Below, piece after piece: positions 1 to 64,000 of a DNA stretch of 64,000 bases. Numbering within the stretch: the first letter of the stretch is position 1; each line of letters opens with the position of its first letter. The translations under genes and the position numbers were made by a program. The notes below the pieces were generated by a model that saw only the letters and a list, made by a program, of their open reading frames with translations, made no database searches and was not told where the DNA came from. Origin of the DNA: Deltaproteobacteria bacterium (GTDB lineage: Bacteria; Desulfobacterota; Desulfarculia; JACQYL01); the NCBI GenBank assembly GCA_016208165.1, contig JACQYL010000001.1, positions 8,099 to 72,098 of the forward strand. Reading direction: 5' to 3'.

Positions 1-418
1 TGCCGTACAGTCCTCGGACTTCGGAACTGAGACCGGTGCCCAACAAGGCGTCTACTAGAAGGTATGCGTGGGCCCATTGCGTCTCCGATGCGGGCAGGTC
101 ATCCTCGGAGAGGACTTCATGGATGGGCACACCCAGCTTTCGACAGATATCGAGATTGATCCGGGCGTCGCCTGTTACCCGGTCCATGCTCGAGAGCAGG
201 AAGACCTGAACCCGGGCTTCATCCTCGAAGAAGTAACGGGCCAGCACAAATCCGTCGCCGCCGTTATTGCCGCGGCCGGCCAGCACGCAAATACGTTTCC
301 CTCGAAACGGCCCGAAACAACGATCCGCGATCTGATACGCCGTCCGACCGGCGTTCTCCATCAGAACCGACCCCGGGACGCCTACCTCTTCGATGGTTCG
401 ACGGTCCAAAATCCTCAT
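1..418 (-). CDS. nnr: NAD(P)H-hydrate repair enzyme Nnr, YjeF N-terminal (epimerase) domain; partial, C-terminus lies beyond window start
   Basis: Reverse-strand translation from ATG at 418 reads MRILDRRTIEEVGVPGSVLMENAGRTAYQIADRC...GRGNNGGDGFVLARY, which is typical YjeF-N. It is not in the ORF track because there is no stop in the window. It sits immediately downstream of acpS on the same strand. Confidence 0.7.
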   Translation of the reverse strand, partial: MRILDRRTIEEVGVPGSVLMENAGRTAYQIADRCFGPFRGKRICVLAGRGNNGGDGFVLARYFFEDEARVQVFLLSSMDRVTGDARINLDICRKLGVPIHEVLSEDDLPASETQWAHAYLLVDALLGTGLSSEVRGLYG

Positions 419-443
419 TTCTTCGGCCGTTACCACGAGCATG

Positions 444-821
444 TCAGTCCTCCAACACCACCATGGCGACCGCATATTCGCCGTCGTCGGAAAGGCTCAC
501 ATGAGACCTGAGCACGTTTTGTTCGGCGGCGATCTGTTCGGCTTTACCTCGAAGCAGCAGCATGGGCTTCCCCCGGCGGTCGTGACCAACCTCGATATCC
601 TTCCACGCCAACCCCTGCCTAAAGCCGGTTCCCAGAGCTTTGGAAAGCGCCTCTTTTGCCGCAAAACGCATGGCAAAAGACGCGGCCGGGCGTTTTCGTC
701 GTGCGCACCGGGCGATTTCGTCGGGCGTGTACACGCGATTCAGGAAACGGTGGTTCCACCGGTCGAGCATTCTTTCGATCCTGGATATCTTTACGAGATC
801 CACTCCAATGCCAAGAATCAC
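444..821 (-). CDS. acpS: holo-[acyl-carrier-protein] synthase (4'-phosphopantetheinyl transferase)
   Basis: 125 aa beginning MILGIGVDLVKISRIERML...FAAKEALSKALGTG, the canonical AcpS signature and size. Confidence 0.9.
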   Translation of the reverse strand: MILGIGVDLVKISRIERMLDRWNHRFLNRVYTPDEIARCARRKRPAASFAMRFAAKEALSKALGTGFRQGLAWKDIEVGHDRRGKPMLLLRGKAEQIAAEQNVLRSHVSLSDDGEYAVAMVVLED

Positions 822-827
822 CCTGGA

Positions 828-1544
828 CTACCCCCGAATAAGCGCGATCATGTCCCGCACCGCTCGTTCGATACCCACCATCACGGCTCGGGCGATAATG
901 GAGTGGCCGATGCTGAACTCCTCGATTTCAGGAATTCCGTCGAACCGTTTTACATTCTGATACGTCAGACCGTGGCCGACAGCCACTCGAAGTCCCAAGT
1001 CCGCCGCGTTTCGCGCCGCGTTCAGCACTTCTTCGAAACGTTCCGAAGCCTCATCCTCGGAAGCGGCGTCCGCATACCGGCCCGTGTGAATCTCGACGAT
1101 GTCTCCACCGGCCTCCTTTGCCGCAGCAATCTGATGGAACGCGGCGTCTACGAACAGGCTTACGGCCGGCCCCCCTTTCTTGAGCTGCGCCACCGCGCGG
1201 GACAACGAATCGAAATTACCGGCAATATCGAGTCCGCCCTCCGTAGTCAGTTCTTCCCTCTTTTCCGGAACCAGCGTGACCATATCGGGACCTACCTCTC
1301 GGGCGATTCGAATCATTTCTTCCGTGGCCGCCATTTCGAGATTCAGTTTTGACGTGACGACCTTTCTCAACAGGGATACATCGCGATCCTGGATGTGCCT
1401 GCGGTCTTCCCTGAGATGACAGGTGATGCCGTCCGCTCCGCCCAATTCCGCCAGCACGGCCGCGGTCACCGGCTCGGGTTCGAAGGTTCTTCTTGCTTGC
1501 CGTATAGTGGCGATGTGATCGATATTCACAGAGAGTTTCGGCAT
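828..1544 (-). CDS. pdxJ: pyridoxine 5'-phosphate synthase
   Basis: Reads [18 protein letters not shown]...[13 protein letters not shown]...IEIHTGRYA...[10 protein letters not shown], a PdxJ family signature. The start is taken at the internal Met (MPKL), since the ORF-track N-extension is Arg-rich and unlikely. There is a 6-bp gap to acpS, consistent with an operon. Confidence 0.9.
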
Positions 1545-1876
1545 GGCTTCTCCTTGAAGGGACAACGGTTTTCCGAAAAGCAAAATGGGCGCGCGAGGTC
1601 TTTGCCGGCTGCGTCGAAGGTTCTTTCTTATCGCAAAACGCATTCAATTGAAACTGAAAAACCGTGGAAACGCGAGGCCGCGGCAGGCCTGGAACGGTTT
1701 ACGCGGTTGGGAGGCCGGGAAGAAAGCAGCGAAACGTTGCTCCGCCGGCGCCGGACGCTTATAATCGTCGGGAGGGAAGCGTTTCGATTCGCCGGGCCGT
1801 ACATGTTGCGTTAGGCTCCCTTTGCCCGCTGATTCAACCTACTGTTGGTCTTATATCGAAAGACAGGAGCAGCCAC

Positions 1877-2467
1877 ATGCGTCAACTGATCAAATTCGGA
1901 AAAAAGATCGTCGAACAGGGACTCACCGGAGCTTTTTTTGGAAATGTAAGCGGCCGTGAAGGCGATCGCATATGGATCAGCACCAGCGGGAGTATGCTGG
2001 ATGAGCTGGAACATGAACTGGTTCAGGTGCATGTGAGGGATCCCGGGCCCGAGGACTCGAGGGCCTCTTCGGATCTGGTGCTGCACCGAGCCGTCTATGC
2101 ACGGACGAAGGCTCGCTATGTGTTTCACGGGCATCCTACCTACTCGGTGGTTCTATCGCTCATTAACAAGGCGGGAGATCGGCTCGAGCCGGACGACATG
2201 GAGAGCCGGCACGTACTGAAGGGGATTCCCATCCTCGACGGCAATGTGTCGAGAGAGGAATTGGCTCCCGTATTGGCGGAAACCTTGGCGGACGCGCCTG
2301 CGGCTATTGTGCGGGGGCACGGCGTTTTTTCGGCGGGAGCGGATCCGGTGGGAGCCTTTGCGTGCCTGTGCGCGGTCGAGCATGCGTGCCGGGTTCTATA
2401 TCTGGTAAGCATGAAGAGGCGTTTGGATTCGAAGGTTAAGCGGTCATCTACCCGGTCTTCCTTATAG
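1877..2467 (+). CDS. class II aldolase/adducin family protein (L-fuculose-phosphate aldolase-like / MTRu-1-P dehydratase-like)
   Basis: Reads MRQLIKFGKKIVEQGLTGAFFGNVSGREGDRIWISTSGSML...HGHPTYSVVLS...VRGHGVFSAG, which is class II aldolase fold. The start is chosen at the internal ATG 1877, which is preceded by AGGAG. Confidence 0.75.
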   Translation: MRQLIKFGKKIVEQGLTGAFFGNVSGREGDRIWISTSGSMLDELEHELVQVHVRDPGPEDSRASSDLVLHRAVYARTKARYVFHGHPTYSVVLSLINKAGDRLEPDDMESRHVLKGIPILDGNVSREELAPVLAETLADAPAAIVRGHGVFSAGADPVGAFACLCAVEHACRVLYLVSMKRRLDSKVKRSSTRSSL

Positions 2468-3288
2468 ACTTCCATTTGACAGATAAGAGTCGAAATGTTA
2501 AACAAATAGCCGGTCTTGGCGAAAGTATTCCGGGACATCAACTTACGATCGGGCGATTCGTTGCAGTCCTTCCACCTCTCGGGTCGATCGTGGCGAATCT
2601 GATAGTCCTGATGACCTTGAGCATATCTTCTTACTGCACATCGGCGTGCGCCGACGGTGCTTACGAAATGCCGGCATGCGCATACGTGCGGCCCCCGATT
2701 TCCCTTCGCCGATTCCGGAAATTCTCTGAGCGGATACGCCGGGTGCTTGTCGTAGAGTATTCACGATACATCGCCCGGCAAATGCTGCGGGAGCGCGAAC
2801 ACGTGGACGTGCGCCTAAATGGATCTTACGATGCTTTCATGATATCGCCGGCAAGGTCCTCGCCGAGTCTGTAAGAATCGCCTTGCCCCGTGAATTCATG
2901 GTTTTGATCGGAACCTGGTGCCTGTGCTTCAATACCCAGGCGAAGTGACATTCGCACCGGCACGCAGCATGACAAAATTTCCGACAGCGTTCCCCAGCTC
3001 AAGCCTTCCCTGCTTCTGGAAAGTGGAAAGTCAATTGTTACACAAACATCAACAGGCCAACGGGATCGTTTCGCCGGTGATATTGGGGCTCCAGCCTCAT
3101 GCCTGATTACGGGAAATGTCGGGGGTTCGGCTCCTTGATTCAGCTTTGACGCACTTGAGAGCCCGGCGTTCCAACGTCGTGGCGGATGTTAACCAGTGGC
3201 GGGTCGGCATGCGGTTTTGAGTGGAATCCTCGGATGACGCCACGAACACCCAGTCCTCATCCCAGAGGGTGTAGAAGAGGTGAAACGA

Positions 3289-6039
3289 ATGAAAGAAGAA
3301 AGGCAAGACAACGCAAAGGGAATAAGCCGGGACAAGGACAAATCGGACGATGGGCGGACGGCGTTTTTGGCCTCCATTGTCGAGTGCTCCGACGACGCTA
3401 TCATGGGCAAGACGATCGACGGGGTCATTACCAGTTGGAACCCTGCCGCCGAATTGATGTACGGTTATTCGGCCAAGGAAATCATCGGCAAGCCTATCTC
3501 CCTCCTCTTTTCTCCCGACCATCCTAGGGAGATGGACGAGATCCTCGCCAAAATCCGCAAGGGACGGCGTGTCGAGCACTACGAAACCCTTCGCAGGCGC
3601 AAAGACGGCTCCCTTATCCACGTTTCCCGAAACCTCGTGAGAGCTTCCTCCATTGCTCGCGACATCTCGGAACGTAAACGAATCGACGAGCAGTTACAGG
3701 CGACGTCCAAATACGCCAGGAGTCTGATCGAGGCTAGTCTCGATCCTCTGGTCACCATCAGCGCCGAGGGGAAAATTACCGATGTCAATGAAGCGACCGT
3801 GAAAGTGACGGGAGTCCCCCGGGACAAGCTCATTGGGACGGACTTCTCGGACTATTTTACCGAGCCGACGAACGCACGGGAGGGATATCGCCAGGTCTTT
3901 TCGCAAGGATTTGTCACGGACTATCCCCTTACCATCAGGCATCGGGATGGGCGACTCACGAACGTGCTTTACAACGCATCGGTGTACAACGACATGCAAG
4001 GCAACGTCCTTGGCGTGTTTGCCGCGGCGCGCGATGTCACGGCTCAGCGGCAGGCGGCGCAGTATGCCAGAAGCCTGATCGAGGCGAGCCTCGACCCGCT
4101 GGTCACCATCAGCCCGGAAGGAAAAATTACGGACGTCAATGAGGCCACCGTGAAGGTGACCGGCATCCTCCGGGACAGGCTGGTAGGAACGGACTTTTCG
4201 GACTATTTCACCGAGCCCGATAAGGCGCGGGAGGGATATCAGCAGGTCTTCCAGGAGGGCTTTGTCACGGACTACCCCCTGACCATCCGGCACAGGGATG
4301 GAAAACTGGTGGACGTTCTGTACAACGCCTCGGTCTACAAGGACGTCACCGGCAGTGTCCTCGGCGTCTTTGCAGCAGCCCGCGATGTCACGGCCGAGCG
4401 TCAGGCGGCCCAGTACGCCAGGAGCCTCATTGAGGCGAGCCTCGACCCCCTGGTCACCATCAGCCCGGAAGGAAAAATCACGGACGTCAACGAAGCGACC
4501 ATAAAGGTGACGGGTCTTCCCCGCGACGGGCTCATCGGCACGGACTTCTCGAACTATTTTACGGAACCCGAGAAGGCCAGGGAAGGGTACCTGCAGGTTT
4601 TCGAAAAGGGCTTTGTCACGGACTATGCCCTAACCATCCGGCACAGAGACGGGAAATTGGTGGACGTCCTATACAACGCCTCGGTCTACAAGGATATACG
4701 GGGCAACGTTCTCGGTGTCTTTGCCGCCGCCAGGGACGTGACGGACACCAAACGGGTCATGCGCGAGTTCTCGGAAACAAAGAACTTCCTGGATAACATC
4801 CTCGAGAGTTCGACCAAATACTCGATCATCGGAAAAGATCTGAACCACCGTATCCTCTCATGGAACGAGGGGGCCCGGCGCAACTACGGCTACACGGCGG
4901 AGCAGATCATAGGCAGAGACTCGAGCATCCTACACACGCCCGAGGACCTCGAGTCGGGCATCGTGGACAAGATGCTGGATATGGCCTATGAAAAAGGACT
5001 GGCCGAGGCCGAGTTTCAGCGGGTTCGCAAAGACGGCTCCCGTTTCATGGCGAGCGTGGTTGTTACACGCCGAAACGACCCTTCAGGTAATCCCCTCGGC
5101 TTTCTGCTCATGAGTAACGACATCTCGGAAAAGAAGGAGGCTGAGGAACAACTCCGCGAGGCTTCGCAGTATGCCAGGAGCCTGATCGAGGCCAGTCTCG
5201 ACCCCCTGGTCACCATCAGCCCCGAAGGAAAGATTACGGACGTCAATGAAGCGACCATCAAAGCTACCGGCTTTTCCAGGGACAAGCTTATCGGAACGGA
5301 CTTCTCGGACTACTTCACCGAGCCTGAGACTGCACGCAAGGGATATGAGCAGGTATTTCAAAAAGGCTTTGTCACCGACTACGCGCTGACTATCCGCCAC
5401 AATAACGGTCAGCTCACCGATGTTCTTTATAACGCCAGCGTGTATAAAGACACCCGCGAGAACGTGATTGGGGTTTTTGCCGCGGCGCGCGACGTCACGG
5501 CCCAACAGCAGACTTCACAATATGCCCGAAGTCTGATCGAATCATCCCTCGACCCGCTGGTGACGATCAGCATCGACGGCAAAATCACGGACGTCAACGA
5601 GGCTACGATTCGGGTCACGGGCGTCGGTCGCGACCAGTTGATCGGCACCGACTTTTCCAACTATTTCACGGAACCCGAAAAAGCTCGCGAAGGCTATCAA
5701 CAGGTATTTGCCAAGGGCTTTGTTACCCACTACGCGCTGACCATTCGCCACAACAACGGCCAACTCACCGATGTTCTTTACAACGCCAGCGTGTACAAAG
5801 ACACCCGAGAAAACGTGATAGGCGTCTTTGCCGCCGCGCGCGACGTAACGGCGCGTAAACGCGTCGAGGAGGAATTGTTCGAACAGCGTCGGAGAGAGCT
5901 GGACCGGCTGGCGGAGCTTGAAAAATTCCAGAAACTGACGGTGGGGCGCGAACTCAAGATGGTTGAACTGAAGAAGGAAATCGAGGATCTAAGAAAAATC
6001 AATGAAGAATATGAGCGCAAATTAAGCCAGAGGGTGTGA
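3289..6039 (+). CDS. multi-PAS domain sensory protein (7 PAS domains plus C-terminal coiled coil; no obvious output domain)
   Basis: An N-terminal PAS is followed by five near-identical ~120-aa PAS repeats (QYARSLIEASLDPLVTISPEGKITDVNEATVKVTG...RDVTAxRQAA) interrupted by one distinct PAS. It ends in a heptad-rich coiled coil (EELFEQRRRELDRLAELEKF...). ATG 3289 is preceded by GAAGAGG. Confidence 0.85.
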   Translation: MKEERQDNAKGISRDKDKSDDGRTAFLASIVECSDDAIMGKTIDGVITSWNPAAELMYGYSAKEIIGKPISLLFSPDHPREMDEILAKIRKGRRVEHYETLRRRKDGSLIHVSRNLVRASSIARDISERKRIDEQLQATSKYARSLIEASLDPLVTISAEGKITDVNEATVKVTGVPRDKLIGTDFSDYFTEPTNAREGYRQVFSQGFVTDYPLTIRHRDGRLTNVLYNASVYNDMQGNVLGVFAAARDVTAQRQAAQYARSLIEASLDPLVTISPEGKITDVNEATVKVTGILRDRLVGTDFSDYFTEPDKAREGYQQVFQEGFVTDYPLTIRHRDGKLVDVLYNASVYKDVTGSVLGVFAAARDVTAERQAAQYARSLIEASLDPLVTISPEGKITDVNEATIKVTGLPRDGLIGTDFSNYFTEPEKAREGYLQVFEKGFVTDYALTIRHRDGKLVDVLYNASVYKDIRGNVLGVFAAARDVTDTKRVMREFSETKNFLDNILESSTKYSIIGKDLNHRILSWNEGARRNYGYTAEQIIGRDSSILHTPEDLESGIVDKMLDMAYEKGLAEAEFQRVRKDGSRFMASVVVTRRNDPSGNPLGFLLMSNDISEKKEAEEQLREASQYARSLIEASLDPLVTISPEGKITDVNEATIKATGFSRDKLIGTDFSDYFTEPETARKGYEQVFQKGFVTDYALTIRHNNGQLTDVLYNASVYKDTRENVIGVFAAARDVTAQQQTSQYARSLIESSLDPLVTISIDGKITDVNEATIRVTGVGRDQLIGTDFSNYFTEPEKAREGYQQVFAKGFVTHYALTIRHNNGQLTDVLYNASVYKDTRENVIGVFAAARDVTARKRVEEELFEQRRRELDRLAELEKFQKLTVGRELKMVELKKEIEDLRKINEEYERKLSQRV
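3706..5880 (+). repeat. five tandem ~360-bp intragenic repeats encoding near-identical PAS domains (units starting ~3706, 4057, 4414, 5167, 5518)
   Basis: The protein-level repeat is obvious in the translation. The nucleotide copies differ at many synonymous positions, for example the 5395-5510 and 5750-5860 segments encode the identical HNNGQLTDVLYNASVYKDTRENVIGVFAAARDVTA. Confidence 0.8.
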
Positions 6040-6041
6040 GA

Positions 6042-7775
6042 ATGCTTTCCCGCAACGCCGGGCCGAAGGCCCAACCCGTGGAACTGATCCTGGATGCCAC
6101 GGATCAGGGGATCTACGTGCTGGATGCCGAAGGACGGTGCACACTGTTCAATCGGGCCGCTTCCGTCATGACCGGCTGGGGGTCCGAGGAGGGGTTGGGT
6201 CGAAGCATTCATGAGCTTATCCACCACACCCGGCCGGGTGGATCTCCTCATCCCCCTTCCGAGTGCTCGGTCCTCGGCGTGCTGCGCACGGGCGAAGGCG
6301 TTCACAAGGACAGCGAAATCTATTGGCGTAAGAACGGCACCCCGTTTCCCGTGGAGTATTCCTCATCACCGATTATCGAGGACGGCAGGACCATCGGTGC
6401 GGTGGTTGTCTTTATCGATATCACGGAACGCAAGAAGGTTGAAAAGGCCCTGAGCGATCGGGAAGAAGAACTGCGGCTCATCTCGGATGCCGGGCCGACG
6501 CTGATTTCCTATGTCGATTCCGGCGGCCTGTACCACTGGGTCAACAAGACGTACGCCGAATGGGTGGGCCTCTCGGCCAGGGAAATACGGGGACTGCACG
6601 TCCGTGAAGTGCTGGGCGAGACGGCCTGGCTGGCCGTTGAGCCATTCGCCGAGCGTGTTCTGGCCGGTGAAGCGGTCACCTACGAGCACCAGTTGCTGAT
6701 GCGGGATGGACCCCGCTGGGTGCGTGGAACCTGTACTCCCGACCTGAATGAAGCCGGTCAGGTGCGGGGATTTGTCGAACACGCGTTGGATATCGGGGAG
6801 CGCAAGGAAGCCGAAGAGACTTACCGTGCGACCTTGAACATCCTCGAAGATTTCGACGAAGAGAAGGCCAACCTGCAAAACCTCCAGCTGGCCACGATGA
6901 ACCTGCTGGAAGACCTCGATGAAGAGCGTCTTAATTTTCAACAGATCCAAAAGGCGACCTTGAATCTTCTGGAGGATATGAATGCCGAGCGGGAGAAATC
7001 GGATCAGACGCAGCGCGCCCTTATGAACATCCTGGATGATGTGGAAGTGGAACGCGTCAAAGCTGAACAGGCCAGGGCGCTCTTGGAATCCGTCAACAAG
7101 GAGCTGGAAGCTTTTTCCTACTCGGTTTCCCACGACTTGCGGTCGCCTTTGCGCGCCATCAGCGGATTCACCCAAGCATTGATGGAAGATTGGGCGCCGC
7201 TGCTGGACGATGATGGCAAGCGCTATCTCGCTCTCGTGCAGGAAAACGCCCATAGGATGGGTCAGCTCATCGACGACCTGTTGACGTTTTCGCGGCTCGG
7301 GCGGCAGACCATGACCGTGACCGAAATCGACATGGCCGACCTGGCGCAATCCGTGTATGATGAACTTGAAACCCGGACCTCGGGGCGCAACATCGCTTTC
7401 ACGATGGGTGCGATTCCGCCGGCCCAAGGAGACAAGGCGCTGATACGTCAAGTCCTGGTGAATCTGATTTCCAACGCCGTAAAGTTTACCCAAACCAGGG
7501 AACGGGCCCTGATCGAGTTCGGCTATGAAACCCAAGGGGGGGACGGTGCTTACTTCATTCGGGACAACGGAGTAGGCTTTGATATGCGGTACGTCGACAA
7601 GCTCTTCGGGGTGTTTCAGCGGCTGCACTCGGTGACGGAGTTCGAGGGCACCGGCGTGGGACTCGCGCTGGTGTACCGTATCGTCACCCGTCACGGCGGT
7701 TCGGTTTGGGCGGAGGGCCGTCTGGATCGAGGAGCCGCCTTTTACTTCAGCTTGCCGCAGAAAGGCACAAGATGA
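6042..7775 (+). CDS. PAS-domain sensor histidine kinase (PAS-PAS-repeat linker-HisKA-HATPase_c)
   Basis: Contains the H-box SYSVSHDLRSPLRAISGF and N/G boxes (LVNLISNAVKF, DNGVGFD, GTGVGLAL). It overlaps the upstream PAS gene stop (GTGTGAgaATG) and the downstream regulator start (ATGA), so the genes are translationally coupled. Confidence 0.9.
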   Translation: MLSRNAGPKAQPVELILDATDQGIYVLDAEGRCTLFNRAASVMTGWGSEEGLGRSIHELIHHTRPGGSPHPPSECSVLGVLRTGEGVHKDSEIYWRKNGTPFPVEYSSSPIIEDGRTIGAVVVFIDITERKKVEKALSDREEELRLISDAGPTLISYVDSGGLYHWVNKTYAEWVGLSAREIRGLHVREVLGETAWLAVEPFAERVLAGEAVTYEHQLLMRDGPRWVRGTCTPDLNEAGQVRGFVEHALDIGERKEAEETYRATLNILEDFDEEKANLQNLQLATMNLLEDLDEERLNFQQIQKATLNLLEDMNAEREKSDQTQRALMNILDDVEVERVKAEQARALLESVNKELEAFSYSVSHDLRSPLRAISGFTQALMEDWAPLLDDDGKRYLALVQENAHRMGQLIDDLLTFSRLGRQTMTVTEIDMADLAQSVYDELETRTSGRNIAFTMGAIPPAQGDKALIRQVLVNLISNAVKFTQTRERALIEFGYETQGGDGAYFIRDNGVGFDMRYVDKLFGVFQRLHSVTEFEGTGVGLALVYRIVTRHGGSVWAEGRLDRGAAFYFSLPQKGTR

Positions 7776-8212
7776 TCGATTGTGAAACGGAGATCGTTCT
7801 CGTGGAGGACAATCCGAACGATGCGGAACTCATTACGAGGGTGCTCAAGAAACACGATCTAGGCGACAATTTGGTCATCCTAAGGGACGGCGCGGAAGCC
7901 CTGTCGTTTCTTTTCGGGGAGGACGGCTGCGTCAAAGGATCCCTTGGCCCCCTCAGGTTGATTCTACTGGACTTGAAACTTCCGAAAGTCGATGGAACCG
8001 AGGTGCTGCGTCGAATCAAAACCGATGAGCGCACCAAGAGTATACCGGTCGTCATCCTGACTTCTTCATCGGAGCAGCGCGATCTCCATGATACTTACAA
8101 CTTGGGCGCCAACAGCTATGTGACAAAGCCGATCAAATTCACCGACTTCGCCCAAGTGGTGTCGGACGTGGGATCGTACTGGTTGCGTCGGAACAAATTA
8201 CCCGACCTGTAG
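7772..8212 (+). CDS. single-domain response regulator (CheY-like receiver)
   Basis: Reads MIDCETEIVLVEDNPNDAELI...LILLDLKLPKVDGTEVLRRIK...PVVILTSS...KPIKF with the receiver D/D/K residues. The ATGA overlap places its start at the histidine kinase stop. Confidence 0.85.
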   Translation: MIDCETEIVLVEDNPNDAELITRVLKKHDLGDNLVILRDGAEALSFLFGEDGCVKGSLGPLRLILLDLKLPKVDGTEVLRRIKTDERTKSIPVVILTSSSEQRDLHDTYNLGANSYVTKPIKFTDFAQVVSDVGSYWLRRNKLPDL

Positions 8213-8224
8213 CGGGGGATCCCA

Positions 8225-9904
8225 ATGAACGAGAAGCTCCGAATACTACTTCTCGAAGACAATTTCTCGGATGCAGAGCTGATTCAGCGCGAACTGCGCA
8301 AGTTCGGTTTCGATTTCGAGGTGCGCTGGGCCGAGAACAAGGCCGCTTTTCTTGACGCGTTGGATACGTTTGTGCCCGATATACTTTTAGCGGACTATGC
8401 TCTCCCAGGATTCGACGGCATGGCCGCCCTATCCCTGGCGCGGCGTCGCTTCGAGGATATACCGTTGATACTCGTGTCCGGAGCGATCGGCGAGGAAACG
8501 GCCATTGAGTGCCTCAAGGCCGGAGCGACCGACTATGTCTTAAAGCAGCGGTTGAAGCGGCTCGGGACAGTCATCCGGCGAGCACTTTTGGAATCCGAGC
8601 AATTGACCGAGAGAAAGCGGGCCGAGGAAGCCCTGCGGCAGGCCAAGGACGAGCTGGAACACAAGGTCCGGGAGCGAACGGCCGAGCTGGTTCGCACCGT
8701 CGACACGCTCCAGGAGGAAATCGCTCAGCGCCGTCGGGCCGAGGACGACGTGCGGCTGGCTAACGCACAACTGCAGGAGCGCGCGGTTCAATTGCGGGCT
8801 CTGGCCCGTCAACTGACCGTTGTCGAGAGCCGCGAGCGCAACCGAATAGCCAAGATCCTGCACGATCATCTGCAGCAACAGTTGGCATCCGCCAAGCTTC
8901 AGGTCACCTGGCTGGATCAGCTGACGGGTGACGATCTCGCCCTGGCTGCGGCGCGCATAGAAGATATTCTATCCGAGGCGATCAAGGTCTCACGCTCGCT
9001 CACCGCGGAACTGAGCCCTCCCATTTTGCACGAGGCGGGACTGGAGGCCGGGCTCGAATGGCTGGTCCGCCGGATGCTGGACGAGTACGCCCTTCGGGTC
9101 GATCTGACCGTCGACGACAGATCCGAGCTCGATGAGGACGTGAGAATCATGCTCTTCGAGTCGGTGCGCGAATTGCTCTTCAACGTGGTCAAGCATGCCA
9201 AGGTATCGTGGGCCGAGGTGCGGGTACAACCTGTGGATGAGACCGGCATGCTCATCACGGTCAGAGATGAAGGCGTCGGATTTGATCCCCTCCAATTAAA
9301 GCCGTCTGGAGATAATTATCCCGGATTTGGGTTGTTCACGATCCAAGAGCGGATCGACCTGATCGGCGGCCACTTGAAGATCTCGAGCGCCCTGGAAAAG
9401 GGTAGCTGTTTTTCGTTACTCGTGCCATACGCGCATCAGGCCGCCGCGCCGCTTTCCGGCGCGTCCTACCCCGAACCGGCGCAAACGTGCGCCGAAACGG
9501 TGCTCGAGGATGAGGCGCCGCTAATCCGTGTCTTGATTGCCGACGATCACGCCATTTTTCGCGACGGTATCGCCCGCCTGTTGAACCGTGAAAGGGATAT
9601 CCAGGTGGTCGCCGAGGCCGGCAGCGGGAGGGAAGCCGTTGAGTTGGCGCGTAAGACGGCGCCGGACCTGATCCTCATGGACATCTCGATGCCCGAGGTC
9701 AACGGCATCGAGGCCACCCGGATCATTTGCAGGGAGTCACCGGATATTCGGATCATCGGTTTTTCCATGTACGAAGACGAAGAGCGGTCTCTTGCGATTC
9801 TAAAGGCCGGCGCCGTTGGGCACAAGACCAAGGGCTGCGCGGCATCCGATCTGCTGGAAGCGATCCGCCGGTGCATGCGCGCGAAATCGGTTGGAGGACC
9901 GTAA
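8225..9904 (+). CDS. hybrid REC-histidine kinase-REC protein (N-terminal receiver, HisKA_3/HATPase_c core, C-terminal NarL-type receiver without HTH)
   Basis: N-terminal REC (RILLLEDNFSDAEL...DILLADYALPGFDGM). HisKA_3 box RERNRIAKILHDHLQQQL. ATPase boxes (LFNVVKHA, DEGVGFD, GFGLFTIQERI). C-terminal REC (IRVLIADDHAIFRDG...LILMDISMPEVNGIE). Confidence 0.85.
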   Translation: MNEKLRILLLEDNFSDAELIQRELRKFGFDFEVRWAENKAAFLDALDTFVPDILLADYALPGFDGMAALSLARRRFEDIPLILVSGAIGEETAIECLKAGATDYVLKQRLKRLGTVIRRALLESEQLTERKRAEEALRQAKDELEHKVRERTAELVRTVDTLQEEIAQRRRAEDDVRLANAQLQERAVQLRALARQLTVVESRERNRIAKILHDHLQQQLASAKLQVTWLDQLTGDDLALAAARIEDILSEAIKVSRSLTAELSPPILHEAGLEAGLEWLVRRMLDEYALRVDLTVDDRSELDEDVRIMLFESVRELLFNVVKHAKVSWAEVRVQPVDETGMLITVRDEGVGFDPLQLKPSGDNYPGFGLFTIQERIDLIGGHLKISSALEKGSCFSLLVPYAHQAAAPLSGASYPEPAQTCAETVLEDEAPLIRVLIADDHAIFRDGIARLLNRERDIQVVAEAGSGREAVELARKTAPDLILMDISMPEVNGIEATRIICRESPDIRIIGFSMYEDEERSLAILKAGAVGHKTKGCAASDLLEAIRRCMRAKSVGGP

Positions 9905-9981
9905 AACGCGATCCCTTGAACCGCCATCCGATCCTATATTCCATCCTTGACTTTATCCGGGATTCTGGTTTATTGCGACGC

Positions 9982-10446
9982 ATGATCAGTGATCTGGAAA
10001 AGACCGTTCTATCGGAAATACAGGGCGACTTACCCGTCGAGCCCAGACCGTTTCTGACCATTGCCCGCAAATTGAACCTTACCGAAGAACAGGTGTTGGC
10101 GTGCATCCGTGAGCTGACGGAAAAGGGAGTGATCCGTCGGTTTGGAGTGACCATTCGGCATCAGGTTTCGGGATTCGAAGCCAACGCCATGGCCGCATTC
10201 AAAGTGGAAGACGAGAGAACGGATGAAGTGGGCGCCCTCATCAGCGAGTATCCCCAGGTTACGCACTGTTACCGGCGTACGCCCATGGGTGGGTGGCCAT
10301 ACAATCTGTTCGCCATGATTCACGGCGGCTCTCGGGAAGAATGCGAGCGTGTTGCCGGTGAAATAGCAAAGCGAGCAGGTATTCATCAATATCGGCTGTT
10401 GTACAGCGATGAAGAGCACAAGAAGACCAGCATGAGGTATTTTTAG
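9982..10446 (+). CDS. Lrp/AsnC-like siroheme decarboxylase subunit (AhbA/AhbB, NirD/L/G/H family) of alternative heme biosynthesis
   Basis: Reads MISDLEKTVLSEIQGDLPVEPRPFLTIARKLNLTEEQVLACIRELTEKGVIRRFG, typical AhbA/B/NirDL. It sits 2 bp upstream of hemL. The start is taken at internal ATG 9982; the ORF-track N-extension overlaps the upstream gene. Confidence 0.7.
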   Translation: MISDLEKTVLSEIQGDLPVEPRPFLTIARKLNLTEEQVLACIRELTEKGVIRRFGVTIRHQVSGFEANAMAAFKVEDERTDEVGALISEYPQVTHCYRRTPMGGWPYNLFAMIHGGSREECERVAGEIAKRAGIHQYRLLYSDEEHKKTSMRYF

Positions 10447-10448
10447 CC

Positions 10449-11735
10449 ATGGACTCGACCGTGTCGTCTCGATTGTATGAACATGCGCTTCGGATCATAC
10501 CCGGCGGGGTGAATTCCCCGGTGAGAGCCTGTCGGTCCGTGGGACGCGATCCGTTGTTTATACGAAGAGCCAAAGGCTCGAAAATCTACGATGCCGACGG
10601 AAGGGAATATCTGGACTTTGTGGCTTCCTGGGGGCCTATGGTCCTGGGGCACGCGGATGATCGAGTGGTAGCCGCCATCAAGGACGCCGCCGTGAACGGA
10701 ACGAGCTTCGGCGCTCCCACCGAGCTGGAAGTGAAGATGGCCCAAACCATTGTCGATGCGGTGCCCTCCGTGGAGATGGTTCGCATGGTGAATTCCGGAA
10801 CGGAAGCCACCATGAGCGCCATACGATTGGCTCGAGGATATACGGGGCGCGATCTGGTGGTCAAATTCGACGGCTGCTACCACGGTCATGCGGATGGGCT
10901 TCTGGTCAAAGCCGGTTCGGGTCTGGCGACGTTCGGGATACCCGGTAGTCCCGGAGTTCCCGACGATGTCTGCAAAAACACGCTTTCTCTGCCCTACAAC
11001 GACACAGCCGCCTTCGAAGCGTGCATGCGACAAGCCGGGGCGCGGATTGCGGCCGTCATTGTCGAGCCCATTGCAGGAAACATGGGCGTTGTACCTCCTG
11101 CGGACGGCTTCCTGGAAACGCTGCGCCGCCATACTCGGGAAACGGGCGCGCTGCTGATTTTCGATGAAGTGATCACCGGATTCAGGGTCGGATGGGGCGG
11201 GGCCCAGGAGCGCTTCGGTATCCGTCCCGATTTGACATGCCTGGGCAAGATCATCGGCGGAGGGCTGCCGGTCGGCGCCTTCGGGGGTCGCCAAGAGATC
11301 ATGCGTCGCATGGCGCCCGAGGGGGACATCTATCAAGCGGGTACTCTTTCCGGAAATCCGTTGGCCATGGCGGCCGGTCTGGCCACTCTGGACGTTCTGA
11401 TGGGTGCGGATGTGTATGAAACGCTGGATAGAAAGAGCACCCTGTTTTGGAACGGAATGAAGGAGTGCGTGAAAGAGGCGGGCATTCCCGCTGTTGTGAA
11501 CGCCGTGGGATCCATGGGCGCGCTCTTCTTTACCAGTGATCCTGTAACCGACTTCGTCGGCGCCATGCGTAGCGATAGGGAACGGTTTGCGCGTTACTAC
11601 AGCCTCATGTTGGACCGAGGGGTGTATTTGGCGCCGTCCGCTTACGAGGCCTCGTTTATCTCGATGGCTCACTGCGAATCGGACTTGGAAAGAGCGTGGG
11701 ATGCGTTTCGGGATTCCTTACGGCGACTAAGTTAA
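10449..11735 (+). CDS. hemL: glutamate-1-semialdehyde 2,1-aminomutase
   Basis: 428 aa. Contains GGVNSPVRA, class-III aminotransferase motifs and the PLP Lys region (LTCLGKIIGGGLPVGAFGG). Full-length HemL. Confidence 0.95.
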   Translation: MDSTVSSRLYEHALRIIPGGVNSPVRACRSVGRDPLFIRRAKGSKIYDADGREYLDFVASWGPMVLGHADDRVVAAIKDAAVNGTSFGAPTELEVKMAQTIVDAVPSVEMVRMVNSGTEATMSAIRLARGYTGRDLVVKFDGCYHGHADGLLVKAGSGLATFGIPGSPGVPDDVCKNTLSLPYNDTAAFEACMRQAGARIAAVIVEPIAGNMGVVPPADGFLETLRRHTRETGALLIFDEVITGFRVGWGGAQERFGIRPDLTCLGKIIGGGLPVGAFGGRQEIMRRMAPEGDIYQAGTLSGNPLAMAAGLATLDVLMGADVYETLDRKSTLFWNGMKECVKEAGIPAVVNAVGSMGALFFTSDPVTDFVGAMRSDRERFARYYSLMLDRGVYLAPSAYEASFISMAHCESDLERAWDAFRDSLRRLS

Positions 11736-11753
11736 ATAAAACAAAAAAAGAGG

Positions 11754-11782
11754 TTGACACCTCTGAAAAGGCCGTGATAGAA
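11754..11782 (+). promoter_or_regulatory. possible sigma-70-type promoter for the atp operon (TTGACA -35, TAGAAC/ATAGAA -10 with 17-18 bp spacer)
   Basis: A TTGACA hexamer lies at 11754-11759 in the hemL-atpZ intergenic region, with a -10-like element 17-18 bp downstream. This is pattern match only. Confidence 0.3.
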
Positions 11783-11810
11783 CTCGAAAGCTCTTAATAT
11801 CGCCGGACCG

Positions 11811-12101
11811 ATGGGGGCGCGAATGGCCTTCTTTAAGGGACAGCGGCCGGAGTATATCAGGCTATTGGCCATGGCCAGCTCCATGGGAATTTCAATCGTT
11901 CTGGCCACGGTCATCGGTCTGGGCGTCGGGTATTACCTGGATAACCACGTATTTGGCACATCACCGTGGCTCACGCTGATTTTCCTTATATTGGGAATCA
12001 TAGCGGGCTTCAGAAACATTTACATTATTGGAAAACGAGCACAGGAGAGAGAAAACAAACTCGACAAACGAAACTCGACAGGTACGGCGTCTAAAGATTA
12101 A
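11811..12101 (+). CDS. AtpZ-like small membrane protein (putative F0F1-ATPase-associated subunit)
   Basis: 96 aa with two predicted TM helices, first gene of the atp F0 cluster. Size and position match AtpZ/AtpI-associated proteins. Confidence 0.55.
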   Translation: MGARMAFFKGQRPEYIRLLAMASSMGISIVLATVIGLGVGYYLDNHVFGTSPWLTLIFLILGIIAGFRNIYIIGKRAQERENKLDKRNSTGTASKD

Positions 12102-12450
12102 CAACGGTATTGTCTTGGCGCTGCTCGTTGCGGGATCCGGGCCGGTCGTGGGTACGCGCTTCTCTTTGAGCGTTCTCTGTGGAGGACTCCTGGCCATGGC
12201 GAACTTCCATGTACTGTATGGCACGCTGCGGAGAGCGTTCATCTCGACCGCATCGGCATCCGGCGCCTCCGTGGTCGTAGTGTTCAAATACTACATCCGA
12301 TTGATTCTCACGGGAATCGCGATCTTCCTCCTGCTGAAGTTTGGAAACATTAACCCTGTGGGCTTGTTGTTGGGGCTTTCGACCGTAGTCATCAACTTGG
12401 TTCTGTTCGGATTTTTCGAGTTTTACAAGAATTACATCAAGGAGGCTTGA
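12028..12450 (+). CDS. atpI: ATP synthase protein I (AtpI); start uncertain (the ORF overlaps atpZ by 74 nt, so the true start may be a downstream alternative codon)
   Basis: Four hydrophobic helices (NGIVLALLVAGSG, LSVLCGGLLAMANF, IRLILTGIAIFLLL, VGLLLGLSTVVINLVLFGFF). It ends 4 bp inside the atpB start. Confidence 0.6.
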   Translation: MENEHRREKTNSTNETRQVRRLKINNGIVLALLVAGSGPVVGTRFSLSVLCGGLLAMANFHVLYGTLRRAFISTASASGASVVVVFKYYIRLILTGIAIFLLLKFGNINPVGLLLGLSTVVINLVLFGFFEFYKNYIKEA

Positions 12451-13145
12451 GCCAGATGGAACACCCGTTTCTGTTTTTATCGAAGCTCTTCGAGTTGATA
12501 GGGCTTGGCTCGTTTGCACACCACTACCCCCACGTTGTCTATTCCTGGTTCATCATGCTGTTCCTGATTGTTGTTGGAAAGCTCTGCGCCGGCGCAGTGA
12601 AAATGATCCCTTCGGGCGGCCAGAATTTTTTTGAAATGGTTATTTCAGGAATCGAAGATTTTCAGATTTCCATCATGGGTGAAGAAGGACGCCCGTTCTT
12701 TCCTTTGATTGCCACACTGGGTCTCTATATCTTGTGCTGCAACTGGATCGGTCTGATCCCGGGCATGTTGTCACCCACCGCAAACATCAACACGCCTCTC
12801 TCGTGCGCACTCGTGGTTTTTGTGGTCACTCATGCGGTGGGGCTTAAAGAGCACGGGCCCAAATACATCAAACACTTCACGGGTCCCATCTGGTGGATGG
12901 TTCCTCTCATGCTTCCCATCGAACTCATCGGACATCTCAGCCGCGTGCTTTCCCTGACCTTCCGTCTCTTCGGAAACATCATGGGCGAGGACTTGGTTTT
13001 GGCCATTCTGTTGTTTCTGGCCGGGAAGTTTCTGGCGCCGGTTCCCATGATGTTCCTGGCCATTTTCACCAGCTTCGTGCAGGCGTTTATTTTCTCGTTG
13101 CTGACCATGATGTACATTGCGGGTTCTCTGGAAGAGTCGCATTGA
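12447..13145 (+). CDS. atpB: F0F1 ATP synthase subunit a
   Basis: Carries the subunit-a hallmark LSLTFRLFGNIMGE with the essential Arg, and a multi-TM profile. Confidence 0.9.
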   Translation: MSQMEHPFLFLSKLFELIGLGSFAHHYPHVVYSWFIMLFLIVVGKLCAGAVKMIPSGGQNFFEMVISGIEDFQISIMGEEGRPFFPLIATLGLYILCCNWIGLIPGMLSPTANINTPLSCALVVFVVTHAVGLKEHGPKYIKHFTGPIWWMVPLMLPIELIGHLSRVLSLTFRLFGNIMGEDLVLAILLFLAGKFLAPVPMMFLAIFTSFVQAFIFSLLTMMYIAGSLEESH

Positions 13146-13224
13146 TTGAATCTGAATCGTTGGCTGTGCCAGCCTTTGTGGAAGAAGGCGAAACATATAA
13201 TATCTTAGGAGCTAGGAGGAAGAA

Positions 13225-13602
13225 ATGAACAGGAGAACTTTCCGTCTGACCATGCTGAGTACGTTTTTTGTGTTGGGCATGGCGACATTGGCGTTCGCCG
13301 AAGTCGATCCCACGGTAGCAGCCTCGGGCATGAAGCTGTTCGCAGCCGTTGTTACGGCGGCCGGTTTTGGAATTGGTATTGCCGCTTTTGGAACGGGCAT
13401 CGGCCAAGGTATCGCCATCAAGGGCGCGGTCGAGGGAACGGCCCGCAACCCGGAGGCTTCCGGTAAGATTACGGTGACCATGCTGATCGGTCTGGCCATG
13501 GTCGAGTCTCTGTGTATCTACGCGCTCGTCGTGGCCCTGATTCTGTTGTACGCCTATCCTATGGCGGCGCCGGTGGCCAAGATGATCGGCCTGCCCTTGT
13601 AA
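13225..13602 (+). CDS. atpE: F0F1 ATP synthase subunit c with N-terminal signal-peptide-like extension
   Basis: The C-terminal 85 aa form a canonical c-subunit hairpin ([25 protein letters not shown]...[24 protein letters not shown]). The N-terminal ~30 aa ([25 protein letters not shown]) resemble a cleavable leader. AGGAGG lies 8 nt upstream. Confidence 0.85.
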
Positions 13603-13620
13603 ACTGGAAGAACTGCCCAC

Positions 13621-13651
13621 GGGGTTGTTTCAGGGTAACAACCCCGTTTTT
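13621..13651 (+). terminator. Rho-independent terminator after atpE (GGGGTTGTT-tcagggt-AACAACCCC followed by GTTTTT)
   Basis: A perfect 9-bp GC-rich inverted repeat with a 7-nt loop and T-tract lies 19 nt after the atpE stop. Confidence 0.7.
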
Positions 13652-13661
13652 GCCCCACTCT

Positions 13662-13679
13662 ATGTGTTTTCTTTCACAA
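13662..13679 (+). promoter_or_regulatory. candidate Rex operator (ATGTGTTTTCTTTCACAA; TGTG-N8-CACA dyad) 19 nt upstream of rex
   Basis: Matches the Rex consensus TTGTGAA-N4-TTCACAA in dyad spacing, with a perfect right half-site (TTCACAA). The position suggests autoregulation. Confidence 0.5.
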
Positions 13680-13697
13680 CACCGGCGGAGAATCTGA

Positions 13698-14330
13698 ATG
13701 AAATACGCGAAAATACCTGGAGCCACGATCACGCGTCTCTCCATGTACTCTCGTGTACTCGAGCGTATCGCACAAGAGGACGTACGGATTGTCTCTTCAG
13801 AGCGGCTGGCCACGCTGTGTGAAGTGAATCCGGCCCAGATCAGGAAAGACTTGTCCTACTTCGGCGAATTCGGGGTCCGGGGAGTGGGTTATTACGTGAA
13901 AGAGCTGCTTTTCGAAATAAAACGCATTCTTGGGCTGAACCGGGAATGGAAAATGGGCATCGTCGGGGTAGGGAACCTCGGTCTTGCTCTGCTGTCCCAC
14001 GAAAACTTCTCCAGACAGGGCTACATCTTTATGGCGGCGTTTGACAACGACCCCCAGAAGATTTCGAAAAAGCTGCCGAACGGCCTGGTCATTCACCATG
14101 TCAACGAGCTTTCACTGGTCGCCAAGGACACGGGCCTCGAGATCGGAGTGATCGCCACTCCCGCCAACTGGGCTCAGGATATTGCCAACCGCTTCATCAA
14201 AGCCAATGTGCCCGCCATCCTGAACTTTGCGCCTACCCAAATTCACGTTCCTGAAGGTTTCCAGGTGGAAAACGTCGACTTCACGGTCAAGCTCGACAAC
14301 CTGGCCTATCATCTTTCTTCCAAGGGCTGA
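13698..14330 (+). CDS. rex: redox-sensing transcriptional repressor Rex
   Basis: An N-terminal winged helix (ATITRLSMYSRVLERI) plus a Rossmann NAD(H)-binding motif (GIVGVGNLGLALL). Length 210 aa, typical of Rex. Confidence 0.9.
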   Translation: MKYAKIPGATITRLSMYSRVLERIAQEDVRIVSSERLATLCEVNPAQIRKDLSYFGEFGVRGVGYYVKELLFEIKRILGLNREWKMGIVGVGNLGLALLSHENFSRQGYIFMAAFDNDPQKISKKLPNGLVIHHVNELSLVAKDTGLEIGVIATPANWAQDIANRFIKANVPAILNFAPTQIHVPEGFQVENVDFTVKLDNLAYHLSSKG

Positions 14331-14620
14331 TACGGTCCCTGGACACCGGCGGACGCCACCCGTTCCATCGGCGCTCTCCTGCCCGGAATTCCGTATAAAA
14401 AAGAAACAGTTCATTCCGGCGGCCGTATAAGAATTACGCGGTTCCCCAAGCGGCGGTTTACGTCAAGAGGTCGGACAAGCCCAAACTTGTCTTGTAATAT
14501 CAGACTGTTTCCTCATATCTTGAGTTCGGTCATACTCCTGGCACAAACAATGCTTATATTTCATTATAAGAAGGTGTCATAAGACATGACATCATAAACC
14601 CAAACTCAGGGAGATGCGAA

Positions 14621-15112
14621 ATGAAAAGAAGAATACAATGGGGAACCTTAGGATTGATCATGGGCTTCCTATCCATGTTAAGCGTACCGGTGTATGCGGG
14701 TTTCGGACACGGGCCCATTCACACGCGTGGTCCCATGTACGGTGACATCGCCGATTTCGAACTCGTGACCTTCAATGCGACGGTGGATTACGTTCAACCT
14801 CCTGTCATGGTAGTCACCGACGAGCAGACCGTACAGTGGACGATCTATGCGGGCAACGTGCTTTACTGGCAGGATCGGGGCTATGATATGGAAGTGGGTG
14901 ACTCCATAACCGTCACCGGCGCCAGCCTCATGTACGGTACGGGCGTTGGTGGAGGAGGCGGAATGCACGGTGGAGGCGGATTCCCATCGGATGGAGCCTC
15001 ATCCCACTTTGTGGTGTTTTCCATTGATGATCATACGACGGGCCAGAGTATGCAGTTCAGGAATCCGGATACGGGCGCTCCTATGTGGGGCCATTTCGGT
15101 CCGCAACAATAA
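14621..15112 (+). CDS. secreted hypothetical protein with signal peptide and Gly-rich segment
   Basis: N-terminal signal peptide (MKRRIQWGTLGLIMGFLSMLSVPVYA), a GGGGGMHGGGG tract and no recognisable domain. AGGGAG lies upstream of the ATG. Confidence 0.5.
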   Translation: MKRRIQWGTLGLIMGFLSMLSVPVYAGFGHGPIHTRGPMYGDIADFELVTFNATVDYVQPPVMVVTDEQTVQWTIYAGNVLYWQDRGYDMEVGDSITVTGASLMYGTGVGGGGGMHGGGGFPSDGASSHFVVFSIDDHTTGQSMQFRNPDTGAPMWGHFGPQQ

Positions 15113-15202
15113 GCCGTGTTTTCGGGGAAGAGGAATATCTTCCCCGAATCTTCCCCGACCAACGCCCTACGGCTCCCATGAGGGCAAACCCGGAGGAACA
15201 GC

Positions 15203-15448
15203 ATGAACGCGAAGAAGTTGTATACTCCAAGAGACCCGGTGTGCGGGAGGGATGTCTTCGGAGTGTATCCAACGGCAATCTACGAGGGTAAAATGTACTT
15301 TTTCTGCAGTGAGGCCTGCGAAAAACGCTTTTCAACAGACCCCGAAAGTTTTGTAAGGAGAAAAGGCGTGTTTCGTCGCTTCATGGATCGTTTGGCGGAG
15401 AAAAACGCCGAAAATCCGCCGAAGTGCGGATGCGATTGTTGTCACTGA
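15203..15448 (+). CDS. YHS/TRASH-type metal-binding domain protein with Cys-rich C-terminus
   Basis: Reads DPVCGRDV...YFFCSEACEKRF, a YHS-like metal-binding motif. The C-terminus is CGCDCCH. 81 aa. Confidence 0.6.
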   Translation: MNAKKLYTPRDPVCGRDVFGVYPTAIYEGKMYFFCSEACEKRFSTDPESFVRRKGVFRRFMDRLAEKNAENPPKCGCDCCH

Positions 15449-15778
15449 TCCTGTTCTATGGTATCTTACAAAAGTGGCCCTCCCTCAGAGGGCTACTGAC
15501 TGCTTTGAGGCGCCTTTAAATGGCGGATTCCTTCCCTATGGAGCGGCTCACAATTCTCCTCCACGGAATCCCTGAGGTTTCAGGTCTCTGAATATCGATT
15601 GAGCCGCACTGAATGAATTCTCCATCCCTCATCCCGGCGCCTCCCGGAAACCGTATGGGGTTTCCGACTCCACACAAAAGGCTTGAGAAATCGAGGCCTT
15701 GCTTCTTGTTGTAAGAATCGGCATTCAAGCTCGAAGATAAGCCGGCTTTCGGCCGGCGGTCTAATACCGGAACCGACG

Positions 15779-16349
15779 ATGGGCATAGGCACCAAGAAAG
15801 GCGACACGGGTCGCACGGGCCTTCTGAGAGGAGAAAGGGTTCCCAAGTACCATTTGGCCATCGAGTTGGGAGGAATCCTCGACGAAGCCAACTCGTTGTT
15901 AGGCTTGGCGAGGGCCTCTTTTCCCGAGAAGAAAGTCAAGCGGATCCTGCTCCAAGTTCAGAAAGGAGTTTGAAGAGGCGCTGTCTCTTCCTCCGGGCTT
16001 TGTGGCGTTCGGTCAGGATGAGACGCCATCCCATATGGATGTCGCCAGAACGGGTATTCGAAAATTAGAGCGCGCTGTCGTAAAGATGAAAGACGAGGAG
16101 ATGATTGAGAACTCCAATATTCTCAAATACCTCAATCGACTTTCTGATCTGCTGTTGCTACTTGCCGCCTTCGAAGAGAAGGACAGCGAGGAGAGGCGGA
16201 AAATCAAGGACACCTATTTTTCATCCCGATTGTTCGAGCCCGCTTTTCGTAAATTGTTTATAGTAGCAGGTTCCATCATTGGAGTATTAATAATTTCGAT
16301 TATTCTCATTCTCCTTTTTCACAAGCCTGAACAGGAGCTTTCTCATTAG
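15779..16349 (+). pseudogene. PduO-type ATP:cob(I)alamin adenosyltransferase, disrupted (stop at 15973, frameshift to the frame of ORF 16002-16349, ~20 codons apparently missing)
   Basis: The N-terminal part reads MGIGTKKGDTGRTGLLRGERVPKYHLAIELGGILDEANSLLGLA, the PduO/MMAB signature. The C-terminal part (EFEEALSLPPGFVAFGQDETPSHMDVARTGIRKLERAVV...YLNRLSDLLLLLA) continues in the +2 frame after an in-frame TGA. Confidence 0.6.
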
Positions 16350-16409
16350 CAAATGATGGAACACATGCAACAAATGAATGATATTCAAGGACCAAGTCAA
16401 GATTGACTT

Positions 16410-17027
16410 TTGGGCGGTGAAGTCATGAGCAAGGGATCGAAAACAAAGGTCCTGTACACCTTCCTGGGAATGATTGGCGGCTTTGTACTTCTTCACCCTT
16501 ACACGATGATGGTGTACGCGCTGATGCATGTCCGCCGAGGTGCAGCCGGTGTGCATCCGGAATGGGGCGGGATCACTCTTCGGAGCCTCGTGGCCCTCAA
16601 GTCCACGATGTTGCCCATGGCATCCGCGTTCGTGATCTTTGGTGGGTTGATCGGCCTGTTGGTCGCCCTCGTTTTTGAAAGGAAAAGGAAAATGCTTCTG
16701 CTGGAAGTCGAAAATAATAAGAACAAGATTGCCATCCAAACGCTCAAGGAGGTGACGGTTACGATAGCGCACCATCTTTTGAACGCCAACATGATTATCG
16801 GAGGGAAGGTCAGGCAATGCCGCAGGCTGACCTCCGATCAAGAGATCCTTAAGGTCCTCGCGGATATGGAGGAGCAGGGACGGAAGATCGATTCGACCAT
16901 CAAGTCGTTGCGCGAAGTCACCGAAGTGAAGATCATGGATTACACCACGAGCGGTGCGGTGAAGATGATTGATATCGATGATGAGATTAAGGAGCGGATG
17001 GTTCAATCAGGGAAGCAGGTCGATTGA
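16410..17027 (+). CDS. hypothetical membrane protein (2 TM helices plus cytoplasmic C-terminal domain)
   Basis: Two hydrophobic helices (VLYTFLGMIGGFVLL, MASAFVIFGGLIGLLVALVF) followed by a charged soluble domain. No recognisable motif. Confidence 0.5.
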   Translation: MGGEVMSKGSKTKVLYTFLGMIGGFVLLHPYTMMVYALMHVRRGAAGVHPEWGGITLRSLVALKSTMLPMASAFVIFGGLIGLLVALVFERKRKMLLLEVENNKNKIAIQTLKEVTVTIAHHLLNANMIIGGKVRQCRRLTSDQEILKVLADMEEQGRKIDSTIKSLREVTEVKIMDYTTSGAVKMIDIDDEIKERMVQSGKQVD

Positions 17028-17184
17028 CGATGTCCCGGCTTGTTTCTTCTTTGAGAGGACCGGGCCGTCACAATGTTTTTTATGTGCGACTTTGCAAAAG
17101 AGAAGATATGACACGGATGTCAAGTCCCGCGTGTTACCGGATTCTTCGTTCGGATGAGCCGCGGACTGTCACGAGGTCGGGAAC

Positions 17185-18243
17185 ATGACGAAGATACCGC
17201 CCGGAACCAAACGGATGTTGCTGGGCATACTTGTATTGGGGATAACCGGTCTCCATTACGGTACGGATATCGCATTGTCCCACCATCATATCTTCTATCG
17301 TGAACTGTACTATCTTCCTCTGGTCCTGGCGGCTTTCTGGTTCGGCGTACGAGGCGCCCTGATCACTTCGTCCATCATCGCTCTTCTGTATCTTCCGTTC
17401 ATTTGGATGAGTTGGGAAGGCTTTTCCGTCCAAGATTTCCACGCGCTGATCGGAATAGCGCTTTACTATGTTATGGCTCTTCTCGTGGGCATACTGAGAG
17501 ATCGAGAACAGGCCAAGCACAAGCGTCTCGTGGAAGCTGAGAGCCTGGCGGCCATCGGAAAGGCGCTTTCCAGCGTTGCTCACGATTTCAAGACCCCGCT
17601 CATTGCTATAGGAGGCTTTGCCAGGTGGGTCCAGAAAAGGATGAGAAACGATGACGCCTGCTACGACAAGCTCGATATCGTTATTGGAGAAGCCCGGCGA
17701 CTGGAGAATATGGTGAATGAGATGCTGGACTTCTCGAGGCCTTTGCAGTTGAGTCGATCCACAACAGACCTATCGGATATTGTAAAAAAAATAGTAACCA
17801 TATGTCTTGAAGCGGATGGCAAGCGAAGGGTGAAGATTGACATCGAATGTGCGAAAGATCTGCCCACCCTGTTCCTGGACCAAATGAGAATGGAGCAAGC
17901 ACTGATTAATTTAATGTGGAACGCCGTACAAGTTACGCCCGAGGAGGAGACGGTGACCATAAAGACCTCCTCGAGCAGCGGCTACGTAAGGATAGAAGTT
18001 AGGGATTCCGGTTGTGGGATACCCCCTGATCTCCGAGAGAAAGTCTTCTCTCCTTTCTTCACAACCAAAAAGGATGGGACCGGATTAGGGCTTCCTATCG
18101 CCAAAAAGATCATCGAAGCTCACGGAGGAAGGCTGGAAATGAACGATAATCCGGGAAAAGGAACCGTGTTTACGGCTTCTTTGCCTATCCAGACTCCGCA
18201 CGATAGAGCGTGTCGAGAAAATAGTAAGGACTCTGATTTGTGA
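17185..18243 (+). CDS. sensor histidine kinase with N-terminal 3-TM sensory membrane module (DUF4118-like)
   Basis: Membrane module YRELYYLPLVLAAFWFGVRGALITS. H-box LSSVAHDFKTPLIAIGGF. ATPase boxes (LMWNAVQV, DSGCGIP, GTGLGLPIAKKIIEAHGG). Confidence 0.85.
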   Translation: MTKIPPGTKRMLLGILVLGITGLHYGTDIALSHHHIFYRELYYLPLVLAAFWFGVRGALITSSIIALLYLPFIWMSWEGFSVQDFHALIGIALYYVMALLVGILRDREQAKHKRLVEAESLAAIGKALSSVAHDFKTPLIAIGGFARWVQKRMRNDDACYDKLDIVIGEARRLENMVNEMLDFSRPLQLSRSTTDLSDIVKKIVTICLEADGKRRVKIDIECAKDLPTLFLDQMRMEQALINLMWNAVQVTPEEETVTIKTSSSSGYVRIEVRDSGCGIPPDLREKVFSPFFTTKKDGTGLGLPIAKKIIEAHGGRLEMNDNPGKGTVFTASLPIQTPHDRACRENSKDSDL

Positions 18244-18369
18244 GACGGAATGTTGGACGCCGATATTGAACTGGTCTTTCTGACACGGGTAGCATTGTCT
18301 TGGGGGGGATAATTACAAGTTAATAGGGCCATACGTCTTTGCCAACCTATTCCATGGGAGATCGTATAT

Positions 18370-19212
18370 ATGTCCAATAAGATCAAAAAGATATCTGTTA
18401 TCTTCGTTCTCATAGTTATTGTTACCGTGCTTCACTATTCAACCTCTATGAAGAAAGCGCCATTGCATGTTATATACAGGGAATTGTATCTTATACCCAT
18501 TCTATTAGGCGCAGTTTGGTACGGTATGAAGGGAGGCTTAATAACCTCAATTGCGTCATCCATGGTATATATTCCATGCGCTATGATGAGTTCTTCTGGG
18601 GCGCCGTCGTTCTTTATGGTAAGTAACATAGCTGAAATAGCGACATTTAATATCGTCGCATTGATCGTGGGTAGGTACTCGGACTTGAGGCGAAAGTTTA
18701 TCTTGGGTGAAAAGCCGGAGAAGGGTACTCAGGAATATAAAGTCAATGAATTGAATGAGTTAGATGCTGGGCGAAACATATTGATATGCCTCGAACCATC
18801 GAACGACACATTGAAAGAGGTTGACTATGTGGCACGAATGCTTACCAAAAATGAACATACAAGGGCCACGTTATTGGGTATCTTTCGTGAGCCGAAAGCG
18901 GATTTATTTCCAAGTGAGAACGAGATGAACGCCTACAGAGCGGAGAAGGAAACAGCGTTGGAAGGGATATTGCTTAAGTCGGCGCAGATGTTGAAATCAT
19001 CGGGCCTTGGCGAGGACCAGGTGATCAGCAAGACCGTACGGTTTCAGCACGGTCATGCGGCGGATCAGATCGTCAGAGAACAGGAAAAAGGCCGATACGA
19101 CACCATTGTTGTCGCCGGCGCGAAGATGCCGAAGCAACAGGAATTCTTGTTCGGGAATCTGCCGGTAAAGGTGATTCGTTCTGTTGACTGTCCGGTAATT
19201 ACCGTCTATTAG
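18370..19212 (+). CDS. membrane protein with the same N-terminal 3-TM module fused to a universal stress protein (UspA) domain
   Basis: The N-terminus (YRELYLIPILLGAVWYGMKGGLITS) is homologous to that of the upstream kinase. The C-terminus has Usp features (ILICLEPSND...TIVVAGAKMPKQQEFLFGNLPVKVIRSVDCPVITV). The gene is clearly AT-richer than its neighbours. Confidence 0.75.
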   Translation: MSNKIKKISVIFVLIVIVTVLHYSTSMKKAPLHVIYRELYLIPILLGAVWYGMKGGLITSIASSMVYIPCAMMSSSGAPSFFMVSNIAEIATFNIVALIVGRYSDLRRKFILGEKPEKGTQEYKVNELNELDAGRNILICLEPSNDTLKEVDYVARMLTKNEHTRATLLGIFREPKADLFPSENEMNAYRAEKETALEGILLKSAQMLKSSGLGEDQVISKTVRFQHGHAADQIVREQEKGRYDTIVVAGAKMPKQQEFLFGNLPVKVIRSVDCPVITVY

Positions 19213-19253
19213 GCGCCGGATTGTTTCCTAACCCTTGAACGAGGACCCAAATC

Positions 19254-19814
19254 ATGCGCAGGCACTTTCGAATCAGAGGGGTTATTGCGGTTTCCATATT
19301 CTTGGGATTATTCGGACTGAGTCTGGTTGCCTGTCAGCCGGACATAGTGAGAACGGTCGAAGAGACTCCTTCGGATCACCCCCACCGGTTGCCGGACACG
19401 AAAGTCGTTGGAGACCATCACGTGTCGTTTCTTGTGGACCACAGGCGAGGAGAAATCGAGATCTTCGTCACAGACGCCCAAGAAAGGCCGGTTCCGTTGG
19501 AAGAGCCTTTCCTCAGGGGTGTTATAGTGACTCCGGCCGGGGCATCGAGAGAGATCCGTCTCGAGCCGGCTCAATACAGGCGACGACGGCTCGTTGTAGG
19601 TCGAGCCTCGTTGAGGAGACCTGACGATCGCACCAATCCGCGCATCCGTTCCGAGTATGTACCCTATACGGCCGTTTTCTGTTACCAGGCCGAGTGGTTG
19701 ATGAAGGAACATGACTATACAATACAAGTGGAGGTTCCCATCAACAACGTCATGCACAAGGCGAGCTTTGACTTCAGCGCCTCCGAGGAAGAAGACCCAC
19801 ATCATCGCCACTGA
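19254..19814 (+). CDS. hypothetical lipoprotein (His-rich termini)
   Basis: Signal peptide with a lipobox-like LVAC (MRRHFRIRGVIAVSIFLGLFGLSLVAC). The C-terminus is EEEDPHHRH. No known domain is recognised. Confidence 0.5.
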   Translation: MRRHFRIRGVIAVSIFLGLFGLSLVACQPDIVRTVEETPSDHPHRLPDTKVVGDHHVSFLVDHRRGEIEIFVTDAQERPVPLEEPFLRGVIVTPAGASREIRLEPAQYRRRRLVVGRASLRRPDDRTNPRIRSEYVPYTAVFCYQAEWLMKEHDYTIQVEVPINNVMHKASFDFSASEEEDPHHRH

Positions 19815-20216
19815 GAGAGCAGAGGCTTTGGCCCGACACCGTCCAAAAGGAAGGTGACTTGTGTTTATTCGGGGCATGGTCTTCGAAACCGTTTCTGTTT
19901 TTGGTCGTTCCGGCGTAAGAGGGTCTGCCGGAATTCGTGATCCCGTCCAAGCCCCGTAAAGCAGGGCGCAAACCGGAATCCAGCTCATTGTGGCACGCGT
20001 CTCCATGCCTCTGCCAAGAGTTCGGCAAGGTGGCGAGATCGGGGCGATGGTGAGAAGTTACATGGCTCCGGCTCGGCTTGACCTTGCCGGAAGGAATTGG
20101 GTGGAACCTGAATCCGTGAAGCGAGCACCATCAGTTTGTCGAAGATAAGTATGTAACCAGTTGATAATTGATGCAATTTAGGCAATAGTGTTCTCTGTTT
20201 TGAGTTCACCCAACAG

Positions 20217-21555
20217 GTGGAGGCTATGCAGAAAATCACCATCGAAAGATCCGAAAGTGAGTGTTACACCGCGCATTCGGGTTTGTCCTTGGCGGGACTT
20301 TTGGTCAACCACCACACCGAGTTGTGTCGGAAGTTGGATTTGGCCGTGCCCCGGACGCCGAGCGTGTCTCATTCGGATGTGATGAAGAGCTATCTGGGAC
20401 TGCTTTGCGTCGGCAAGAGCGATTTCGAGGCCGTGGCCGGGATGCGCGGCGCAGCGACTGGTTCAGGGCGGCGCTGGGTATCCGGAAGGCGCCGTCGACA
20501 GAGACCTTGCGCCAGCGTTTTGACAAGAATGCGGGGGTGCTTACGGATATCGTCAACGCGAGCGTCATCGAGATGCTCCAAGGAGTGAAAGCGCCTGTGA
20601 CGGCGGGAGCCATGGGACACGCGCCGCTGGATATCGACGTGTTTCCCATGGACAACTCGGATACCAAGAAAGACGGAGTGTCCCGAACGTACAAAGGCTT
20701 TGACGGGTACGCACCCATAGCGGCATACCTTGGCGAGGAGGGTTGGTGCATAGGCCTCGATCTGCGCTAAGGCGGCCAAAACAGCCAGAATGGGTTTGTT
20801 CCTTTTCTGGATAGGGTGGTTCAACGGGCGCGGCAGTTGACGGAAAAAACGCTTTTGGTGCGCCTCGACGCGGCCCACTGCGCGTTGGAGACCTTGGTGA
20901 CGCTCCGGCAACACGGGAACGTCTCCTTTGTGATTAAGTGGAATCCCCGCAAGGAGGACCCGCCGGCCTGGCGTGACCGGCTGTTCGCCGAAGGCAAGGT
21001 GACCCAACCCAGGCCGGGCAAAAAGGTGGCCGTGATGACGGTGCATGAGACGCGTGAAGTCGAAGGGAAAGAGAAGCGATTCATGCGCGTGATGCGGGTG
21101 ACCGAACGCACCATGGATCGGGACGGCCAAATGCTGCTGGCGCCGCAGGTTAGGCTGGAAGGATGGTGAACCACAACCTGGTTCTGCCCGAGGAACGGAT
21201 CATCCGGTTGTACGGGGGGCATGGGACGAGCGAGCAGTTTCACAGCGAAATCAAGGCCGATCTCGATATGGAGCGGCTGCCGCCCGGCAAGTTCGCTACT
21301 AATGGCTTGGTGCTGACCTGTGCGGGCATGGTCCATAATATGGTGCGTATTATCGGTCAGTTCGGGCTTCTCGGCGACACCTCGCCGGTGTGCCACCCGG
21401 CCAAACGCCGCCGCATTCGTACGGTGATTCAGGAACTCATGACAGTCGCGGGCCGACTCATCCGGACAGGACGTGGCTTGATCTCGCGCCTCGGTCCCCA
21501 CTGTCCGGCCTATGAAGCGTTTACGGATGTGCATATGCGGCTGCCTCCGGGATAA
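20217..21555 (+). mobile_element. IS1380-family transposase remnant (pseudogene: two frameshifts near 20450 and 21165 and an in-frame TAA at 20768)
   Basis: Four collinear fragments in three frames match IS1380 TnpA, in order: MQKITIERSESECYTAHSGLSLAGLL...KSYLGLLCVGKSDFEAV; LGIRKAPSTETLRQRFD...PLDIDVFPMDNSDTKKDGVSRTYKGFDGYAPIAAYLGEEGWCIGLDLR*; LLVRLDAAHCALETL...FVIKWNPRKE...FMRVMRVTERTMDRDGQMLLAPQVRLEGW; and LYGGHGTSEQFHSEIKADLDMERLPPGKF...CHPAKRRRIRTVIQEL. Terminal inverted repeats could not be defined by eye. Confidence 0.75.
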
Positions 21556-22007
21556 CAAGGGTCCTGATTACCCGTTTTGAAACCGGATGTGAAGATTGAA
21601 AGGATAGTTATGTCCTGAACGCCCTAAAAATCGTTTTTTTGCCGTAACCGGCAGTTGAAAGCACAACAGGGGACTCAGTGCTTTATGGAGTTCCCATCGG
21701 ACCTTGGCAAATATCCGAAAGAATGCTCCCAAAACTGTGCAAAGAACCGTTAACAAAATCAGTTCACTGATTCAGGGAGGTCGCTAAAAAAGCAACACGT
21801 TTCTTGATATTTGAGATGGGGGCCTTTTCTCATGGGTCACGACGGAAAGAAAATCGGCTCTTGCCGGGTGACATGTTCTTTATGGTGATTAATATTAACT
21901 ATCAATAGTTTTGTGAGCGTTTGAAGAGCATTGGTGAGAATCCGGAATGGTGAGCGACGGGAAACTGTAACAAACGAGGTTAACCACGGACAAAGAAGGA
22001 GGTTGCG

Positions 22008-22427
22008 ATGAAAAAGGCTGTTTTAGTATCCGCATTGGTGTTGTGTTCCATGTTGATGTCCTATCCGGCGTTCGCCGGCCAGTGGGAAGGAACGATTCAG
22101 GGGCTCATGTGCACCCTCGAGAAGAAGCCCTGCCCGGTAGGATTTGAGGACGCCTTGACAGCCATGGAACCGAACTTCGTCCTCGTGACGTCGGACGGAA
22201 GTTGGTACATGTTGCCGAATATGGATCGGGCGGTATTGGCTCGCCGTATCAACCAAGATGTCATGGTGGTGGGGGAGAAGAATCCGGAGTACAACTCGAT
22301 TAAAGTGGACGAGCTGAAAGCGAAAGCCGACGGATCTTGGACAACCGTCTGGTCTACCGAGATGGAAAAGGAGCTCAGGAAGATGTTCAAGTGGGGTCTC
22401 GGTGGTTCTCCCGCCCATCCCAAATGA
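22008..22427 (+). CDS. small secreted protein with conserved Cys pair (paralog of 31293-31727)
   Basis: Signal peptide MKKAVLVSALVLCSMLMSYPAFAG. It aligns with the 31293-31727 product at AGQWEGTIQGLMC...CP, at VLVTSDGSWYMLPN and at WTTVWSTEMEKELRKM. AGGAGG lies upstream. Confidence 0.55.
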   Translation: MKKAVLVSALVLCSMLMSYPAFAGQWEGTIQGLMCTLEKKPCPVGFEDALTAMEPNFVLVTSDGSWYMLPNMDRAVLARRINQDVMVVGEKNPEYNSIKVDELKAKADGSWTTVWSTEMEKELRKMFKWGLGGSPAHPK

Positions 22428-22603
22428 AATGTCCTCAAACCATCAGGTGCTTACTTTCGCAGCTGGTGTCGACCGGAAGCAGGCGGGAAACCGGGAACGG
22501 TTTCCCGCCTGACTTTTTGGGTGGCCGGTCGGCCTCGGGAATGAATGCGGAACCCCGGTGAGCATCGGGGTATCCGGAGAGATGATTGGTATATATGCGA
22601 TGA

Positions 22604-24508
22604 GTGCTTATTGTGGCGAATAGTCTCCAACAACGTTTGATGTTTTTCGTGCTGATTCCGATTGCGTTTCTGCTGTTTCTGATAGGAAGCATCGGCTTTC
22701 TGTACGCGCGAAACACCATGCTTTCAGAATGGCGGGAAGCCGCCGTTTTGAAGCTTCAACGGGGCGCTCACCAGATGGATATGAGGTTGAGCCGGCCTCT
22801 GGAATGGATACGGATGTTCCAGCAGTCCGGCGAGCTGCTCCAGACATCGATTCAGGATTGGCTCATTTCCCGGCTGCAACAACTCGGGGGAGTGGAAAGC
22901 GCCCATATCGAATGGTTCCCTGAGTACGGGGGCGCAGGTGGTACTTCAGGGGATCACATGGGTGCGGGAACGGGCAAGGACATGAATACGGACATGAAGC
23001 CGTTTCAGGAGGGTGGAGTTGCCCGAATAACCCCGCCAAAATTGGATTCCACCACCGGTAAGAAAACGGTGACCATCGAGTCGAACTTACTGGATAGGGA
23101 CAACCGGACCGTGGGTCAGCTTCAAGTGATCATCAGCTTCGAGTATCTGCTGGAGGGTGTGCTCTCTTCGAGTTGGACCGAAGGAGACAAGGCCTGCCTG
23201 GTCGACGAAAATGGCGCTTATCTGGCTCATACGGCCGCCATCGACGCGGGCCGGCGTCGTCTGGGCGGCGCCGGCGATTCCTTGGAATTAGCCATTTTGG
23301 AGGCCCTGAAAGACCGGCCGTTCGGGACGGTACTAGGCCGTGGACATCCTCCCGGCGAGGTGGCAGGGTTCTGCAGGCTGCAAAATGCCCCATGGACCAT
23401 CGTCGTATTTGCTCCAGGGGATAAAATTCTTGGGCCCATCGTACGATTTCGTACCTATTTCTTCGGCTTCGGAATTATTTGTATCGGCATCGTGCTGATG
23501 CTCATAAGACTGACAACCGCGGGAACGGTCCGCTCGATCCAGGAGATCTCCGCTTCCGCAAAGCAGGTCGCCTCGGGAGACTACGGAAGAACGCTTTCCG
23601 TCAGAAGTCGAGACGAGGTGGGGCAACTGACCAGGAGCTTTAACACCATGATCGCGGAGTTGAGGCAAAAGGAACGGATTCGCAATATGTTCGGACGCTA
23701 CGTGGACAAGGAGGTGGCCGAGGAACTGCTTCGGGGGCCGGAATCGACCCGGCTGGGAGGAGAAAAGCGCGAGGTGGTGATCCTGATGTCCGATTTGCGG
23801 GGGTTCACGCCACTGTGTGAGGCCATGAGTCCGGAAATTGTAATCGGGGTCCTGAATCGCTATTTTTCATATATTATCGGAATCATCCATCGATACAAAG
23901 GTATTATCATCGATTTTGTTGGGGATGCCGTCCTCGTCTTTTTCGACCCGATAACCTCGACCGTCGACGAGAAGGCCAAGGATGCGGTGCAATGCGGTCT
24001 TGAAATGCAGTCCGCCATGGAACGGGTCAACGACGAAAATCAGGGGCTCGGAATACCCCGGTTGAGCATGGGGATCGGGATCCACTCCGGCGAGGTGATC
24101 GTGGGAAACATAGGGTCCCAGTCCAGAGCCAAGTACGGCATTGTGGGCGCGCCCGTGAACCTCACGCAACGGATCCAGTCCGTTGCGGAAGGGGGGGAAG
24201 TGGTGGTCTCCGAATCGGTTCGCCGGCGAACCGGGGAAGCTTTCCGGGTTCTCCGTAGCTTCAAGACCCGGCTCAAAGGAGTGCACGATCAAGTAACCCT
24301 ACACGTTGTCGATGGATCGGTAGAAGTGGGCCATTCACGAGACGGTGGGGAACATCCCGTTCAACATGATCACAGGCCTCCGGAGAGAGACGGACAAAAG
24401 AAATCCTCTGTCCTCGAAGGGGGGAAGGATCAAGAACGGTTTCAGCAGGCGGATCGAAGGGATCCTGTTCCTTCTCCCCGTCGAGGACAGGGAGAAGGAA
24501 CAGGATGA
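22604..24508 (+). CDS. membrane-anchored class III adenylate/guanylate cyclase with periplasmic sensor and HAMP domain; C-terminal ~70 aa low-complexity tail
   Basis: TM1 (FFVLIPIAFLLFLIGSIGFLYA), a periplasmic region, TM2 (FFGFGIICIGIVLMLI), HAMP (VRSIQEISASAKQVASGDYGRTLSV...LTRSFNTMI) and a cyclase domain (VVILMSDLRGFT...DFVGDAVLVFF...GIHSGEVIVGNIGS...GIVGAPVNLTQR). GTG start at 22604; an alternative ATG lies at 22640. Confidence 0.8.
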   Translation: MLIVANSLQQRLMFFVLIPIAFLLFLIGSIGFLYARNTMLSEWREAAVLKLQRGAHQMDMRLSRPLEWIRMFQQSGELLQTSIQDWLISRLQQLGGVESAHIEWFPEYGGAGGTSGDHMGAGTGKDMNTDMKPFQEGGVARITPPKLDSTTGKKTVTIESNLLDRDNRTVGQLQVIISFEYLLEGVLSSSWTEGDKACLVDENGAYLAHTAAIDAGRRRLGGAGDSLELAILEALKDRPFGTVLGRGHPPGEVAGFCRLQNAPWTIVVFAPGDKILGPIVRFRTYFFGFGIICIGIVLMLIRLTTAGTVRSIQEISASAKQVASGDYGRTLSVRSRDEVGQLTRSFNTMIAELRQKERIRNMFGRYVDKEVAEELLRGPESTRLGGEKREVVILMSDLRGFTPLCEAMSPEIVIGVLNRYFSYIIGIIHRYKGIIIDFVGDAVLVFFDPITSTVDEKAKDAVQCGLEMQSAMERVNDENQGLGIPRLSMGIGIHSGEVIVGNIGSQSRAKYGIVGAPVNLTQRIQSVAEGGEVVVSESVRRRTGEAFRVLRSFKTRLKGVHDQVTLHVVDGSVEVGHSRDGGEHPVQHDHRPPERDGQKKSSVLEGGKDQERFQQADRRDPVPSPRRGQGEGTG

Positions 24509-24644
24509 GGGAGTATATACGGACGAACTCCGCAGATGGGTAACTTCTCGACGTGCTTCCAGCACAAGCCGCTTCAGTGTATCGCGGCTGACTCACTAAG
24601 ATGCTTCCAACCTTCCGGTTCTTTGCTCGGACTACCTACGACGC

Positions 24645-25082
24645 TTATCGTGCCTGGTGCATACAGGTGTTTTCACCTTGAAAGACAACCGCGTCATTCT
24701 GGTTCTTAAGAGCAAATCCCCACGTGGTGAAGACTCTTCCCTTGTCCTTGTCTTCCTTCTTGTTCAGGATCTCGATTTCCAGCCCGATCCGGTCGTTTGG
24801 GAAGACCGGGCCTCGCACCTTGAGGTTGTTCGTGCCCACATGCACGTGATCTTTCAATAGATCCCCCGCCAATCCGAAGACGATCGTGAACAGAAACGGA
24901 CCAGGCACCAATCTTCCTTTGAAACCCAGAGCCTGGGCAGCCTCATCGATCAAGAAGGGATCCAGTCTCAGGTCGCCGATCGTGCAAAACATGTCCAATT
25001 CGGTTCCGGTGATGGTTCTTGATCCGCAGTCAAACTTGTCCCCAACATTTCCTTCCGCCAGTGTTCCTGTTGCCATCAGCAT
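24645..25082 (-). CDS. MaoC-like (R)-specific enoyl-CoA hydratase / hotdog-fold dehydratase
   Basis: 145 aa with the MaoC dehydratase pattern (LAEGNVGDKFDCGSRTITGTELDMFCTIGDLRLDPF...VPGPFLFTIVFGLAGD). Confidence 0.8.
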   Translation of the reverse strand: MLMATGTLAEGNVGDKFDCGSRTITGTELDMFCTIGDLRLDPFLIDEAAQALGFKGRLVPGPFLFTIVFGLAGDLLKDHVHVGTNNLKVRGPVFPNDRIGLEIEILNKKEDKDKGRVFTTWGFALKNQNDAVVFQGENTCMHQAR

Positions 25083-25741
25083 TCTCCTCTAAATTGATAA
25101 ATAATCGCGGCCATTCATACGATGATTTTTCCACAGATTCAGAGTTCTGTCCAGTTCTTGACGCCCGGTTCACCGGCAGAAGTTTCCGGGTGTCAGTGCT
25201 TAAATGTTAAAAACCGATTCCGCCATGGTAATTCGTTAGAAAACCCGTGAGGGGACCCGATACAAGGCGATCTGATTTCCCACTTTTTCGGTGCATTCGT
25301 CGCTTCCCCGGAACCGAGCGATCACCTGTGCTGTTTGGCGCCCTCTATTCCGGCGGTTGCCGGCCGCCTTCTTCAATCAGGACGCCTGAGAACTTGAGCT
25401 TGACATAAGCATAGTATTAAAAATAGGGTGTGGAAAGTGGCAAAAACGACATTGAACCTCAAGATAGCGTCAAATCGGCACTGCATCATTCACGTGCGAA
25501 CACAGCAGCGGCGCGTTCGGGATCATCAGAAAGGCTTCCGACACCTATCTTTCATGTACATTTTGACTTCCATATCAAACCGAAACGACGCCGAGAGGTT
25601 GTGTGTGATCGTTCACCAATGAGATCATTTTAGGCTCCTTATATGCTTATTGCAAAACCGAGCTTTTTGTAATTCGATAAATGAGTGTAGCATGCTAAAT
25701 GGAACGGTTGTTGGCTATTAGCAATGCTTCAGCCATGATGG

Positions 25742-26725
25742 ATGGATGATATGAAGGTGACCATATTAGCTCTCTACAATACGACTGGAACCAGCGTAAT
25801 GGGTCCCATGGATGTTTTCTTTCATGCCGGCAAACTCTGGAATCACATTAACGGCTTAAAGCCGACACCGTATTTTGATGTTGAAATCGCCGGTATGGAC
25901 GGAAAACCGGTTAAGTGCATCAATAACGTTTTGATTCAACCCCACTGCTCGATTGACGATGTACAAGAAACCGATCTCATTATGATCGCCTGTATCGCCA
26001 ATTTTGGAAAAACAATAGAATATAACGCTAAGGCATTGGAATGGCTTAAGTATCACTATCGGAGGGGAGCAGATATCGCCAGTGTTTGCACGGGGGGATT
26101 TTTTCTGGCCGCAACCGGACTCTTGGACGGAAAAACGGCAACGACCCACTGGGGCTTTGTAAACCTCTTCAGAGAGATGTTTCCGAAGGTCCATCTGAAA
26201 CCGGAACGGCTGATTACGGATGAGGGCAATTTGTACTGCTCGGGAGCATTGTACTCCGGCGTCGATCTTTCCGTTTACCTTGTGCAAAAATACTGCGGCC
26301 ATGAGGTGGCTGTTCAATGCGCCAAAACCCTGATCCACGACATGGACCGAAACTCCCAGGTTCCGTATGCTGTTTTGGAATTTCAGAAGAAGCATAGGGA
26401 CGAAAAGATAAAGAGGGTTCAGCAGTGGATAGAAACTAATTTTACGGAAAGGGTCGATTTTGACGAAGTGGCCAGAGAGAACGGAATGAGCCGGCGCACG
26501 TTCGAACGCCGATTCAAATGTGCAACCGGCGATACGCCGTTATTATATTTGCAGCGAACAAGAGTGGAAACCGCGAGAAGACTGTTGGAGGAACACTTCC
26601 TGACGTTTGACGAAATCTGTCATCACCTGGGTTATGAAAACAGCAACTCCTTTAGAGAAGTGTTTAGAAAGCACACCGGACTTTTACCAATGGAATATCA
26701 GAAAAAGTTCCGTATCATCCCGTAG
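25742..26725 (+). CDS. AraC-family transcriptional regulator with N-terminal DJ-1/PfpI (GATase1-like) domain (GlxA-like)
   Basis: N-terminal DJ-1-like region (IASVCTGGFFLAATGLLDGKTATTHW). C-terminal AraC HTH (RVDFDEVARENGMSRRTFERRFK...NSNSFREVFRKHTGLLPMEYQKKF). Confidence 0.85.
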   Translation: MDDMKVTILALYNTTGTSVMGPMDVFFHAGKLWNHINGLKPTPYFDVEIAGMDGKPVKCINNVLIQPHCSIDDVQETDLIMIACIANFGKTIEYNAKALEWLKYHYRRGADIASVCTGGFFLAATGLLDGKTATTHWGFVNLFREMFPKVHLKPERLITDEGNLYCSGALYSGVDLSVYLVQKYCGHEVAVQCAKTLIHDMDRNSQVPYAVLEFQKKHRDEKIKRVQQWIETNFTERVDFDEVARENGMSRRTFERRFKCATGDTPLLYLQRTRVETARRLLEEHFLTFDEICHHLGYENSNSFREVFRKHTGLLPMEYQKKFRIIP

Positions 26726-26798
26726 CCGGCGATCGATTTTGGAATCGCGGCTCGTCCATAGTCCAAGACTTCCGTTTTATGTTTTCACGGATTCGGCT

Positions 26799-28076
26799 CT
26801 ACCTTTCTCTGGAGATCGTTTCCCGGAGGAAAAAAGTCGAAATCACGGAAACGACCGCGCAGCCAAAGAGCACCAGAAAGGCCAGCCGGTATCCCTCCAC
26901 GCTGAACGACCCGTTCGGTTGTACGTGCAGTTGTAGAATATATCCCAACAGCGGCTGAAAGACGGCTCCCCCGGCAAAAGGAAACAGGTTTATCAGGCCG
27001 GTGGATGTTCCCGCCATGTACACGGGAAACAGTTCCTTGGCGGTGGTGAAGCCAATCACAACGATGGCGCTCGAAAAGATGCCGAGTCCGAGGACAAGCA
27101 GGTATAGAGCGGGCACGGGCAGGTGTTGGGTATAGAAGGCCAGGAGGGCCGTGATCCCTAAAAGGATCAGACTCGAGAGCATGATCACCGGCTTTCGTCC
27201 CCGGAACACCCGGTCCGAAAGAAAACTCAAGAGAGGGCTGCCTATGACCATGCCCACCGCGATCATAGAGAGAATGCGGCTCGCCTCACCTTTGGTCAGT
27301 CCGTAAACCTGCATGAAAAAAGGGCCGCCCCAGAGTCCGCCGAAACTGAAAAAGATGCCGAGAGTGAAGAAAAACCATACGCCCAGGAACCAAAAGTAGC
27401 GGTACGTGAGTACTTTCTTGACTCCCTGCAAGAGGCCGGTGGCGCCGCCGGAAGGCGCCCTGGATTCATGAAGCGCGGGCCAACCGAAATCGCCGGGCCT
27501 GTCGCGTACGTACAACCAGACCAATATTGCCAGCAACAGCGTGAAAGCTCCTACCGCCATGAAGGAGGATCTCCATCCGATCCAGGAGCTTAGGGCCGCC
27601 AGCGGGGCTGCGGCGCTGAGAGAGCCCACTCCTCCCATGGCCATGAGAATACCGGTCATGGTGGCGAACTCGCGAGGTCGAAACCATTCGGCCAGAATCT
27701 TCATGGTGGGAACGAACAACATCGAGACCCCGATCCCCACCAGTGTCCGACCGACTATGGCCCAGAAGACCGATGGCGCCAGAGCGAGCAGCACGGATCC
27801 GCCAAACGCCAGACAGAAAAACAACGTTATCGTGCGGCGGGGACCCCAGGAATCGGAGAGCAAGCCGGCGGGAAGTTGCATGAGGGCGTACGGATAGAAA
27901 TACGCCGCACCCAGAAACCCGATCAGAGCACCGCCGGTTTTCAGATCTTTCATCATGTCCAGGGCCAAGACGGCCGGACACAGGCGATGGAAGTACACCA
28001 TGATGTAAGCAAAGGCCAGAATCCAGAAAATGAACCACCGATAGCGCAACGCCTTGGACATGGAATCCGGGGTCAT
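26799..28076 (-). CDS. MFS transporter (12 TM; OFA/glycerol-3-P-like subfamily)
   Basis: 425 aa with repeated TM helices and MFS motifs (LPAGLLSDSWGPRRT, GRTLVGIGVSMLF). Confidence 0.85.
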   Translation of the reverse strand: MTPDSMSKALRYRWFIFWILAFAYIMVYFHRLCPAVLALDMMKDLKTGGALIGFLGAAYFYPYALMQLPAGLLSDSWGPRRTITLFFCLAFGGSVLLALAPSVFWAIVGRTLVGIGVSMLFVPTMKILAEWFRPREFATMTGILMAMGGVGSLSAAAPLAALSSWIGWRSSFMAVGAFTLLLAILVWLYVRDRPGDFGWPALHESRAPSGGATGLLQGVKKVLTYRYFWFLGVWFFFTLGIFFSFGGLWGGPFFMQVYGLTKGEASRILSMIAVGMVIGSPLLSFLSDRVFRGRKPVIMLSSLILLGITALLAFYTQHLPVPALYLLVLGLGIFSSAIVVIGFTTAKELFPVYMAGTSTGLINLFPFAGGAVFQPLLGYILQLHVQPNGSFSVEGYRLAFLVLFGCAVVSVISTFFLRETISRER

Positions 28077-28160
28077 GCGGCGCTCCTTGATCAGAGAGGA
28101 AAAACAGACGGACTAGATTGCCGTGTGCCTGAAACCGTTCTAGGAAATACGCATCCGATC

Positions 28161-28667
28161 TCATTCCAGATGGGCGATGAGATGAGTGAGTTCAGGTAAT
28201 ATGATTTTCTCCATAGCGAGCCTGCATGCCTTGCTGCTGCCGGGGATACAGAACACGGCTTTGTTATTCGTCACTCCCGCAGTGGCCCTCGACAGAATGG
28301 CGGCAGGCCCGATTTCCTCATAGCTCAATTGAGTGAACAGGGAACCGAAGGCAGTCAATTCCTTGTCCAACAGGGGGTGGAGCGCTTCGACAGTGACGTC
28401 GGTAGGAGTAATTCCCGTGCCGCCCGTCACAACAATCGCGCGGGCCGCCGTACCGAGCAGTCGTCCGAAGGCATTCCGGATGAGGGTCACGTCATCCTTC
28501 ACCATTTCCCGACCGGTTACGCGGTGTCCTCGATCCTCGAGCAGATCCCGAATCAGATCTCCGCTCTTGTCCTGTTCCAGGTTTCTCGAGGTGGACACGC
28601 TGAGAATGGCTACGGCCACACTGGAGGGGGCGTGCTCACGATGGGGATGGTCCGATGGCAGGATCAA
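28161..28667 (-). CDS. moaB: molybdenum cofactor biosynthesis protein B (MogA/MoaB family)
   Basis: Contains IVVTGGTGITPTDVT and GSSKAC, as expected for MoaB/MogA. It sits 5 bp downstream of moaC. Confidence 0.8.
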   Translation of the reverse strand: MILPSDHPHREHAPSSVAVAILSVSTSRNLEQDKSGDLIRDLLEDRGHRVTGREMVKDDVTLIRNAFGRLLGTAARAIVVTGGTGITPTDVTVEALHPLLDKELTAFGSLFTQLSYEEIGPAAILSRATAGVTNNKAVFCIPGSSKACRLAMEKIILPELTHLIAHLE

Positions 28668-28671
28668 AACC

Positions 28672-29118
28672 CTACTGCTCCTTCTTTTTGGCGACTACGC
28701 GCACGTCCGTGATGCGGGTGAACGGATATTGGCCGTTTTCGTCTTTTTCCAGATACTTCACCATGTCCCAAATGGTGTTCAGCGCCGCGCTTACACCCAC
28801 CAATGCTTCCATTTCCACGCCGGTGCGGGCCCGGGCTTTGACCCCGCAACGGACCCGCACATGTGAAGGCTCGATTTCGAACGTCAGTTCCACGGATTCC
28901 ACCGGAAGGGGGTGGCAGTGGGGGATGACGAGATGCGTCTGTTTGACGGCAAGCATGCCCGATGCTTCGGCAAAACAAAACGGGTGACCCTTTTTGATTT
29001 CGTTCCGAAGGATACGATCGAGCGTCTCCGGCCGGAGTATCAATAGTCCCTCGGCCACGGCTTCTCTCAGTATGACGTCCTTCGAGGACACATCCACCAT
29101 GCCCATATTCGAGTCCAT
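28672..29118 (-). CDS. moaC: cyclic pyranopterin monophosphate synthase accessory protein MoaC
   Basis: Reads MVDVSSKDVILREAVAEG...KGHPFCFAEASGMLAVKQTHLVIPHCHPLPVESVELTFE...GVEMEALVGVSAALNTIWDMVK, canonical MoaC. Confidence 0.9.
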   Translation of the reverse strand: MDSNMGMVDVSSKDVILREAVAEGLLILRPETLDRILRNEIKKGHPFCFAEASGMLAVKQTHLVIPHCHPLPVESVELTFEIEPSHVRVRCGVKARARTGVEMEALVGVSAALNTIWDMVKYLEKDENGQYPFTRITDVRVVAKKKEQ

Positions 29119-29271
29119 CCCGGAAAAGGTTGCGCGTGTTTTGCGGCCTAATCGCCGGTGAAGCGCCGTATGTACAGCGCATACCGGTTCTTTTCCAAAC
29201 AGCGGGTGTTCAGATCGCCCGGACTAAGCCCCGAACACGCCTGAAGACACCGCTCCCCGTCCTACCCGGAC

Positions 29272-31005
29272 CTACTTGCGACCATACAGCGGGTCCGCTT
29301 CCTGCAGTTGGCGTCTCATGACTTTGCCCACCAGGGTCTTGGGCAGTTCGTCCCTGAATTCGATGTATTTAGGCACCTTGTAATGGGAGATGTTCTCCTT
29401 GCACCAATCCCACAGCTCCTTTTCGGTAAGCTTCTCCTTGTAGCCCGGCTTGAGCACCACCCAAACCTTGATGGCTTCCCCCGAAGCCACGTCCGGGAGG
29501 CCGGCGGCGGCCACTTCGGAGACGCCCTCGTGGTTCCCGACGAGTTCTTCGACCTCTTTGGGGAACACCGAATACCCTCTGACCTTGATCAGCTGTTTCT
29601 TCCGGTCGCTGATGCCCACCCTTCCCCATTCGTCCATGTAGCCGATATCGCCGGTCAGCAACCATCGCTTTCCATCGATTTCACGAATGGTGGATGCGGT
29701 TTCCATCGGCTGATTCAGATAGCCCACCATCACCTGGGGTCCGGCCACCCAGAGTTCGCCGGTTTCGCCTGTGGGCATTTCTTTGGTTCCCATTTCGTGG
29801 TCCATGATCTTCCAATCGGTGCCGGGCATGGGCAGGCCGATCTTGCCGATCATGCGAACCCCTTCCGTCAGCGGACCGCAGCACACCACGGGTGTTGCTT
29901 CCGAAAGGCCGTATCCCTCGACGATGATGGCGCCCGTGACCTTTTCGAACGATTCCTGAACCGGTCGGTGAAGAGGGCCGGCCCCGCTTATGCAGCAGCG
30001 GAGTTTCTTGGCAATGGGGTACTTCTCCACGCCGGGAAAGTCCGCAATGCGCTGAAACAGAACTTCCGCTCCCGAATAGTAAGTGTTCCGGTCTTCCCCA
30101 ATGGCGCAGATGGTTTTGAGCAATGCTTCGGTTTCGGGAGGTCTGGGGAACAACATCATCCACATGCCGGCCTTGATGGAAAGGTTCATTACCACGGTCA
30201 TGGCGAAGGAATGAAACAGGGGGAGCACACCCACGCTGCAGGCCCCGGCCCCACCCATGAATACCCAGGCGTCCAACTGGATCATGTTGGAGACGCAATT
30301 GAAATTGGACAACACGGCCGCCTTGGGCACTCCGGTTGTGCCTCCGGTCATAATATACGTGGCGATGTCATCGGCGCTCACATGCACTTTCGGTGGATTA
30401 GGCGGTGTACGGACAAGATCCATATACCGCACGGCTCCCGAGGGAACGGGACCATGGGGAATCTTGCCGAGCTTTTTCCCCAACCATTTCTTGAGGGGAC
30501 TCAACTTAACCTGGTCCACGATGTTGGTGACGATGAGAATCTCGATGGGATAGTCCTTCAGGATGGGCTGAACCAGGGTTTCAATGAGCGAATCCAGCAC
30601 GATGACGGCCTTGACGCCGGTAATTTTGAATTGGTGGAGCACTTCGCCGGACTTGTAGGTGGGGTTTACGCCGGTCACGATCGCGCCCAGCCGCATGCAG
30701 GCATAGTAGGAAATTACGTACTGAAACGAATTCGGCAGCACCAGCGCCACCACGTCGCCCTTCTTGATGCCCCTGGCTGCCAATCCCGCGGCCACGGAAA
30801 GGACGCGCCCGTGCAATTCGCCGAATGTCATAAACGTGTCGAGAAACCAGATCGCCTTATGGCTTTTATACTTGGCCGCCGATTCGGCGAGGACATCATA
30901 CAGACCGATCTTGGGAAACTCGAGATTCTTGGGGACTTCCGACGGCCATCCTGCTTCAGGTTGAAACCAGGGTTTGCTCTCATCAATGTAATACGGACTC
31001 TCCAT
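29272..31005 (-). CDS. long-chain-fatty-acid--CoA ligase / AMP-dependent acyl-CoA synthetase
   Basis: AMP-binding motifs (MTGGTTGVPKAAVLSNFN, GYGLSEATPVV, TGDIGYMDEWGRVGISDRKK). The start is set at the internal MESPYYIDE (ATG 31005); the longer ORF-track start adds a non-conserved leader. Confidence 0.85.
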   Translation of the reverse strand: MESPYYIDESKPWFQPEAGWPSEVPKNLEFPKIGLYDVLAESAAKYKSHKAIWFLDTFMTFGELHGRVLSVAAGLAARGIKKGDVVALVLPNSFQYVISYYACMRLGAIVTGVNPTYKSGEVLHQFKITGVKAVIVLDSLIETLVQPILKDYPIEILIVTNIVDQVKLSPLKKWLGKKLGKIPHGPVPSGAVRYMDLVRTPPNPPKVHVSADDIATYIMTGGTTGVPKAAVLSNFNCVSNMIQLDAWVFMGGAGACSVGVLPLFHSFAMTVVMNLSIKAGMWMMLFPRPPETEALLKTICAIGEDRNTYYSGAEVLFQRIADFPGVEKYPIAKKLRCCISGAGPLHRPVQESFEKVTGAIIVEGYGLSEATPVVCCGPLTEGVRMIGKIGLPMPGTDWKIMDHEMGTKEMPTGETGELWVAGPQVMVGYLNQPMETASTIREIDGKRWLLTGDIGYMDEWGRVGISDRKKQLIKVRGYSVFPKEVEELVGNHEGVSEVAAAGLPDVASGEAIKVWVVLKPGYKEKLTEKELWDWCKENISHYKVPKYIEFRDELPKTLVGKVMRRQLQEADPLYGRK

Positions 31006-31292
31006 AACCCACCCCCTTCGTAAGGACCATGCACACCCGTTATCAGGCTGTTGAAAAGCGCGATCTGCGGCGTTGCGCTTCATCCCTCGTCACTGCGACG
31101 TACTCTATGTACGCCTTCATTCCGCGGGATTTGCGCGCCTTGCATCTCATCGTTTTTCAACGGCCTGTAACAACCCGGCTGTTTCAACGGGCTGTTATCG
31201 TTCCCGGAAACCAAGTGGTCGCAAGTCGAACACCGCCCCAGAGCCACTGTCTTTCTTAGTTCGAGCCGTCTAAAGAGCATTTGTCTTTCGAA

Positions 31293-31727
31293 CTACTTGT
31301 CGCTTTTATGTTGATTCTGTTCTTGTCGCGCTTTTTTTTCGATATCATTTGGGATTTGTCTGATGGTTTCTTCCATTTGAGTGGTCCAAGTCTTCACCCA
31401 TTCACCTTCGTCGTACGCTTCCAAGCTGTCAGCGTATATGGCATTGTACTTGCCTTTTACGTCCCCTGTTATACGGACGGTTCCAAACATATGTCGCGCG
31501 AGTATACGATTCGAAACATTCAAAACAAAATAGTACTTCCCTTCATCCGTGTACACGATAATATGTTCCGCAGTGGCTGCAACAGGGTCTTCCTGGTTGA
31601 TAGGGCAGGATATACCGTAAATGACACACATAAACGGTTTCACGGTTCCTTCGATTTGTCCCGCCAATGCGGGCATACATCCCACTAACAAAACACACGT
31701 CATCAAGGCAATCAGGCTTTTTTTCAA
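31293..31727 (-). CDS. small secreted protein with conserved Cys pair (paralog of 22008-22427)
   Basis: Signal peptide MKKSLIALMTCVLLVGCMPALAG. It aligns with the 22008 product (AGQIEGTVKPFMC...CP; IVYTDEGKYYFVLN; WVKTWTTQMEETIRQI) and has a Lys/Glu-rich tail. Confidence 0.55.
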   Translation of the reverse strand: MKKSLIALMTCVLLVGCMPALAGQIEGTVKPFMCVIYGISCPINQEDPVAATAEHIIVYTDEGKYYFVLNVSNRILARHMFGTVRITGDVKGKYNAIYADSLEAYDEGEWVKTWTTQMEETIRQIPNDIEKKARQEQNQHKSDK

Positions 31728-32384
31728 GGTCTTATCTCCTCATAGAGCATCCTGTGTTGAAGCTACGATCCGACCCCTATCTTCATCGGTCCGAATCCCC
31801 GATACGGCGGGATTATATCGTTATCAACGGGTTGGAGCAAGGGAAAGTCGGACCTTTTCTACCGAAGATTCCGCCTGGGGTCGAATCAGCGGGGGGCCGG
31901 GAGGAATCGTACGGGAACGCATCCGAGCTTTCTTTTCGATTTCATCCGTTGATCCAACCTGTTCCCGTTCGCTCTCTCGCACCGGCGGAGCATGCGATGT
32001 CGCTTGACCGCCCTTTTATTCGGCCGGTATACTGCCTGGGTTCGCAGGGATGGTCGCTCGGCATCGCGGTTTGTATGCGAATTCCTAAATGCGAAGCCGC
32101 GACCATTTCTTTTGCGGGTTGACACACTGCCGTCCGGCTATCATGTTATGAATTATATTTGATGAACTCGTAAAGACTCGAGAGCGACCGTTTTCCGTCA
32201 TTCCGGTGAAAGCAGGAATCCAGTAATTTCATATACTTATGGATGCAGGATCAAGTCCGGTATGACGCCGTGGGGACTTTTTACGAAGGCCTCAAATTTG
32301 AGACAGCCTTGGCAGGGGCCCCTTCGGGAAGACACCTCGCCGGATTCCGTTTTTTTGACGACCACGAACGATTTGAGTGATCCC

Positions 32385-33632
32385 ATGGGTAATCGTAGTT
32401 CTAGTCCTGTGTTGCGCGTGTTGAACAATGGCGTGCGCGTTTGTTTCGAACCTTTCGAAGGGGCTCAATCCTTTGCCATGTGTCTCCGGTTTGTGGGCGG
32501 CGTTGGGGATGAGCCCGCCGAGAAGCTGGGTCTGGCCAATGTAACGGAACTGGCCGTGATGAAAGGGACGGATAGAAAAGACGCGGCGGGTGTTTTCGAT
32601 GCCCTGGACAGCCTCGGCGTCTCCCGATCCGTCAACGCGGGAGCGGAAGCATTCACCTTTCGAGCCCATCTGTTGCCCGCCAAGGTAGGGGAAGCGCTTC
32701 TGATTTATCGCGAAGTGTTCGAGTCGGCCGCCTTCCCCGAGGACGAGGTGGCGCTCGCAAAAAGGCTGACCCTCGAACAGATCAAAAGCCTGGAAGACCA
32801 GCCTCAGCGAAAAATCGTGCTCACGTCTTTAAGGGCCGCCCTGGGATTCCCATTGGGCAGGCCCAAGCCGGGAACCGAAGCATCGGTAACGTCCCTCGAT
32901 CGAGACGACGTTGTCCGGTTCTGGGATCGGATCGCCCATCCGGCCGCACTCATCCTTACGGCAGCCGGGGGCATGGAAGAGGGAACATTTTTCGAGGCTG
33001 TGGAGAAAGCGCTTTTGGGCTGGCATAAGGCCGGGGCAGTGCCGGACGCTCATCCGGTCCGCATCGCTCCCGGTGTGGTGCACGAACTCAAGAAAAGCGA
33101 ACAGGCTCATATTGCTGTCATTTATCCGGGACCTCCACGGGACGCCGGCGATTTCTATGCGGCCCAGGTGGCGGCCACCGTGCTTTCCGGAAGCGGCTCG
33201 AGCCGTCTTTTTACCGAGGTTCGCGAGAAGAGGGGTCTCGTATACACCGTGAGCACGGCCTACAGCCCCTTTCGATCCGGGGCGATTACGCTTCTGTACG
33301 CAGGCACCCGGGCCGATCGCACGGACGAAACCCTCAAGGTATGCCTGGCCGAAGTGAACCGTCTGGCTGAAGACATCTCCGCCGAAGAATTCGAGCGCGC
33401 CAAATCGGTCATCCTCGGAAGATTGCGAACCGTGGGAGAACTCGTGGCCGCGCGTTCGTCCTCGTTGGTGGATGACCTTTTGCTTCAGGGGACGCCCCGC
33501 TCCTTGGAGGACATACTGGACGGCGTATCCTCCGTAACCCTGGAACAAGCCCGGGCCGCGGCCCGACATTACACACCGACCCCACGCACCATCGCGGTGT
33601 TAGGGCCCCAAGAGCCCGGTGAGACTCGATAG
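32385..33632 (+). CDS. M16-family peptidase-like protein, non-catalytic subunit (no HxxEH)
   Basis: M16 fold (NGVRVCFEP..., ...VYTVSTAYSPF...) without the zinc-binding inverted motif. It is adjacent to an HxxEH-containing partner. The start is chosen at internal ATG 32385. Confidence 0.7.
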   Translation: MGNRSSSPVLRVLNNGVRVCFEPFEGAQSFAMCLRFVGGVGDEPAEKLGLANVTELAVMKGTDRKDAAGVFDALDSLGVSRSVNAGAEAFTFRAHLLPAKVGEALLIYREVFESAAFPEDEVALAKRLTLEQIKSLEDQPQRKIVLTSLRAALGFPLGRPKPGTEASVTSLDRDDVVRFWDRIAHPAALILTAAGGMEEGTFFEAVEKALLGWHKAGAVPDAHPVRIAPGVVHELKKSEQAHIAVIYPGPPRDAGDFYAAQVAATVLSGSGSSRLFTEVREKRGLVYTVSTAYSPFRSGAITLLYAGTRADRTDETLKVCLAEVNRLAEDISAEEFERAKSVILGRLRTVGELVAARSSSLVDDLLLQGTPRSLEDILDGVSSVTLEQARAAARHYTPTPRTIAVLGPQEPGETR

Positions 33633-33641
33633 GAAAACGTC

Positions 33642-34877
33642 ATGGCGGGAAACCCGTTTTGGAGCACCAAACTGGAAAACGGACTGTCGTTGGTTTTTGA
33701 AAGCATCCCTCGGCTCGGTTCCACGGCGGTGGGATTTCTCGTGCGCACCGGATCCCGGGACGAACCGAGAAACCGTGCCGGTATGTCTCATTTCTTGGAG
33801 CACATGTGCTTTAAAGGCACGGCCGGGCGTTCCTGGGATCAGATCAATCGGGAGGTGGACGATCTTGGCGCATTGTGGAACGCGTATACCTGGTGGGAAG
33901 GCACGGCTTACTTCCATTGGGTTCAAGCCGAACGTGCGGAGGATTCCATCGACATCCTCGCGGATATGATGCGTCCTAAATTGGACGAAGCGGATTTCAA
34001 CATGGAAAAGGGCGTGATCCTCGAGGAAATCGCCATGTACAATGACAATCCTTCGGCTCTCATTGCCGATCGACTGATACAGGCCGCCTTTGGAGATCAT
34101 CCCTTGGGAACCAGCGTTTTGGGCACCGCGGAGACTGTGACCGCCGTGAGCCACAGCGATATGACGGCTTATTTTCGACGCCGTTACACCCCCAATAACA
34201 TGGTATTCCTGGCCACGGGAGCCATTGAAAGGGAACGGCTCGTGGAAACAGTCCGGCGTCATACGGCGACGTGGACCTCGGGCGAAACGGGAAGATCCCA
34301 ATCCGTCCCGGTGTTTCACTCCGAAACCCGGCCGGCGCACCGTCCGGAGGTTGCACGTGAACATCTGGCCCTGGCTTGGCCCGGACCGGAAGTGGGAAGT
34401 CCGTGGGCGCCCGCCGCACGCGTGCTGGCCCGCTATCTGGGGGAGGAGGAAAACAGCCGTCTGTACTGGTCGGTCAAGCAAAAAGGCCTGGTGGACCGGG
34501 TGAGCGCCTCCCATGTGGGCTTCAACGATTCGGGACTGATGTACGTGTACGCTTCCACCGCTCCGGCCAGAGCCGGAGAAGTCCTGGGGCTCATTCGTGA
34601 GGAGATGGCAAGAGTGCATCGCCGCATCGACGAGGCGGCCCTTTCGAGGTCCAGGATAAAGGCGGAGTCCGCCTTGGTGCGCGAGGCGGAGCACGGCCTC
34701 AGCCGCTGGAACCAGCTGGCGGAAATCGAAAACGCCGGAGCCGCCAGAAAAACGGTGACCCAAGCCATGAAGGATATCGAGGACGTAACGGTGGACCGGG
34801 TAAGGGACTTCCTCGACGAATTTCCTCTGGACGGAGAACCGGCGTTGGTGCCGCTGGGGCCCCTCGAGAGGATCTGA
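33642..34877 (+). CDS. M16-family zinc metallopeptidase (insulinase-like), catalytic subunit
   Basis: Carries the HxxEH motif (GMSHFLEHMCFKGT) plus the downstream Glu region (EKGVILEEIAMY), in the M16 family context. Confidence 0.85.
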   Translation: MAGNPFWSTKLENGLSLVFESIPRLGSTAVGFLVRTGSRDEPRNRAGMSHFLEHMCFKGTAGRSWDQINREVDDLGALWNAYTWWEGTAYFHWVQAERAEDSIDILADMMRPKLDEADFNMEKGVILEEIAMYNDNPSALIADRLIQAAFGDHPLGTSVLGTAETVTAVSHSDMTAYFRRRYTPNNMVFLATGAIERERLVETVRRHTATWTSGETGRSQSVPVFHSETRPAHRPEVAREHLALAWPGPEVGSPWAPAARVLARYLGEEENSRLYWSVKQKGLVDRVSASHVGFNDSGLMYVYASTAPARAGEVLGLIREEMARVHRRIDEAALSRSRIKAESALVREAEHGLSRWNQLAEIENAGAARKTVTQAMKDIEDVTVDRVRDFLDEFPLDGEPALVPLGPLERI

Positions 34878-35640
34878 TCCGGGATCATGATCGACAAAAC
34901 CAACATCATCGCAGCGTTGCTGGAGAGATTGGACAACACGCCCATGGGGCATCATCCGGATATCCGGCCGTATAAAAGAAACTGATCGGTCGTGGTCGTG
35001 CGAAGGACCGAAACGGTTTATGAAATCATTGAAGAAGGATTCTTCTGCGACCGTTTTTCCGTGGAGGCCTCCGGGTTGAAGAAAAGCCTGCGGGTAATGA
35101 TCAAAAAGGAGTTTCCGCGAAGCCACAAAATATGGGTGTACGCCATGGAGCCGTATCCGCAGGAAGAACCGCACGGCACGGAGAGAAAGAAGATTTGAGG
35201 ATTGTTTCACAGATGGTCCGCTTGGGGCCACGGAAAGAGAGGCTGTTGGGTAAGCTAGAGAATCGGAAAGAAGTCAACATGCGGGCTTGCCCCCCGACAC
35301 AGTCCTCTCTCGATAAAATGATATGATTCCGACCTCCTTCCGGGAATTCTTTCCAGAAAGTCCTAAGCTTGCTTCTCTTGGCTTTTCTGGCTATAAATAT
35401 CGACGAATACGGGCTAATAATACAGCAAGGCCTTTTGCATAAACTCTTCATTAGGTTAGGAGCGTCATCGGGGGCAGCGAAGTAAGGAAGATCGTCCTTC
35501 TTGAAGTGATGCGATGTTCAAGGCGGGTACTCTGAAAAGACTGAACAATCTGTTCATCTACCGGGAGCGAATCGCCAAAAAGCTGTTTGTCTCGGAACTC
35601 TGTTACAACCGATCCCTTTAATAGAGCCAGGGGAACGCAC

Positions 35641-36816
35641 ATGAATCGATTTGAAAACCTTCAAGAATTAGAAATAGACACTGAATCGGCATGCTCCGAT
35701 TCCGCCCCAGAAGACGGTGGTGTTGAACCCGAGGAAGTGGAGGGAGACGAGCCCATAACACAGCCCTTCGATCCCACAAAGACGCAGATCATCACTTCAT
35801 GGCCGACGGTTAGCCTCTTGGTGACGAGGATACAAGAGGGAGAAATCGATCTGTTCCCAAGTTTTCAGAGAAAGGCGGACCTCTGGTCGCCAGCCCAGAA
35901 AAGTCGCCTGATAGAATCATTACTGCTTCGCATGCCCCTGCCCTCTTTCTATTTCGACGCCACTGACGACGAAAACTGGGTCGTAGTGGATGGACTGCAG
36001 CGTCTTTGGACGTTACAGGAGTTTCTCCTAAGCGACATGAGGCTTCATCACCTCGAGTTTTTGATTAATTACGAAAATAGCATGTTCAAAGACTTACCCC
36101 GACACCTGCAGAGACGTATCGGAGAGACGCAGGTCGTTGCGCATCTCATTCAGCCGGGCACACCACCCCAGGTAAAGTTTAACATATTTAGGCGAATCAA
36201 CACGGGTGGATTAGTTCTCTCGGCCCAAGAGATCAGGCACGCACTGAATCAAGGGAATGCACCCCAATTCCTAAAGAAACTCGCGTGCTCGAAGGCTTTC
36301 TTAGAGGCGACCCAAGGGAGCGTGCGCCCCGATCGTATGGAAGATCAGGAATTTGTACTTCGTTTCATGGCTTTCACGATCGTTCCGTACCCTCAATATA
36401 AGGTAGCAGATCTTGATGGGTTTCTGCATGAACAAATGGCTAGATTGAACACCGTCGGAAATGATGAGCTCGAAGACCTAGAGGTGAGATTTCAACGGGC
36501 TATGAGAGCATCAAGGCTGATCTTTGGAAGACAGGCCTTCAGGAAAAGCCTTAGGGATGGGGTTTCGGCCTGGAGAAATCCCATCAACAAGGCCATCTTT
36601 GAGGTCTGGTCCGTCACTCTGGGCCAACTCACTGAAGATAAATTAGAACATTTAATCCACCGAAAAGATGACGTCATCAGTAGATTTATTGAGGTTTTGA
36701 ACACTAATGACGAGTTTGTCGCCGCGGTATCTCAAGGAACTGGGGACGTAAAGAAAGTGAAGCAGCGGTTTAAAACCGTTGCCAAACTTGTAGAGGATAT
36801 CCTCAATGCAAACTAA
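35641..36816 (+). CDS. DUF262 (ParB/Srx-fold, GmrSD N-terminal-like) domain protein; no fused DUF1524/HNH domain
   Basis: Reads IDLFPSFQRKADLWSPAQKSRLIESLLLRMPLPSFYF...VVDGLQRL, the DGQQR-type motif, then a ~250-aa alpha-rich C-terminal region. Its 3' end overlaps the next gene by 11 nt. GC is lower than the flanks. Confidence 0.8.
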   Translation: MNRFENLQELEIDTESACSDSAPEDGGVEPEEVEGDEPITQPFDPTKTQIITSWPTVSLLVTRIQEGEIDLFPSFQRKADLWSPAQKSRLIESLLLRMPLPSFYFDATDDENWVVVDGLQRLWTLQEFLLSDMRLHHLEFLINYENSMFKDLPRHLQRRIGETQVVAHLIQPGTPPQVKFNIFRRINTGGLVLSAQEIRHALNQGNAPQFLKKLACSKAFLEATQGSVRPDRMEDQEFVLRFMAFTIVPYPQYKVADLDGFLHEQMARLNTVGNDELEDLEVRFQRAMRASRLIFGRQAFRKSLRDGVSAWRNPINKAIFEVWSVTLGQLTEDKLEHLIHRKDDVISRFIEVLNTNDEFVAAVSQGTGDVKKVKQRFKTVAKLVEDILNAN

Positions 36817-37927
36817 TCACCTGCAGGCCATCCATCTAATGAATTTTAAGTGCTTCGAAGACCAGAAGGTTTCGCTTGCTCCGATTACCCTCCTCACAGG
36901 TCTCAACGGCATGGGTAAGTCAACAGTATTACAGAGCTTGTTGCTGCTTCGACAATCGGCCATGCGGAACGTGTTGGAACACTATGGTTTGCTACTGAAC
37001 GGCGATTTGGTGAATCTGGGCAGGGCAGGCGATGTGCTGTTCGAAGGTGCTCGAGACGAGCATATTGTTCTTGAATTGACCGTTGGCGGGATGCAGGAGT
37101 CCTGGAAATTCAGGTATGAGGATCCCCATGCGGACGTGCTGATGCTGGAAGAGGGACCAAAGGTCTTGCCTGAATGGGTGGTTTTCGGCAATCGATTCCA
37201 TTATTTGGCGGCTGAGCGCATGGGGCCACGAGAAATCTACGAGATCTCTGCCTACTATGTTCGCAAATTGCGACAATTGGGCGCAGATGGGCGATTCGCG
37301 GTGGCCTATCTTGAAGAATACGGAAAAAGCCTGCGGTGCCTCCAAGGGTTGCTGCATCCGAAAACCTCTGACTCGACGGAGGAAAATCTTTATTCACAGG
37401 TTAACTTGTGGCTGGGAGAAATCAGTCCTGGTGCGCGATTGGAACCGATTTCCTTCCCGGACATAGGCAAGACTTCGTTGAGGGTTTCCTTTCCTTCTTC
37501 TACCAAGGGGCTAATGTCCAGACCATATTCGACGCCCAATGTCGGCTTCGGTTTCAGTTATACGCTCCCGGTTCTTGTGGCCGTTCTGTCGTCTTCTTCA
37601 GGAGATTTGGTTCTCATGGAAAATCCGGAGGCACATCTGCATCCGCAGGGACAAGTGGCGTTGGGGCGACTGTTCGCACTCGCCGCGTCTGGCGGGATAC
37701 AACTCATTGTGGAGACTCACAGTGATCATATACTGAACGGAGTACGCGTAGAAGTGAGGGATGGTTGTATTGCCAGCGAGGATGTGCGCATTCATTTTTT
37801 CCAACGGAACCAGCCTGGTGGGCAGCATTTTGTGGAGTCTCCTCGGGTGGATAAGGATGGACGAATCGATAACTGGCCGGAAGGATTTTTCGATCAAACA
37901 GAGCGTCTCCTAATGGAATTGATTTAA
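36806..37927 (+). CDS. ABC/OLD-type ATPase (AAA_15/AAA_21-like N-terminal core with DUF3696-like C-terminus)
   Basis: Walker A LTGLNGMGKSTVLQSL. Walker B plus D-loop DLVLMENPEAHLHPQGQ. H-loop IVETHSDHILNG. A C-terminal tail (DGRIDNWPEGFFDQ). Confidence 0.8.
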   Translation: MQTNHLQAIHLMNFKCFEDQKVSLAPITLLTGLNGMGKSTVLQSLLLLRQSAMRNVLEHYGLLLNGDLVNLGRAGDVLFEGARDEHIVLELTVGGMQESWKFRYEDPHADVLMLEEGPKVLPEWVVFGNRFHYLAAERMGPREIYEISAYYVRKLRQLGADGRFAVAYLEEYGKSLRCLQGLLHPKTSDSTEENLYSQVNLWLGEISPGARLEPISFPDIGKTSLRVSFPSSTKGLMSRPYSTPNVGFGFSYTLPVLVAVLSSSSGDLVLMENPEAHLHPQGQVALGRLFALAASGGIQLIVETHSDHILNGVRVEVRDGCIASEDVRIHFFQRNQPGGQHFVESPRVDKDGRIDNWPEGFFDQTERLLMELI

Positions 37928-37945
37928 GGCCGCAGGGTTCCCCGA

Positions 37946-38902
37946 TTGCATCAGATATTGAACGAGTTGTCTTTCCAGAAGGTCTCTACGAGCGTAAAGG
38001 ATGCCCAGGAACGCATGCATATGCTCTTGCTCGTTTTCAAGGCCGTTGCTGATTGCGGTTCTGAGAAGATCCTTCGTACCAAACGAAACCTTATGTCCGA
38101 ATTGGTTGCTTCCCAATATACTGTCTCGCACTGGCTTCAGGACAGACGCGTGAACCGGGACGAACGGTTATTATTCAAGACCGTAGCAACGAAAGCCCCT
38201 TTTGTCGAGGAACTCTGGAACAAATTGGAATCAGACGACTTGGGCCTGCACGAATTCTATTTCCAAGGTCAAAAAGCTGAGGGTTTGGGCGTGGCTTATC
38301 TTGACGATACATGTGCTCTTTCCCTTGGAGGTGATCAGAGGTTCGAACAGGATCCCATTCAAGTCGTGTATCAAGTGATGTATGCCCTAAATAGTAGATT
38401 GGGATCCGAAACTGTGGAAGTCTGCTCTTTGAGTAACTTAGACCATGTATGCCGCCGTTGCGTATGGATTGGTGAACGTGCTCAAAGACAGGTCGTCGAT
38501 GGGGTCTCACTCTGGGAGCAAAAGGAATCTCTATTTCCTCGTCTCGCGTTTCTCCCTGCAACCAAGGCGCAAATTCAACAGTTATCGGGGCGTGAACCTC
38601 ATTTCCGCCAAGTTCTTAAACATCTTTTCATACTGAACAGTGCGATGAAAAAGTGGGCTGGAGGGCCGTACAACCCGGAAGGCATCGAATGGTCCGCAGA
38701 AAGCCTGTCTACAAGGACCAGCAAGAAACTTGCGGACGCCCGCAGGTTTTCTAATTCTAACGGTAACTTCGCAGTATATAATTACCACACGAAGATTAGA
38801 GGCATCAACTGGCGCATACACTTCCATCCTGATACTGAAAAACAGATCGTGACCATAGCATACATAGGACGACATCTGCCAACAGCCAGACACGGAAAGT
38901 AA
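37946..38902 (+). CDS. hypothetical protein, third gene of the island; C-terminal ~45 aa resemble a RelE/ParE-fold toxin
   Basis: No catalytic motif is recognised in the N-terminal 270 aa. The C-terminus (FAVYNYHTKIRGINWRIHFHPDTEKQIVTIAYIGRHLP) follows the RelE/ParE pattern [R-hh-Y/F-x-h-x(6)-h-x-h-xx-h-G-x-H]. It starts 19 nt after the ATPase stop. Confidence 0.55.
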   Translation: MHQILNELSFQKVSTSVKDAQERMHMLLLVFKAVADCGSEKILRTKRNLMSELVASQYTVSHWLQDRRVNRDERLLFKTVATKAPFVEELWNKLESDDLGLHEFYFQGQKAEGLGVAYLDDTCALSLGGDQRFEQDPIQVVYQVMYALNSRLGSETVEVCSLSNLDHVCRRCVWIGERAQRQVVDGVSLWEQKESLFPRLAFLPATKAQIQQLSGREPHFRQVLKHLFILNSAMKKWAGGPYNPEGIEWSAESLSTRTSKKLADARRFSNSNGNFAVYNYHTKIRGINWRIHFHPDTEKQIVTIAYIGRHLPTARHGK

Positions 38903-39197
38903 AAGCAGCCGACTCAAGTTCAAGACTTCCATTCTTTTTTTTGCAGAAGCGGAACAGCTATTCGGTTTCCGATTGGGATCTCAATATTTACCTGCCAGGA
39001 TCATGATCCTTTTCTCCCCCACTGCGGCCGCATTTTTTAAATAGACGACCACCGGATTTCGTTCTATATTCAGGTACATCCTCTTCTAAAGGGAGCTCTG
39101 GAGGTTCATTCGTCGGGGAGCGGGCCTGGTGGCGCCGGCTGAGCAGGTAGGAAGTTCCCCCGGCGGACCGGGCCGATTCGAACCATGGGATGACCCT

Positions 39198-39875
39198 ATG
39201 CACGAAAGTCATGTGTCCATCGAAGTAGCGGGTGCGGGCGGCGTGTCGGGTATCGTTTCCATGCCGGGCGATTTCCGCCCGGGTACGGGGACTGCGGTGG
39301 TCCTCGCCCACGGAGCGGGCAATGACATGCACAACCCGTTGCTCGAGGCCGTGGCTTCGGGACTGGCGGATGCCGGGTATCCGGCGCTACGGTTTAATTT
39401 TCCTTACAAGGAACAGGGGCGCAAGGCCCCGGACCGCCGGGAAATCCTCGAGTCGGCCTGGCAATCCGCGTTCGAATTTATGGAAGAACACGACGAAATC
39501 AGACCGGAACGCGTGGTGGCCGCCGGAAAATCCATGGGCGGCCGCATCGCCGCCGAGATGGTGTCCGCCGGCGCACTGCCCGCGGACCGGCTCGTCTTTC
39601 TGGGATATCCGTTGCACGCGCCCGGCGAGAAAGATCGCCTGCGGGATGCCCGTCTTTATGATATTTCGGTTCCCATGCTGTTCTTCGCCGGCTCAAGGGA
39701 CTCTTTATGCGATCTGAAACTTCTCAGGAGCGTGTTGTCCAAACTGAGAGCGCCCTGGGACCTCGAGGTCATTGATGGGGGCGACCATTCCTTTAAGTTG
39801 CCCAGAGCGTCCGGGATTTCAGAAACCGATGTATTTGCCCGTATCGTGAGCAAGATGCTTGACTGGCTCACTTAG
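39198..39875 (+). CDS. alpha/beta-hydrolase fold protein (dienelactone hydrolase/KANL3-like)
   Basis: Contains AVVLAHGAGNDMHNPL and the nucleophile elbow AAGKSMGGRIAA, with Asp/His downstream (GSRDSLCD, GGDHSF). Confidence 0.75.
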   Translation: MHESHVSIEVAGAGGVSGIVSMPGDFRPGTGTAVVLAHGAGNDMHNPLLEAVASGLADAGYPALRFNFPYKEQGRKAPDRREILESAWQSAFEFMEEHDEIRPERVVAAGKSMGGRIAAEMVSAGALPADRLVFLGYPLHAPGEKDRLRDARLYDISVPMLFFAGSRDSLCDLKLLRSVLSKLRAPWDLEVIDGGDHSFKLPRASGISETDVFARIVSKMLDWLT

Positions 39876-39971
39876 GCTTTCAGCAACATCAGGCAGGTGT
39901 ATCACGGAATTTTGGCCAAGAACCCGTTCAACAAGCATCCGCCACTCAAAAGATAGGGACCACCACCCACC

Positions 39972-41066
39972 ATGCCGAATACAGACAAGAAACGTTTGAT
40001 GACCCGGTTGCTGAGCCTGACAGGAGCGTTGCTGCTGCTTTTGCTCCTGGGGCTCTGGGTGACGAGGGCGTTCAATGAAAAGATTGCGCCGGACAAAATT
40101 CCTTTGTCCGAGGCCCGCATAGGACCGGGGGATACTCCGGCGGCTGTTGAATGGACCGAAATGCCCCTGGTGGCGGAGGCTGTGGGAACGGTGAGGGCCA
40201 AACACAGCACGCTGATCGCGAGTAAACTCCTCGAACGCGTGGAAAAGGTCAATGTTTATGCAGGAGATCTAGTGAAAGCAGGGGACCTTCTGATCGAGCT
40301 GGACCGCGGGGAGCTCGAGGCCAGGAAGGCGGCGGCCCGGGCAGGCTACGAGTCCGCCAAGGCGGAAGGCATGCTCCGGTCACGGGAATTCCGTCGGGTC
40401 AGCGAACTGTTGGATCGGAAGTCCGCCAGTGAGCAGGAATTCGATCTGGCGAAAATGAAAAAGTCCGCGGCCGAAGCGAATGTCGACAGAGCGTTGGAAG
40501 AAATCCAGGTGGTGGAATCGTCTTTGAAATTTACCCGGATTCCTGCACCCGTCAACGGCAGAATTATCGAACGCATGGTGGAGCCGGGAGATATGGCCGT
40601 ACCCGGAAAAACGCTGCTCACCATGTACGATCCCGCCAATCTGCGACTCGAGGCGACGGTTCGGGAATCGCTGCTGCCGTTCATCCGCCTTGGAATGGAG
40701 CTCGATATGCGAATTGACGCCGGCGATTGCAGTTGTCGGGGCCCCGTCGAAGAAATCGTTCCCCAGGCTTCCGAGACGAGCCGCGCCTTTACGGTGAAGG
40801 TGGTCCTTCCCTATCGTGAGGGGCTTTTCCCCGGTATGTTCGGTCGGCTGTATGTACCTCACGGCGCCACCCACCGGCTCCTCGTTCCCGCATCCGCGGT
40901 CCGACGGATCGGACAGGTTGAACTCGTGGACCTGGTGCGTCCGGACGGGACGGTCGTGCGGCAGGAGGTGCAAACGGGCAGACGGTTCGGGGACCGGCTC
41001 GAGGTCCTTTCGGGAATCGAGTCTCCCGAGCCGGGAGCCCCGCTTCAGCGGGTTCTGCTGCATTGA
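39972..41066 (+). CDS. efflux RND transporter periplasmic adaptor subunit (membrane fusion protein)
   Basis: An N-terminal TM anchor, coiled-coil/lipoyl-like segments (VYAGDLVKAGDLLIELD; IPAPVNGRIIERMVEPGDMA) and a beta-barrel tail. Confidence 0.85.
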   Translation: MPNTDKKRLMTRLLSLTGALLLLLLLGLWVTRAFNEKIAPDKIPLSEARIGPGDTPAAVEWTEMPLVAEAVGTVRAKHSTLIASKLLERVEKVNVYAGDLVKAGDLLIELDRGELEARKAAARAGYESAKAEGMLRSREFRRVSELLDRKSASEQEFDLAKMKKSAAEANVDRALEEIQVVESSLKFTRIPAPVNGRIIERMVEPGDMAVPGKTLLTMYDPANLRLEATVRESLLPFIRLGMELDMRIDAGDCSCRGPVEEIVPQASETSRAFTVKVVLPYREGLFPGMFGRLYVPHGATHRLLVPASAVRRIGQVELVDLVRPDGTVVRQEVQTGRRFGDRLEVLSGIESPEPGAPLQRVLLH

Positions 41067-41100
41067 TGCGAGACAGACTTTGATAACGTTGAGGTGACGA

Positions 41101-44100
41101 GTGTCTGAAGTGTCTCAGCAAAGGGATGGCGTGATCGGAGGTGTGGTCCGGGCCTTCATCAGCCGGAATCTGTCCGTTCTGCTGATCCTGTTCGCGCTGG
41201 CCGCCGGTATGGGCGCTCTCCTGATGACCCCCCGAGAGGAAGATCCCCAGATCGTAGTCCCCATGGCGGACGTGTTCGTCCGCATGCCCGGTTTCAGCGC
41301 CGGCGAGGTCGAGCGACTGGTGGCCACGCGTCTCGAAAAACTGCTCTACCAGATCGACGGAGTGGAATACGTTTACAGCATGTCCAAACCCAACCTGGCC
41401 GTGGTGACGGTTCGGTTCTATGTGGGCGAGGATCGGGAAGACAGTCTCATTCGTTTGTACAACAAGATTCAGATGAATGTGGATTTTATTCCACCGGGAG
41501 TTACGGGATGGGTCGTAAAACCGGTGGAAATAGACGACGTTCCCATTCTGTGCGCCACGTTGTTCAGCCGGCGATACAAGGAGTACGAACTCCGGCGGGT
41601 GGCGGAAGAACTGGAAATCGAGCTTCAGGCTATTCCCGATACGGGCGTAACCAGAATCGTTGGGGGACTCCGGCGCCGACTCAACGTGCGTTTGGATGCG
41701 GAGGCCATGGCCGCTCATGGTCTGCAGCCTTTGGACCTGTCCCGGGCTCTTGCGGCCGCCAACGTTACGTTAAGAGCCGGTTCGTTTGACTCGGTCAATC
41801 GGGAACAGGTTGTGGACGCGGGCGATGCACTGGCTCGTCCGGAAGACGTCATGAACCTGGTGGTGGGCGTTCACGAGAGCCGGCCGGTGTACCTCCGGGA
41901 TGTGGCGCGGGTTTCGGATGGTTCCGACGAAATCGACAGCTATACCCGTTTCGGTTTCGGACCGGCGGCGGACCCTCGATGGACCGGTTCGGACCATCAG
42001 GCTTCCCCGGGTCCTTATCCTTCGGTTACCATTGCCGTCGCCAAGAAGAAAGGCGCCAACGCCATAAGCGTCTCCCGGGCCGTTCAGGCTCGACTGGAGG
42101 AGCTCAGGAGCACGGTTCTGCCGGACGGAATGGACATCGCCATTACCCGGGATTACGGCCGGACAGCCAACGACAAGGTGAACGACTTAGTGGAATCCCT
42201 CATCGTTGCAGGGATTATCGTGGCCGGGCTGATTCTGTTTTCCATGGGGTGGCGCGAAGCCTTCATTGTAGTTACCGCGGTGCCCATAACGTTCAGTTTG
42301 TCGCTTCTGGTCAACTACCTGGCCGGCTATACCATCAATCGGGTGACCCTTTTCGCCCTGATCCTGTCTCTGGGATTGGTGGTGGACGACCCCATCACCA
42401 ATGTGGACAACATCCAGCGGCACATACGCATGCGCCTGCGCAAACCGTTGGACGCCACGATTGCCGCGGTGCAGGAGGTGTTGCCGCCGGTGATTCTTTC
42501 CACGCTGGCCATCATTGTTAGCTTCACGCCCATGTTCTTTATCACGGGCATGATGGGTCCTTACATGAGGCCCATGGCGATCAACGTGCCGTTGGCGGTG
42601 ACGTTCAGCACTGTGTGCGCCCTTACCATCGTGCCCTGGCTCAGTTATTATCTGCTGCGAAAACAGGGAGAGAGCGAGTCGGCCGAAACCGTTCCTCGAG
42701 ATGTGACGCCGGCCTGGCTGCGCAAAAGCTACAGCCGGATTATGCGTCCGTTTCTATCCTCGTCCTATTGGCGTTTCCTGCTGCTCGCCGGGACGGTGGT
42801 TCTGTTTTTCGGAGCCGTGTCTCTGGCCGCCCTAGGGCTGGTACCGCTCAAGATGCTGCCGTTCGACAACAAGAATGAGCTGCAGATCGTGGTGGACATG
42901 CCCGAAGGAACGACCCTCGAGCGCACGGCGGAAGCCACGGACGCCATAGCCGGGTATCTGCCGAGTGTACCCGAGATGACCGATTATACCACGTATGTGG
43001 GCCTTTCGAGCCCCATGGACTTTAACGGTCTGGTGCGGCACTATTATCTTCGGGAAGGCAGCAATGTGTCCGACATCCGAGTGAACCTGATCGACAAATA
43101 TCACCGCGAGCAGCAGAGTCACGCCATCGCGCTGCGGATCCGAAAGGATATCGAGCACATAGCCGAACGGTTCCATGCCAATGTTAAAATCGTGGAAATT
43201 CCGCCGGGACCGCCCGTTATCGCCACCATAACGGCCGAAATATACGGAGCGCCTTACAGCACCTACCAAGAAATGATCGAAGCCTCGGGCATGGTTCGGG
43301 ACATGATGGCCAAGGAGCCTCTGCTCGTGGATCTGGACGTTTCGGTGGAATTTCCTCAAACTCTGTATGTGTTCAAAGTGGACAAAGTGAAAGCCGCTTT
43401 GAACGGCGTTTCCACCGAGGATATTGCCCGTACGGTGCAGATGGCTCTGGGGGGAGCGGACGCCGGGGTGGTGCATCTTCCACACGAAGCGAATCCGTTC
43501 AACATCTATCTGCAACTTCCGATGGCTCGAAGATCAACGTTGCAGGACCTCAAGGCGCTTTATGTCCGGGGGAATCCGGGCGTGCCGGTGCAGATTGCCG
43601 AACTGGGTCTTTTCACGGAGTCGACCGTGGATCAGACGATCTACCATAAGAATCTCCGCCGCCTGGTGTACATTTATGGTGAATTGGCGGGCCGACCGCC
43701 GGCGGAAGCGATTTTCAGCATGCAACGGAAGCTCGAACGAAACCCCTTGCCGGAAGGATTTCAGGTCGAATGGACGGGTGAAGGAGAATGGAAGATCACG
43801 GTGGATGTGTTCAGAGATCTAGGAATCGCCTTCGCCGTTGCGTTTTTGGGTATATACATTCTCCTGGTGTACGAAACGAGGAGCTACCTGATTCCCTGCG
43901 TATTGTTGATCGCGGTGCCTCTGACCATCATCGGCATCATGCCCGGCTTCTGGCTGCTCAACGCGGTGACGGGAGGACAGGTGGGAGGTTACCCGAATCC
44001 GATTTTCTTCACGGCCACCGCGATGATCGGGACCATTGCCCTGGCGGGCATCGTGGTTCGCAACTCCGTGGTGCTGATCACCTTCATAAGGGACGAACTC

Positions 44101-44355
44101 GCCGAGGGACAGTCCCTCGAGGCCGCCATACTATCGAGCGGAGCCGTGCGCATGCGGCCCATTTTCCTGACGGCCGCGACTACGGCGCTGAGCGCCTGGC
44201 CCATAACCCTGGCCCCCATATTTTCCGGTCTGGCCTGGGCGTTGATCTTCGGGCTGTTCGTGTCAACGGCGTTCTCACTAGTAATGGTTCCCGTGGTCTA
44301 TTTCATGATATATAGGAAGCGGTTCGGAACGAGTGGAGCATACGGGGGATCGTGA
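41101..44355 (+). CDS. efflux RND transporter permease (AcrB/CzcA family, 12 TM)
   Basis: 1084 aa with the conserved RND TM4 region (ALILSLGLVVDDPITNVDNI) and duplicated periplasmic and TM halves. Confidence 0.9.
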   Translation: MSEVSQQRDGVIGGVVRAFISRNLSVLLILFALAAGMGALLMTPREEDPQIVVPMADVFVRMPGFSAGEVERLVATRLEKLLYQIDGVEYVYSMSKPNLAVVTVRFYVGEDREDSLIRLYNKIQMNVDFIPPGVTGWVVKPVEIDDVPILCATLFSRRYKEYELRRVAEELEIELQAIPDTGVTRIVGGLRRRLNVRLDAEAMAAHGLQPLDLSRALAAANVTLRAGSFDSVNREQVVDAGDALARPEDVMNLVVGVHESRPVYLRDVARVSDGSDEIDSYTRFGFGPAADPRWTGSDHQASPGPYPSVTIAVAKKKGANAISVSRAVQARLEELRSTVLPDGMDIAITRDYGRTANDKVNDLVESLIVAGIIVAGLILFSMGWREAFIVVTAVPITFSLSLLVNYLAGYTINRVTLFALILSLGLVVDDPITNVDNIQRHIRMRLRKPLDATIAAVQEVLPPVILSTLAIIVSFTPMFFITGMMGPYMRPMAINVPLAVTFSTVCALTIVPWLSYYLLRKQGESESAETVPRDVTPAWLRKSYSRIMRPFLSSSYWRFLLLAGTVVLFFGAVSLAALGLVPLKMLPFDNKNELQIVVDMPEGTTLERTAEATDAIAGYLPSVPEMTDYTTYVGLSSPMDFNGLVRHYYLREGSNVSDIRVNLIDKYHREQQSHAIALRIRKDIEHIAERFHANVKIVEIPPGPPVIATITAEIYGAPYSTYQEMIEASGMVRDMMAKEPLLVDLDVSVEFPQTLYVFKVDKVKAALNGVSTEDIARTVQMALGGADAGVVHLPHEANPFNIYLQLPMARRSTLQDLKALYVRGNPGVPVQIAELGLFTESTVDQTIYHKNLRRLVYIYGELAGRPPAEAIFSMQRKLERNPLPEGFQVEWTGEGEWKITVDVFRDLGIAFAVAFLGIYILLVYETRSYLIPCVLLIAVPLTIIGIMPGFWLLNAVTGGQVGGYPNPIFFTATAMIGTIALAGIVVRNSVVLITFIRDELAEGQSLEAAILSSGAVRMRPIFLTAATTALSAWPITLAPIFSGLAWALIFGLFVSTAFSLVMVPVVYFMIYRKRFGTSGAYGGS

Positions 44356-44867
44356 AAGGGGACAAAATCCGACCGATCGAGATGAAAGAAACAGACGCTC
44401 CTGATCCGGAAGCATTTTCGCCGTCCGGGAGTGCGACTGACGGCGCCTCGCGCCGAAGCGTGCTGTTTCTGATTTGGGCCCTTGTCCTAATAGTTTTGGC
44501 GGTCATGCTTCGAAGCATCTCTGCTTTCCTGGCGGCAAGCGGGCCGAAGGAAAAGGTACGATATCCCGTGCCCATGCCTGAGCGGTTCCCTTTCAAAGGA
44601 GCCGAATTCTGGCTGGACCGCGACGACCAAGGCCTGTTCGCGTTCCTGGATCGTTGCCCTCATCTGGGGTGCAAACCCGTTTACTATCCGGATCGGAAGG
44701 AATATGTTTGTCCCTGCCACGGAAGCCGTTTCTCGGAAGGCGGAATATACGAGTCCGGTCCGGCCCGAAAGAGCATGCAACGGATCCTGGTCCGCCGTGG
44801 GCGGGATGACGAACTTATGGTCGATCTCCGAGAAAACGTGTCCGAGTCCTACCGGGTAGGCGTGTAG
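44352..44867 (+). CDS. Rieske [2Fe-2S] domain protein with N-terminal membrane anchor
   Basis: Rieske boxes CPHLGC ... CPCHGS. A TM helix (VLFLIWALVLIVLAVML). The start overlaps the RND stop (GTGA); an alternative ATG lies at 44382. Confidence 0.7.
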   Translation: MKGDKIRPIEMKETDAPDPEAFSPSGSATDGASRRSVLFLIWALVLIVLAVMLRSISAFLAASGPKEKVRYPVPMPERFPFKGAEFWLDRDDQGLFAFLDRCPHLGCKPVYYPDRKEYVCPCHGSRFSEGGIYESGPARKSMQRILVRRGRDDELMVDLRENVSESYRVGV

Positions 44868-45013
44868 CGCATGAGCGCTTTACCGCCCCTTGAAGCCTCT
44901 CCCGAATCGGTATTTCCCGCCTGTTTCAACAACCATGGTCTATGACGCATTCCCGATGCCATGGGATTGAATCGACTTTGGTTCGTTGCAGAATTTTCGT
45001 TTCAGTACCCTTT

Positions 45014-45937
45014 TCAAATGAAGTTCCTGTAGTCAAATGTCTCGAGGTACTGCCAGGTCCGGATGCGGATCTCCTCGCGCTCTTCGACCGATAGTTCGGC
45101 GGCGGTAGCCTTGTTTGCCTCGGGTGTCGCCTTTTTGATGGTCCCCCACGGGTAGACCTCCTCGAGGGGTATTGAATTGAACGTCGGTTGGCCAAGGCTG
45201 TGGGCCGACTCGAGACCAAGCTTCTCACAGATTGCTCCGAGCGTCTTTTCAGGGGAAGCCATCACATCCTCGGTCCGCACTATGTGAAGCCTTCCCGGAA
45301 ATTTCTTCCGGCCCAGGAGCGCAAAATGCTGGTTGAGGTTCCAGCCCAGGATGTAGTTCGCCAAGCTCATCGGGACCGGCCTCTTCTTGGTATCGGCGTA
45401 CGCTGACCATGGATTTCGAACAACATGGAGAAAATGTGCATTGGGGAAATCATAAAAAATCTTCTCGAAATCCACAACGACTATCGGACTGTATCCGACG
45501 TATAAGGTCCGTTTCCCATTGTGCCTGTAGTCTTTCCACGCATCGAAGGTGGACTTGAAGAATGCCGCTATGTTTGTCGACCTCGACCTGCCTGATTCCC
45601 TGATATAGCTCTGATAGATTTCGCGGCGATTGTCGTCGGAAAAGTCGAAGGGCATATGGCGAAACTTGCTCGCATGAGGCGTTCGTGCTCGAATCTTGCA
45701 CTCCTCATCGATAATCGCCTTGTAGTCGTCGATGGCCGAGGCGTTGAGTTCAAAAGCAGGCCAACGGTATTTCACGGGGAAAACGGATGAGAGCATATCC
45801 TGGACCAGGCAGGTCCCGATCTGCGATTCGAAAGGATACACAAACATCTGGGGATGACCGTCAAACAGTCGGTGGGTGACGTTTCCTCCGTTCTCATACA
45901 TCGCGCCGATCATTAGCAACCGGAATTCCATTTCCAT
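45014..45937 (-). CDS. sulfotransferase-family-like protein
   Basis: The size and overall pattern resemble Sulfotransfer_3, but the canonical PAPS-binding motif is not clear-cut. It is the last gene of a three-gene minus-strand operon. Confidence 0.45.
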   Translation of the reverse strand: MEMEFRLLMIGAMYENGGNVTHRLFDGHPQMFVYPFESQIGTCLVQDMLSSVFPVKYRWPAFELNASAIDDYKAIIDEECKIRARTPHASKFRHMPFDFSDDNRREIYQSYIRESGRSRSTNIAAFFKSTFDAWKDYRHNGKRTLYVGYSPIVVVDFEKIFYDFPNAHFLHVVRNPWSAYADTKKRPVPMSLANYILGWNLNQHFALLGRKKFPGRLHIVRTEDVMASPEKTLGAICEKLGLESAHSLGQPTFNSIPLEEVYPWGTIKKATPEANKATAAELSVEEREEIRIRTWQYLETFDYRNFI

Positions 45938-46039
45938 GTATTCTTGCGCCTCGCGTCGAGGTTTTCCGATGGTGAACTCCGCGTCGGAAAAAAACCTTTC
46001 GGCATCAATTGCGAAGGTATTTCGCCGGGCGGAACTCGG

Positions 46040-47227
46040 TCAGGTTCTAAAATTATAGAAAAGTTCCTCGATCTCCACTTTCCGGGTCCTGCCATTTCCC
46101 GGCAGGGGAAAACCTGAAACGCAGCCGGCGGGCAGCCATTCGATGGAAAAAACCTGGTTCCCGTGTGGCCAGATGAGGCTCCCAATGATCTCTCCCGACC
46201 TTACATCCACCATGTGAATGCCGCATATACTACTCTCGATATCCAGTCCCGGAGCGTATTGGCCGAAACGGGGAATGACCTTCGATGTGCCCAGGAATGC
46301 AATATCTTCATGGAAGCAAAGTCCCCGTGTCCAACCGTTCAGTCTTACCACAGCCTCGAATTTTCCGTCGTCTATGAAGCCCATCTCGCCGTACCCGCTG
46401 TTATCGACCCATAACCGGCCCCGGTGAAGTCGCGCCGAATGCGGCCTGGTAAGACCTCGCGCCACGGGCTCGCCCGTTTTCCCGGAGAAGATCACACCTC
46501 TTCCTTTAACCGGGAAATTCCTGTGACCAGGACGCCTGGATGAGATACGCTCCGATGAGGCCGAGAAAAAGGATTCGTTGATGGAGTTCCCGGCGGCTAT
46601 GGAATTCAACTGGAGATAATTTATCCCCAGAGAGGGTTCCGACCCGGTTTCGATGCACCGGGGCCACCAGACGTGCTCGAACCTGCCGTCATTTCCCAGG
46701 CGAATCACTGAGTTGTTTCCCACTGAATTGGCGTGTAGTTCCCGGCCGATGAGTGCTATGTCGTGAATATACAGACAGCCGGGGAAAAACCTGGAGCCCA
46801 CGGGCACGAGGCTCTTATCGCCACCGGTCCCGCGCCATTTCGCTTCCTTGCGTTCCTGCCGCCCGCGAGCGGGAAGGAATTCGAAAATCTGGTTTGGATT
46901 CCGAGTGCTTGCTACATATAGTCTGCAGGCTTGTCTGTCCACGGCCAGGCCGGAAGGATGAGGAATCGGCCATCTGGTGACCCGTCCATTCCCTTTTCCA
47001 TCGGTCCCCAGGGCGATCAGCGAGTGCTCGTATTCCCTGCTGACGATGAGGGTTATTTCCGCGGATTCCAGAGTGTCCCACCACTTGCCGCTTACGTAAA
47101 ACTCGAGAAGCCTTGGATCGATACTACCGGCCCCGTCCCACAGTCCCGCAACCTGGGCCGGATTTCTCCAAAGAGCTTCGTTTCTGCCCCACAAACCGTC
47201 CGGTTCGGTCCATGAAACGCCTTTCAT
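46040..47227 (-). CDS. conserved hypothetical protein (possible beta-propeller; TIGR03032-like by memory)
   Basis: 395 aa, Gly/Trp-rich with repeated beta-strand-like segments. It overlaps the GT2 gene stop by 4 nt. Confidence 0.45.
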   Translation of the reverse strand: MKGVSWTEPDGLWGRNEALWRNPAQVAGLWDGAGSIDPRLLEFYVSGKWWDTLESAEITLIVSREYEHSLIALGTDGKGNGRVTRWPIPHPSGLAVDRQACRLYVASTRNPNQIFEFLPARGRQERKEAKWRGTGGDKSLVPVGSRFFPGCLYIHDIALIGRELHANSVGNNSVIRLGNDGRFEHVWWPRCIETGSEPSLGINYLQLNSIAAGNSINESFFSASSERISSRRPGHRNFPVKGRGVIFSGKTGEPVARGLTRPHSARLHRGRLWVDNSGYGEMGFIDDGKFEAVVRLNGWTRGLCFHEDIAFLGTSKVIPRFGQYAPGLDIESSICGIHMVDVRSGEIIGSLIWPHGNQVFSIEWLPAGCVSGFPLPGNGRTRKVEIEELFYNFRT

Positions 47228-47919
47228 TTGCGACCTCCGGGCGAATTCAGGTAAAATCCAAAGGCCCCTCCGTACATTCTCAGCGCCGATAAAATGCCTG
47301 TGGTGCTTTTTCCTCCGTGCCGGGGCGTCAGGTTAATCGGGAATTCCACTATCCTGTACCCATTCATGGTGCACCGGAAAATAAACTCCATGTCGAAGAG
47401 GTCGCCGTCCTCGGATAGTGTAAGCAGGTGCTTAAAATCCCTGGGAAATAACTTGGGGGTACCGTTTATGTCCCAAACCGGAATGTCGAACAGCATCCGG
47501 CATTGGATATTATAGAGGATGGAGCCCAGCCTGCGCAGGGCAGTTTCGCGAATTTTGCGATTGGCCTTGACCACGATTCCGGGGTTGTCCAAAGCGAACT
47601 GGATTGAAAACAGGAGATCGTCGGCCGTGGTACGGGCGGAATTGGTGAAGCACAGAAGATTGCCGCCCGCGGAACTCATGCCCAGTTTTACGGCAAGCCC
47701 CCAGCCACCGGTGCGACTGACAATCAGGCGGACATTCTCGCGCCTCTCCGCGAGGTCCCGGCAGAGGGCCTCCGAGTTGTCACGGCAGCCGTTTACTACC
47801 AGTATGATTTCATAAGGGACGGTGAGCTCGGCGAGCTTCTCCGCGTACTCGTTTACAACGGTTCGGATGTGATCAGCCTGATTGCAAATGGGAAGAACTA
47901 TAGAGCAGAGCGTGTACAT
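47224..47919 (-). CDS. family 2 glycosyltransferase
   Basis: Reads YTLCSIVLPICNQADHIR...YEIILVVNGCRDNS (GT-A DxD-like region). The start is set at internal ATG 47919. Confidence 0.8.
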   Translation of the reverse strand: MYTLCSIVLPICNQADHIRTVVNEYAEKLAELTVPYEIILVVNGCRDNSEALCRDLAERRENVRLIVSRTGGWGLAVKLGMSSAGGNLLCFTNSARTTADDLLFSIQFALDNPGIVVKANRKIRETALRRLGSILYNIQCRMLFDIPVWDINGTPKLFPRDFKHLLTLSEDGDLFDMEFIFRCTMNGYRIVEFPINLTPRHGGKSTTGILSALRMYGGAFGFYLNSPGGRK

Positions 47920-48614
47920 CGGTACAAGTCCAGTAATGTAAGAATGGCGCCGGCCGGTTCGTCGGAGGCGCGGGATTAGAGGCACAAATACCGGTCTCGG
48001 GAGCGCGGACACGAATGGAACAACGCCGAGCATTTGCAGAACTTTCCGCCGCCCCCGCTTTGCAGGTGCATTCAATTTCGACTAAATTCCGTCTTACCAT
48101 GGGGGTAACTCGGTTGGGAAGCGGTTTTCCACGGTGATTCGCTTCTATCTTAATATCTAGGTGACAACATTAGCTTATCCTAATATCTGGTCAACTTCCT
48201 CACGGTCGTGTATAAAGGGCGCCTCATGACACTTCAGCCGGAGGTTCCCTGCTTTGAACTTTCGGGAAGTCTTTGTTAGACTTGTTGTGCGACGGGAAGA
48301 GCAGCCCTATCATGAACTGAGGGGTAAACATCGCGAAGGACTGTTACACCCCAAGAAAGCAGGTACCCTGTCCCAAGAAGGTGATGAAGAACCTAAGCGC
48401 ACTAAGACCATAGAACCCGGACGCTCAAATGTATTGGACGCCATCGGCGCGTTGCGCGAACCATCGCAAGTACTCCCGAGGGCTCGTCCACGAAGCCAAA
48501 AGCGGTCAGGTCATGCTCAGGAAATTCGAGGGATACTCGCTTCCGGCGGATCCTTCTCCGTAGAACCAATTAAGTTCCACTGCAGCTGCTCAACACGGGT
48601 ATCGAGGTGCGATA

Positions 48615-49940
48615 TTGGACCGGAGCATATACAACAAAGCGGTGCTGGGCTGGAGCCTGTACGATTTCGCCAACTCGGCGTTCGCCACCACCATCCTCGC
48701 CGTGATCTTCAACAAGTATTTCGCCCAGGTGGTGGCCGGTGGGGAGACCGGTGTCCTGATCTGGGGGGTACGAATCCCTGGCGCGGCATTGTTCGGCTAT
48801 GTGCTTTCCATGAGTTACGCGGTGGCGGCGTTCATGGGTCCCGTACTGGGCGCCATAGCGGATGAAACCCGCGCGAAAAAGAGGTTTCTCGGCGTCTTCT
48901 GCTGCCTGGGAGTGGTGTGTTCCGCCCTGCTCTATTTCGTGCACACCGGAGACGTCCTGTTGGGAAGCACGCTGTTCATTCTGGCGAATGTGGGCTTCGG
49001 TGGAGGGATGGTTTTCTACAATGCATTTTTGACTGAAATTTCGAACGAAGACAATGTGGGCCGTATCTCCGGGATCGGATGGGCTCTCGGTTACATAGGA
49101 GGCGGGCTCCTGCTGGCGCTGAATCTGGTGATGCTCGAATTTCCGCATTGGCTTGGATTTCCCGCCAAAACCTTCACTGTGGGTCATTGCTTTGTTTCCG
49201 TGGCTGTTTGGTGGGGAGTATTTGCGTTGCCGTTTTTCTTCTGGGTGAAGGAAAGGCGGGACTGCACAACGGCGCGGCCCGGTTCCGGATACCTTCGCCT
49301 CGGATTTTCGAGGGTGTTCGAGACCCTTCATCATATACGCCAACACAAGGAATTCACGAAATTCCTAGTCGCCTATCTCCTGTTCAACGACGGCATTGAA
49401 ACCGTCATTGTGTTCGCCTCGATCTTCGGAGCCGCCGTGGTGGGCATGGAGACGCACGAGCTGATCCTGTTCTTCCTGGTGATTCAGGGGACGGCGTTTT
49501 TCGGATCCCTCCTTTTAGGCTTTCTATCGGATCGCCTCGGCCAGAAAGGTACCCTTATGGCTACCCTGTTCGTGTGGACGGGCGTGGTCCTGTGGGCCTA
49601 TTTCATGGGATTTTGGGACCTTAAAAAAGAGTACTGGATCCTGGGGATCGTTTCGGGCACGGTGCTGGGCGGCTCTCAGTCCATAGCCCGTTCGATGGCA
49701 GGAAGACTGATTCCTACAGGACGCAGCGCCGAGTTCTTCGGTTTTTACGCCATCAGCGGCCGTTTTGCGGCCATCTTCGGCCCCGCCCTTTACAGTTCGG
49801 TCATCACCGTGACGGGCAGCATGCGATCGGGAGTACTCTCGCTGGGCATACTCTTTCTGGCGGGTATGATCGGTCTGTCGTGGGTCCGGGTCTCGAAAAA
49901 AACCGGGGCGGCTCGATTCGAGGAAACTTTGAGCGCCTGA
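48615..49940 (+). CDS. MFS transporter, UMF1/Atg22-like family
   Basis: Reads WSLYDFANSAFATTILAVIFNKYF, the UMF1 N-terminal motif, with 12 TM segments. The ORF track gives a TTG start, so the exact start is uncertain. Confidence 0.7.
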   Translation: MDRSIYNKAVLGWSLYDFANSAFATTILAVIFNKYFAQVVAGGETGVLIWGVRIPGAALFGYVLSMSYAVAAFMGPVLGAIADETRAKKRFLGVFCCLGVVCSALLYFVHTGDVLLGSTLFILANVGFGGGMVFYNAFLTEISNEDNVGRISGIGWALGYIGGGLLLALNLVMLEFPHWLGFPAKTFTVGHCFVSVAVWWGVFALPFFFWVKERRDCTTARPGSGYLRLGFSRVFETLHHIRQHKEFTKFLVAYLLFNDGIETVIVFASIFGAAVVGMETHELILFFLVIQGTAFFGSLLLGFLSDRLGQKGTLMATLFVWTGVVLWAYFMGFWDLKKEYWILGIVSGTVLGGSQSIARSMAGRLIPTGRSAEFFGFYAISGRFAAIFGPALYSSVITVTGSMRSGVLSLGILFLAGMIGLSWVRVSKKTGAARFEETLSA

Positions 49941-50208
49941 TCGTCGAGAACGAGGCCGAGAATACAAAAAGCAGTCCGATGGCCGCTCCCGCCAGAGGAT
50001 CCGTACCGGATACCAGCCCAAAAAACGAATGCCGGAACGACGAAAAATACGATCGACTCCTTCCCAAAGGCGGCCCATCCCAATGCCAATACCAACAGCT
50101 GCATACCCAGGATCAGCAGAAGGGAATGCAGCAGATTCAGAATCCTGTGCTCGGAAATCTTGGAGGAATCCAGTTCCATGACGTACCAGGTGTCCCGAGT
50201 AGGTTAAA

Positions 50209-51813
50209 TTATTCGAAACGGATGTCGTCGACGTTGATGTGACCCCAGCCGCTGCTCGATTGATCCACAATGCGGATTCGGGCGGTCCGGCCCAGGAAAG
50301 GCCTCACGTCCCAGACCAAGCTCTCCATGGTCTCATTGCACTTGCCGGCGGCCTTTCTTTCCACTTTGCCGCCAACCAGCAGTTCCATGCGCACCTTGGA
50401 TTCATCGCATCCTCCGCCGATCCGAAATCGGATATTCGGCTCGGTGATGGTAAAGGGGTCCGAAAGGAGTGTTCCCTGGGGCCCATCTCCCTGGACCGCC
50501 CCCGGTGGATCCGATGGACGGGGCCGCTTCTCAAATCCCCCTATCCAGTAGTCGCCTTCATGGCCGGACGGCTGTCCTCTCCGTCGGGCCGTGGGGTTGT
50601 CCCCATAGGTGGGCTGATGGGTAAACGCATTACCCGTCTTCTTCCATCCGGGCAGCTGCGGATTTTCGAAATCCCAACTGATTTCCGCGGAGCCGGGAGA
50701 CGCTAAAGGCTGGGCGCCGACGTCTTCCCCGGATTTCGGAGCTTTACCTTCCGAGGCCGGTCCCAGGTCAAGGAAGCGGACGTCGTCAAAATTGATGTGC
50801 CCCCACCCTGCGCTCGACCCGTCCACCAGTCGTATGCGCGCCGATTTCCCCTGGAATTTGGAGACATCCCAATAGACGCGCTGCATGCTCTCGTTACAAT
50901 TTCCGGTGGACGCCCGGACAACGCGCCCATCTACAACGAGTTCCGCGCGCGCGGTAGTCATGTCGCAGCCGCCGCCCAAGAGAAAGCCGATACCCGGTTT
51001 GGCGATGACAAACGGCGACGAGGTGAGGGTTCCCTGCGGGCCATCCCCTTGTATCGCTCCGGGCCGGTCAAAAGGTCGGGGACGCCTTTCGAATCCGCCG
51101 ATCCAATAGTCTCCTTCGTGCATGGACGGCTGACCTCGGTGGCGGGCCGTTGGGTTGTCTCCGTAGGTGGGCTGGGATAGGAAAGCATCTCCCGTTTGTT
51201 CCCATCCCGACAGGTCACCGGTCTCAAAATCCCATGTAGTTTCCGTGGCTTCCTCGGTTTGAATCGGCTCCTTTTCTCCGCCGGTGGTTTCCGCCTTGGC
51301 CGGCGGCGTTACTGAAACCGGGGGAACTTCCGTTTTTTCCGTTCCGAGAAGCCCTCCTATCAGGGTGCGAGTCAGGGTAGTGAGGAGATTCAGATCGTTG
51401 CCGCTCACGTTGCGCCCCAATTTGGCCTCTCCGGTTTTCACGTCGATCATCCTCGAGTTGATGGTATAGGCCGTGCCGATTTTGACGACCGAACCCACGA
51501 TGATGAGATCCGCGCCCAGAAGCTTGCCGAGTTCCACGGCGCTGCGGTCATCGATCACACCGGACATCTGAAGTTCCTGTTCGGAAAGGGCCCTTCTGAT
51601 TTGAGCGCGTTCCACAACGCGAAATTGTTGGGTGCCCACCAGTTCGGTCCGCATGATCTCGGCTACCGCTTTTCCGAGGTATTCCTCGGAGCCGATGCTT
51701 TCGAAATCCAGAACGGCAACGGTTGGTTTATTCTCCGCGATTCCGGTGCAAACCACGAACAGCATGGCGAGACAGACCACACTGGTGATCTTTGAAAAGA
51801 ACGAGGGCTCCAT
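50209..51813 (-). CDS. secreted/lipoprotein with N-terminal CsgG-like alpha/beta module and two tandem ~154-aa beta-sandwich-like domains
   Basis: Signal peptide MEPSFFSKITSVVCLAMLFVVC. CsgG-like segment (TVAVLDFESIGSEEYLGKAVAEIMRTEL...FRVVER...LLGADLIIVGSV). Two repeats (WDFETGDLSGWEQTGDAF...GWGHINFDDVRF and WDFENPQLPGWKKTGNAF...GWGHINVDDIRF). Confidence 0.65.
   Translation of the reverse strand: MEPSFFSKITSVVCLAMLFVVCTGIAENKPTVAVLDFESIGSEEYLGKAVAEIMRTELVGTQQFRVVERAQIRRALSEQELQMSGVIDDRSAVELGKLLGADLIIVGSVVKIGTAYTINSRMIDVKTGEAKLGRNVSGNDLNLLTTLTRTLIGGLLGTEKTEVPPVSVTPPAKAETTGGEKEPIQTEEATETTWDFETGDLSGWEQTGDAFLSQPTYGDNPTARHRGQPSMHEGDYWIGGFERRPRPFDRPGAIQGDGPQGTLTSSPFVIAKPGIGFLLGGGCDMTTARAELVVDGRVVRASTGNCNESMQRVYWDVSKFQGKSARIRLVDGSSAGWGHINFDDVRFLDLGPASEGKAPKSGEDVGAQPLASPGSAEISWDFENPQLPGWKKTGNAFTHQPTYGDNPTARRRGQPSGHEGDYWIGGFEKRPRPSDPPGAVQGDGPQGTLLSDPFTITEPNIRFRIGGGCDESKVRMELLVGGKVERKAAGKCNETMESLVWDVRPFLGRTARIRIVDQSSSGWGHINVDDIRFE
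50212..51234 (-). repeat. intragenic tandem duplication (two ~460-bp copies at 50212-50676 and 50773-51234, about 65% aa identity)
   Basis: The duplication is visible as parallel six-frame ORFs on both strands (for example 50239-50706 and 50797-51180). Confidence 0.7.
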
Positions 51814-52104
51814 GTCAGGACTCCGTTTCGATTGGGTGACTTTAACCTGCCTGTGTTTCTGGAGACGTCTCACCTGCGCGCCGGGAATTCGGACCCGTCT
51901 TCCACGGCTTGGGAGAGCCCCCTGACCGGGGACTCTCTTCCCGCAGTGATCGTGTCCAGTCTTCTATACCTCTTGTCAAAATTCAACCTTTTTGTCCGGT
52001 TTCGGCTGAACCCGTACAACAAGCGATTGCAGAGAAAGCATCCGGGTGCCGTAAGTATTAACGGGGGGAAAACTTTTCAAAAAACTCTTGGAATGTCTCA
52101 CGGC

Positions 52105-52140
52105 ATAGCCCGAGCTTGACTGGTCGGGCTATTTTATATA
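52105..52140 (+). other. perfect 9-bp hairpin (ATAGCCCGA-N10-TCGGGCTAT) followed by TTTTATATA, at the GC/AT boundary upstream of the AT-rich ORFan; the loop contains a TTGACT -35-like hexamer
   Basis: Read directly from the sequence. It could be a terminator-like structure or a promoter/attenuator marking the left edge of the AT-rich islet. Confidence 0.4.
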
Positions 52141-52149
52141 TGAAAAACT

Positions 52150-52740
52150 ATGGGTAAAAAATCCAAGAAAAACCGGAAATCAAAGAAAGGAAAACCAAAC
52201 CACCAAAAACGGCCCATATCAAACCAATCCGAAAGGCGCAAAAAAGTTCAAGAAAAAAACTTCTCAAAAATATCAATAGTTCCAAAAAAGTTAATTGCTA
52301 TAATCTGTACTCTCTCAAGTATAATAGCATTTGTCTTTTTGTTTTTCCCAAGAGTGGCTCTCGAAATTGGACCAATATTAAAACCAAATGATCCATTCAA
52401 GAATATTTTATACCTTTCAAATAATGGGTATTTCCCTATTTATAAAATATCTTGTTCGGTATATATCGTAGAGGCAAAAGGTGAAAATGCCAATTTCAGC
52501 CGTAATAATGTCTGGGATGTAAAAGGATTAAATTTACCTAAAATATCACCAGACGATAAAGCTCCATTAAGGCTTGAACATGTACTTAATATACAACCAT
52601 TCATTTTAGATCGTATTAAAGTGAAATTAACTATAAATTGTAAACTTTGGCCGATTCCGTTAAATTTTACTAAAGTTTTCCATATAGAGGCCAAGCAAAC
52701 CTTTGATAAGAAGTGGATTTGGATTCATTCAACGGAATAG
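52150..52740 (+). CDS. hypothetical Lys-rich membrane-anchored protein encoded in an AT-rich (~30% GC) islet
   Basis: Reads MGKKSKKNRKSKKGKPNHQKRP..., then one TM helix (LIAIICTLSSIIAFVFLFF) and a ~120-aa Lys/Asn/Ile-rich domain. Codon usage is completely different from the flanking genes. Confidence 0.45.
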   Translation: MGKKSKKNRKSKKGKPNHQKRPISNQSERRKKVQEKNFSKISIVPKKLIAIICTLSSIIAFVFLFFPRVALEIGPILKPNDPFKNILYLSNNGYFPIYKISCSVYIVEAKGENANFSRNNVWDVKGLNLPKISPDDKAPLRLEHVLNIQPFILDRIKVKLTINCKLWPIPLNFTKVFHIEAKQTFDKKWIWIHSTE

Positions 52741-52787
52741 ATATCTACCGTAAAATGGGACATTCCGAAACGATGAAAAAGTCCGGC

Positions 52788-53852
52788 TCAGGGTTCCAAA
52801 TTCAGCGAAGAGGCATGCTTGCGATAGAGCCCCCGGAACTGGTGGTAGGTGAGGCCCAGAAGCTCGGCCGCTTTATGCTGGCGGAAGCGGGCCTCGAGGA
52901 GGGCCCGCTGAATCAGTCGAATTTCAAGATCGGCCACCTGCCGGGTCAACGGGGTGTCCAGGGCTAGGGCGGGTTCAAGCGGAGACTGGACCGCCGAATC
53001 AGCGGTCTGGCTCTGTTCGGAAGGGGGCGCCAAAACGGATTCAGGGAACGGATCGAAGACGATTTCTTTAATGGATTCAGAGTCGGATCGGTAAACGGCG
53101 CGTTCCACTACGTTCTTGAGTTCGCGTACATTTCCGGGCCAGGAATAGGCCTCAAGGGAGATCATGGCCTCTCGAGTGAACACCGGCAGGGCGTCGTGTC
53201 CCAATTCCTTTGCGATGCGCGAAGCGAAGTGACGCGCGAGAAGAGACACATCTCCCGCCCTGTTCCTGAGCGCCGGCAACAGCAGTACTTCAAAGGAGAG
53301 CCGGTCGAGGAGGTCGCGTTTGAACCGGCCTTCGCGCGCCAGGGCCGGCAAGTCCGCATTGGTGGCCCCGATGATGCGGACATCGACCATTACGACGTCC
53401 GACCCTCCAACCCGTTCAAAAGTGCCGTATTCCACGACGCGAAGAATTTTCTCCTGGGCTTCAAGGGGAATATTGCCGATTTCGTCGAGGAAAAGCGTAC
53501 CCCCGTGAGCGGCCTCGAAGCGCCCTATTCTTCGTTTGACGGCGCCGGTAAACGCCCCCGGCTCATACCCGAAGAGCTCGGATTCGATGAGGCCCGGAGA
53601 GAGGGCCGCGCAATTCAGAGCAAGCAGGGGACTCCTCCAACGGTGGGAAAGATAATGGAGACGGGAGGCGGCCAGTTCCTTACCGGTTCCTCTTTCTCCG
53701 ATGATGAGGATTGGGCGGTCCACACGTGCGGCCCGAGATAGACGCTCCTGGAAATCCAGAAAGGATTCCGACTCACCAAGGCCTTCCTGGGAAGCGAGGG
53801 CGGGCATGTCGGTCTGGTTGCGAGTGAAGGATGACATGGTGTATATTACCAT
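52788..53852 (-). CDS. pspF: sigma-54-dependent transcriptional activator PspF (AAA+ domain plus C-terminal HTH, no receiver domain)
   Basis: Walker A GERGTGKELAASRLH. GAFTGA motif (FGYEPGAFTGA). Arg finger region. C-terminal HTH KAAELLGLTYHQFRGLYRKH. It is divergent from pspABC. Confidence 0.85.
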   Translation of the reverse strand: MVIYTMSSFTRNQTDMPALASQEGLGESESFLDFQERLSRAARVDRPILIIGERGTGKELAASRLHYLSHRWRSPLLALNCAALSPGLIESELFGYEPGAFTGAVKRRIGRFEAAHGGTLFLDEIGNIPLEAQEKILRVVEYGTFERVGGSDVVMVDVRIIGATNADLPALAREGRFKRDLLDRLSFEVLLLPALRNRAGDVSLLARHFASRIAKELGHDALPVFTREAMISLEAYSWPGNVRELKNVVERAVYRSDSESIKEIVFDPFPESVLAPPSEQSQTADSAVQSPLEPALALDTPLTRQVADLEIRLIQRALLEARFRQHKAAELLGLTYHQFRGLYRKHASSLNLEP

Positions 53853-53968
53853 ATATAGGCTAAAATAGCCAGTATTTTGCTAAAACAGCCGGATTACGTT
53901 CAGCCGGCGGGTCTCTGATTCACGTACAACTCGTTGATATTGCTTAGCTAGTATGGATTTTGCCCAAG

Positions 53969-53985
53969 TTGGCCCGGTTGTTGCC
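53969..53985 (+). promoter_or_regulatory. sigma-54 (-24/-12) promoter for pspA: TTGGCCCGGTTGTTGCC
   Basis: GG-N10-GC spacing with a TGGC...TTGC core, ~40 nt upstream of the pspA ATG, in the pspF-pspA divergent intergenic region. Confidence 0.6.
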
Positions 53986-54023
53986 CACTTTCATGGCAAC
54001 CAAGCCACAAGAGAGGTGACATC

Positions 54024-54707
54024 ATGGGCGTTTTCAGCAGAGTTCGAGATATCGTGAGTTCAAACATCAATGCCATGCTGGACCGGGCGGAAGACCCGGA
54101 GAAGCTGGTCCGGCTCATGATCCAGGAGATGGAGGACACCCTGGTGGAAATCAAAGCCTCGTGCGCAGGGGCTATGGCAGCCAAAAAACAAACGCAGCGG
54201 GCTTTGGAAGACCACCGGGAGCGGACCCGTTCGTGGGAGCAGAGGGCGGAGCTGGCCGTTGGAAAGGGGCGCGAGGACCTGGCCAGAGAGGCGTTGCTGG
54301 AAAAACGCCGGTACCTGCAGCGCGCGGAGACCCTGGAGGACGAAATGGGTCAGACGCAGGCCATCATTGCCCAATACCAGGAACAGATCGCCCAGCTCGA
54401 GGAGAAGCTGGCCACGGCCAGAGAAAAGCAGCGTCTGCTCGTTCAGCGACACGTTCATGCCCGTGATCGGAAACGAGCCCAGGAAGACATTCGGCGCTTC
54501 GAAACTTCCGATGTGTTCCTGAGGTTCGAGCAGTTCGAGAACCGCATCGAGCGCATGGAAGCCGAGGCGGAGATGGTCAATCTCGGTCGCACTCCGTCGC
54601 TGGACGACGAGTTTGCCCGTTTAGCGGAAGGCGAAGAGATCGAGCGAGAACTCGAGACGTTGAAAGCCAAATGTGGACGAAGGGGCGAAGAACACCGACC
54701 GATGTGA
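54024..54707 (+). CDS. pspA: phage shock protein A
   Basis: Reads MGVFSRVRDIVSSNINAMLDRAEDPEKLVRLMIQEMEDTLVEIKAS..., the PspA/IM30 N-terminus, then a long coiled coil. AGAGAGG lies upstream. Confidence 0.9.
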   Translation: MGVFSRVRDIVSSNINAMLDRAEDPEKLVRLMIQEMEDTLVEIKASCAGAMAAKKQTQRALEDHRERTRSWEQRAELAVGKGREDLAREALLEKRRYLQRAETLEDEMGQTQAIIAQYQEQIAQLEEKLATAREKQRLLVQRHVHARDRKRAQEDIRRFETSDVFLRFEQFENRIERMEAEAEMVNLGRTPSLDDEFARLAEGEEIERELETLKAKCGRRGEEHRPM

Positions 54708-54754
54708 TCGGGATGAAACGGACAAAGCTGAGTTGATCTGCATATGGAGGAAAG

Positions 54755-55000
54755 ATGAGTGAGGTTCTGTTGGCCTTCGTGCTGATCCTGGGTCTGCCCG
54801 TCCTGATCGTGGCGGGATTCTTCCTGATTTGGGTTTTGAAAATCCTCACACGTGGGGGCCCGCATAAGCGAGATGAGGCTCAAGCCGAGGAAACCCGTTT
54901 GATCCAGGAACTCCACCAGGGCCTTTTGAAGATGGAGGAGCGCATCGAGGCCCTGGAAACGATCTTGCTCGATGCGGAAAAAAAGGAAGATCGAAAATGA
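54755..55000 (+). CDS. pspB: phage shock protein B
   Basis: 81 aa with a single TM (LLAFVLILGLPVLIVAGFFLIWVL) and the C-terminal EERIEALETILLD. Its position is between pspA and pspC. Confidence 0.8.
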   Translation: MSEVLLAFVLILGLPVLIVAGFFLIWVLKILTRGGPHKRDEAQAEETRLIQELHQGLLKMEERIEALETILLDAEKKEDRK

Positions 55001-55401
55001 ATAGAGCGAACGAGAGATCGAGAACCGGTTTGTACCGTTCGCGGCGCGGTGTGATTTTAGGCGTTTGTCGCGGAGTGGCGGACTACTTCGACATATCCGT
55101 ATTCTGGACCCGCGTCGTGTTCGTTGCCGTACTGCTGTTTACAGGCATTTGGCCTATAGCAGGGCTGTATCTGGTGGCCGCCGCATTGATGAAGCCGGAG
55201 CCGGTGGTTCCGTTTCGAACGGAAGTCGATAGGGAGTTCTATAATTCGTATACGGCTTCCCGAGAATTGGGCCTTCATCGTTTGAAAGGCGCCTTCGACC
55301 GGCTCGACCGGCGATTGCGACGCATGGAAGACCTGGTGACCGCTCGGGAGTTCGACTGGGATCGTAGGTTCAGGGGTCCGGATTCGGGTAGAGGTCGATG
55401 A
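54997..55401 (+). CDS. pspC: phage shock protein C
   Basis: Reads LYRSRRGVILGVCRGVADYFDISVFWTRVVFVAVLLF, the PspC domain. Its start overlaps the pspB stop (ATGA). Confidence 0.8.
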   Translation: MNRANERSRTGLYRSRRGVILGVCRGVADYFDISVFWTRVVFVAVLLFTGIWPIAGLYLVAAALMKPEPVVPFRTEVDREFYNSYTASRELGLHRLKGAFDRLDRRLRRMEDLVTAREFDWDRRFRGPDSGRGR

Positions 55402-55631
55402 GGCGCCCCGGCGTTTTTATGGCGGGTCCCGTTTTACAAACTCCGTAGATTCTGATAGAGTATCATATAACCACAAAAAAAGAGCACCGCGCACGTCGAA
55501 TCCGAGGCGCCAGGGTGGTGTCCTTTCCTTTGAAAATCCAGCCCTTCGCGGCTGCATTTTCCACTTCTTTTTCTCGTCGCGAGGGGCTGGAGTCGAATCG
55601 ACCTGCGGGCTGTTCGATCCGGAGTGAACCC

Positions 55632-55994
55632 ATGGTGAGACGGCTTTCGTTTACCAAGTACGAGCATGAAGTCCTTCCTGACTTCAGACAAAAAATCAAC
55701 ATGGCGGAATCCACCAGAGACGTCAGGAACTCCTTCTATCACGCGGCTTCGGAACTCTTCGACAACGTATTCGGAGATGCGGTTCGAATTGATTACGACG
55801 ACATCGAACTCGTGCCGGACTGCGATGATTGTTTTGTCATAAGCGACCGTCTGCGGAAGTCCACGGACTTCGCAACCATATGGAAAGATTCGGATCTGCC
55901 CAACGTTGTTGCTCGGATGGCGAGATCCGCAACGAATCGCTGCAAGAGACTGGAAAAACATTCTGAGAAGACCGACGCCAAAATCAGGATGTAG
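55632..55994 (+). CDS. hypothetical acidic protein
   Basis: The protein-like composition reads better than the overlapping minus-strand ORF. There is no recognisable domain. Confidence 0.3.
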   Translation: MVRRLSFTKYEHEVLPDFRQKINMAESTRDVRNSFYHAASELFDNVFGDAVRIDYDDIELVPDCDDCFVISDRLRKSTDFATIWKDSDLPNVVARMARSATNRCKRLEKHSEKTDAKIRM

Positions 55995-56200
55995 CAACGG
56001 TTACGCACTCGGCTGATTCCGGCGCGAACAGCGGCCGGCCGGGAAGCCCTGAGTCACGAAAGGGGTCGGCTGCCGAAAGGGAGAGGTGTGGATGCACAAC
56101 GCCCGGTCGGTAAAGTGGTCGGTGCGCCCCGGCGCATGCTCGATCCTGCAGCACGGAGGTCGCCGGCTGCTTAACTCGGGATGCGGTAGGGTGTCGCGGA

Positions 56201-57805
56201 TCAGATACCGAAGATTTCTCGTATTCCGAACAGCAATTTGTCTCTGATCGACGCCTCTTTCCTCCCTCCGGTCAGCGCTTTGAGCCGGACCGATTCGCTC
56301 TCCATATATTTTTGGTCGGACAGCTCGACCGCGCGTTCTTTCTCCGCAAGGCGCGTCGCCAACACAGAACTGATGTTTTCCGCAAGAGCGGGATGGCTCT
56401 TGATGATGTGTTGAAAACTCTTCCTATGTAAGACAAATACTTCGCAATCCGTTTCGGCCGTCACGGTTGCCGAGCGCTTTTCTCCGGTCAGGACGGAAAG
56501 CTCTCCGAAAAAGTTTCCGGCAGTGAGACAGGCTATTCGAGTCCGTTGCTTCTGCGATGAATCCGCATACACCTCCACGCTTCCCGATCCGACGATGTAA
56601 AAGGATTCTCCATCGTCACCTTGCCTGATCAGGGTTTCCCCCTGGGAATAGTACTCGACGTACACTTCGCCGCTCAAGAACCGGAAATCATCATCGCTGA
56701 GGGGGGACAGGAAGTCGATGGATCGAAGTATCTTTTCAACGGCGCTCTTTCTTTCTTCCGGGGTGACTTCGGGTTGCACCCGCACGTCACGAACGGGATA
56801 AGGAATTTTGATGCCGTTCCGCTTAAATTGATACCAGATCCGGCGAAATACCTTATCTTCTATGGCGCGAACCCTATCGTAATCGGTGATCCAAAAACGA
56901 AGCTGGTAAACGATCGCGAAGTCGCCGTATTCAATCAAAAACACGGTGGGAGGGGGGGTCTTCTGGACTTCATCGATACCGAGAGCGCTCTGTATCAAAA
57001 CGGCGGCCGCTTGATTCGGCGGGTGATCGTACGAAACGCCGATGTTCTTTCTGCAAAGATGACTTCTCCAGGGAGCGGAGTAGTTGACAAGGCTCGATTT
57101 CGCAATCGCGTTGTTCGGAACAACGATCATGTCCTCGGATCGGTCCACGAGTTTGACCGAACGCCAGTTGATTTCAATCACCCTGCATTCTTTGCCTTCG
57201 ACGAGCACCCAGTCTCCTATCTTGAAGGGATTGTCCATCTGAATGGACAATCCGGCGAACAGATTTCCAAGCGTATCCTGGAGCGCCAAGCCGATGATCA
57301 GAGAAAATATGGCCGAGGTAGTGAGCAACGAGGTGAAATTGACATTGAAATAGACTCCCAGAAGCCAGATAACAATGATGAGATATAGAATGACTTTGCC
57401 GCTGTCCCGAACCAAAGCGGGTATTTTATGTTTGGACGGTCGACGTCGATAGTGCGCTTCCAGAAAAAGACTCACGGTCCCAATGGCGATATAAACGGAT
57501 ATCACCGCCAGAAGGATCTGTACTAAGGTCGGAACATGACCGGTGTACCCCTGCAGGAAGAAGGCTAGGTGGATGCTCGCCAAAATAGTGGCTATGTGCA
57601 CGACGGACAAGAACCTTCGGTTGGTGGTCTTGAACTGGTCCCACACGTCTTTGAACACCGCTGGAAGAATACGCCTCGTCAGAACCAGCGTCAGGATACG
57701 AACCAGAAGATAGAAGAGGACGCCGCAACCCACGGATAGCGCCATTTGCTCCAGAGCGTTCAGGTTTGAATAGAACGCTCGAATCGATGTTATATAAGGC
57801 TTCAA
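56201..57805 (-). CDS. mechanosensitive ion channel (MscS family) with C-terminal cyclic-nucleotide-binding domain
   Basis: N-terminal TM helices. MscS core (ALQDTLGNLFAGLSIQMDNPFKIGDWV...VPNNAIAKSSLVNYS). cNMP-binding domain (GETLIRQGDDGESFYIVGSGSVEV...FFGELSVLTGEKRSATVTA). Confidence 0.85.
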   Translation of the reverse strand: MKPYITSIRAFYSNLNALEQMALSVGCGVLFYLLVRILTLVLTRRILPAVFKDVWDQFKTTNRRFLSVVHIATILASIHLAFFLQGYTGHVPTLVQILLAVISVYIAIGTVSLFLEAHYRRRPSKHKIPALVRDSGKVILYLIIVIWLLGVYFNVNFTSLLTTSAIFSLIIGLALQDTLGNLFAGLSIQMDNPFKIGDWVLVEGKECRVIEINWRSVKLVDRSEDMIVVPNNAIAKSSLVNYSAPWRSHLCRKNIGVSYDHPPNQAAAVLIQSALGIDEVQKTPPPTVFLIEYGDFAIVYQLRFWITDYDRVRAIEDKVFRRIWYQFKRNGIKIPYPVRDVRVQPEVTPEERKSAVEKILRSIDFLSPLSDDDFRFLSGEVYVEYYSQGETLIRQGDDGESFYIVGSGSVEVYADSSQKQRTRIACLTAGNFFGELSVLTGEKRSATVTAETDCEVFVLHRKSFQHIIKSHPALAENISSVLATRLAEKERAVELSDQKYMESESVRLKALTGGRKEASIRDKLLFGIREIFGI

Positions 57806-58291
57806 TGAAGTACTCTCTCGCGACAGGACCGGTTCTTACTGAAAGCGACTCGAACGGCCAGGGGTAAAGGATGTTTTGTCTCTTCTGAAAACCATCGCCG
57901 GCTGTTTCGGGAGCTGGAGTGAAAACGAGAGAACAGACCGACACGCACTGAAACCTACACTGAGGAACGGATGAGTGTCAATGATATGGTTTGCATACGG
58001 ACGCCACGCACGAGTGGAAGAATCGATGACCGCCGGCGGCTGTCCAAATCCCGGCATCGCGAGGAGCACAACCCGCCCGCGCGTATGGGCGACGGGATGG
58101 AGAGCGTCGGACAACGGAACGTCTGTGTGGCGAATAGATCTTTGCGGGCGCTTTATGATAGATAGGATTGATGCATGCATAGACGGCGCTGCAGAAGGTT
58201 CTCACAAAACTGTTTTCAAGGCGGTTCCGCGGGCGCCGAAATCTTAAACAGGCTTGGCTCCGGGAGCCTGTTCCCCTCGGAAGGATACCAC

Positions 58292-58555
58292 ATGGCTAAG
58301 CATTCTCATGATTTTGTTGAAACGTACGTTGATCTGGTCGGATTCGGTATGGATCGGGAAATAGACGAAGCCACGGTTATCGTCATGCTGCAGAAACTCT
58401 CGGATGACGCGCTCATGGATCTGTTGCGGCATCGTCTTTCCGACGAGGAACTGAAGGACTTGTTCGAGATGGTCTCAAATTTGCTGAAAGAACACTTGTC
58501 CGAGGAAGAATACCATACGTTTTTTTTGAAGGACCGGGAGGAGGAGTCCCTCTGA
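58292..58555 (+). CDS. hypothetical small acidic protein
   Basis: 88 aa, helical and acidic (MAKHSHDFVETYVDLVGFG...LSDEELKDLFEMV). No recognised domain. Confidence 0.35.
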   Translation: MAKHSHDFVETYVDLVGFGMDREIDEATVIVMLQKLSDDALMDLLRHRLSDEELKDLFEMVSNLLKEHLSEEEYHTFFLKDREEESL

Positions 58556-59188
58556 ACGCATGCATTCCCGTTTTTTCCCGCCGGGATCATCTCCTTCGTT
58601 CAGCGTCGGCTGTCAGAACTCCATGGGTTTGGCGGATAACTTGTCAATCGTTTGACACACGGATAAAATATGAACAGAAGACGGGTAAGATGAGCAATGG
58701 CCGTATAGGAATACAGGATTGTTCTTCGATGAACGGGAAAGAAAAGAGGTTTCTTTTTTCCAGGAGCATCTCCGGTAAAGGTCCGTTCACAGGACGAGAA
58801 GCAAGGTGATGCCTGAGGTCTGTTCAGAGGGTCGAAATCGGCGTCTATTCGAGTTCTCCTGCAGCCCTCGTTCAGCCCACCGACGAGGGCCGGCAGGTCC
58901 CGTAAGGGCGGGTTTGAAACCCGCTCCCAGATCATGATCCGCCTTCACTTTTTCGGACGCGGGTAACCCTTGGTTCCCCTCCAATCAGGATGAGGCGGGG
59001 CGTGAGGAACTGTCGTAGTACGAGCCGGTCTCAGTATCAGACCATTCTTGGGATATCCGGGAGGTGTCGTGTTGGCGGGGCGACGGATTGGCGCATTTCA
59101 AAAGAGGCTTTCGAGCGAGCCTATTGGCACATAAATTGCTCGGTTTAGGGAAAAGCATGTTCCACGCGCCCGATAGACAAGTAAGAAA

Positions 59189-61018
59189 ATGGTGAATAAG
59201 ACCATGACACTCAGTCATATTATCCAAGAGGCGAACCGGAAGCTTGAAACCGAAAGGGACGAACTGGTCAAGGTCGCCAAGGCCGAAAAATACCGGGGTA
59301 CCGTTGATGAAATCATGGAATTCCTGGATCAATACGACGGCCATTTTCAAGACACCAATGTCCAGGTGGTGAAGGCGGCTTTGGAAACGTTTCTCAGACG
59401 TCTTTCTCCCCCTGCGCTTAAACTGACGATGGCTTCCATGAAGCGCCAGGTAGGTATACAACTGGGCTCGGCAACCCAGGAGCCCTCCAATTCAGCTTCC
59501 GGAGGTGGCTCAGTGATCTCTCAAAGCGATATCGACGCTCTGCTCAAGGGGGCCAACGCTTCCGAGGAATCTACAAGCGCTTTCGAACAATCAGAGATCG
59601 ACGCGCTTCTCGGGGAGATTGAGGAACTTGGCCCGCAGTCAGGGAAAAGGCCTTCGGGCACACCGGCGAAAAAGCCGTTGGAAAGGTCTCCCCAAGCATC
59701 CACCGATCTGGGAGATCCAGACTTGATCGTGGATCAATCCGCCATTGATGCGCTTCTTGCCGGAGTAAAAGAGGACGCGAGCGCCAAAAGAACGGCCGGT
59801 ACGCCTTTGGTTGCGAAGAAAACGCCCGGCAAGAGCGTTGGACACGAATCCCGCACAACGGAACGTCCGTTTTTTGAGGAAGAAATAGTCAGTCAAACGG
59901 ACATCGACGCCCTTCTTTCTCAGGGGATGGTGTCCAAAAAAGAAATCGGCGTGGAGGCGGAAAGAGCGCTGGATCCTTCGCTGGTGGAGGAACTGCTGGC
60001 GCAGATTCAAACGGATGCGAAGCCTGAAGAATCAGCGGTGGTGGAAGACGCATCGGACCTCTCTCCCGAGACGGGATTTCCGACATCAGAGGATACGAAT
60101 ATAGATCAATCCTCCATCGACGCTCTTTTTTCGCAGGAAGCGGGGTCGCAGAAAGCACTCGAGGCCGAGGCCCAGGCGGCGCTGGATCAGACTTCCGTGG
60201 AGGAGCTGCTGGCGCAGATTGAAACGGATGCGAAGCCTGAAGAATCAGCGGTGGTGGAAGACGCATCGGACCTCTCTCCCGAGACGGGATTTTCGTCGTC
60301 GGAGGATACGAATATAGTTCAATCCTCCATCGATGCTCTTTTTTCGCAGGAAGCGGCGCCGGAAGAAAAGGACCAACTTGCCGATAGGGATTCATGGCTC
60401 GTCAATGGAACATCCGGTATAGAGGAAGCAGAAGCTCTGCTCGCGCCCGAAGGAGGGCCGATGCAGGCTTTCCCGGAAGAGGAGATGCCGGCCGCCGGAG
60501 AGGCGGCTTCCCCGGAATCTGCGGAGATTCCCATGGCTCCGGATCTGGAAGCAGGCGACGTGCCGTTGGAGATTGAATTACCGCTTATTGAACCCGTGCC
60601 CGATCAGCAGCGTGTGGTGGACGCCATCGTCGAGGCTACACGGAAAAAAGTGTCACAGAATCTTCCGCCCGCCGGCAAGAATCAACCCTCGCCCGGTGAG
60701 CATGTCCAGGGCGCAGTCGTCGGCAAGGAGGCTGCATTCCGTTCGCAAGACATAGGCAGGGAGCGCATTTTAGAAGAAAGAGGCGAGGCGAAAGTGCTGG
60801 ACACCTTCTATCGGATCTATGCCTGCGTCAACGGAAGCTATGAACTCCTATCGGAATCGAGCAGCGCGGAAGAGACGAAACAAAAACTGATGACCGCATG
60901 GATGGATCACGCAGGGAAAGATATTGTAATCAAACGTGTAACCCGAAAAGAGGTGCTGGTCATTAAAGAGGACCTCGATGACGTTCCGGTTCGCCTGGAA
61001 GTCACGTTGGATTCCTGA
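59189..61018 (+). CDS. acidic protein with six repeats of a CheY-P-binding-like motif ([ST/Q]Q[ST][DEAS]IDAL[LF]); candidate multivalent CheY-binding scaffold
   Basis: Motifs SQSDIDALL, EQSEIDALL, DQSAIDALL, SQTDIDALL, DQSSIDALF and VQSSIDALF resemble the FliM/FliY/CheC N-terminal LSQxEIDALL motif. The C-terminal ~110 aa form a globular region. A fliN-like gene follows immediately. Confidence 0.6.
   Translation: MVNKTMTLSHIIQEANRKLETERDELVKVAKAEKYRGTVDEIMEFLDQYDGHFQDTNVQVVKAALETFLRRLSPPALKLTMASMKRQVGIQLGSATQEPSNSASGGGSVISQSDIDALLKGANASEESTSAFEQSEIDALLGEIEELGPQSGKRPSGTPAKKPLERSPQASTDLGDPDLIVDQSAIDALLAGVKEDASAKRTAGTPLVAKKTPGKSVGHESRTTERPFFEEEIVSQTDIDALLSQGMVSKKEIGVEAERALDPSLVEELLAQIQTDAKPEESAVVEDASDLSPETGFPTSEDTNIDQSSIDALFSQEAGSQKALEAEAQAALDQTSVEELLAQIETDAKPEESAVVEDASDLSPETGFSSSEDTNIVQSSIDALFSQEAAPEEKDQLADRDSWLVNGTSGIEEAEALLAPEGGPMQAFPEEEMPAAGEAASPESAEIPMAPDLEAGDVPLEIELPLIEPVPDQQRVVDAIVEATRKKVSQNLPPAGKNQPSPGEHVQGAVVGKEAAFRSQDIGRERILEERGEAKVLDTFYRIYACVNGSYELLSESSSAEETKQKLMTAWMDHAGKDIVIKRVTRKEVLVIKEDLDDVPVRLEVTLDS
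59968..60363 (+). repeat. near-perfect 210-bp tandem duplication (two copies) inside the multi-motif gene
   Basis: A 60-nt stretch (gaagcctgaagaatcagcggtggtggaagacgcatcggacctctctcccgagacgggattt) is identical at ~60014-60073 and ~60224-60283. The encoded 70-aa units differ at about six residues. Confidence 0.8.
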
Positions 61019-61046
61019 ACACGAATCGATGGTAAGGGCATAGGTT

Positions 61047-61496
61047 GTGGAAGAGAACGGCGTCAATACAACGGAAATGGACGATGCCTGGGAAGCCGCC
61101 CTGCGGGAGCAGCGGGACGCAGAAGCGGGTGTAACGCCGACCCAGGCTCAGGAAGACGAGAAAAGCCCGTCTCACCCGGTCCAACAGAGGGAACAGCGGC
61201 TTGGGGACGCTCTTGCGCCGTCACCCGGTACGGCAACCGTTGGTCTGGAACTCCTATTGAGTATTCCCGTTGAGGTGAGTGTCCGCTTGGGCGAGACAAA
61301 ACTGGTGGTGAACGATCTGATGCAGCTGGGCCAAGGAAGCATTGTCGAGCTGGATAAGTTGGCCGGCGCCGATTTGGATCTGATGATCAACGATGTGGTC
61401 ATGGGAAGGGGCGAAGTGGTCGTGGTGAACGATCGCTTCGGACTGAGGGTGACGGAGATCGTTTCACCGGAGGATCGAATCAAGGGACTCGGCTAG
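61047..61496 (+). CDS. FliN/SpoA-domain protein (flagellar motor switch/T3SS SctQ C-terminal-like)
   Basis: Reads LELLLSIPVEVSVRLGETKLVVNDLMQLGQGSIVELDKLAGADLDLMINDVVMGRGEVVVVNDRFGLRVTEIV, the SpoA domain. GTG start at 61047; an alternative ATG lies at 61077. Confidence 0.75.
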   Translation: MEENGVNTTEMDDAWEAALREQRDAEAGVTPTQAQEDEKSPSHPVQQREQRLGDALAPSPGTATVGLELLLSIPVEVSVRLGETKLVVNDLMQLGQGSIVELDKLAGADLDLMINDVVMGRGEVVVVNDRFGLRVTEIVSPEDRIKGLG

Positions 61497-61497
61497 C

Positions 61498-61965
61498 CTA
61501 ATAATCGTTTTCCGCCTCGGCTAAGCTTTGAAACAGCTCCGGGTACTGTTGGGCCCACTGAACAAAAAGAGCGAAATTAACGTAATCTCTGTAATAGACC
61601 ACGAGATCGTCTTGAAAGCGTACGAGCGTGCTACCCGGAACCGTCGCTTCCACACCGTTGTTGAATACCCCTCTCGCCTCCCATTCAACGAAAACCTGGT
61701 TGTCTTCCTGAACCGAGTTCATCACAAGATTCGGGGGAATGGTTTCGGCTTTCCAGATCAAGCGGGCCAGCTTGTTTCCTTTCCGAAGAAGTTGAAGAAC
61801 TTCTTTTCTCCCGAAGGTGGTAAGGTTATTTGCGTCCACGTAGGTCACGTCTTCGGTGAAGATTTCCTCCAGGCGAGCCCAGTTTGCATCCGGCAGCCAC
61901 TGCTCAAGAAAACGCTGAACGATTTCTTTCAACTGCATGTATGGTTCGCCTTTGAAAAGGAACAA
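61498..61965 (-). CDS. NTF2-like/SnoaL-like fold protein
   Basis: 155 aa, in a pattern typical of NTF2-like small proteins (DVTYVDANNLTTFGRKEVLQ...FVEWEARGVFNNGVEATVPGSTLVRFQDDLVVYYRDY). Confidence 0.5.
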   Translation of the reverse strand: MFLFKGEPYMQLKEIVQRFLEQWLPDANWARLEEIFTEDVTYVDANNLTTFGRKEVLQLLRKGNKLARLIWKAETIPPNLVMNSVQEDNQVFVEWEARGVFNNGVEATVPGSTLVRFQDDLVVYYRDYVNFALFVQWAQQYPELFQSLAEAENDY

Positions 61966-62178
61966 AGTGCTTGTTTTGAAGGAAATCCTGCCTCGGGCTC
62001 GCAGCAGAATGAAGGATTCTTGATCACCGCCTCGGCTGCGTTCCCTTCAATGGTTCGATAACAAGAAGCACTCGCGTCTCGGTTCCCCCCATCGGGCGAA
62101 CGTCCAGGTGCTTTACCCTGCGGGAGAGCAGGGAGGGCGGGTTGGACGCGCCCGATGGGGGGAACCGAGATTCCGGAT

Positions 62179-62580
62179 CTAGGAACTTTTCACGCGAGAT
62201 TGAATGTATTGGACAATTTCGGAGGTATACGTTCCCGGACCAAATATTCTGTCTATGCCTTTACTCAAGAGGCCGGGAATATCTTCCTCTGGGATGATGC
62301 CTCCGCCCAAAACAATAACGTCTTTCATGCCCTTCTCTTCCAGGAGTTCCATGATTCGGGGAAAGAGATAGTCATGAGCGCCTGATAATATGCTCAGCCC
62401 AATCACGTCTACGTCTTCCTGGAGGGCCGTTGTGGCGATTTGTTCGGGAGTCTGACGCAGGCCGGTGTATATTACTTCCATCCCCGCGTCTCGAAGCGCC
62501 GCTGAAATGACTTTGACACCACGGTCATGACCGTCCAGCCCCGGCTTTGCGGTCAAAACCCGGATTTTGCGTTCCGACAC
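62179..62580 (-). CDS. methylmalonyl-CoA mutase family small subunit (cobalamin-binding domain)
   Basis: Reads [43 protein letters not shown], the B12-binding DxHxxG motif. It sits 12 bp downstream of the catalytic subunit gene. Confidence 0.9.
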
Positions 62581-62592
62581 GGACTATTCCTC

Positions 62593-64000
62593 CTATATGA
62601 TCGCGCTAGGCTGGTATTCGCCGAAAACACCCCTCAGAACGTCACAGATCTCGCCCAACGTGGCGTATGCTTTAACGGCATCAAGGATCGGAACCATGAG
62701 GTTTTCGTTCCCACGAGCCGTCTCCTCGAGGTTCTTGAGGGCCGTTGCAGAGGCATTGGAATCGCGTTCCTTCTTTAATTTCGTGAGCTTGGCTATCTGC
62801 CGGTTTCTCACTTCAGGATCCACCCTCAACAGGTTCGAGGGTTTTTCGCTGTCGGTCTGGTAGATGTTCAATCCAACCACGCTTCGATCTCCGGATTCGA
62901 TGGCCTTCTGGTAGCCGTATGCCGCGTTCTGGATCTCTTTCTGGATGAATCCCTGTTCGATGGCTGGGACGGACCCGCCCAACTCGTCGATCCTGTTTAT
63001 ATAGGCTACCGCTCCCTCTTCGATCTTATTGGTCAGCGACTCAATGTAATACGACCCCGCCAAAGGATCTATGGTGTCGGTCACCCCGGTTTCGCAGGCA
63101 ATCAGTTGTTGAGTGCGAAGGGCGATCTGCACCGCTTCCTCGGTGGGTAATGAAAGCGCTTCATCCATGGAGTTGGTGTGCAGGGACTGAGTGCCGCCGA
63201 GCACGGCGCTCATGGCCTGGAAGGCCACCCGCACGATGTTGTTGGGCGGTTGCTGGGCCGTCAGTGTGCAGCCCGCCGTTTGTGTGTGGAAGCGGAGCAT
63301 CATGGAGCGGGGGTCCTTGGCCCCGAAACGCTCTTTCATGATCCTCGCCCAAAGCCTCCGGGCGGCGCGATACTTGGCGATTTCTTCGAGAAAATCCAAG
63401 TGGGAGTTGAAAAAGAACGAAAGCCTGGGTCCGAACTGGTCGACATCGAGCCCGGCATCGATGGCAGCCTGGACATAAGCGATTCCATTCGCCAGTGTGA
63501 ACGCCACCTCTTGGACGGCGGTGGAGCCCGCCTCGCGGATGTGATACCCGCTGATGCTGATGGAGTTCCACTGAGGAATCTGGTCCGAGCAATAAGCAAA
63601 AATGTCCGTGATGATTCTCATGGAGGGACGTGGTGGAAAAATATATGTGCCGCGGGACGAGTACTCTTTCAAAATGTCGTTCTGGATCGTGCCGCGGAGG
63701 TCCGCCTGCGCTACCCCCTGCTTCTCGGCGACCGCGATGTACATGGCCAGAAGCACCGACGCCGGAGAATTGATCGTCATGGATGTGCTCACCTGGCCGA
63801 GGGGAATACCGCTAAAAAGGGTTTCCATGTCCAGCAAGGAATCGATGGCCACACCCACCTTGCCCACCTCTCCCAACGAAAGTTGGTGATCCGAGTCGTA
63901 TCCGATCTGGGTAGGAAGATCGAAAGCCACGGAAAGGCCGGTTTGGCCCTGCCCGAGCAGGAATTTGTACCGCTCGTTGGTTTCTTCGGCGCTGGCGAAT
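62593..64000 (-). CDS. methylmalonyl-CoA mutase family large (catalytic) subunit; 5' end beyond window
   Basis: MCM motifs ...[35 protein letters not shown]... are read across the window edge. The TIM-barrel region continues ([18 protein letters not shown]). Confidence 0.9.

Follow-up and report, generated by a model that had tools for sequence, protein, structure and literature searches.

A probable Type I Menshen anti-phage locus between housekeeping genes of an uncultured deltaproteobacterium

Introduction

Three tightly packed plus-strand genes in the metagenome-assembled genome (MAG) of an uncultured bacterium, labelled Deltaproteobacteria, raise the question of whether they form an undescribed defence system or a known one concealed by generic names. 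GenBank calls their products 'DUF262 domain-containing', 'DUF3696 domain-containing' and 'hypothetical', and a first-pass annotation, made from the letters alone, had proposed an uncharacterised defence island. Menshen is an anti-phage system that was named in 2022 (Millman 2022) and dissected computationally in 2025 (Li et al., NAR, PMC12065111). Its architecture is present in 1,997 genomes of 27 phyla, including Deltaproteobacteria and Thermodesulfobacteriota (Li et al., NAR 2025, PMC12065111). Defence by Menshen has been demonstrated for the Solibacillus silvestris system only, which protects against T2, T4, T6 and Fado and requires the DUF262 gene (PMC12065111, PMC10952713). PADLOC models for NsnA, NsnB and NsnC exist since 2023. 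We have analyzed the locus within a window of 64,000 nucleotides, the whole stretch of DNA considered here.

Results

Genomic setting

The ORF listing, the GC content and the neighboring genes agree with the earlier description of three closely spaced genes of low GC between housekeeping functions (Table 1). The GC is 0.46–0.52 over positions 35000–39000 against 0.55–0.65 in the flanks, which code for an AMP-binding acyl-CoA ligase, two M16 peptidases, an Abhydrolase_11 protein and HlyD/AcrB efflux components. The ORF listing also gives the 11-nt overlap of genes 1 and 2 as it had been read (36806–36816), while the spacer between genes 2 and 3 measures 18 nt (37928–37945) instead of 19, and the upstream non-coding gap, put before at about 760 bp, extends for 763 nt from the end of the M16 peptidase gene (34877) to nsnA. 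The next gene after nsnC, an alpha/beta hydrolase, lies 226 nt downstream. No second defence system was found within about 20 kb at either side, and the PADLOC matches to PycC and RtcR in the window correspond to an ordinary Cache-HAMP-cyclase and a sigma-54 activator. The term defence island has therefore to be dropped: this is a lone Menshen between housekeeping genes. Neighboring defence systems are also lacking in ca. 72% of Menshen loci (Li et al., NAR 2025, PMC12065111).

Scans of the whole window for tRNAs and Rfam families gave no matches, so that neither a tRNA-linked integration site nor an RNA element of known type is present. A 14-nt direct repeat flanks the low-GC segment (34879–34892 and 38995–39008, 13/14 identical). 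We do not take it for an att site or a target-site duplication, since chance alone should give about two such pairs per 5 kb (an estimate) and the second copy occurs in degraded form in L010, a related metagenomic contig that we used for codon-position comparison. When genome contigs were searched for an empty site with the upstream M16 peptidase, no close relative came up; identity reached ~52% at best (Latescibacterota), without synteny of the downstream hydrolase, and the insertion is thus only putative.

Table 1. Features of the Menshen locus and its upstream region (positions in the window; n, number of NsnB proteins compared)
Feature	Position	Strand	Remarks
Low-GC non-coding region upstream of nsnA	34878–35640	+	GC 0.47–0.54
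Small ORF, 68 codons	34992–35198		Probably not a gene
nsnA (gene 1)	35641 (ATG)–36816	+	391 aa; in-frame TTG at 35587
NsnA domains			Acidic disordered N-terminal loop, residues 1–39; ParB-DUF262 NTPase-like, ~residues 46–205; helical C-terminal 'ParBDB', ~residues 206–391
NsnA motif I, Q76-R77-x4-W82	35866–35886	+	Q76, R77, W82 invariant in 30 homologues
NsnA motif II, D117-G-L-Q-R121 (DGxQR)	35989–36003	+	D117, G118, Q120, R121 invariant in 30 homologues
NsnA motif III, F183-R-R-I-N187 (FxxxN)	36187–36201	+	F183, N187 invariant among 30 homologues
nsnB (gene 2)	36806–37927	+	373 aa; GenBank MBI4772600.1
NsnB Walker A, G32-LNGMGKS-T40	36899–36925	+	G32, N34, G37, K38, S39 invariant (n=6)
NsnB signature G247-F-G249 (GxG, not ABC 'SGG')	37544–37552	+	V246, G247, F248, G249 invariant (n=6)
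NsnB Walker B, L268-VLMEN273 ('EN', not 'DE')	37607–37624	+	E272 invariant; N273 in 5/6
NsnB H-loop/sensor, E303-THSDH308	37712–37729	+	E303, H305, S306, H308 invariant (n=6)
NsnB DUF3696 tail, residues 322–372	37769–37921	+	Pfam; W357-P-x-G-F-F-D363 invariant (n=6)
nsnC (gene 3)	37946 (TTG)–38902	+	318 aa; deposited model MBI4772601.1 begins at 38021
NsnC N-terminal alpha/beta domain, ~residues 1–240	37946–38665	+	PIN-like, without the PIN acidic catalytic set ('inPIN')
NsnC C-terminal BECR/RelE-fold domain, ~residues 241–318	38666–38899	+
NsnC candidate catalytic residues	H281 38786–38788; R290 38813–38815; H310 38873–38875	+

Assignment to Menshen

The best PADLOC profiles of the three proteins were NsnA (E 1e-136), NsnB (E 4.4e-111) and NsnC (E 1e-65), each near full length. 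Pfam identified GmrSD_N (DUF262) in gene 1 and AAA_15/AAA_21 plus DUF3696 in gene 2, a layout equal to that of published Menshen, and gave no match for gene 3; Pfam and NCBIfam together provide no name for gene 3 and no system-level name for the other two. We conclude that the three genes make up a complete Menshen of Type I (nsnA-nsnB-nsnC), carried as a lone and putative low-GC insert; the probability of their being Menshen is put at about 0.9. The idea of a three-gene anti-phage module thus stands, but that of an uncharacterised one does not: the profile search returned an already named system, and the locus is real but known. The gene order is conserved as well. In the 11 loci that we inspected, from 6 NsnC homologues, GmrSD_N was always followed by AAA_15/DUF3696 and then by the NsnC homologue (9 loci came from 5 distant homologues, including Oscillatoria sp., and two were contigs of the near relative). 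This co-directional A-B-C adjacency, kept across genomes, is characteristic of Menshen.

In the comparison with published Type I Menshen (inPIN plus PB-BECR1-type NsnC; PMC12065111) we found no difference of substance. The gene order and the overlapping or tight spacing are the same, as are NsnA (ParB-DUF262 and helical ParBDB, preceded only by a loop), NsnB (EN, GxG, Arg Q-loop and DUF3696 tail) and NsnC (PIN-like domain without catalytic acids and RelE fold with an H-R-H triad). Here the host is an uncultured MAG, and motif I of NsnA is one residue longer, with four residues between R and W where the published DUF262 motif is QRxxxW (PMC12065111). The sequences are probably distant from those of the tested S. 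silvestris system. Sequence searches of the PDB detected no solved structure of a Menshen protein. The peptides quoted in the first-pass annotation (FQRK...VVDGLQRL, GLNGMGKST, LVLMENPEAHLHPQGQ, ETHSDH and WRIHFHPDTEKQIVTIAYIGRH) are all present in the translations.

The three proteins

NsnA is the candidate sensor of the system. It had been described as a stand-alone DUF262/ParB-like protein lacking DUF1524, and Pfam concurs: GmrSD_N is present, and no DUF1524/HNH was matched in gene 1 or in the neighboring genes. All three motifs, QRx(n)W, DGxQR and FxxxN, are found, together with the helical ParBDB, and nucleotide binding is predicted to centre on DGxQR (PMC12065111). NsnA matches BrxU and SspE in its fold, and relatives at E<=1e-20 number more than 7,000. 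Residues 1–39 are modelled without secondary structure, at a pLDDT below 50, and structured elements begin at about residue 45. The N-terminus is therefore only a disordered loop, with no folded domain before ParB-DUF262, which places the locus in Type I.

NsnB, the predicted transducer, is an ABC-type (OLD-ABC/AAA_15) ATPase with a DUF3696 tail, as had been read from its motifs (AAA_15 7e-21, AAA_21 4e-20, DUF3696 1.4e-16). Residues 6–373 align on positions 2–343 of the 345 of the PADLOC profile. Residue conservation was assessed over 6 NsnB proteins from distant Menshen loci. The GxG signature and the EN replacement in Walker B are named hallmarks of NsnB (PMC12065111); in addition, a conserved Arg138 replaces the Gln of the Q-loop. 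From AlphaFold 3 models (PMC12065111), the N-terminal domain of NsnC is predicted to dock on the DUF3696 tail.

NsnC, the candidate effector, aligns over residues 2–312 with positions 4–304 of the 305 of profile PDLC03879, and a second NsnC profile, PDLC03912, was matched at E 1.6e-64. Its AF2 model (pLDDT 90.6) combines an inactive PIN-like N-domain with a C-terminal toxin/nuclease effector domain of BECR/RelE fold, in keeping with the RelE/ParE likeness noticed at first, and this domain is predicted to be an RNase. PB-BECR1 has a helix and a four-stranded antiparallel sheet, an H-R-H triad and YafQ-like toxins as nearest structures. The fold and H281, R290 and H310 fit the description of this type, to which the domain may belong. 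The family is large (3,809 cluster representatives at E<=1e-3), as expected of the dominant PB-BECR1 type.

The deposited nsnC (MBI4772601.1) begins 25 codons late and lacks 25 conserved N-terminal residues, among them the first beta-strand of the PIN-like domain. In 150 family members residues 1–25 are occupied in 96–98%, with N6 conserved in 98% and S9 in 96%. The TTG start and the peptide ILNELSF are conserved in L010, where the counterpart model is also short by 25 residues. If expressed, the annotated ORF would probably yield a misfolded protein.

Comparison with the near relative

The substitutions between this locus and L010 at the first, second and third codon positions were 20/7/51 in nsnA, 12/9/34 in nsnB and 29/22/97 in nsnC. 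Their concentration at third positions indicates that the three genes are real and under purifying selection, and the locus has kept its place in a lineage that differs by ~10–13% in protein. Third-position divergence was 9–13% in nsnA and nsnB, with the leader in the same range, and about 30% in nsnC; in the flanks it was 18% for Abhydrolase_11 and 27–29% for M16 and HlyD. Separate histories of the sensor/transducer and effector halves, through recent exchange of nsnAB or faster turnover of nsnC, are a tentative and rather unlikely explanation of these figures. Li et al. (PMC12065111) inferred such histories at deep phylogenetic scale only; if the pattern were true across many strain pairs, it would offer a population-level handle on the shuffling of Menshen effectors.

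The low-GC region before nsnA presumably holds its promoter and 5' leader. Scanning 34700–39300, we found no sigma-70-like site on the plus strand upstream of nsnA, and terminator-like matches were no commoner than in shuffles; neither tRNA nor Rfam matches appeared in 34878–35640. The small ORF in this region was discarded as a fourth gene, having no Pfam match, 69% protein and 79% DNA identity to L010, and substitutions of 15/9/20 by codon position, without third-position bias. The leader (35199–35640, 442 nt) is 89.5% identical to L010, with 1-nt indels. It was also discarded as a structured RNA, its fold z-score being +0.48 and its 10.5% divergence equal to that at third positions in the neighboring nsnA and nsnB.

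Discussion

Relation to other systems

GmrSD, BrxU and SspE carry DUF262 and a DUF1524/HNH DNA nuclease in one polypeptide, whereas NsnA has no nuclease and the effector here is a separate protein of RNase fold. NsnB shares its OLD-type ABC ATPase with Gabija (GajA), Septu (PtuA-PtuB), PARIS (AriA-AriB) and the OLD family. Its PADLOC matches include AriA (1.7e-23), GajA (2.7e-14) and PtuA (1.5e-12), and a sequence search of the PDB yields an OLD nuclease and PtuA; with the GajA and Old profiles the match is confined to the ATPase motifs. An ATPase oligomer that restrains a toxin is the logic predicted for both. However, Toprim and HNH partner domains are absent from NsnB, and where OLD nucleases and GajA are ABC ATPase-Toprim fusions its 373 residues end in DUF3696; Menshen also needs a third protein, the DUF262 one, and its effector is of RelE fold. 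The NsnC domain is just 5–19% identical to RelE/ParE RNases (YoeB, YafQ, RelE, HigB) and forms the C-terminal quarter of a 318-residue protein, fused to the 240-residue PIN-like domain. Contrary to Type II toxin-antitoxin pairs, in which a stand-alone toxin of ~90 aa adjoins a small antitoxin gene, nsnC has no small antitoxin-like ORF beside it, and an ABC ATPase is the predicted means of control.

Proposed mechanism and alternatives

The chain of sensor, transducer and effector published for Menshen may apply here, by analogy and from structural models, with about even odds. NsnA, with its ParB-DUF262 NTPase-like and helical DNA-binding domains, would recognise incoming phage DNA, possibly modified DNA as in its relatives GmrSD and SspE. 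This signal would alter the nucleotide state of NsnB, a predicted GajA-like tetramer in which two DUF3696 tails are predicted to hold the inactive PIN domain of NsnC. Once released or allosterically activated, NsnC would cleave RNA through its RelE/YoeB/YafQ-like BECR domain (H281, R290, H310). Phage production would stop because the transcripts of the phage are attacked or because translation in the host is shut down (abortive infection). The models yielded no predicted contact between NsnA and NsnB (PMC12065111).

Menshen might instead act on DNA, NsnA or an NsnB-associated activity cutting phage DNA in a Type IV-restriction-like manner, with NsnC as a specificity or adaptor subunit. Some sources annotate NsnA as 'ParB-like nuclease', its nearest structural relatives (BrxU/GmrSD and SspE) target DNA, reviews and a 2025 preprint class Menshen with OLD/Toprim 'nuclease-NTPase' systems, and T2, T4 and T6, blocked by the S. 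silvestris system, are modified-DNA phages. We consider this improbable. The DUF1524/HNH module by which GmrSD, BrxU and SspE cut is missing from NsnA, and Pfam detects no Toprim domain in NsnB. Within the operon, a nuclease-like fold that has conserved residues of catalytic type occurs only in the BECR domain of NsnC, a domain related to RNases, and NsnC C-termini swap among toxin and nuclease domains as expected of an effector.

That the locus derives from Menshen but no longer defends, either as a decaying remnant or as a selfish addiction cassette in which NsnB restrains the toxin NsnC, appears very unlikely. It would suit a lone low-GC insert without defence neighbors, a toxin fold in NsnC and a negative promoter scan; but isolation is the usual condition of Menshen loci, all three frames and every catalytic-type motif are intact, and both the strong third-position bias in the three genes and the retention at the same site argue against it. 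A different DUF262-based system (PD-T4-2, Dazbog or a HEC-03/HEC-05 candidate) is more improbable still: gene 1 matches PD-T4-2_A at 7e-33 and HEC-05 at 1e-4, and gene 2 HEC-03B at 9e-36 and PDC-M55A at 1e-28, but the Nsn profiles outscore these by ~100 orders of magnitude over the whole length of the proteins, all the profiles found with gene 3 (15) are of NsnC, and every homologous locus has the Menshen order. An undescribed three-gene defence or abortive-infection system, suggested by the generic GenBank labels and a gene 3 nameless in Pfam/NCBIfam, can practically be dismissed given the strong NsnA/B/C matches and the same architecture published in 2025 (PMC12065111).

Significance

Beyond the correct annotation, the importance of a Type I Menshen at this site is small. 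Any intact and compact representative of Menshen is a possible experimental subject, this one having no special advantage. The case illustrates how a set of HMMs built for defence genes can immediately put a name to proteins that are just 'DUF262 / DUF3696 / hypothetical' in Pfam, NCBIfam and GenBank. For the family, the locus adds one Type I Menshen to the ~2,000 catalogued, from a poorly sampled uncultured lineage.

Identification of the locus as Menshen

The three genes at 35641-38902 had been read in the first-pass annotation as a defence module of novel architecture. Their defensive role was rightly inferred and the sequence accurately read; the novelty was not borne out, since all three products match the PADLOC profiles of an already named anti-phage system, Menshen (NsnABC), which is an outcome that the annotation itself had listed as a refutation. 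We put the probability of this identification at about 0.9. The runner-up PADLOC families, PD-T4-2_A (7e-33) and HEC-03B (9e-36), were some 75-100 orders of magnitude weaker, and 14 more NsnC profiles of PADLOC also match the third gene. The domain content was as anticipated from the sequence, Pfam giving GmrSD_N (DUF262) alone for gene 1, AAA_15/AAA_21 plus DUF3696 for gene 2 and zero matches for gene 3; an NCBIfam search of the three proteins added nothing useful. In GenBank (MBI4772599-601) they are labelled only DUF262, DUF3696 and hypothetical.

The discovery of Menshen is credited to Millman et al. 2022 (PMC12065111). The system of Solibacillus silvestris protects against T2, T4, T6 and the Bacillus phage Fado (PMC12065111), and mutation of the DUF262 gene abolishes defence (PMC10952713). 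All the testable features that define Menshen Type I are present, and 35641-38902 is an already known kind of locus. The DUF1524 domain that defines GmrSD, BrxU and SspE is absent from it, as are the Toprim domain of OLD and GajA (Pfam finds none in NsnB) and the small toxin/antitoxin pair of stand-alone RelE-type toxin-antitoxin modules. The three-gene linkage is also conserved: on the contigs of five distant NsnC homologues (9 loci, with Oscillatoria sp. and a 2.7-Mb contig among them), a GmrSD_N gene and then an AAA_15/DUF3696 gene lie directly upstream of the NsnC homologue in 5/5.

Features of the window, with the best PADLOC matches and the protein identity to L010, a JGI metagenomic contig of a near relative (nsn genes from the ORF listing)
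Feature	Position	Strand	Remarks	PADLOC match	Identity to L010
nsnA (gene 1)	35641-36816	+	ATG start; in-frame TTG at 35587	NsnA, E 1e-136; residues 26-389, profile 22-384 of 385	93.4%
nsnB (gene 2)	36806-37927	+	11-nt overlap with nsnA	NsnB, E 4.4e-111; residues 6-373, profile 2-343 of 345	95.2%
nsnC (gene 3)	37946-38902	+	18-nt spacer after nsnB	NsnC (PDLC03879), E 1e-65; residues 2-312, profile 4-304 of 305	84.9%
Flanking proteins					87-90%
M16 peptidase	33642-34877		upstream neighbour		
68-codon ORF	34992-35198	+	in the gap upstream of nsnA; 86-aa gene call on the JGI relative		69%
14-nt direct repeat	34879-34892 and 38995-39008		CCGGGATCATGATC / CCAGGATCATGATC		
Second low-GC pocket	31250-31750		GC 0.44		
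ORF in second pocket	31293-31727	-	144 aa		
Cyclase	22604-24508	+	634 aa	PycC (Pycsar), 8e-23	

Genomic setting

The ORF listing confirmed three plus-strand genes where they had been placed, with the overlap between the first two; the tight spacing of the last two also stood, at 18 nt and not the 19 nt first counted. All the peptide motifs that had been reported are present in the translations. The GC content is indeed lower (0.46-0.52 over ~35000-39000 vs. 0.55-0.65 on either side) and housekeeping genes flank the segment; they encode an acyl-CoA ligase, two M16 peptidases, an HlyD/AcrB efflux pair and an Abhydrolase_11 protein. No Pfam family matches the ORF in the second low-GC pocket, whose signal sequence (MKKSLIALMTCVLLVGC...) resembles that of a lipoprotein. 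Near the locus, no tRNA, Rfam family, integrase or transposase was detected by the ORF listing, the tRNA and Rfam scans or Pfam, and a search for relatives via the flanking M16 peptidase found no empty-site relative. A 14-nt direct repeat such as the one bracketing the low-GC segment can be expected by chance in 5 kb, and in L010 its second copy has decayed; an insertion scar is therefore unlikely.

The upstream M16 peptidase gene ends at 34877, leaving a 763-nt gap before nsnA. The short ORF found there was rejected as a gene: compared with L010 it has a DNA identity of 79% and differences by codon position of 15/9/20, it has no Pfam match, and an in-window TGA shortens its longer form. It evolves unlike a gene and probably is not one. 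A 442-nt stretch of the gap is conserved, though no more than the low divergence of the adjoining nsnA/nsnB segment predicts, and its RNA folding is not unusual.

The window comes from a MAG that bears the label 'Deltaproteobacteria bacterium'. For the M16 peptidase, the nearest species-representative genomes are Candidatus Latescibacterota MAGs with only ~50-54% identity (loci L012-L018); the label may thus lack precision, and reference genomes cover the lineage poorly.

The term 'defence island' proved unsuited, as Menshen stands alone here. The sole PADLOC matches in the wider window, a Cache-HAMP adenylate/guanylate cyclase and a sigma-54 activator, were rejected as further defence systems, being ordinary signalling proteins. 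By Pfam the cyclase is a dCache-HAMP-Guanylate_cyc membrane signalling protein, and its PycC match is false, a generic cyclase domain mimicking a defence system. A lone Menshen is normal, because only ~28% of Menshen operons adjoin other defence systems (PMC12065111).

NsnA and NsnB

NsnA has more than 7,000 relatives at E<=1e-20, most of them ~385 aa long with an identity of 50-59%; a smaller number have 550-670 aa. Invariant in an alignment of 30 sequences were Q76-R77...W82, D117-G-x-Q120-R121 and F183...N187, i.e., the three DUF262 motifs of PMC12065111, with motif I longer by one residue. In the AlphaFold model (pLDDT 82.8), residues 1-39 are disordered and are followed by an alpha/beta domain and a C-terminal half made up of helices only. 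Since it is without a folded N-terminal domain, this NsnA is, judging from the model, of the kind that Li et al. call 'Type I' (PMC12065111).

When NsnB was aligned with five counterparts from distant loci, the invariant positions were the Walker A G32...G37-K38-S39, R138, G247-x-G249, E272(-N273), H305 and, in the tail, W357-P-x-G-F-F-D363. Its 'EN' Walker B, GxG signature and Arg Q-loop match exactly the peculiarities given for Menshen NsnB (PMC12065111).

NsnC and its start codon

A word-indexed search returned only 13 NsnC relatives. When 1.84 billion cluster representatives were searched with a profile, 3,809 reached E<=1e-3 and 1,050 reached E<=1e-30, almost all of them with 305-330 aa and a match over the full length; by sequence, therefore, this is a common and not a rare NsnC type. 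The AlphaFold model is confident (pLDDT 90.6). Among 150 family members, the candidate triad consists of H281 (149/150), R290 (150/150) and H310 (119/150, with Lys in 29), and E252 and S253 are likewise conserved. This fits the published NsnC architecture, an inactive PIN followed by a BECR RNase with an H-R-H triad (PMC12065111), so the RelE/ParE-like C-terminus suspected at first was correct, though previously described for NsnC. The combination of inPIN1 (inactive PIN-like) and PB-BECR1 (RelE-fold effector) is reported to be the majority and likely ancestral one (Li et al., PMC12065111).

Met26 is the first residue in the deposited model (MBI4772601.1, 293 aa) as well as in JGI's gene call for the relative. 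Residues 1-25 are present in 96-98% of the 150 homologues (N6 in 98%, S9 in 96%), the TTG and the peptide ILNELSF are kept in L010, and the AlphaFold model confidently puts a first beta-strand at residues 3-5. For these reasons the start should be the TTG at 37946, giving a 318-aa product with 37946-38020 as the missed 5' end. The cluster representatives P0231, P0240 and P0283 look similarly shortened.

Proposed mechanism

Following the published Menshen model (PMC12065111), NsnA would detect phage DNA via its ParB-DUF262 and helical DNA-binding domains. NsnB, a predicted GajA-like tetramer, would clamp the PIN-like domain of NsnC with paired DUF3696 tails and, by ATP binding or hydrolysis, turn the signal of NsnA into NsnC release or activation, upon which the BECR domain, a predicted RNase, would cut RNA. 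In the main rival reading, Menshen would instead target DNA, by analogy with GmrSD/BrxU; this is weakened because neither NsnA nor NsnB shows a DNA nuclease domain. A PDB sequence search detected no Menshen structure; according to a 2025 preprint, the proteins form higher-order complexes of unresolved stoichiometry.

Selection and mosaic divergence

The near relative (L010 and the Logan contig L011) has the same operon with the same M16 and hydrolase neighbours. Third codon positions hold most of the substitutions between the window and L010 in all three nsn genes, which are therefore maintained by selection. Divergence at these positions is ~13% in nsnA, 9% in nsnB and ~30% in nsnC, against 18% in the Abhydrolase_11 gene and 27-29% in the M16 and HlyD flanks, and the leader upstream of nsnA differs by 10.5% (mosaic over 35199-38902). 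This pattern is a hint that nsnAB and nsnC, as two halves of one operon, may differ in recent history. It suggests that the nsnA-nsnB segment was recently exchanged, or that nsnC has turned over faster or has a history of its own.

Follow-up and report, generated by a model that had tools for sequence, protein, structure and literature searches.

What role could a fliN-like gene have outside any flagellar operon, directly behind a gene for an acidic protein in which one short peptide recurs six times? This question is raised by a gene pair within the 64,000-nt stretch of DNA analysed here (hereafter the window), from an uncultured bacterium of the sulfate-reducer type, for which an earlier note, made from the sequence alone, had proposed a CheY-P sink or scaffold coupled to a FliN-like oligomerisation module. 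Our analysis partly supports that interpretation. The explanation to which we lean, tentatively and with a little less than even confidence, is that the two genes encode a multivalent CheY-P-capturing scaffold anchored by a dedicated FliN paralog.

The gene pair and its surroundings

The 609-aa reading frame is present as first described, and 28 nt, not the 25 originally counted, separate it from the FliN paralog gene on the same strand. The features of the locus are as follows.

58292..58555, + strand: conserved 87-aa ORF upstream of the scaffold gene, with orthologs 62-86% identical
58641..58669, + strand: sigma-70-like promoter over a palindrome (TTGTCAAnnnnTTTGACA ... TAAAAT), between the 87-aa ORF and the scaffold gene
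59125..59140, + strand: putative promoter of the sigma-54 type, TGGCACATAAATTGCT, 64 nt ahead of the scaffold start codon
59189..61018, + strand: multi-EIDAL scaffold gene (ORF; NCBI name hypothetical protein HY788_00325)
59210..59467, + strand: predicted N-terminal four-helix domain, aa 8-93 (AlphaFold2 helices 8-32, 35-49, 55-71 and 74-93; pLDDT 56-85)
60782..60964, + strand: predicted beta-beta-alpha-beta domain at the C-terminus (aa 532-592; AlphaFold2, pLDDT 93-98), behind which comes the conserved tail KEDLDDVPVRLEVTLDS
61047..61496, + strand: FliN paralog gene, 149 aa, with an N-terminal MDDAWEAALREQR motif and a SpoA domain at aa 69-139 (nt 61251-61463)

The putative sigma-54 element is the best consensus match of the window on both strands (10/11), and the same scan recovers the promoter of the psp operon at 53970. 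It is kept at -62 to -65 in five related loci (L002, L007, L009, L003 and L017) and was not found upstream in three others where it was looked for (L001, L006 and L012). In L013, a REC-sigma54 activator is encoded immediately ahead of the pair. The sigma-70-like promoter and its palindrome do not vary among the six upstream regions that were aligned. Furthermore, the 87-aa ORF, which is without a match in Pfam, NCBIfam and the PDB, has orthologs at the matching position in L001, L003, L006 and L007 and is missing from L012; it is possibly associated with the gene pair. The neighbours (an MscS channel with a cNMP domain, a SnoaL_2 protein, a B12-binding domain and MM_CoA_mutase) are indeed unrelated to motility, and no cheY, che or flagellar genes were found in the 64-kb window or in any locus of the family. 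The window had also been described as rich in receiver domains, which it is not, REC domains being carried by two ORFs only (7706-8209 and 8225-9901).

The downstream gene encodes the stand-alone SpoA protein that had been announced, with a match to Pfam FliMN_C (PF01052) at E=8.6e-23 (80.5 bits against a cutoff of 23.8), and it also passes the NCBIfam fliN model TIGR02480 (91.5 bits, cutoff 84.05). Its assignment as SctQ was considered and rejected on the basis of TIGR02551 (50.4 bits against a cutoff of 100.8) and of the absence of T3SS genes nearby.

The scaffold belongs to a small, unannotated family whose members were found by homolog search, Pfam and NCBIfam searches having assigned it to no family. 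It is as acidic as claimed (119 D+E against 57 K+R, pI 4.34 over 609 aa) and, in the AlphaFold2 model, is largely disordered, with pLDDT below 50 for 330 of the 609 residues. The four-helix N-terminal domain, for which no known homolog was found, is kept in 17 of the 18 representatives of the family; the C-terminal domain is present in all of them, with K587 and E588 invariant, and is without a match in a PDB fold search (best E=0.18). The last ~110 residues had been put forward as a possible CheC- or FliM-middle-like region. They are instead predicted to hold a 60-residue beta-beta-alpha-beta fold that matched none of CheC, CheX and FliM in the PDB; hhalign aligns this region to neither the FliM nor the FliN profile, and Pfam returns no CheC-like phosphatase fold (PF04509) in the scaffold. 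Comparison of the full-length scaffold with PDB sequences gave oleate hydratase matches only, which we judged to be due to chance.

The repeated motif and its candidate clients

The pattern Q[ST]xIDAL[LF] occurs exactly six times in the 609-aa product, in agreement with the earlier note, and a six-frame scan of the 64-kb window found no copy outside these six. Degenerate copies, two or three in all, accompany them, among which aa 261-273 and 332-344 have the form LD[PQ][ST][LS]VEELLAQI. In the AlphaFold2 model of the scaffold, the motifs stand as isolated helices.

59513..59545, + strand: EIDAL motif 1, VISQSDIDALL, aa 109-119, predicted helix 112-123 (AlphaFold2)
59579..59611, + strand: EIDAL motif 2, AFEQSEIDALL, aa 131-141, predicted helix 130-147
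59726..59758, + strand: EIDAL motif 3, IVDQSAIDALL, aa 180-190, predicted helix 183-191
59885..59917, + strand: EIDAL motif 4, IVSQTDIDALL, aa 233-243, predicted helix 236-245
60098..60130, + strand: EIDAL motif 5, NIDQSSIDALF, aa 304-314, pattern match
60311..60343, + strand: EIDAL motif 6, NIVQSSIDALF, aa 375-385, pattern match
VISQSDIDALLKG and NIDQSSIDALFSQ: motif peptides of the EIDAL type
59893..60318, + strand: tandem duplication of a 213-nt (71-aa) unit, with one degenerate (LDxxxVEELLAQI) and one canonical motif (QSSIDALF) per copy

Within the disordered region, invariant columns are 17-fold enriched in the motifs (Fisher p=1.4e-8), and in motif 1 the residues S111, Q112, D114, D116, L118 and L119 are unchanging across the close family. 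The tandem duplication exists, and its description as a near-perfect repeat of 210 bp has to be amended: the period is 213 nt (59893-60105 and 60106-60318) and the whole units are 81% identical, with a core of 160 nt (59984-60143 against 60197-60356) at 95% identity (8 mismatches). Since the closest relative, L009, lacks it, the duplication is lineage-specific.

The earlier note had equated the motif with the CheY-binding peptide of FliM, FliY and CheC. In formal searches the motifs do align to FliM. Indeed, when a motif profile built from 23 instances was run against 177,635 PDB sequences, the top match, and the sole one below E=0.01, was to residues 3-17 of Salmonella FliM (E=0.0064, 19 bits), and hhalign of the scaffold family against FliM aligned the motif alone, to FliM residues 2-20 (E=0.0021). 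The N-terminal EIDAL peptide of FliM is thus present by sequence in the scaffold, but internally and in six or more copies. With a PSSM of Desulfobacterales FliM-N, the top three of the 56,267 scored window positions are motif copies; the window motif scores 5 bits, against 42-49, on this narrow PSSM, a low absolute value that stems from the near-invariance of the Desulfobacterales set. The part of the claim that concerns CheC finds no support, as CheC is not known to use this EIDAL peptide. In the Pfam CheZ profile, sister multi-EIDAL proteins match, below threshold, positions 182-203 (its last ~20), a stretch that corresponds to the C-terminal CheY-docking peptide of CheZ, and the window scaffold itself has no Pfam CheZ match. 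We rejected a CheZ domain as the source of these matches, which arise from the likeness of the motifs to the peptide at the C-terminus of CheZ.

Could the scaffold be a degenerate or remodelled FliM that occupies the fliM position and has lost its middle domain? The FliM-N peptide is there, the gene order mirrors fliM-fliN and a fliL-like gene stands beside the pair in one relative (L012). On the other hand, Pfam FliM (PF02154), FliMN_C and NCBIfam models give no match to the scaffold at E<=1 to 10, hhalign aligns FliM to the motif alone and FliN to no part of the scaffold, the predicted C-terminal fold is neither SpoA- nor CheC-like, and both end domains are well conserved and set the scaffold apart as a separate family, so that we consider this origin highly improbable.

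EIDAL is the CheY-P docking site on FliM and FliY. The same peptide, in FliM of Shewanella and FliY of Bacillus, is described in the literature as necessary and sufficient for the binding of FlhG and for its polar recruitment. CheY-P is therefore not the sole candidate client, and the client cannot be named from the sequence alone. This docking of FlhG at the EIDAL peptide was overlooked in the earlier note.

Distribution of the pair and of multi-EIDAL arrays

The genome survey that had been suggested for co-occurrence with fliN located a FliN gene directly after the scaffold gene in about eight distinct Thermodesulfobacteriota genomes, including the distant L012. Assemblies with the pair include CAXXLZ01 (on its 4.73-Mb contig), the HY788 MAG, ERZ25039495 (contig_29281) and ERZ21869602 (ctg94675l). 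None of these pairs is in a flagellar cluster: the non-flagellar setting first remarked in the window recurs in all related genomes whose flanking sequence is long enough to judge, and no flagellar operon surrounds the FliN paralog in the window or in the eight orthologous loci examined. A FliL paralog lies beside the pair in L012 and an MCP lies 10 kb from it in L001; in the P0318 and P0284 groups, which are the remotest of the family, no FliN gene adjoins the scaffold gene. A genome-contig scan for the family gave two species representatives only. At L006, an upstream TPR protein of 1584 aa was considered as a multi-EIDAL protein and rejected, its equal length to P0275 being coincidental.

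The partner FliNs and P0270, a protein in which ~13 motifs are fused directly to a SpoA domain, form one clade nested among canonical FliNs (bootstrap support 68/67, rising to 93 within the close group). This clade carries signature substitutions, the SpoA domain of the partner FliNs is 58-63% identical to canonical FliN, and members of the subclade are found only adjoining, or fused to, multi-EIDAL arrays. The closest canonical FliN, P0019, is encoded within fliL-fliM-fliN-fliO-fliP. The coupling of array and SpoA module proposed in the earlier note is thus backed, as a physical link, by a natural fusion and by a dedicated FliN subclade.

These data bear on two further explanations. According to the first, the host lineage lacks flagella, and a free-standing SpoA complex reads a CheY-like regulator for another process. 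The pair is in a flagellar cluster nowhere, its FliNs form a separate clade with substitutions of their own, and the four large contigs of the family (4.73, 3.35, 0.79 and 0.33 Mb) contribute no FliM or second FliN among the best 120 matches listed; yet the identity of the SpoA domain to canonical FliN, its passing of the fliN equivalog cutoff, the FliL paralog in L012 and the MCP in L001 all speak against a loss of the flagellar context, and we find this explanation very doubtful. According to the second, which we hold to be quite unlikely, there is nothing special about the locus: its FliN is the sole, relocated fliN of the lineage, the scaffold has an unrelated role, and the likeness to EIDAL is a convergence of amphipathic acidic helices. 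The literature describes fliN apart from fliM in some bacteria, such as C. jejuni, the motif scores are modest, and the distant scaffold members without an adjacent FliN would fit as well. Convergence is, however, difficult to reconcile with a conservation so strong and specific to the motifs, with best PDB-wide and FliM-profile matches that fall exactly on the docking peptide, with a known motif-SpoA fusion and similar arrays on FliL, and with partner FliNs that cluster together.

The arrays themselves are not confined to this family, nor is the arrangement, seen as unusual in the earlier note, restricted to the window: multi-EIDAL proteins make up 276 clusters at 50% identity, and their arrays are widespread, especially on FliL. 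About a third of the representatives (46 of 146) are FliL proteins that bear the array as a cytoplasmic N-terminal arm, as do P0008-P0010, whose arms hold seven to nine copies of [IV]SQ[SG]DIDALL. Copy number per array spans 6 to 19, on disordered acidic arms. One FliL-type multi-EIDAL gene lies inside a flagellar cluster, and the FliL-type gene of L005 directly follows flhF-flhG-fliA. Metagenome scans for FliL-type arrays returned nothing useful. The FliL proteins with a multi-EIDAL arm are unannotated, with no description in the searched literature, where we found no account of multi-copy EIDAL either, its mentions there referring to a single motif.

The order of genes at L005 is relevant to a different client, since an array of EIDAL peptides might act as a trap for FlhG, scaffold and FliN paralog together regulating C-ring assembly, flagellar number or placement. 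We regard this as somewhat unlikely. The capacity of EIDAL to bind and recruit FlhG argues for such a trap, as does the literature on C-ring assembly, in which FlhG handles FliM/FliN(Y) complexes; moreover, the ATP-bound FlhG dimer is bivalent, and a multivalent array could therefore cluster it. Against it, no flhG is close to the pair in any locus of the family, and arrays anchored by FliL would presumably sit at finished motors, where a signalling client is to be expected rather than an assembly factor. In addition, related motifs match the Pfam CheZ profile at its C-terminal end, the CheY-docking peptide, and no binding of FlhG by CheZ is known.

A possible mechanism and the closest known systems

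With CheY-P as the favoured candidate client, the preferred explanation, a CheY-P-capturing scaffold with a FliN anchor, can be laid out as follows. The two genes would form an operon, sigma-54-dependent in most relatives. The first would supply an acidic disordered scaffold in which the six canonical EIDAL copies, together with two or three degenerate ones, serve as helix-forming linear motifs, the array being placed between the predicted four-helix and beta-beta-alpha-beta domains, and the second a dedicated FliN paralog. The end domains, or the conserved C-terminal tail, may dock the scaffold to a SpoA oligomer of the paralog, which would insert into, or stand beside, the FliM/FliN base of the flagellar C-ring. 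The array could then catch several CheY-P together via their alpha4-beta5-alpha5 surface, as FliM-N does, and the scaffold would behave as a local collector or buffer of CheY-P, either a sink or a concentrator near the switch. Our data establish what the motif is, its specific conservation, the linkage of the two genes, the existence of a fused form and the separate FliN subclade, whereas CheY-P as client, binding between scaffold and FliN paralog and a position at a flagellar motor are inferred. In the E. coli model, CheY tethered by FliM-N next contacts FliN, its proposed second site (PMC7355467).

The literature on the switch treats EIDAL as one tether per FliM or FliY subunit. If the explanation holds, arrays on motor-associated anchors would add a layer that controls the availability of CheY-P, or of FlhG, at the motor, and they bear on switch ultrasensitivity, local CheY-P concentration and the control of flagellar number. 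A broader conjecture, which we put forward as decidedly improbable, is that multi-EIDAL arrays are, as an undescribed class of general occurrence, multivalent scaffolds which capture clients for the flagellar signalling and assembly machinery and are tethered through FliL, FliN paralogs or other anchors, the present one possibly being a free-standing SpoA assembly away from the flagellar operon or the flagellum. Such an assembly would gather CheY-P, or else bivalent FlhG dimers, in a compartment of high avidity or of a condensate-like nature, which would set the level of free CheY-P or the flagellar number.

Several known systems share elements with the pair. FliM-N has the same motif, [ILV][ILV][SD]Q x [DES] I D [AS] L [LF], as a helical peptide on a disordered tether, and has FliN as a partner; its copy is single and N-terminal where those of the scaffold are internal repeats, and the scaffold has neither the FliM middle domain nor a SpoA domain. 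With CheZ the likeness is limited to the CheY-docking tail that sister proteins match, the scaffold family being devoid of the CheZ catalytic domain. The multi-EIDAL FliL proteins bear the same arrays on a motor-associated anchor, but this anchor is a transmembrane FliL domain in one chain, while the window pair relies on a separate FliN paralog and is in no flagellar cluster.

The closest resemblance is to FliY or FliN with an N-terminal EIDAL (FliY of B. subtilis and T. maritima, epsilonproteobacterial FliY and some FliN), which likewise combine the docking peptide with a C-terminal SpoA domain, a layout that is exactly that of P0270. These proteins have one copy on a single chain, whereas here 6-8 copies and the SpoA domain are distributed over two polypeptides and the CheC-like phosphatase domain of the FliY type is absent. 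Furthermore, unlike FliY/FliN, the scaffold possesses N- and C-terminal domains of its own, of a fold family without a match, and the pair is outside a flagellar operon, with its own putative sigma-54 promoter in most relatives. The comparison suggests that the window pair resembles FliY/FliN with EIDAL and that its multi-copy array with a separate FliN is a previously undescribed form.

FliM-like motifs and folded domains of the scaffold

The acidic six-motif protein and the SpoA-domain gene described in the earlier note are both present in the window; apart from minor corrections, the observation holds. The motif-bearing protein, referred to here as the scaffold, was examined for copies of EIDAL, the short docking peptide of the FliM/FliY N-terminus.

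Features of the scaffold-FliN pair (window coordinates, or aa of the scaffold)
64 nt upstream of the scaffold start: sigma-54 promoter TGGCACATAAATTGCT, the window's best match
59189-61018, + strand: scaffold gene, 609 aa
59893-60105 / 60106-60318: tandem duplication within the scaffold gene
aa 109-119, 131-141, 180-190, 233-243, 304-314, 375-385: six Q[ST]xIDAL[LF] motifs, by pattern match
aa 261-273 and 332-344: degenerate motif copies LDPSLVEELLAQI and LDQTSVEELLAQI
61047-61496, + strand: FliN paralog gene, 149 aa with a SpoA domain

Six-frame translation of the whole 64-kb window gave no Q[ST]xIDAL[LF] match outside the scaffold, which is acidic (119 D+E vs 57 K+R; pI 4.34) and mostly disordered in its AlphaFold2 prediction (pLDDT <50 for 330 of 609 residues), the motifs being modelled as isolated helices. 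Within the disordered region, invariant columns account for 14 of 54 positions inside motifs vs 6 of 301 outside, a 17-fold enrichment (Fisher p=1.4e-8). Orthologs carry 3 to 8 canonical motifs, and different units are expanded in other members, such as three 85-aa units in P0003 (the ortholog at locus L002) and at L007. The tandem duplication and downstream SpoA gene reported earlier are real, with a period of 213 nt instead of 210, an overall identity of 81% instead of a near-perfect repeat (8 mismatches, or 95% identity, over a 160-nt core), and a gap between the genes of 28 nt instead of 25. Since the duplication is absent from L009, the closest relative, it represents a recent, lineage-specific expansion.

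The earlier proposal that the motifs are FliM-type docking peptides withstood formal alignment, with matches falling on the FliM N-terminus. A profile of 23 motif instances from the scaffold family, searched against all 177,635 distinct PDB sequences, placed residues 3-17 of Salmonella FliM on top (E=0.0064, 19.3 bits; the sole match below E=0.01), the peptide known in the literature as the EIDAL motif. When the whole family was compared by hhalign with 15 Desulfobacterales FliMs, the motif alone aligned, to FliM 2-20 (E=0.0021). The N-terminus of 120 Desulfobacterales FliMs reads M[SG][ED]IL[ST]Qx EVDSLLSGL, and when 56,267 window positions were scored with a PSSM from such N-termini, motif copies took the first three places, at low absolute scores. 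Motifs of other multi-motif proteins also match the Pfam CheZ profile over its final 20 positions, which form the CheY-docking tail of CheZ. Such matches in the multi-EIDAL proteins P0278 (aa 262-282) and P0291 (aa 90-106; labelled 'FliM' by JGI) cover profile positions 182-203 only; both were rejected as CheZ for want of its catalytic domain, and these matches could lead to mis-annotation.

Two family-specific folded domains frame the array, a four-helix N-domain (aa 8-93) and, at the C-terminus, a beta-beta-alpha-beta domain (aa 532-592) modelled with pLDDT 93-98 from an 18-sequence alignment; the latter leads into a conserved tail, KEVLVIKEDLDDVPVRLEVTLDS. Neither domain has a match in Pfam, NCBIfam or PDB sequences; Foldseek against the PDB gave nothing significant (best E 0.18; no CheC, CheX, FliM or SpoA match), and hhalign detected no similarity of the family to FliM-middle or SpoA. 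Because these searches were negative, both the suggestion of a CheC/FliM-middle-like C-terminus and that of a remodelled FliM were rejected; that the scaffold is a degenerate FliM, as its FliM-type motif might suggest, is thus highly improbable.

The FliN paralog

The downstream product is recognized by Pfam FliMN_C (E=8.6e-23) and NCBIfam fliN TIGR02480 (91.5 bits vs a cutoff of 84.05), and scores under the cutoff of the SctQ model. Its closest canonical relative, P0019 (63% identity over SpoA), belongs to an ordinary fliL-fliM-fliN-fliO-fliP operon. That the gene is merely a usual fliN relocated beside an unrelated repeat protein we consider unlikely: array-linked FliNs resemble one another more closely than they do canonical FliNs (the L012 protein shares 68% identity with the window paralog vs 58% with its best canonical match), have signature substitutions in common, and are monophyletic by neighbour-joining of SpoA columns, the whole group of nine having a bootstrap value of 68 and the close group of eight one of 93. 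Furthermore, P0270 fuses about 13 EIDAL-like motifs directly to a SpoA domain that falls into this clade (bootstrap 67), lacks the scaffold N- and C-domains, and lies outside any flagellar cluster. This fusion and the strict adjacency of the two genes are the best evidence that scaffold and FliN paralog may act together physically.

The gene for P0270 (605 aa, L014:8001-9818) is followed by one for an SLT/LysM lytic transglycosylase. The L012 paralog (L012:9360-9875) bears three N-terminal W-x-A-A-L-x-E-Q motifs (AQWAAALDEE, LDWDAALREQR, IDWAAALEEQR), and the window paralog a single copy, MDDAWEAALREQR.

Conservation and genomic setting

Word-based searching found ten scaffold relatives only; exhaustive profile searching extended the family to 18 representatives by adding remoter members that share its N- and C-domains. 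The family belongs to Thermodesulfobacteriota and was found in only 2 of 185,579 species representatives in a genome scan. A FliN gene lies directly 3' of the scaffold gene in the window, L001/L016, L002, L003/L004/L017, L006, L007, L008/L009 and the distant L012; no FliN gene adjoins the scaffold gene in the P0318 and P0284 groups, which are the most distant. As anticipated, none of these paired loci has flagellar or T3SS neighbours: the surroundings are a psp operon, an MscS-cNMP channel, SnoaL (NTF2-like), methylmalonyl-CoA mutase or aspS/hisS. The neighbours named in the earlier note are correct for the window. L012 has POR and TonB/ABC genes and an opposite-strand FliL paralog (Pfam 31.6 bits vs a cutoff of 24.6). 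Neither the window nor any family locus contains flagellar or Che-system genes; a flagellum-independent version of the module would fit this setting, and we regard it as distinctly unlikely.

The sigma-54 promoter is kept in five other loci, not in L001, L006 or L012, and L013 has a REC-sigma54 activator gene directly upstream. An 87-aa ORF (58292-58555), 62-86% identical in four related loci and with no family or PDB match, is followed at 58641-58669 by an invariant sigma-70-like promoter overlapping the palindrome TTGTCAA-n4-TTTGACA, leaving a leader of 350-520 nt ahead of the scaffold gene. On the long-read contig of L002 (ERZ21862645 ctg38218l), several genes are split or have aberrant ends (e.g. 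10001-12076, 14089-15536), the P0003 C-terminus is divergent, and MM_CoA_mutase and tRNA synthetases are in pieces, which looks like assembly indel errors rather than biology.

Contrary to what had been claimed, the window is not rich in receiver domains: only two ORFs carry REC, one encoding a single-domain receiver and the other a REC-HisKA_3-HATPase-REC hybrid kinase. Both belong to a sensor cluster (3280-9901) whose other members are a 919-aa protein in which PAS occurs seven times and a PAS histidine kinase. In the complete psp stress operon (52791-55398), a minus-strand gene for a PspF-like sigma-54 activator is followed by pspA, pspB and pspC, and a sigma-54 promoter-like site is present at 53970; L002 and L007 share this arrangement. 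At 35587-37924, a GmrSD_N-domain protein adjoins an AAA_15/AAA_21/DUF3696 ATPase, a pairing that resembles a small module for anti-phage defence or restriction. A HAMP-adenylate/guanylate cyclase (22604-24505) and the MscS channel with its C-terminal cyclic-nucleotide-binding domain (56204-57805) hint at cNMP-gated mechanosensitive signalling.

Multi-EIDAL arrays and their possible clients

The pair is one case within a wider class of multi-EIDAL arrays that carries no annotation. At E<=0.001 the exhaustive search yielded 276 cluster representatives, of which 150 were listed; 146 of the 150 were new, and 80 of the new ones have at least three strict motifs, one having 19. Iterating a profile from the P0009 C-terminus picks up 46 of the 146 and also the canonical FliL of L010 (E=5e-25); judged by profile, about a third of the listed 146 are thus FliL proteins whose cytoplasmic N-terminal arm bears a multi-EIDAL array. 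In these proteins, as in P0008, P0009 and P0010, 7-9 near-perfect [IV]SQ[SG]DIDALL motifs precede the transmembrane helix, P0009 (L005:10001-11371) being encoded inside a flagellar cluster directly after flhF-flhG-fliA. Other multi-EIDAL proteins bear TPR domains. Source annotations are absent or 'hypothetical'. In the searchable literature EIDAL appears as a lone motif in FliM, FliY or FliN, and multi-copy forms are not described.

In published work, the EIDAL peptide is where CheY-P docks with high affinity on FliM and FliY, FliM-N serving as a flexible tether that brings CheY to a second site, FliN in E. coli (PMC7355467) and FliM-middle in Thermotoga. The MinD-like ATPase FlhG likewise binds this peptide, which is described as both necessary and sufficient for the interaction, so that the main rival takes FlhG as the client of the array, which we judge rather unlikely. 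Since the module amounts to the tether multiplied together with a FliN, we tentatively favour a multivalent scaffold, whose array would capture several CheY-P and which the SpoA assembly of the FliN paralog would anchor at or beside a C-ring as a local CheY-P collector or buffer. The interpretation in the earlier note is thereby partly supported. The likeness to the known EIDAL-plus-SpoA proteins, FliY/FliN, resides in the pairing of a docking peptide with a SpoA module; here, in contrast, the peptide is multi-copy and the module is divided between two polypeptides, with domains and a FliN subclade of its own, outside flagellar operons.
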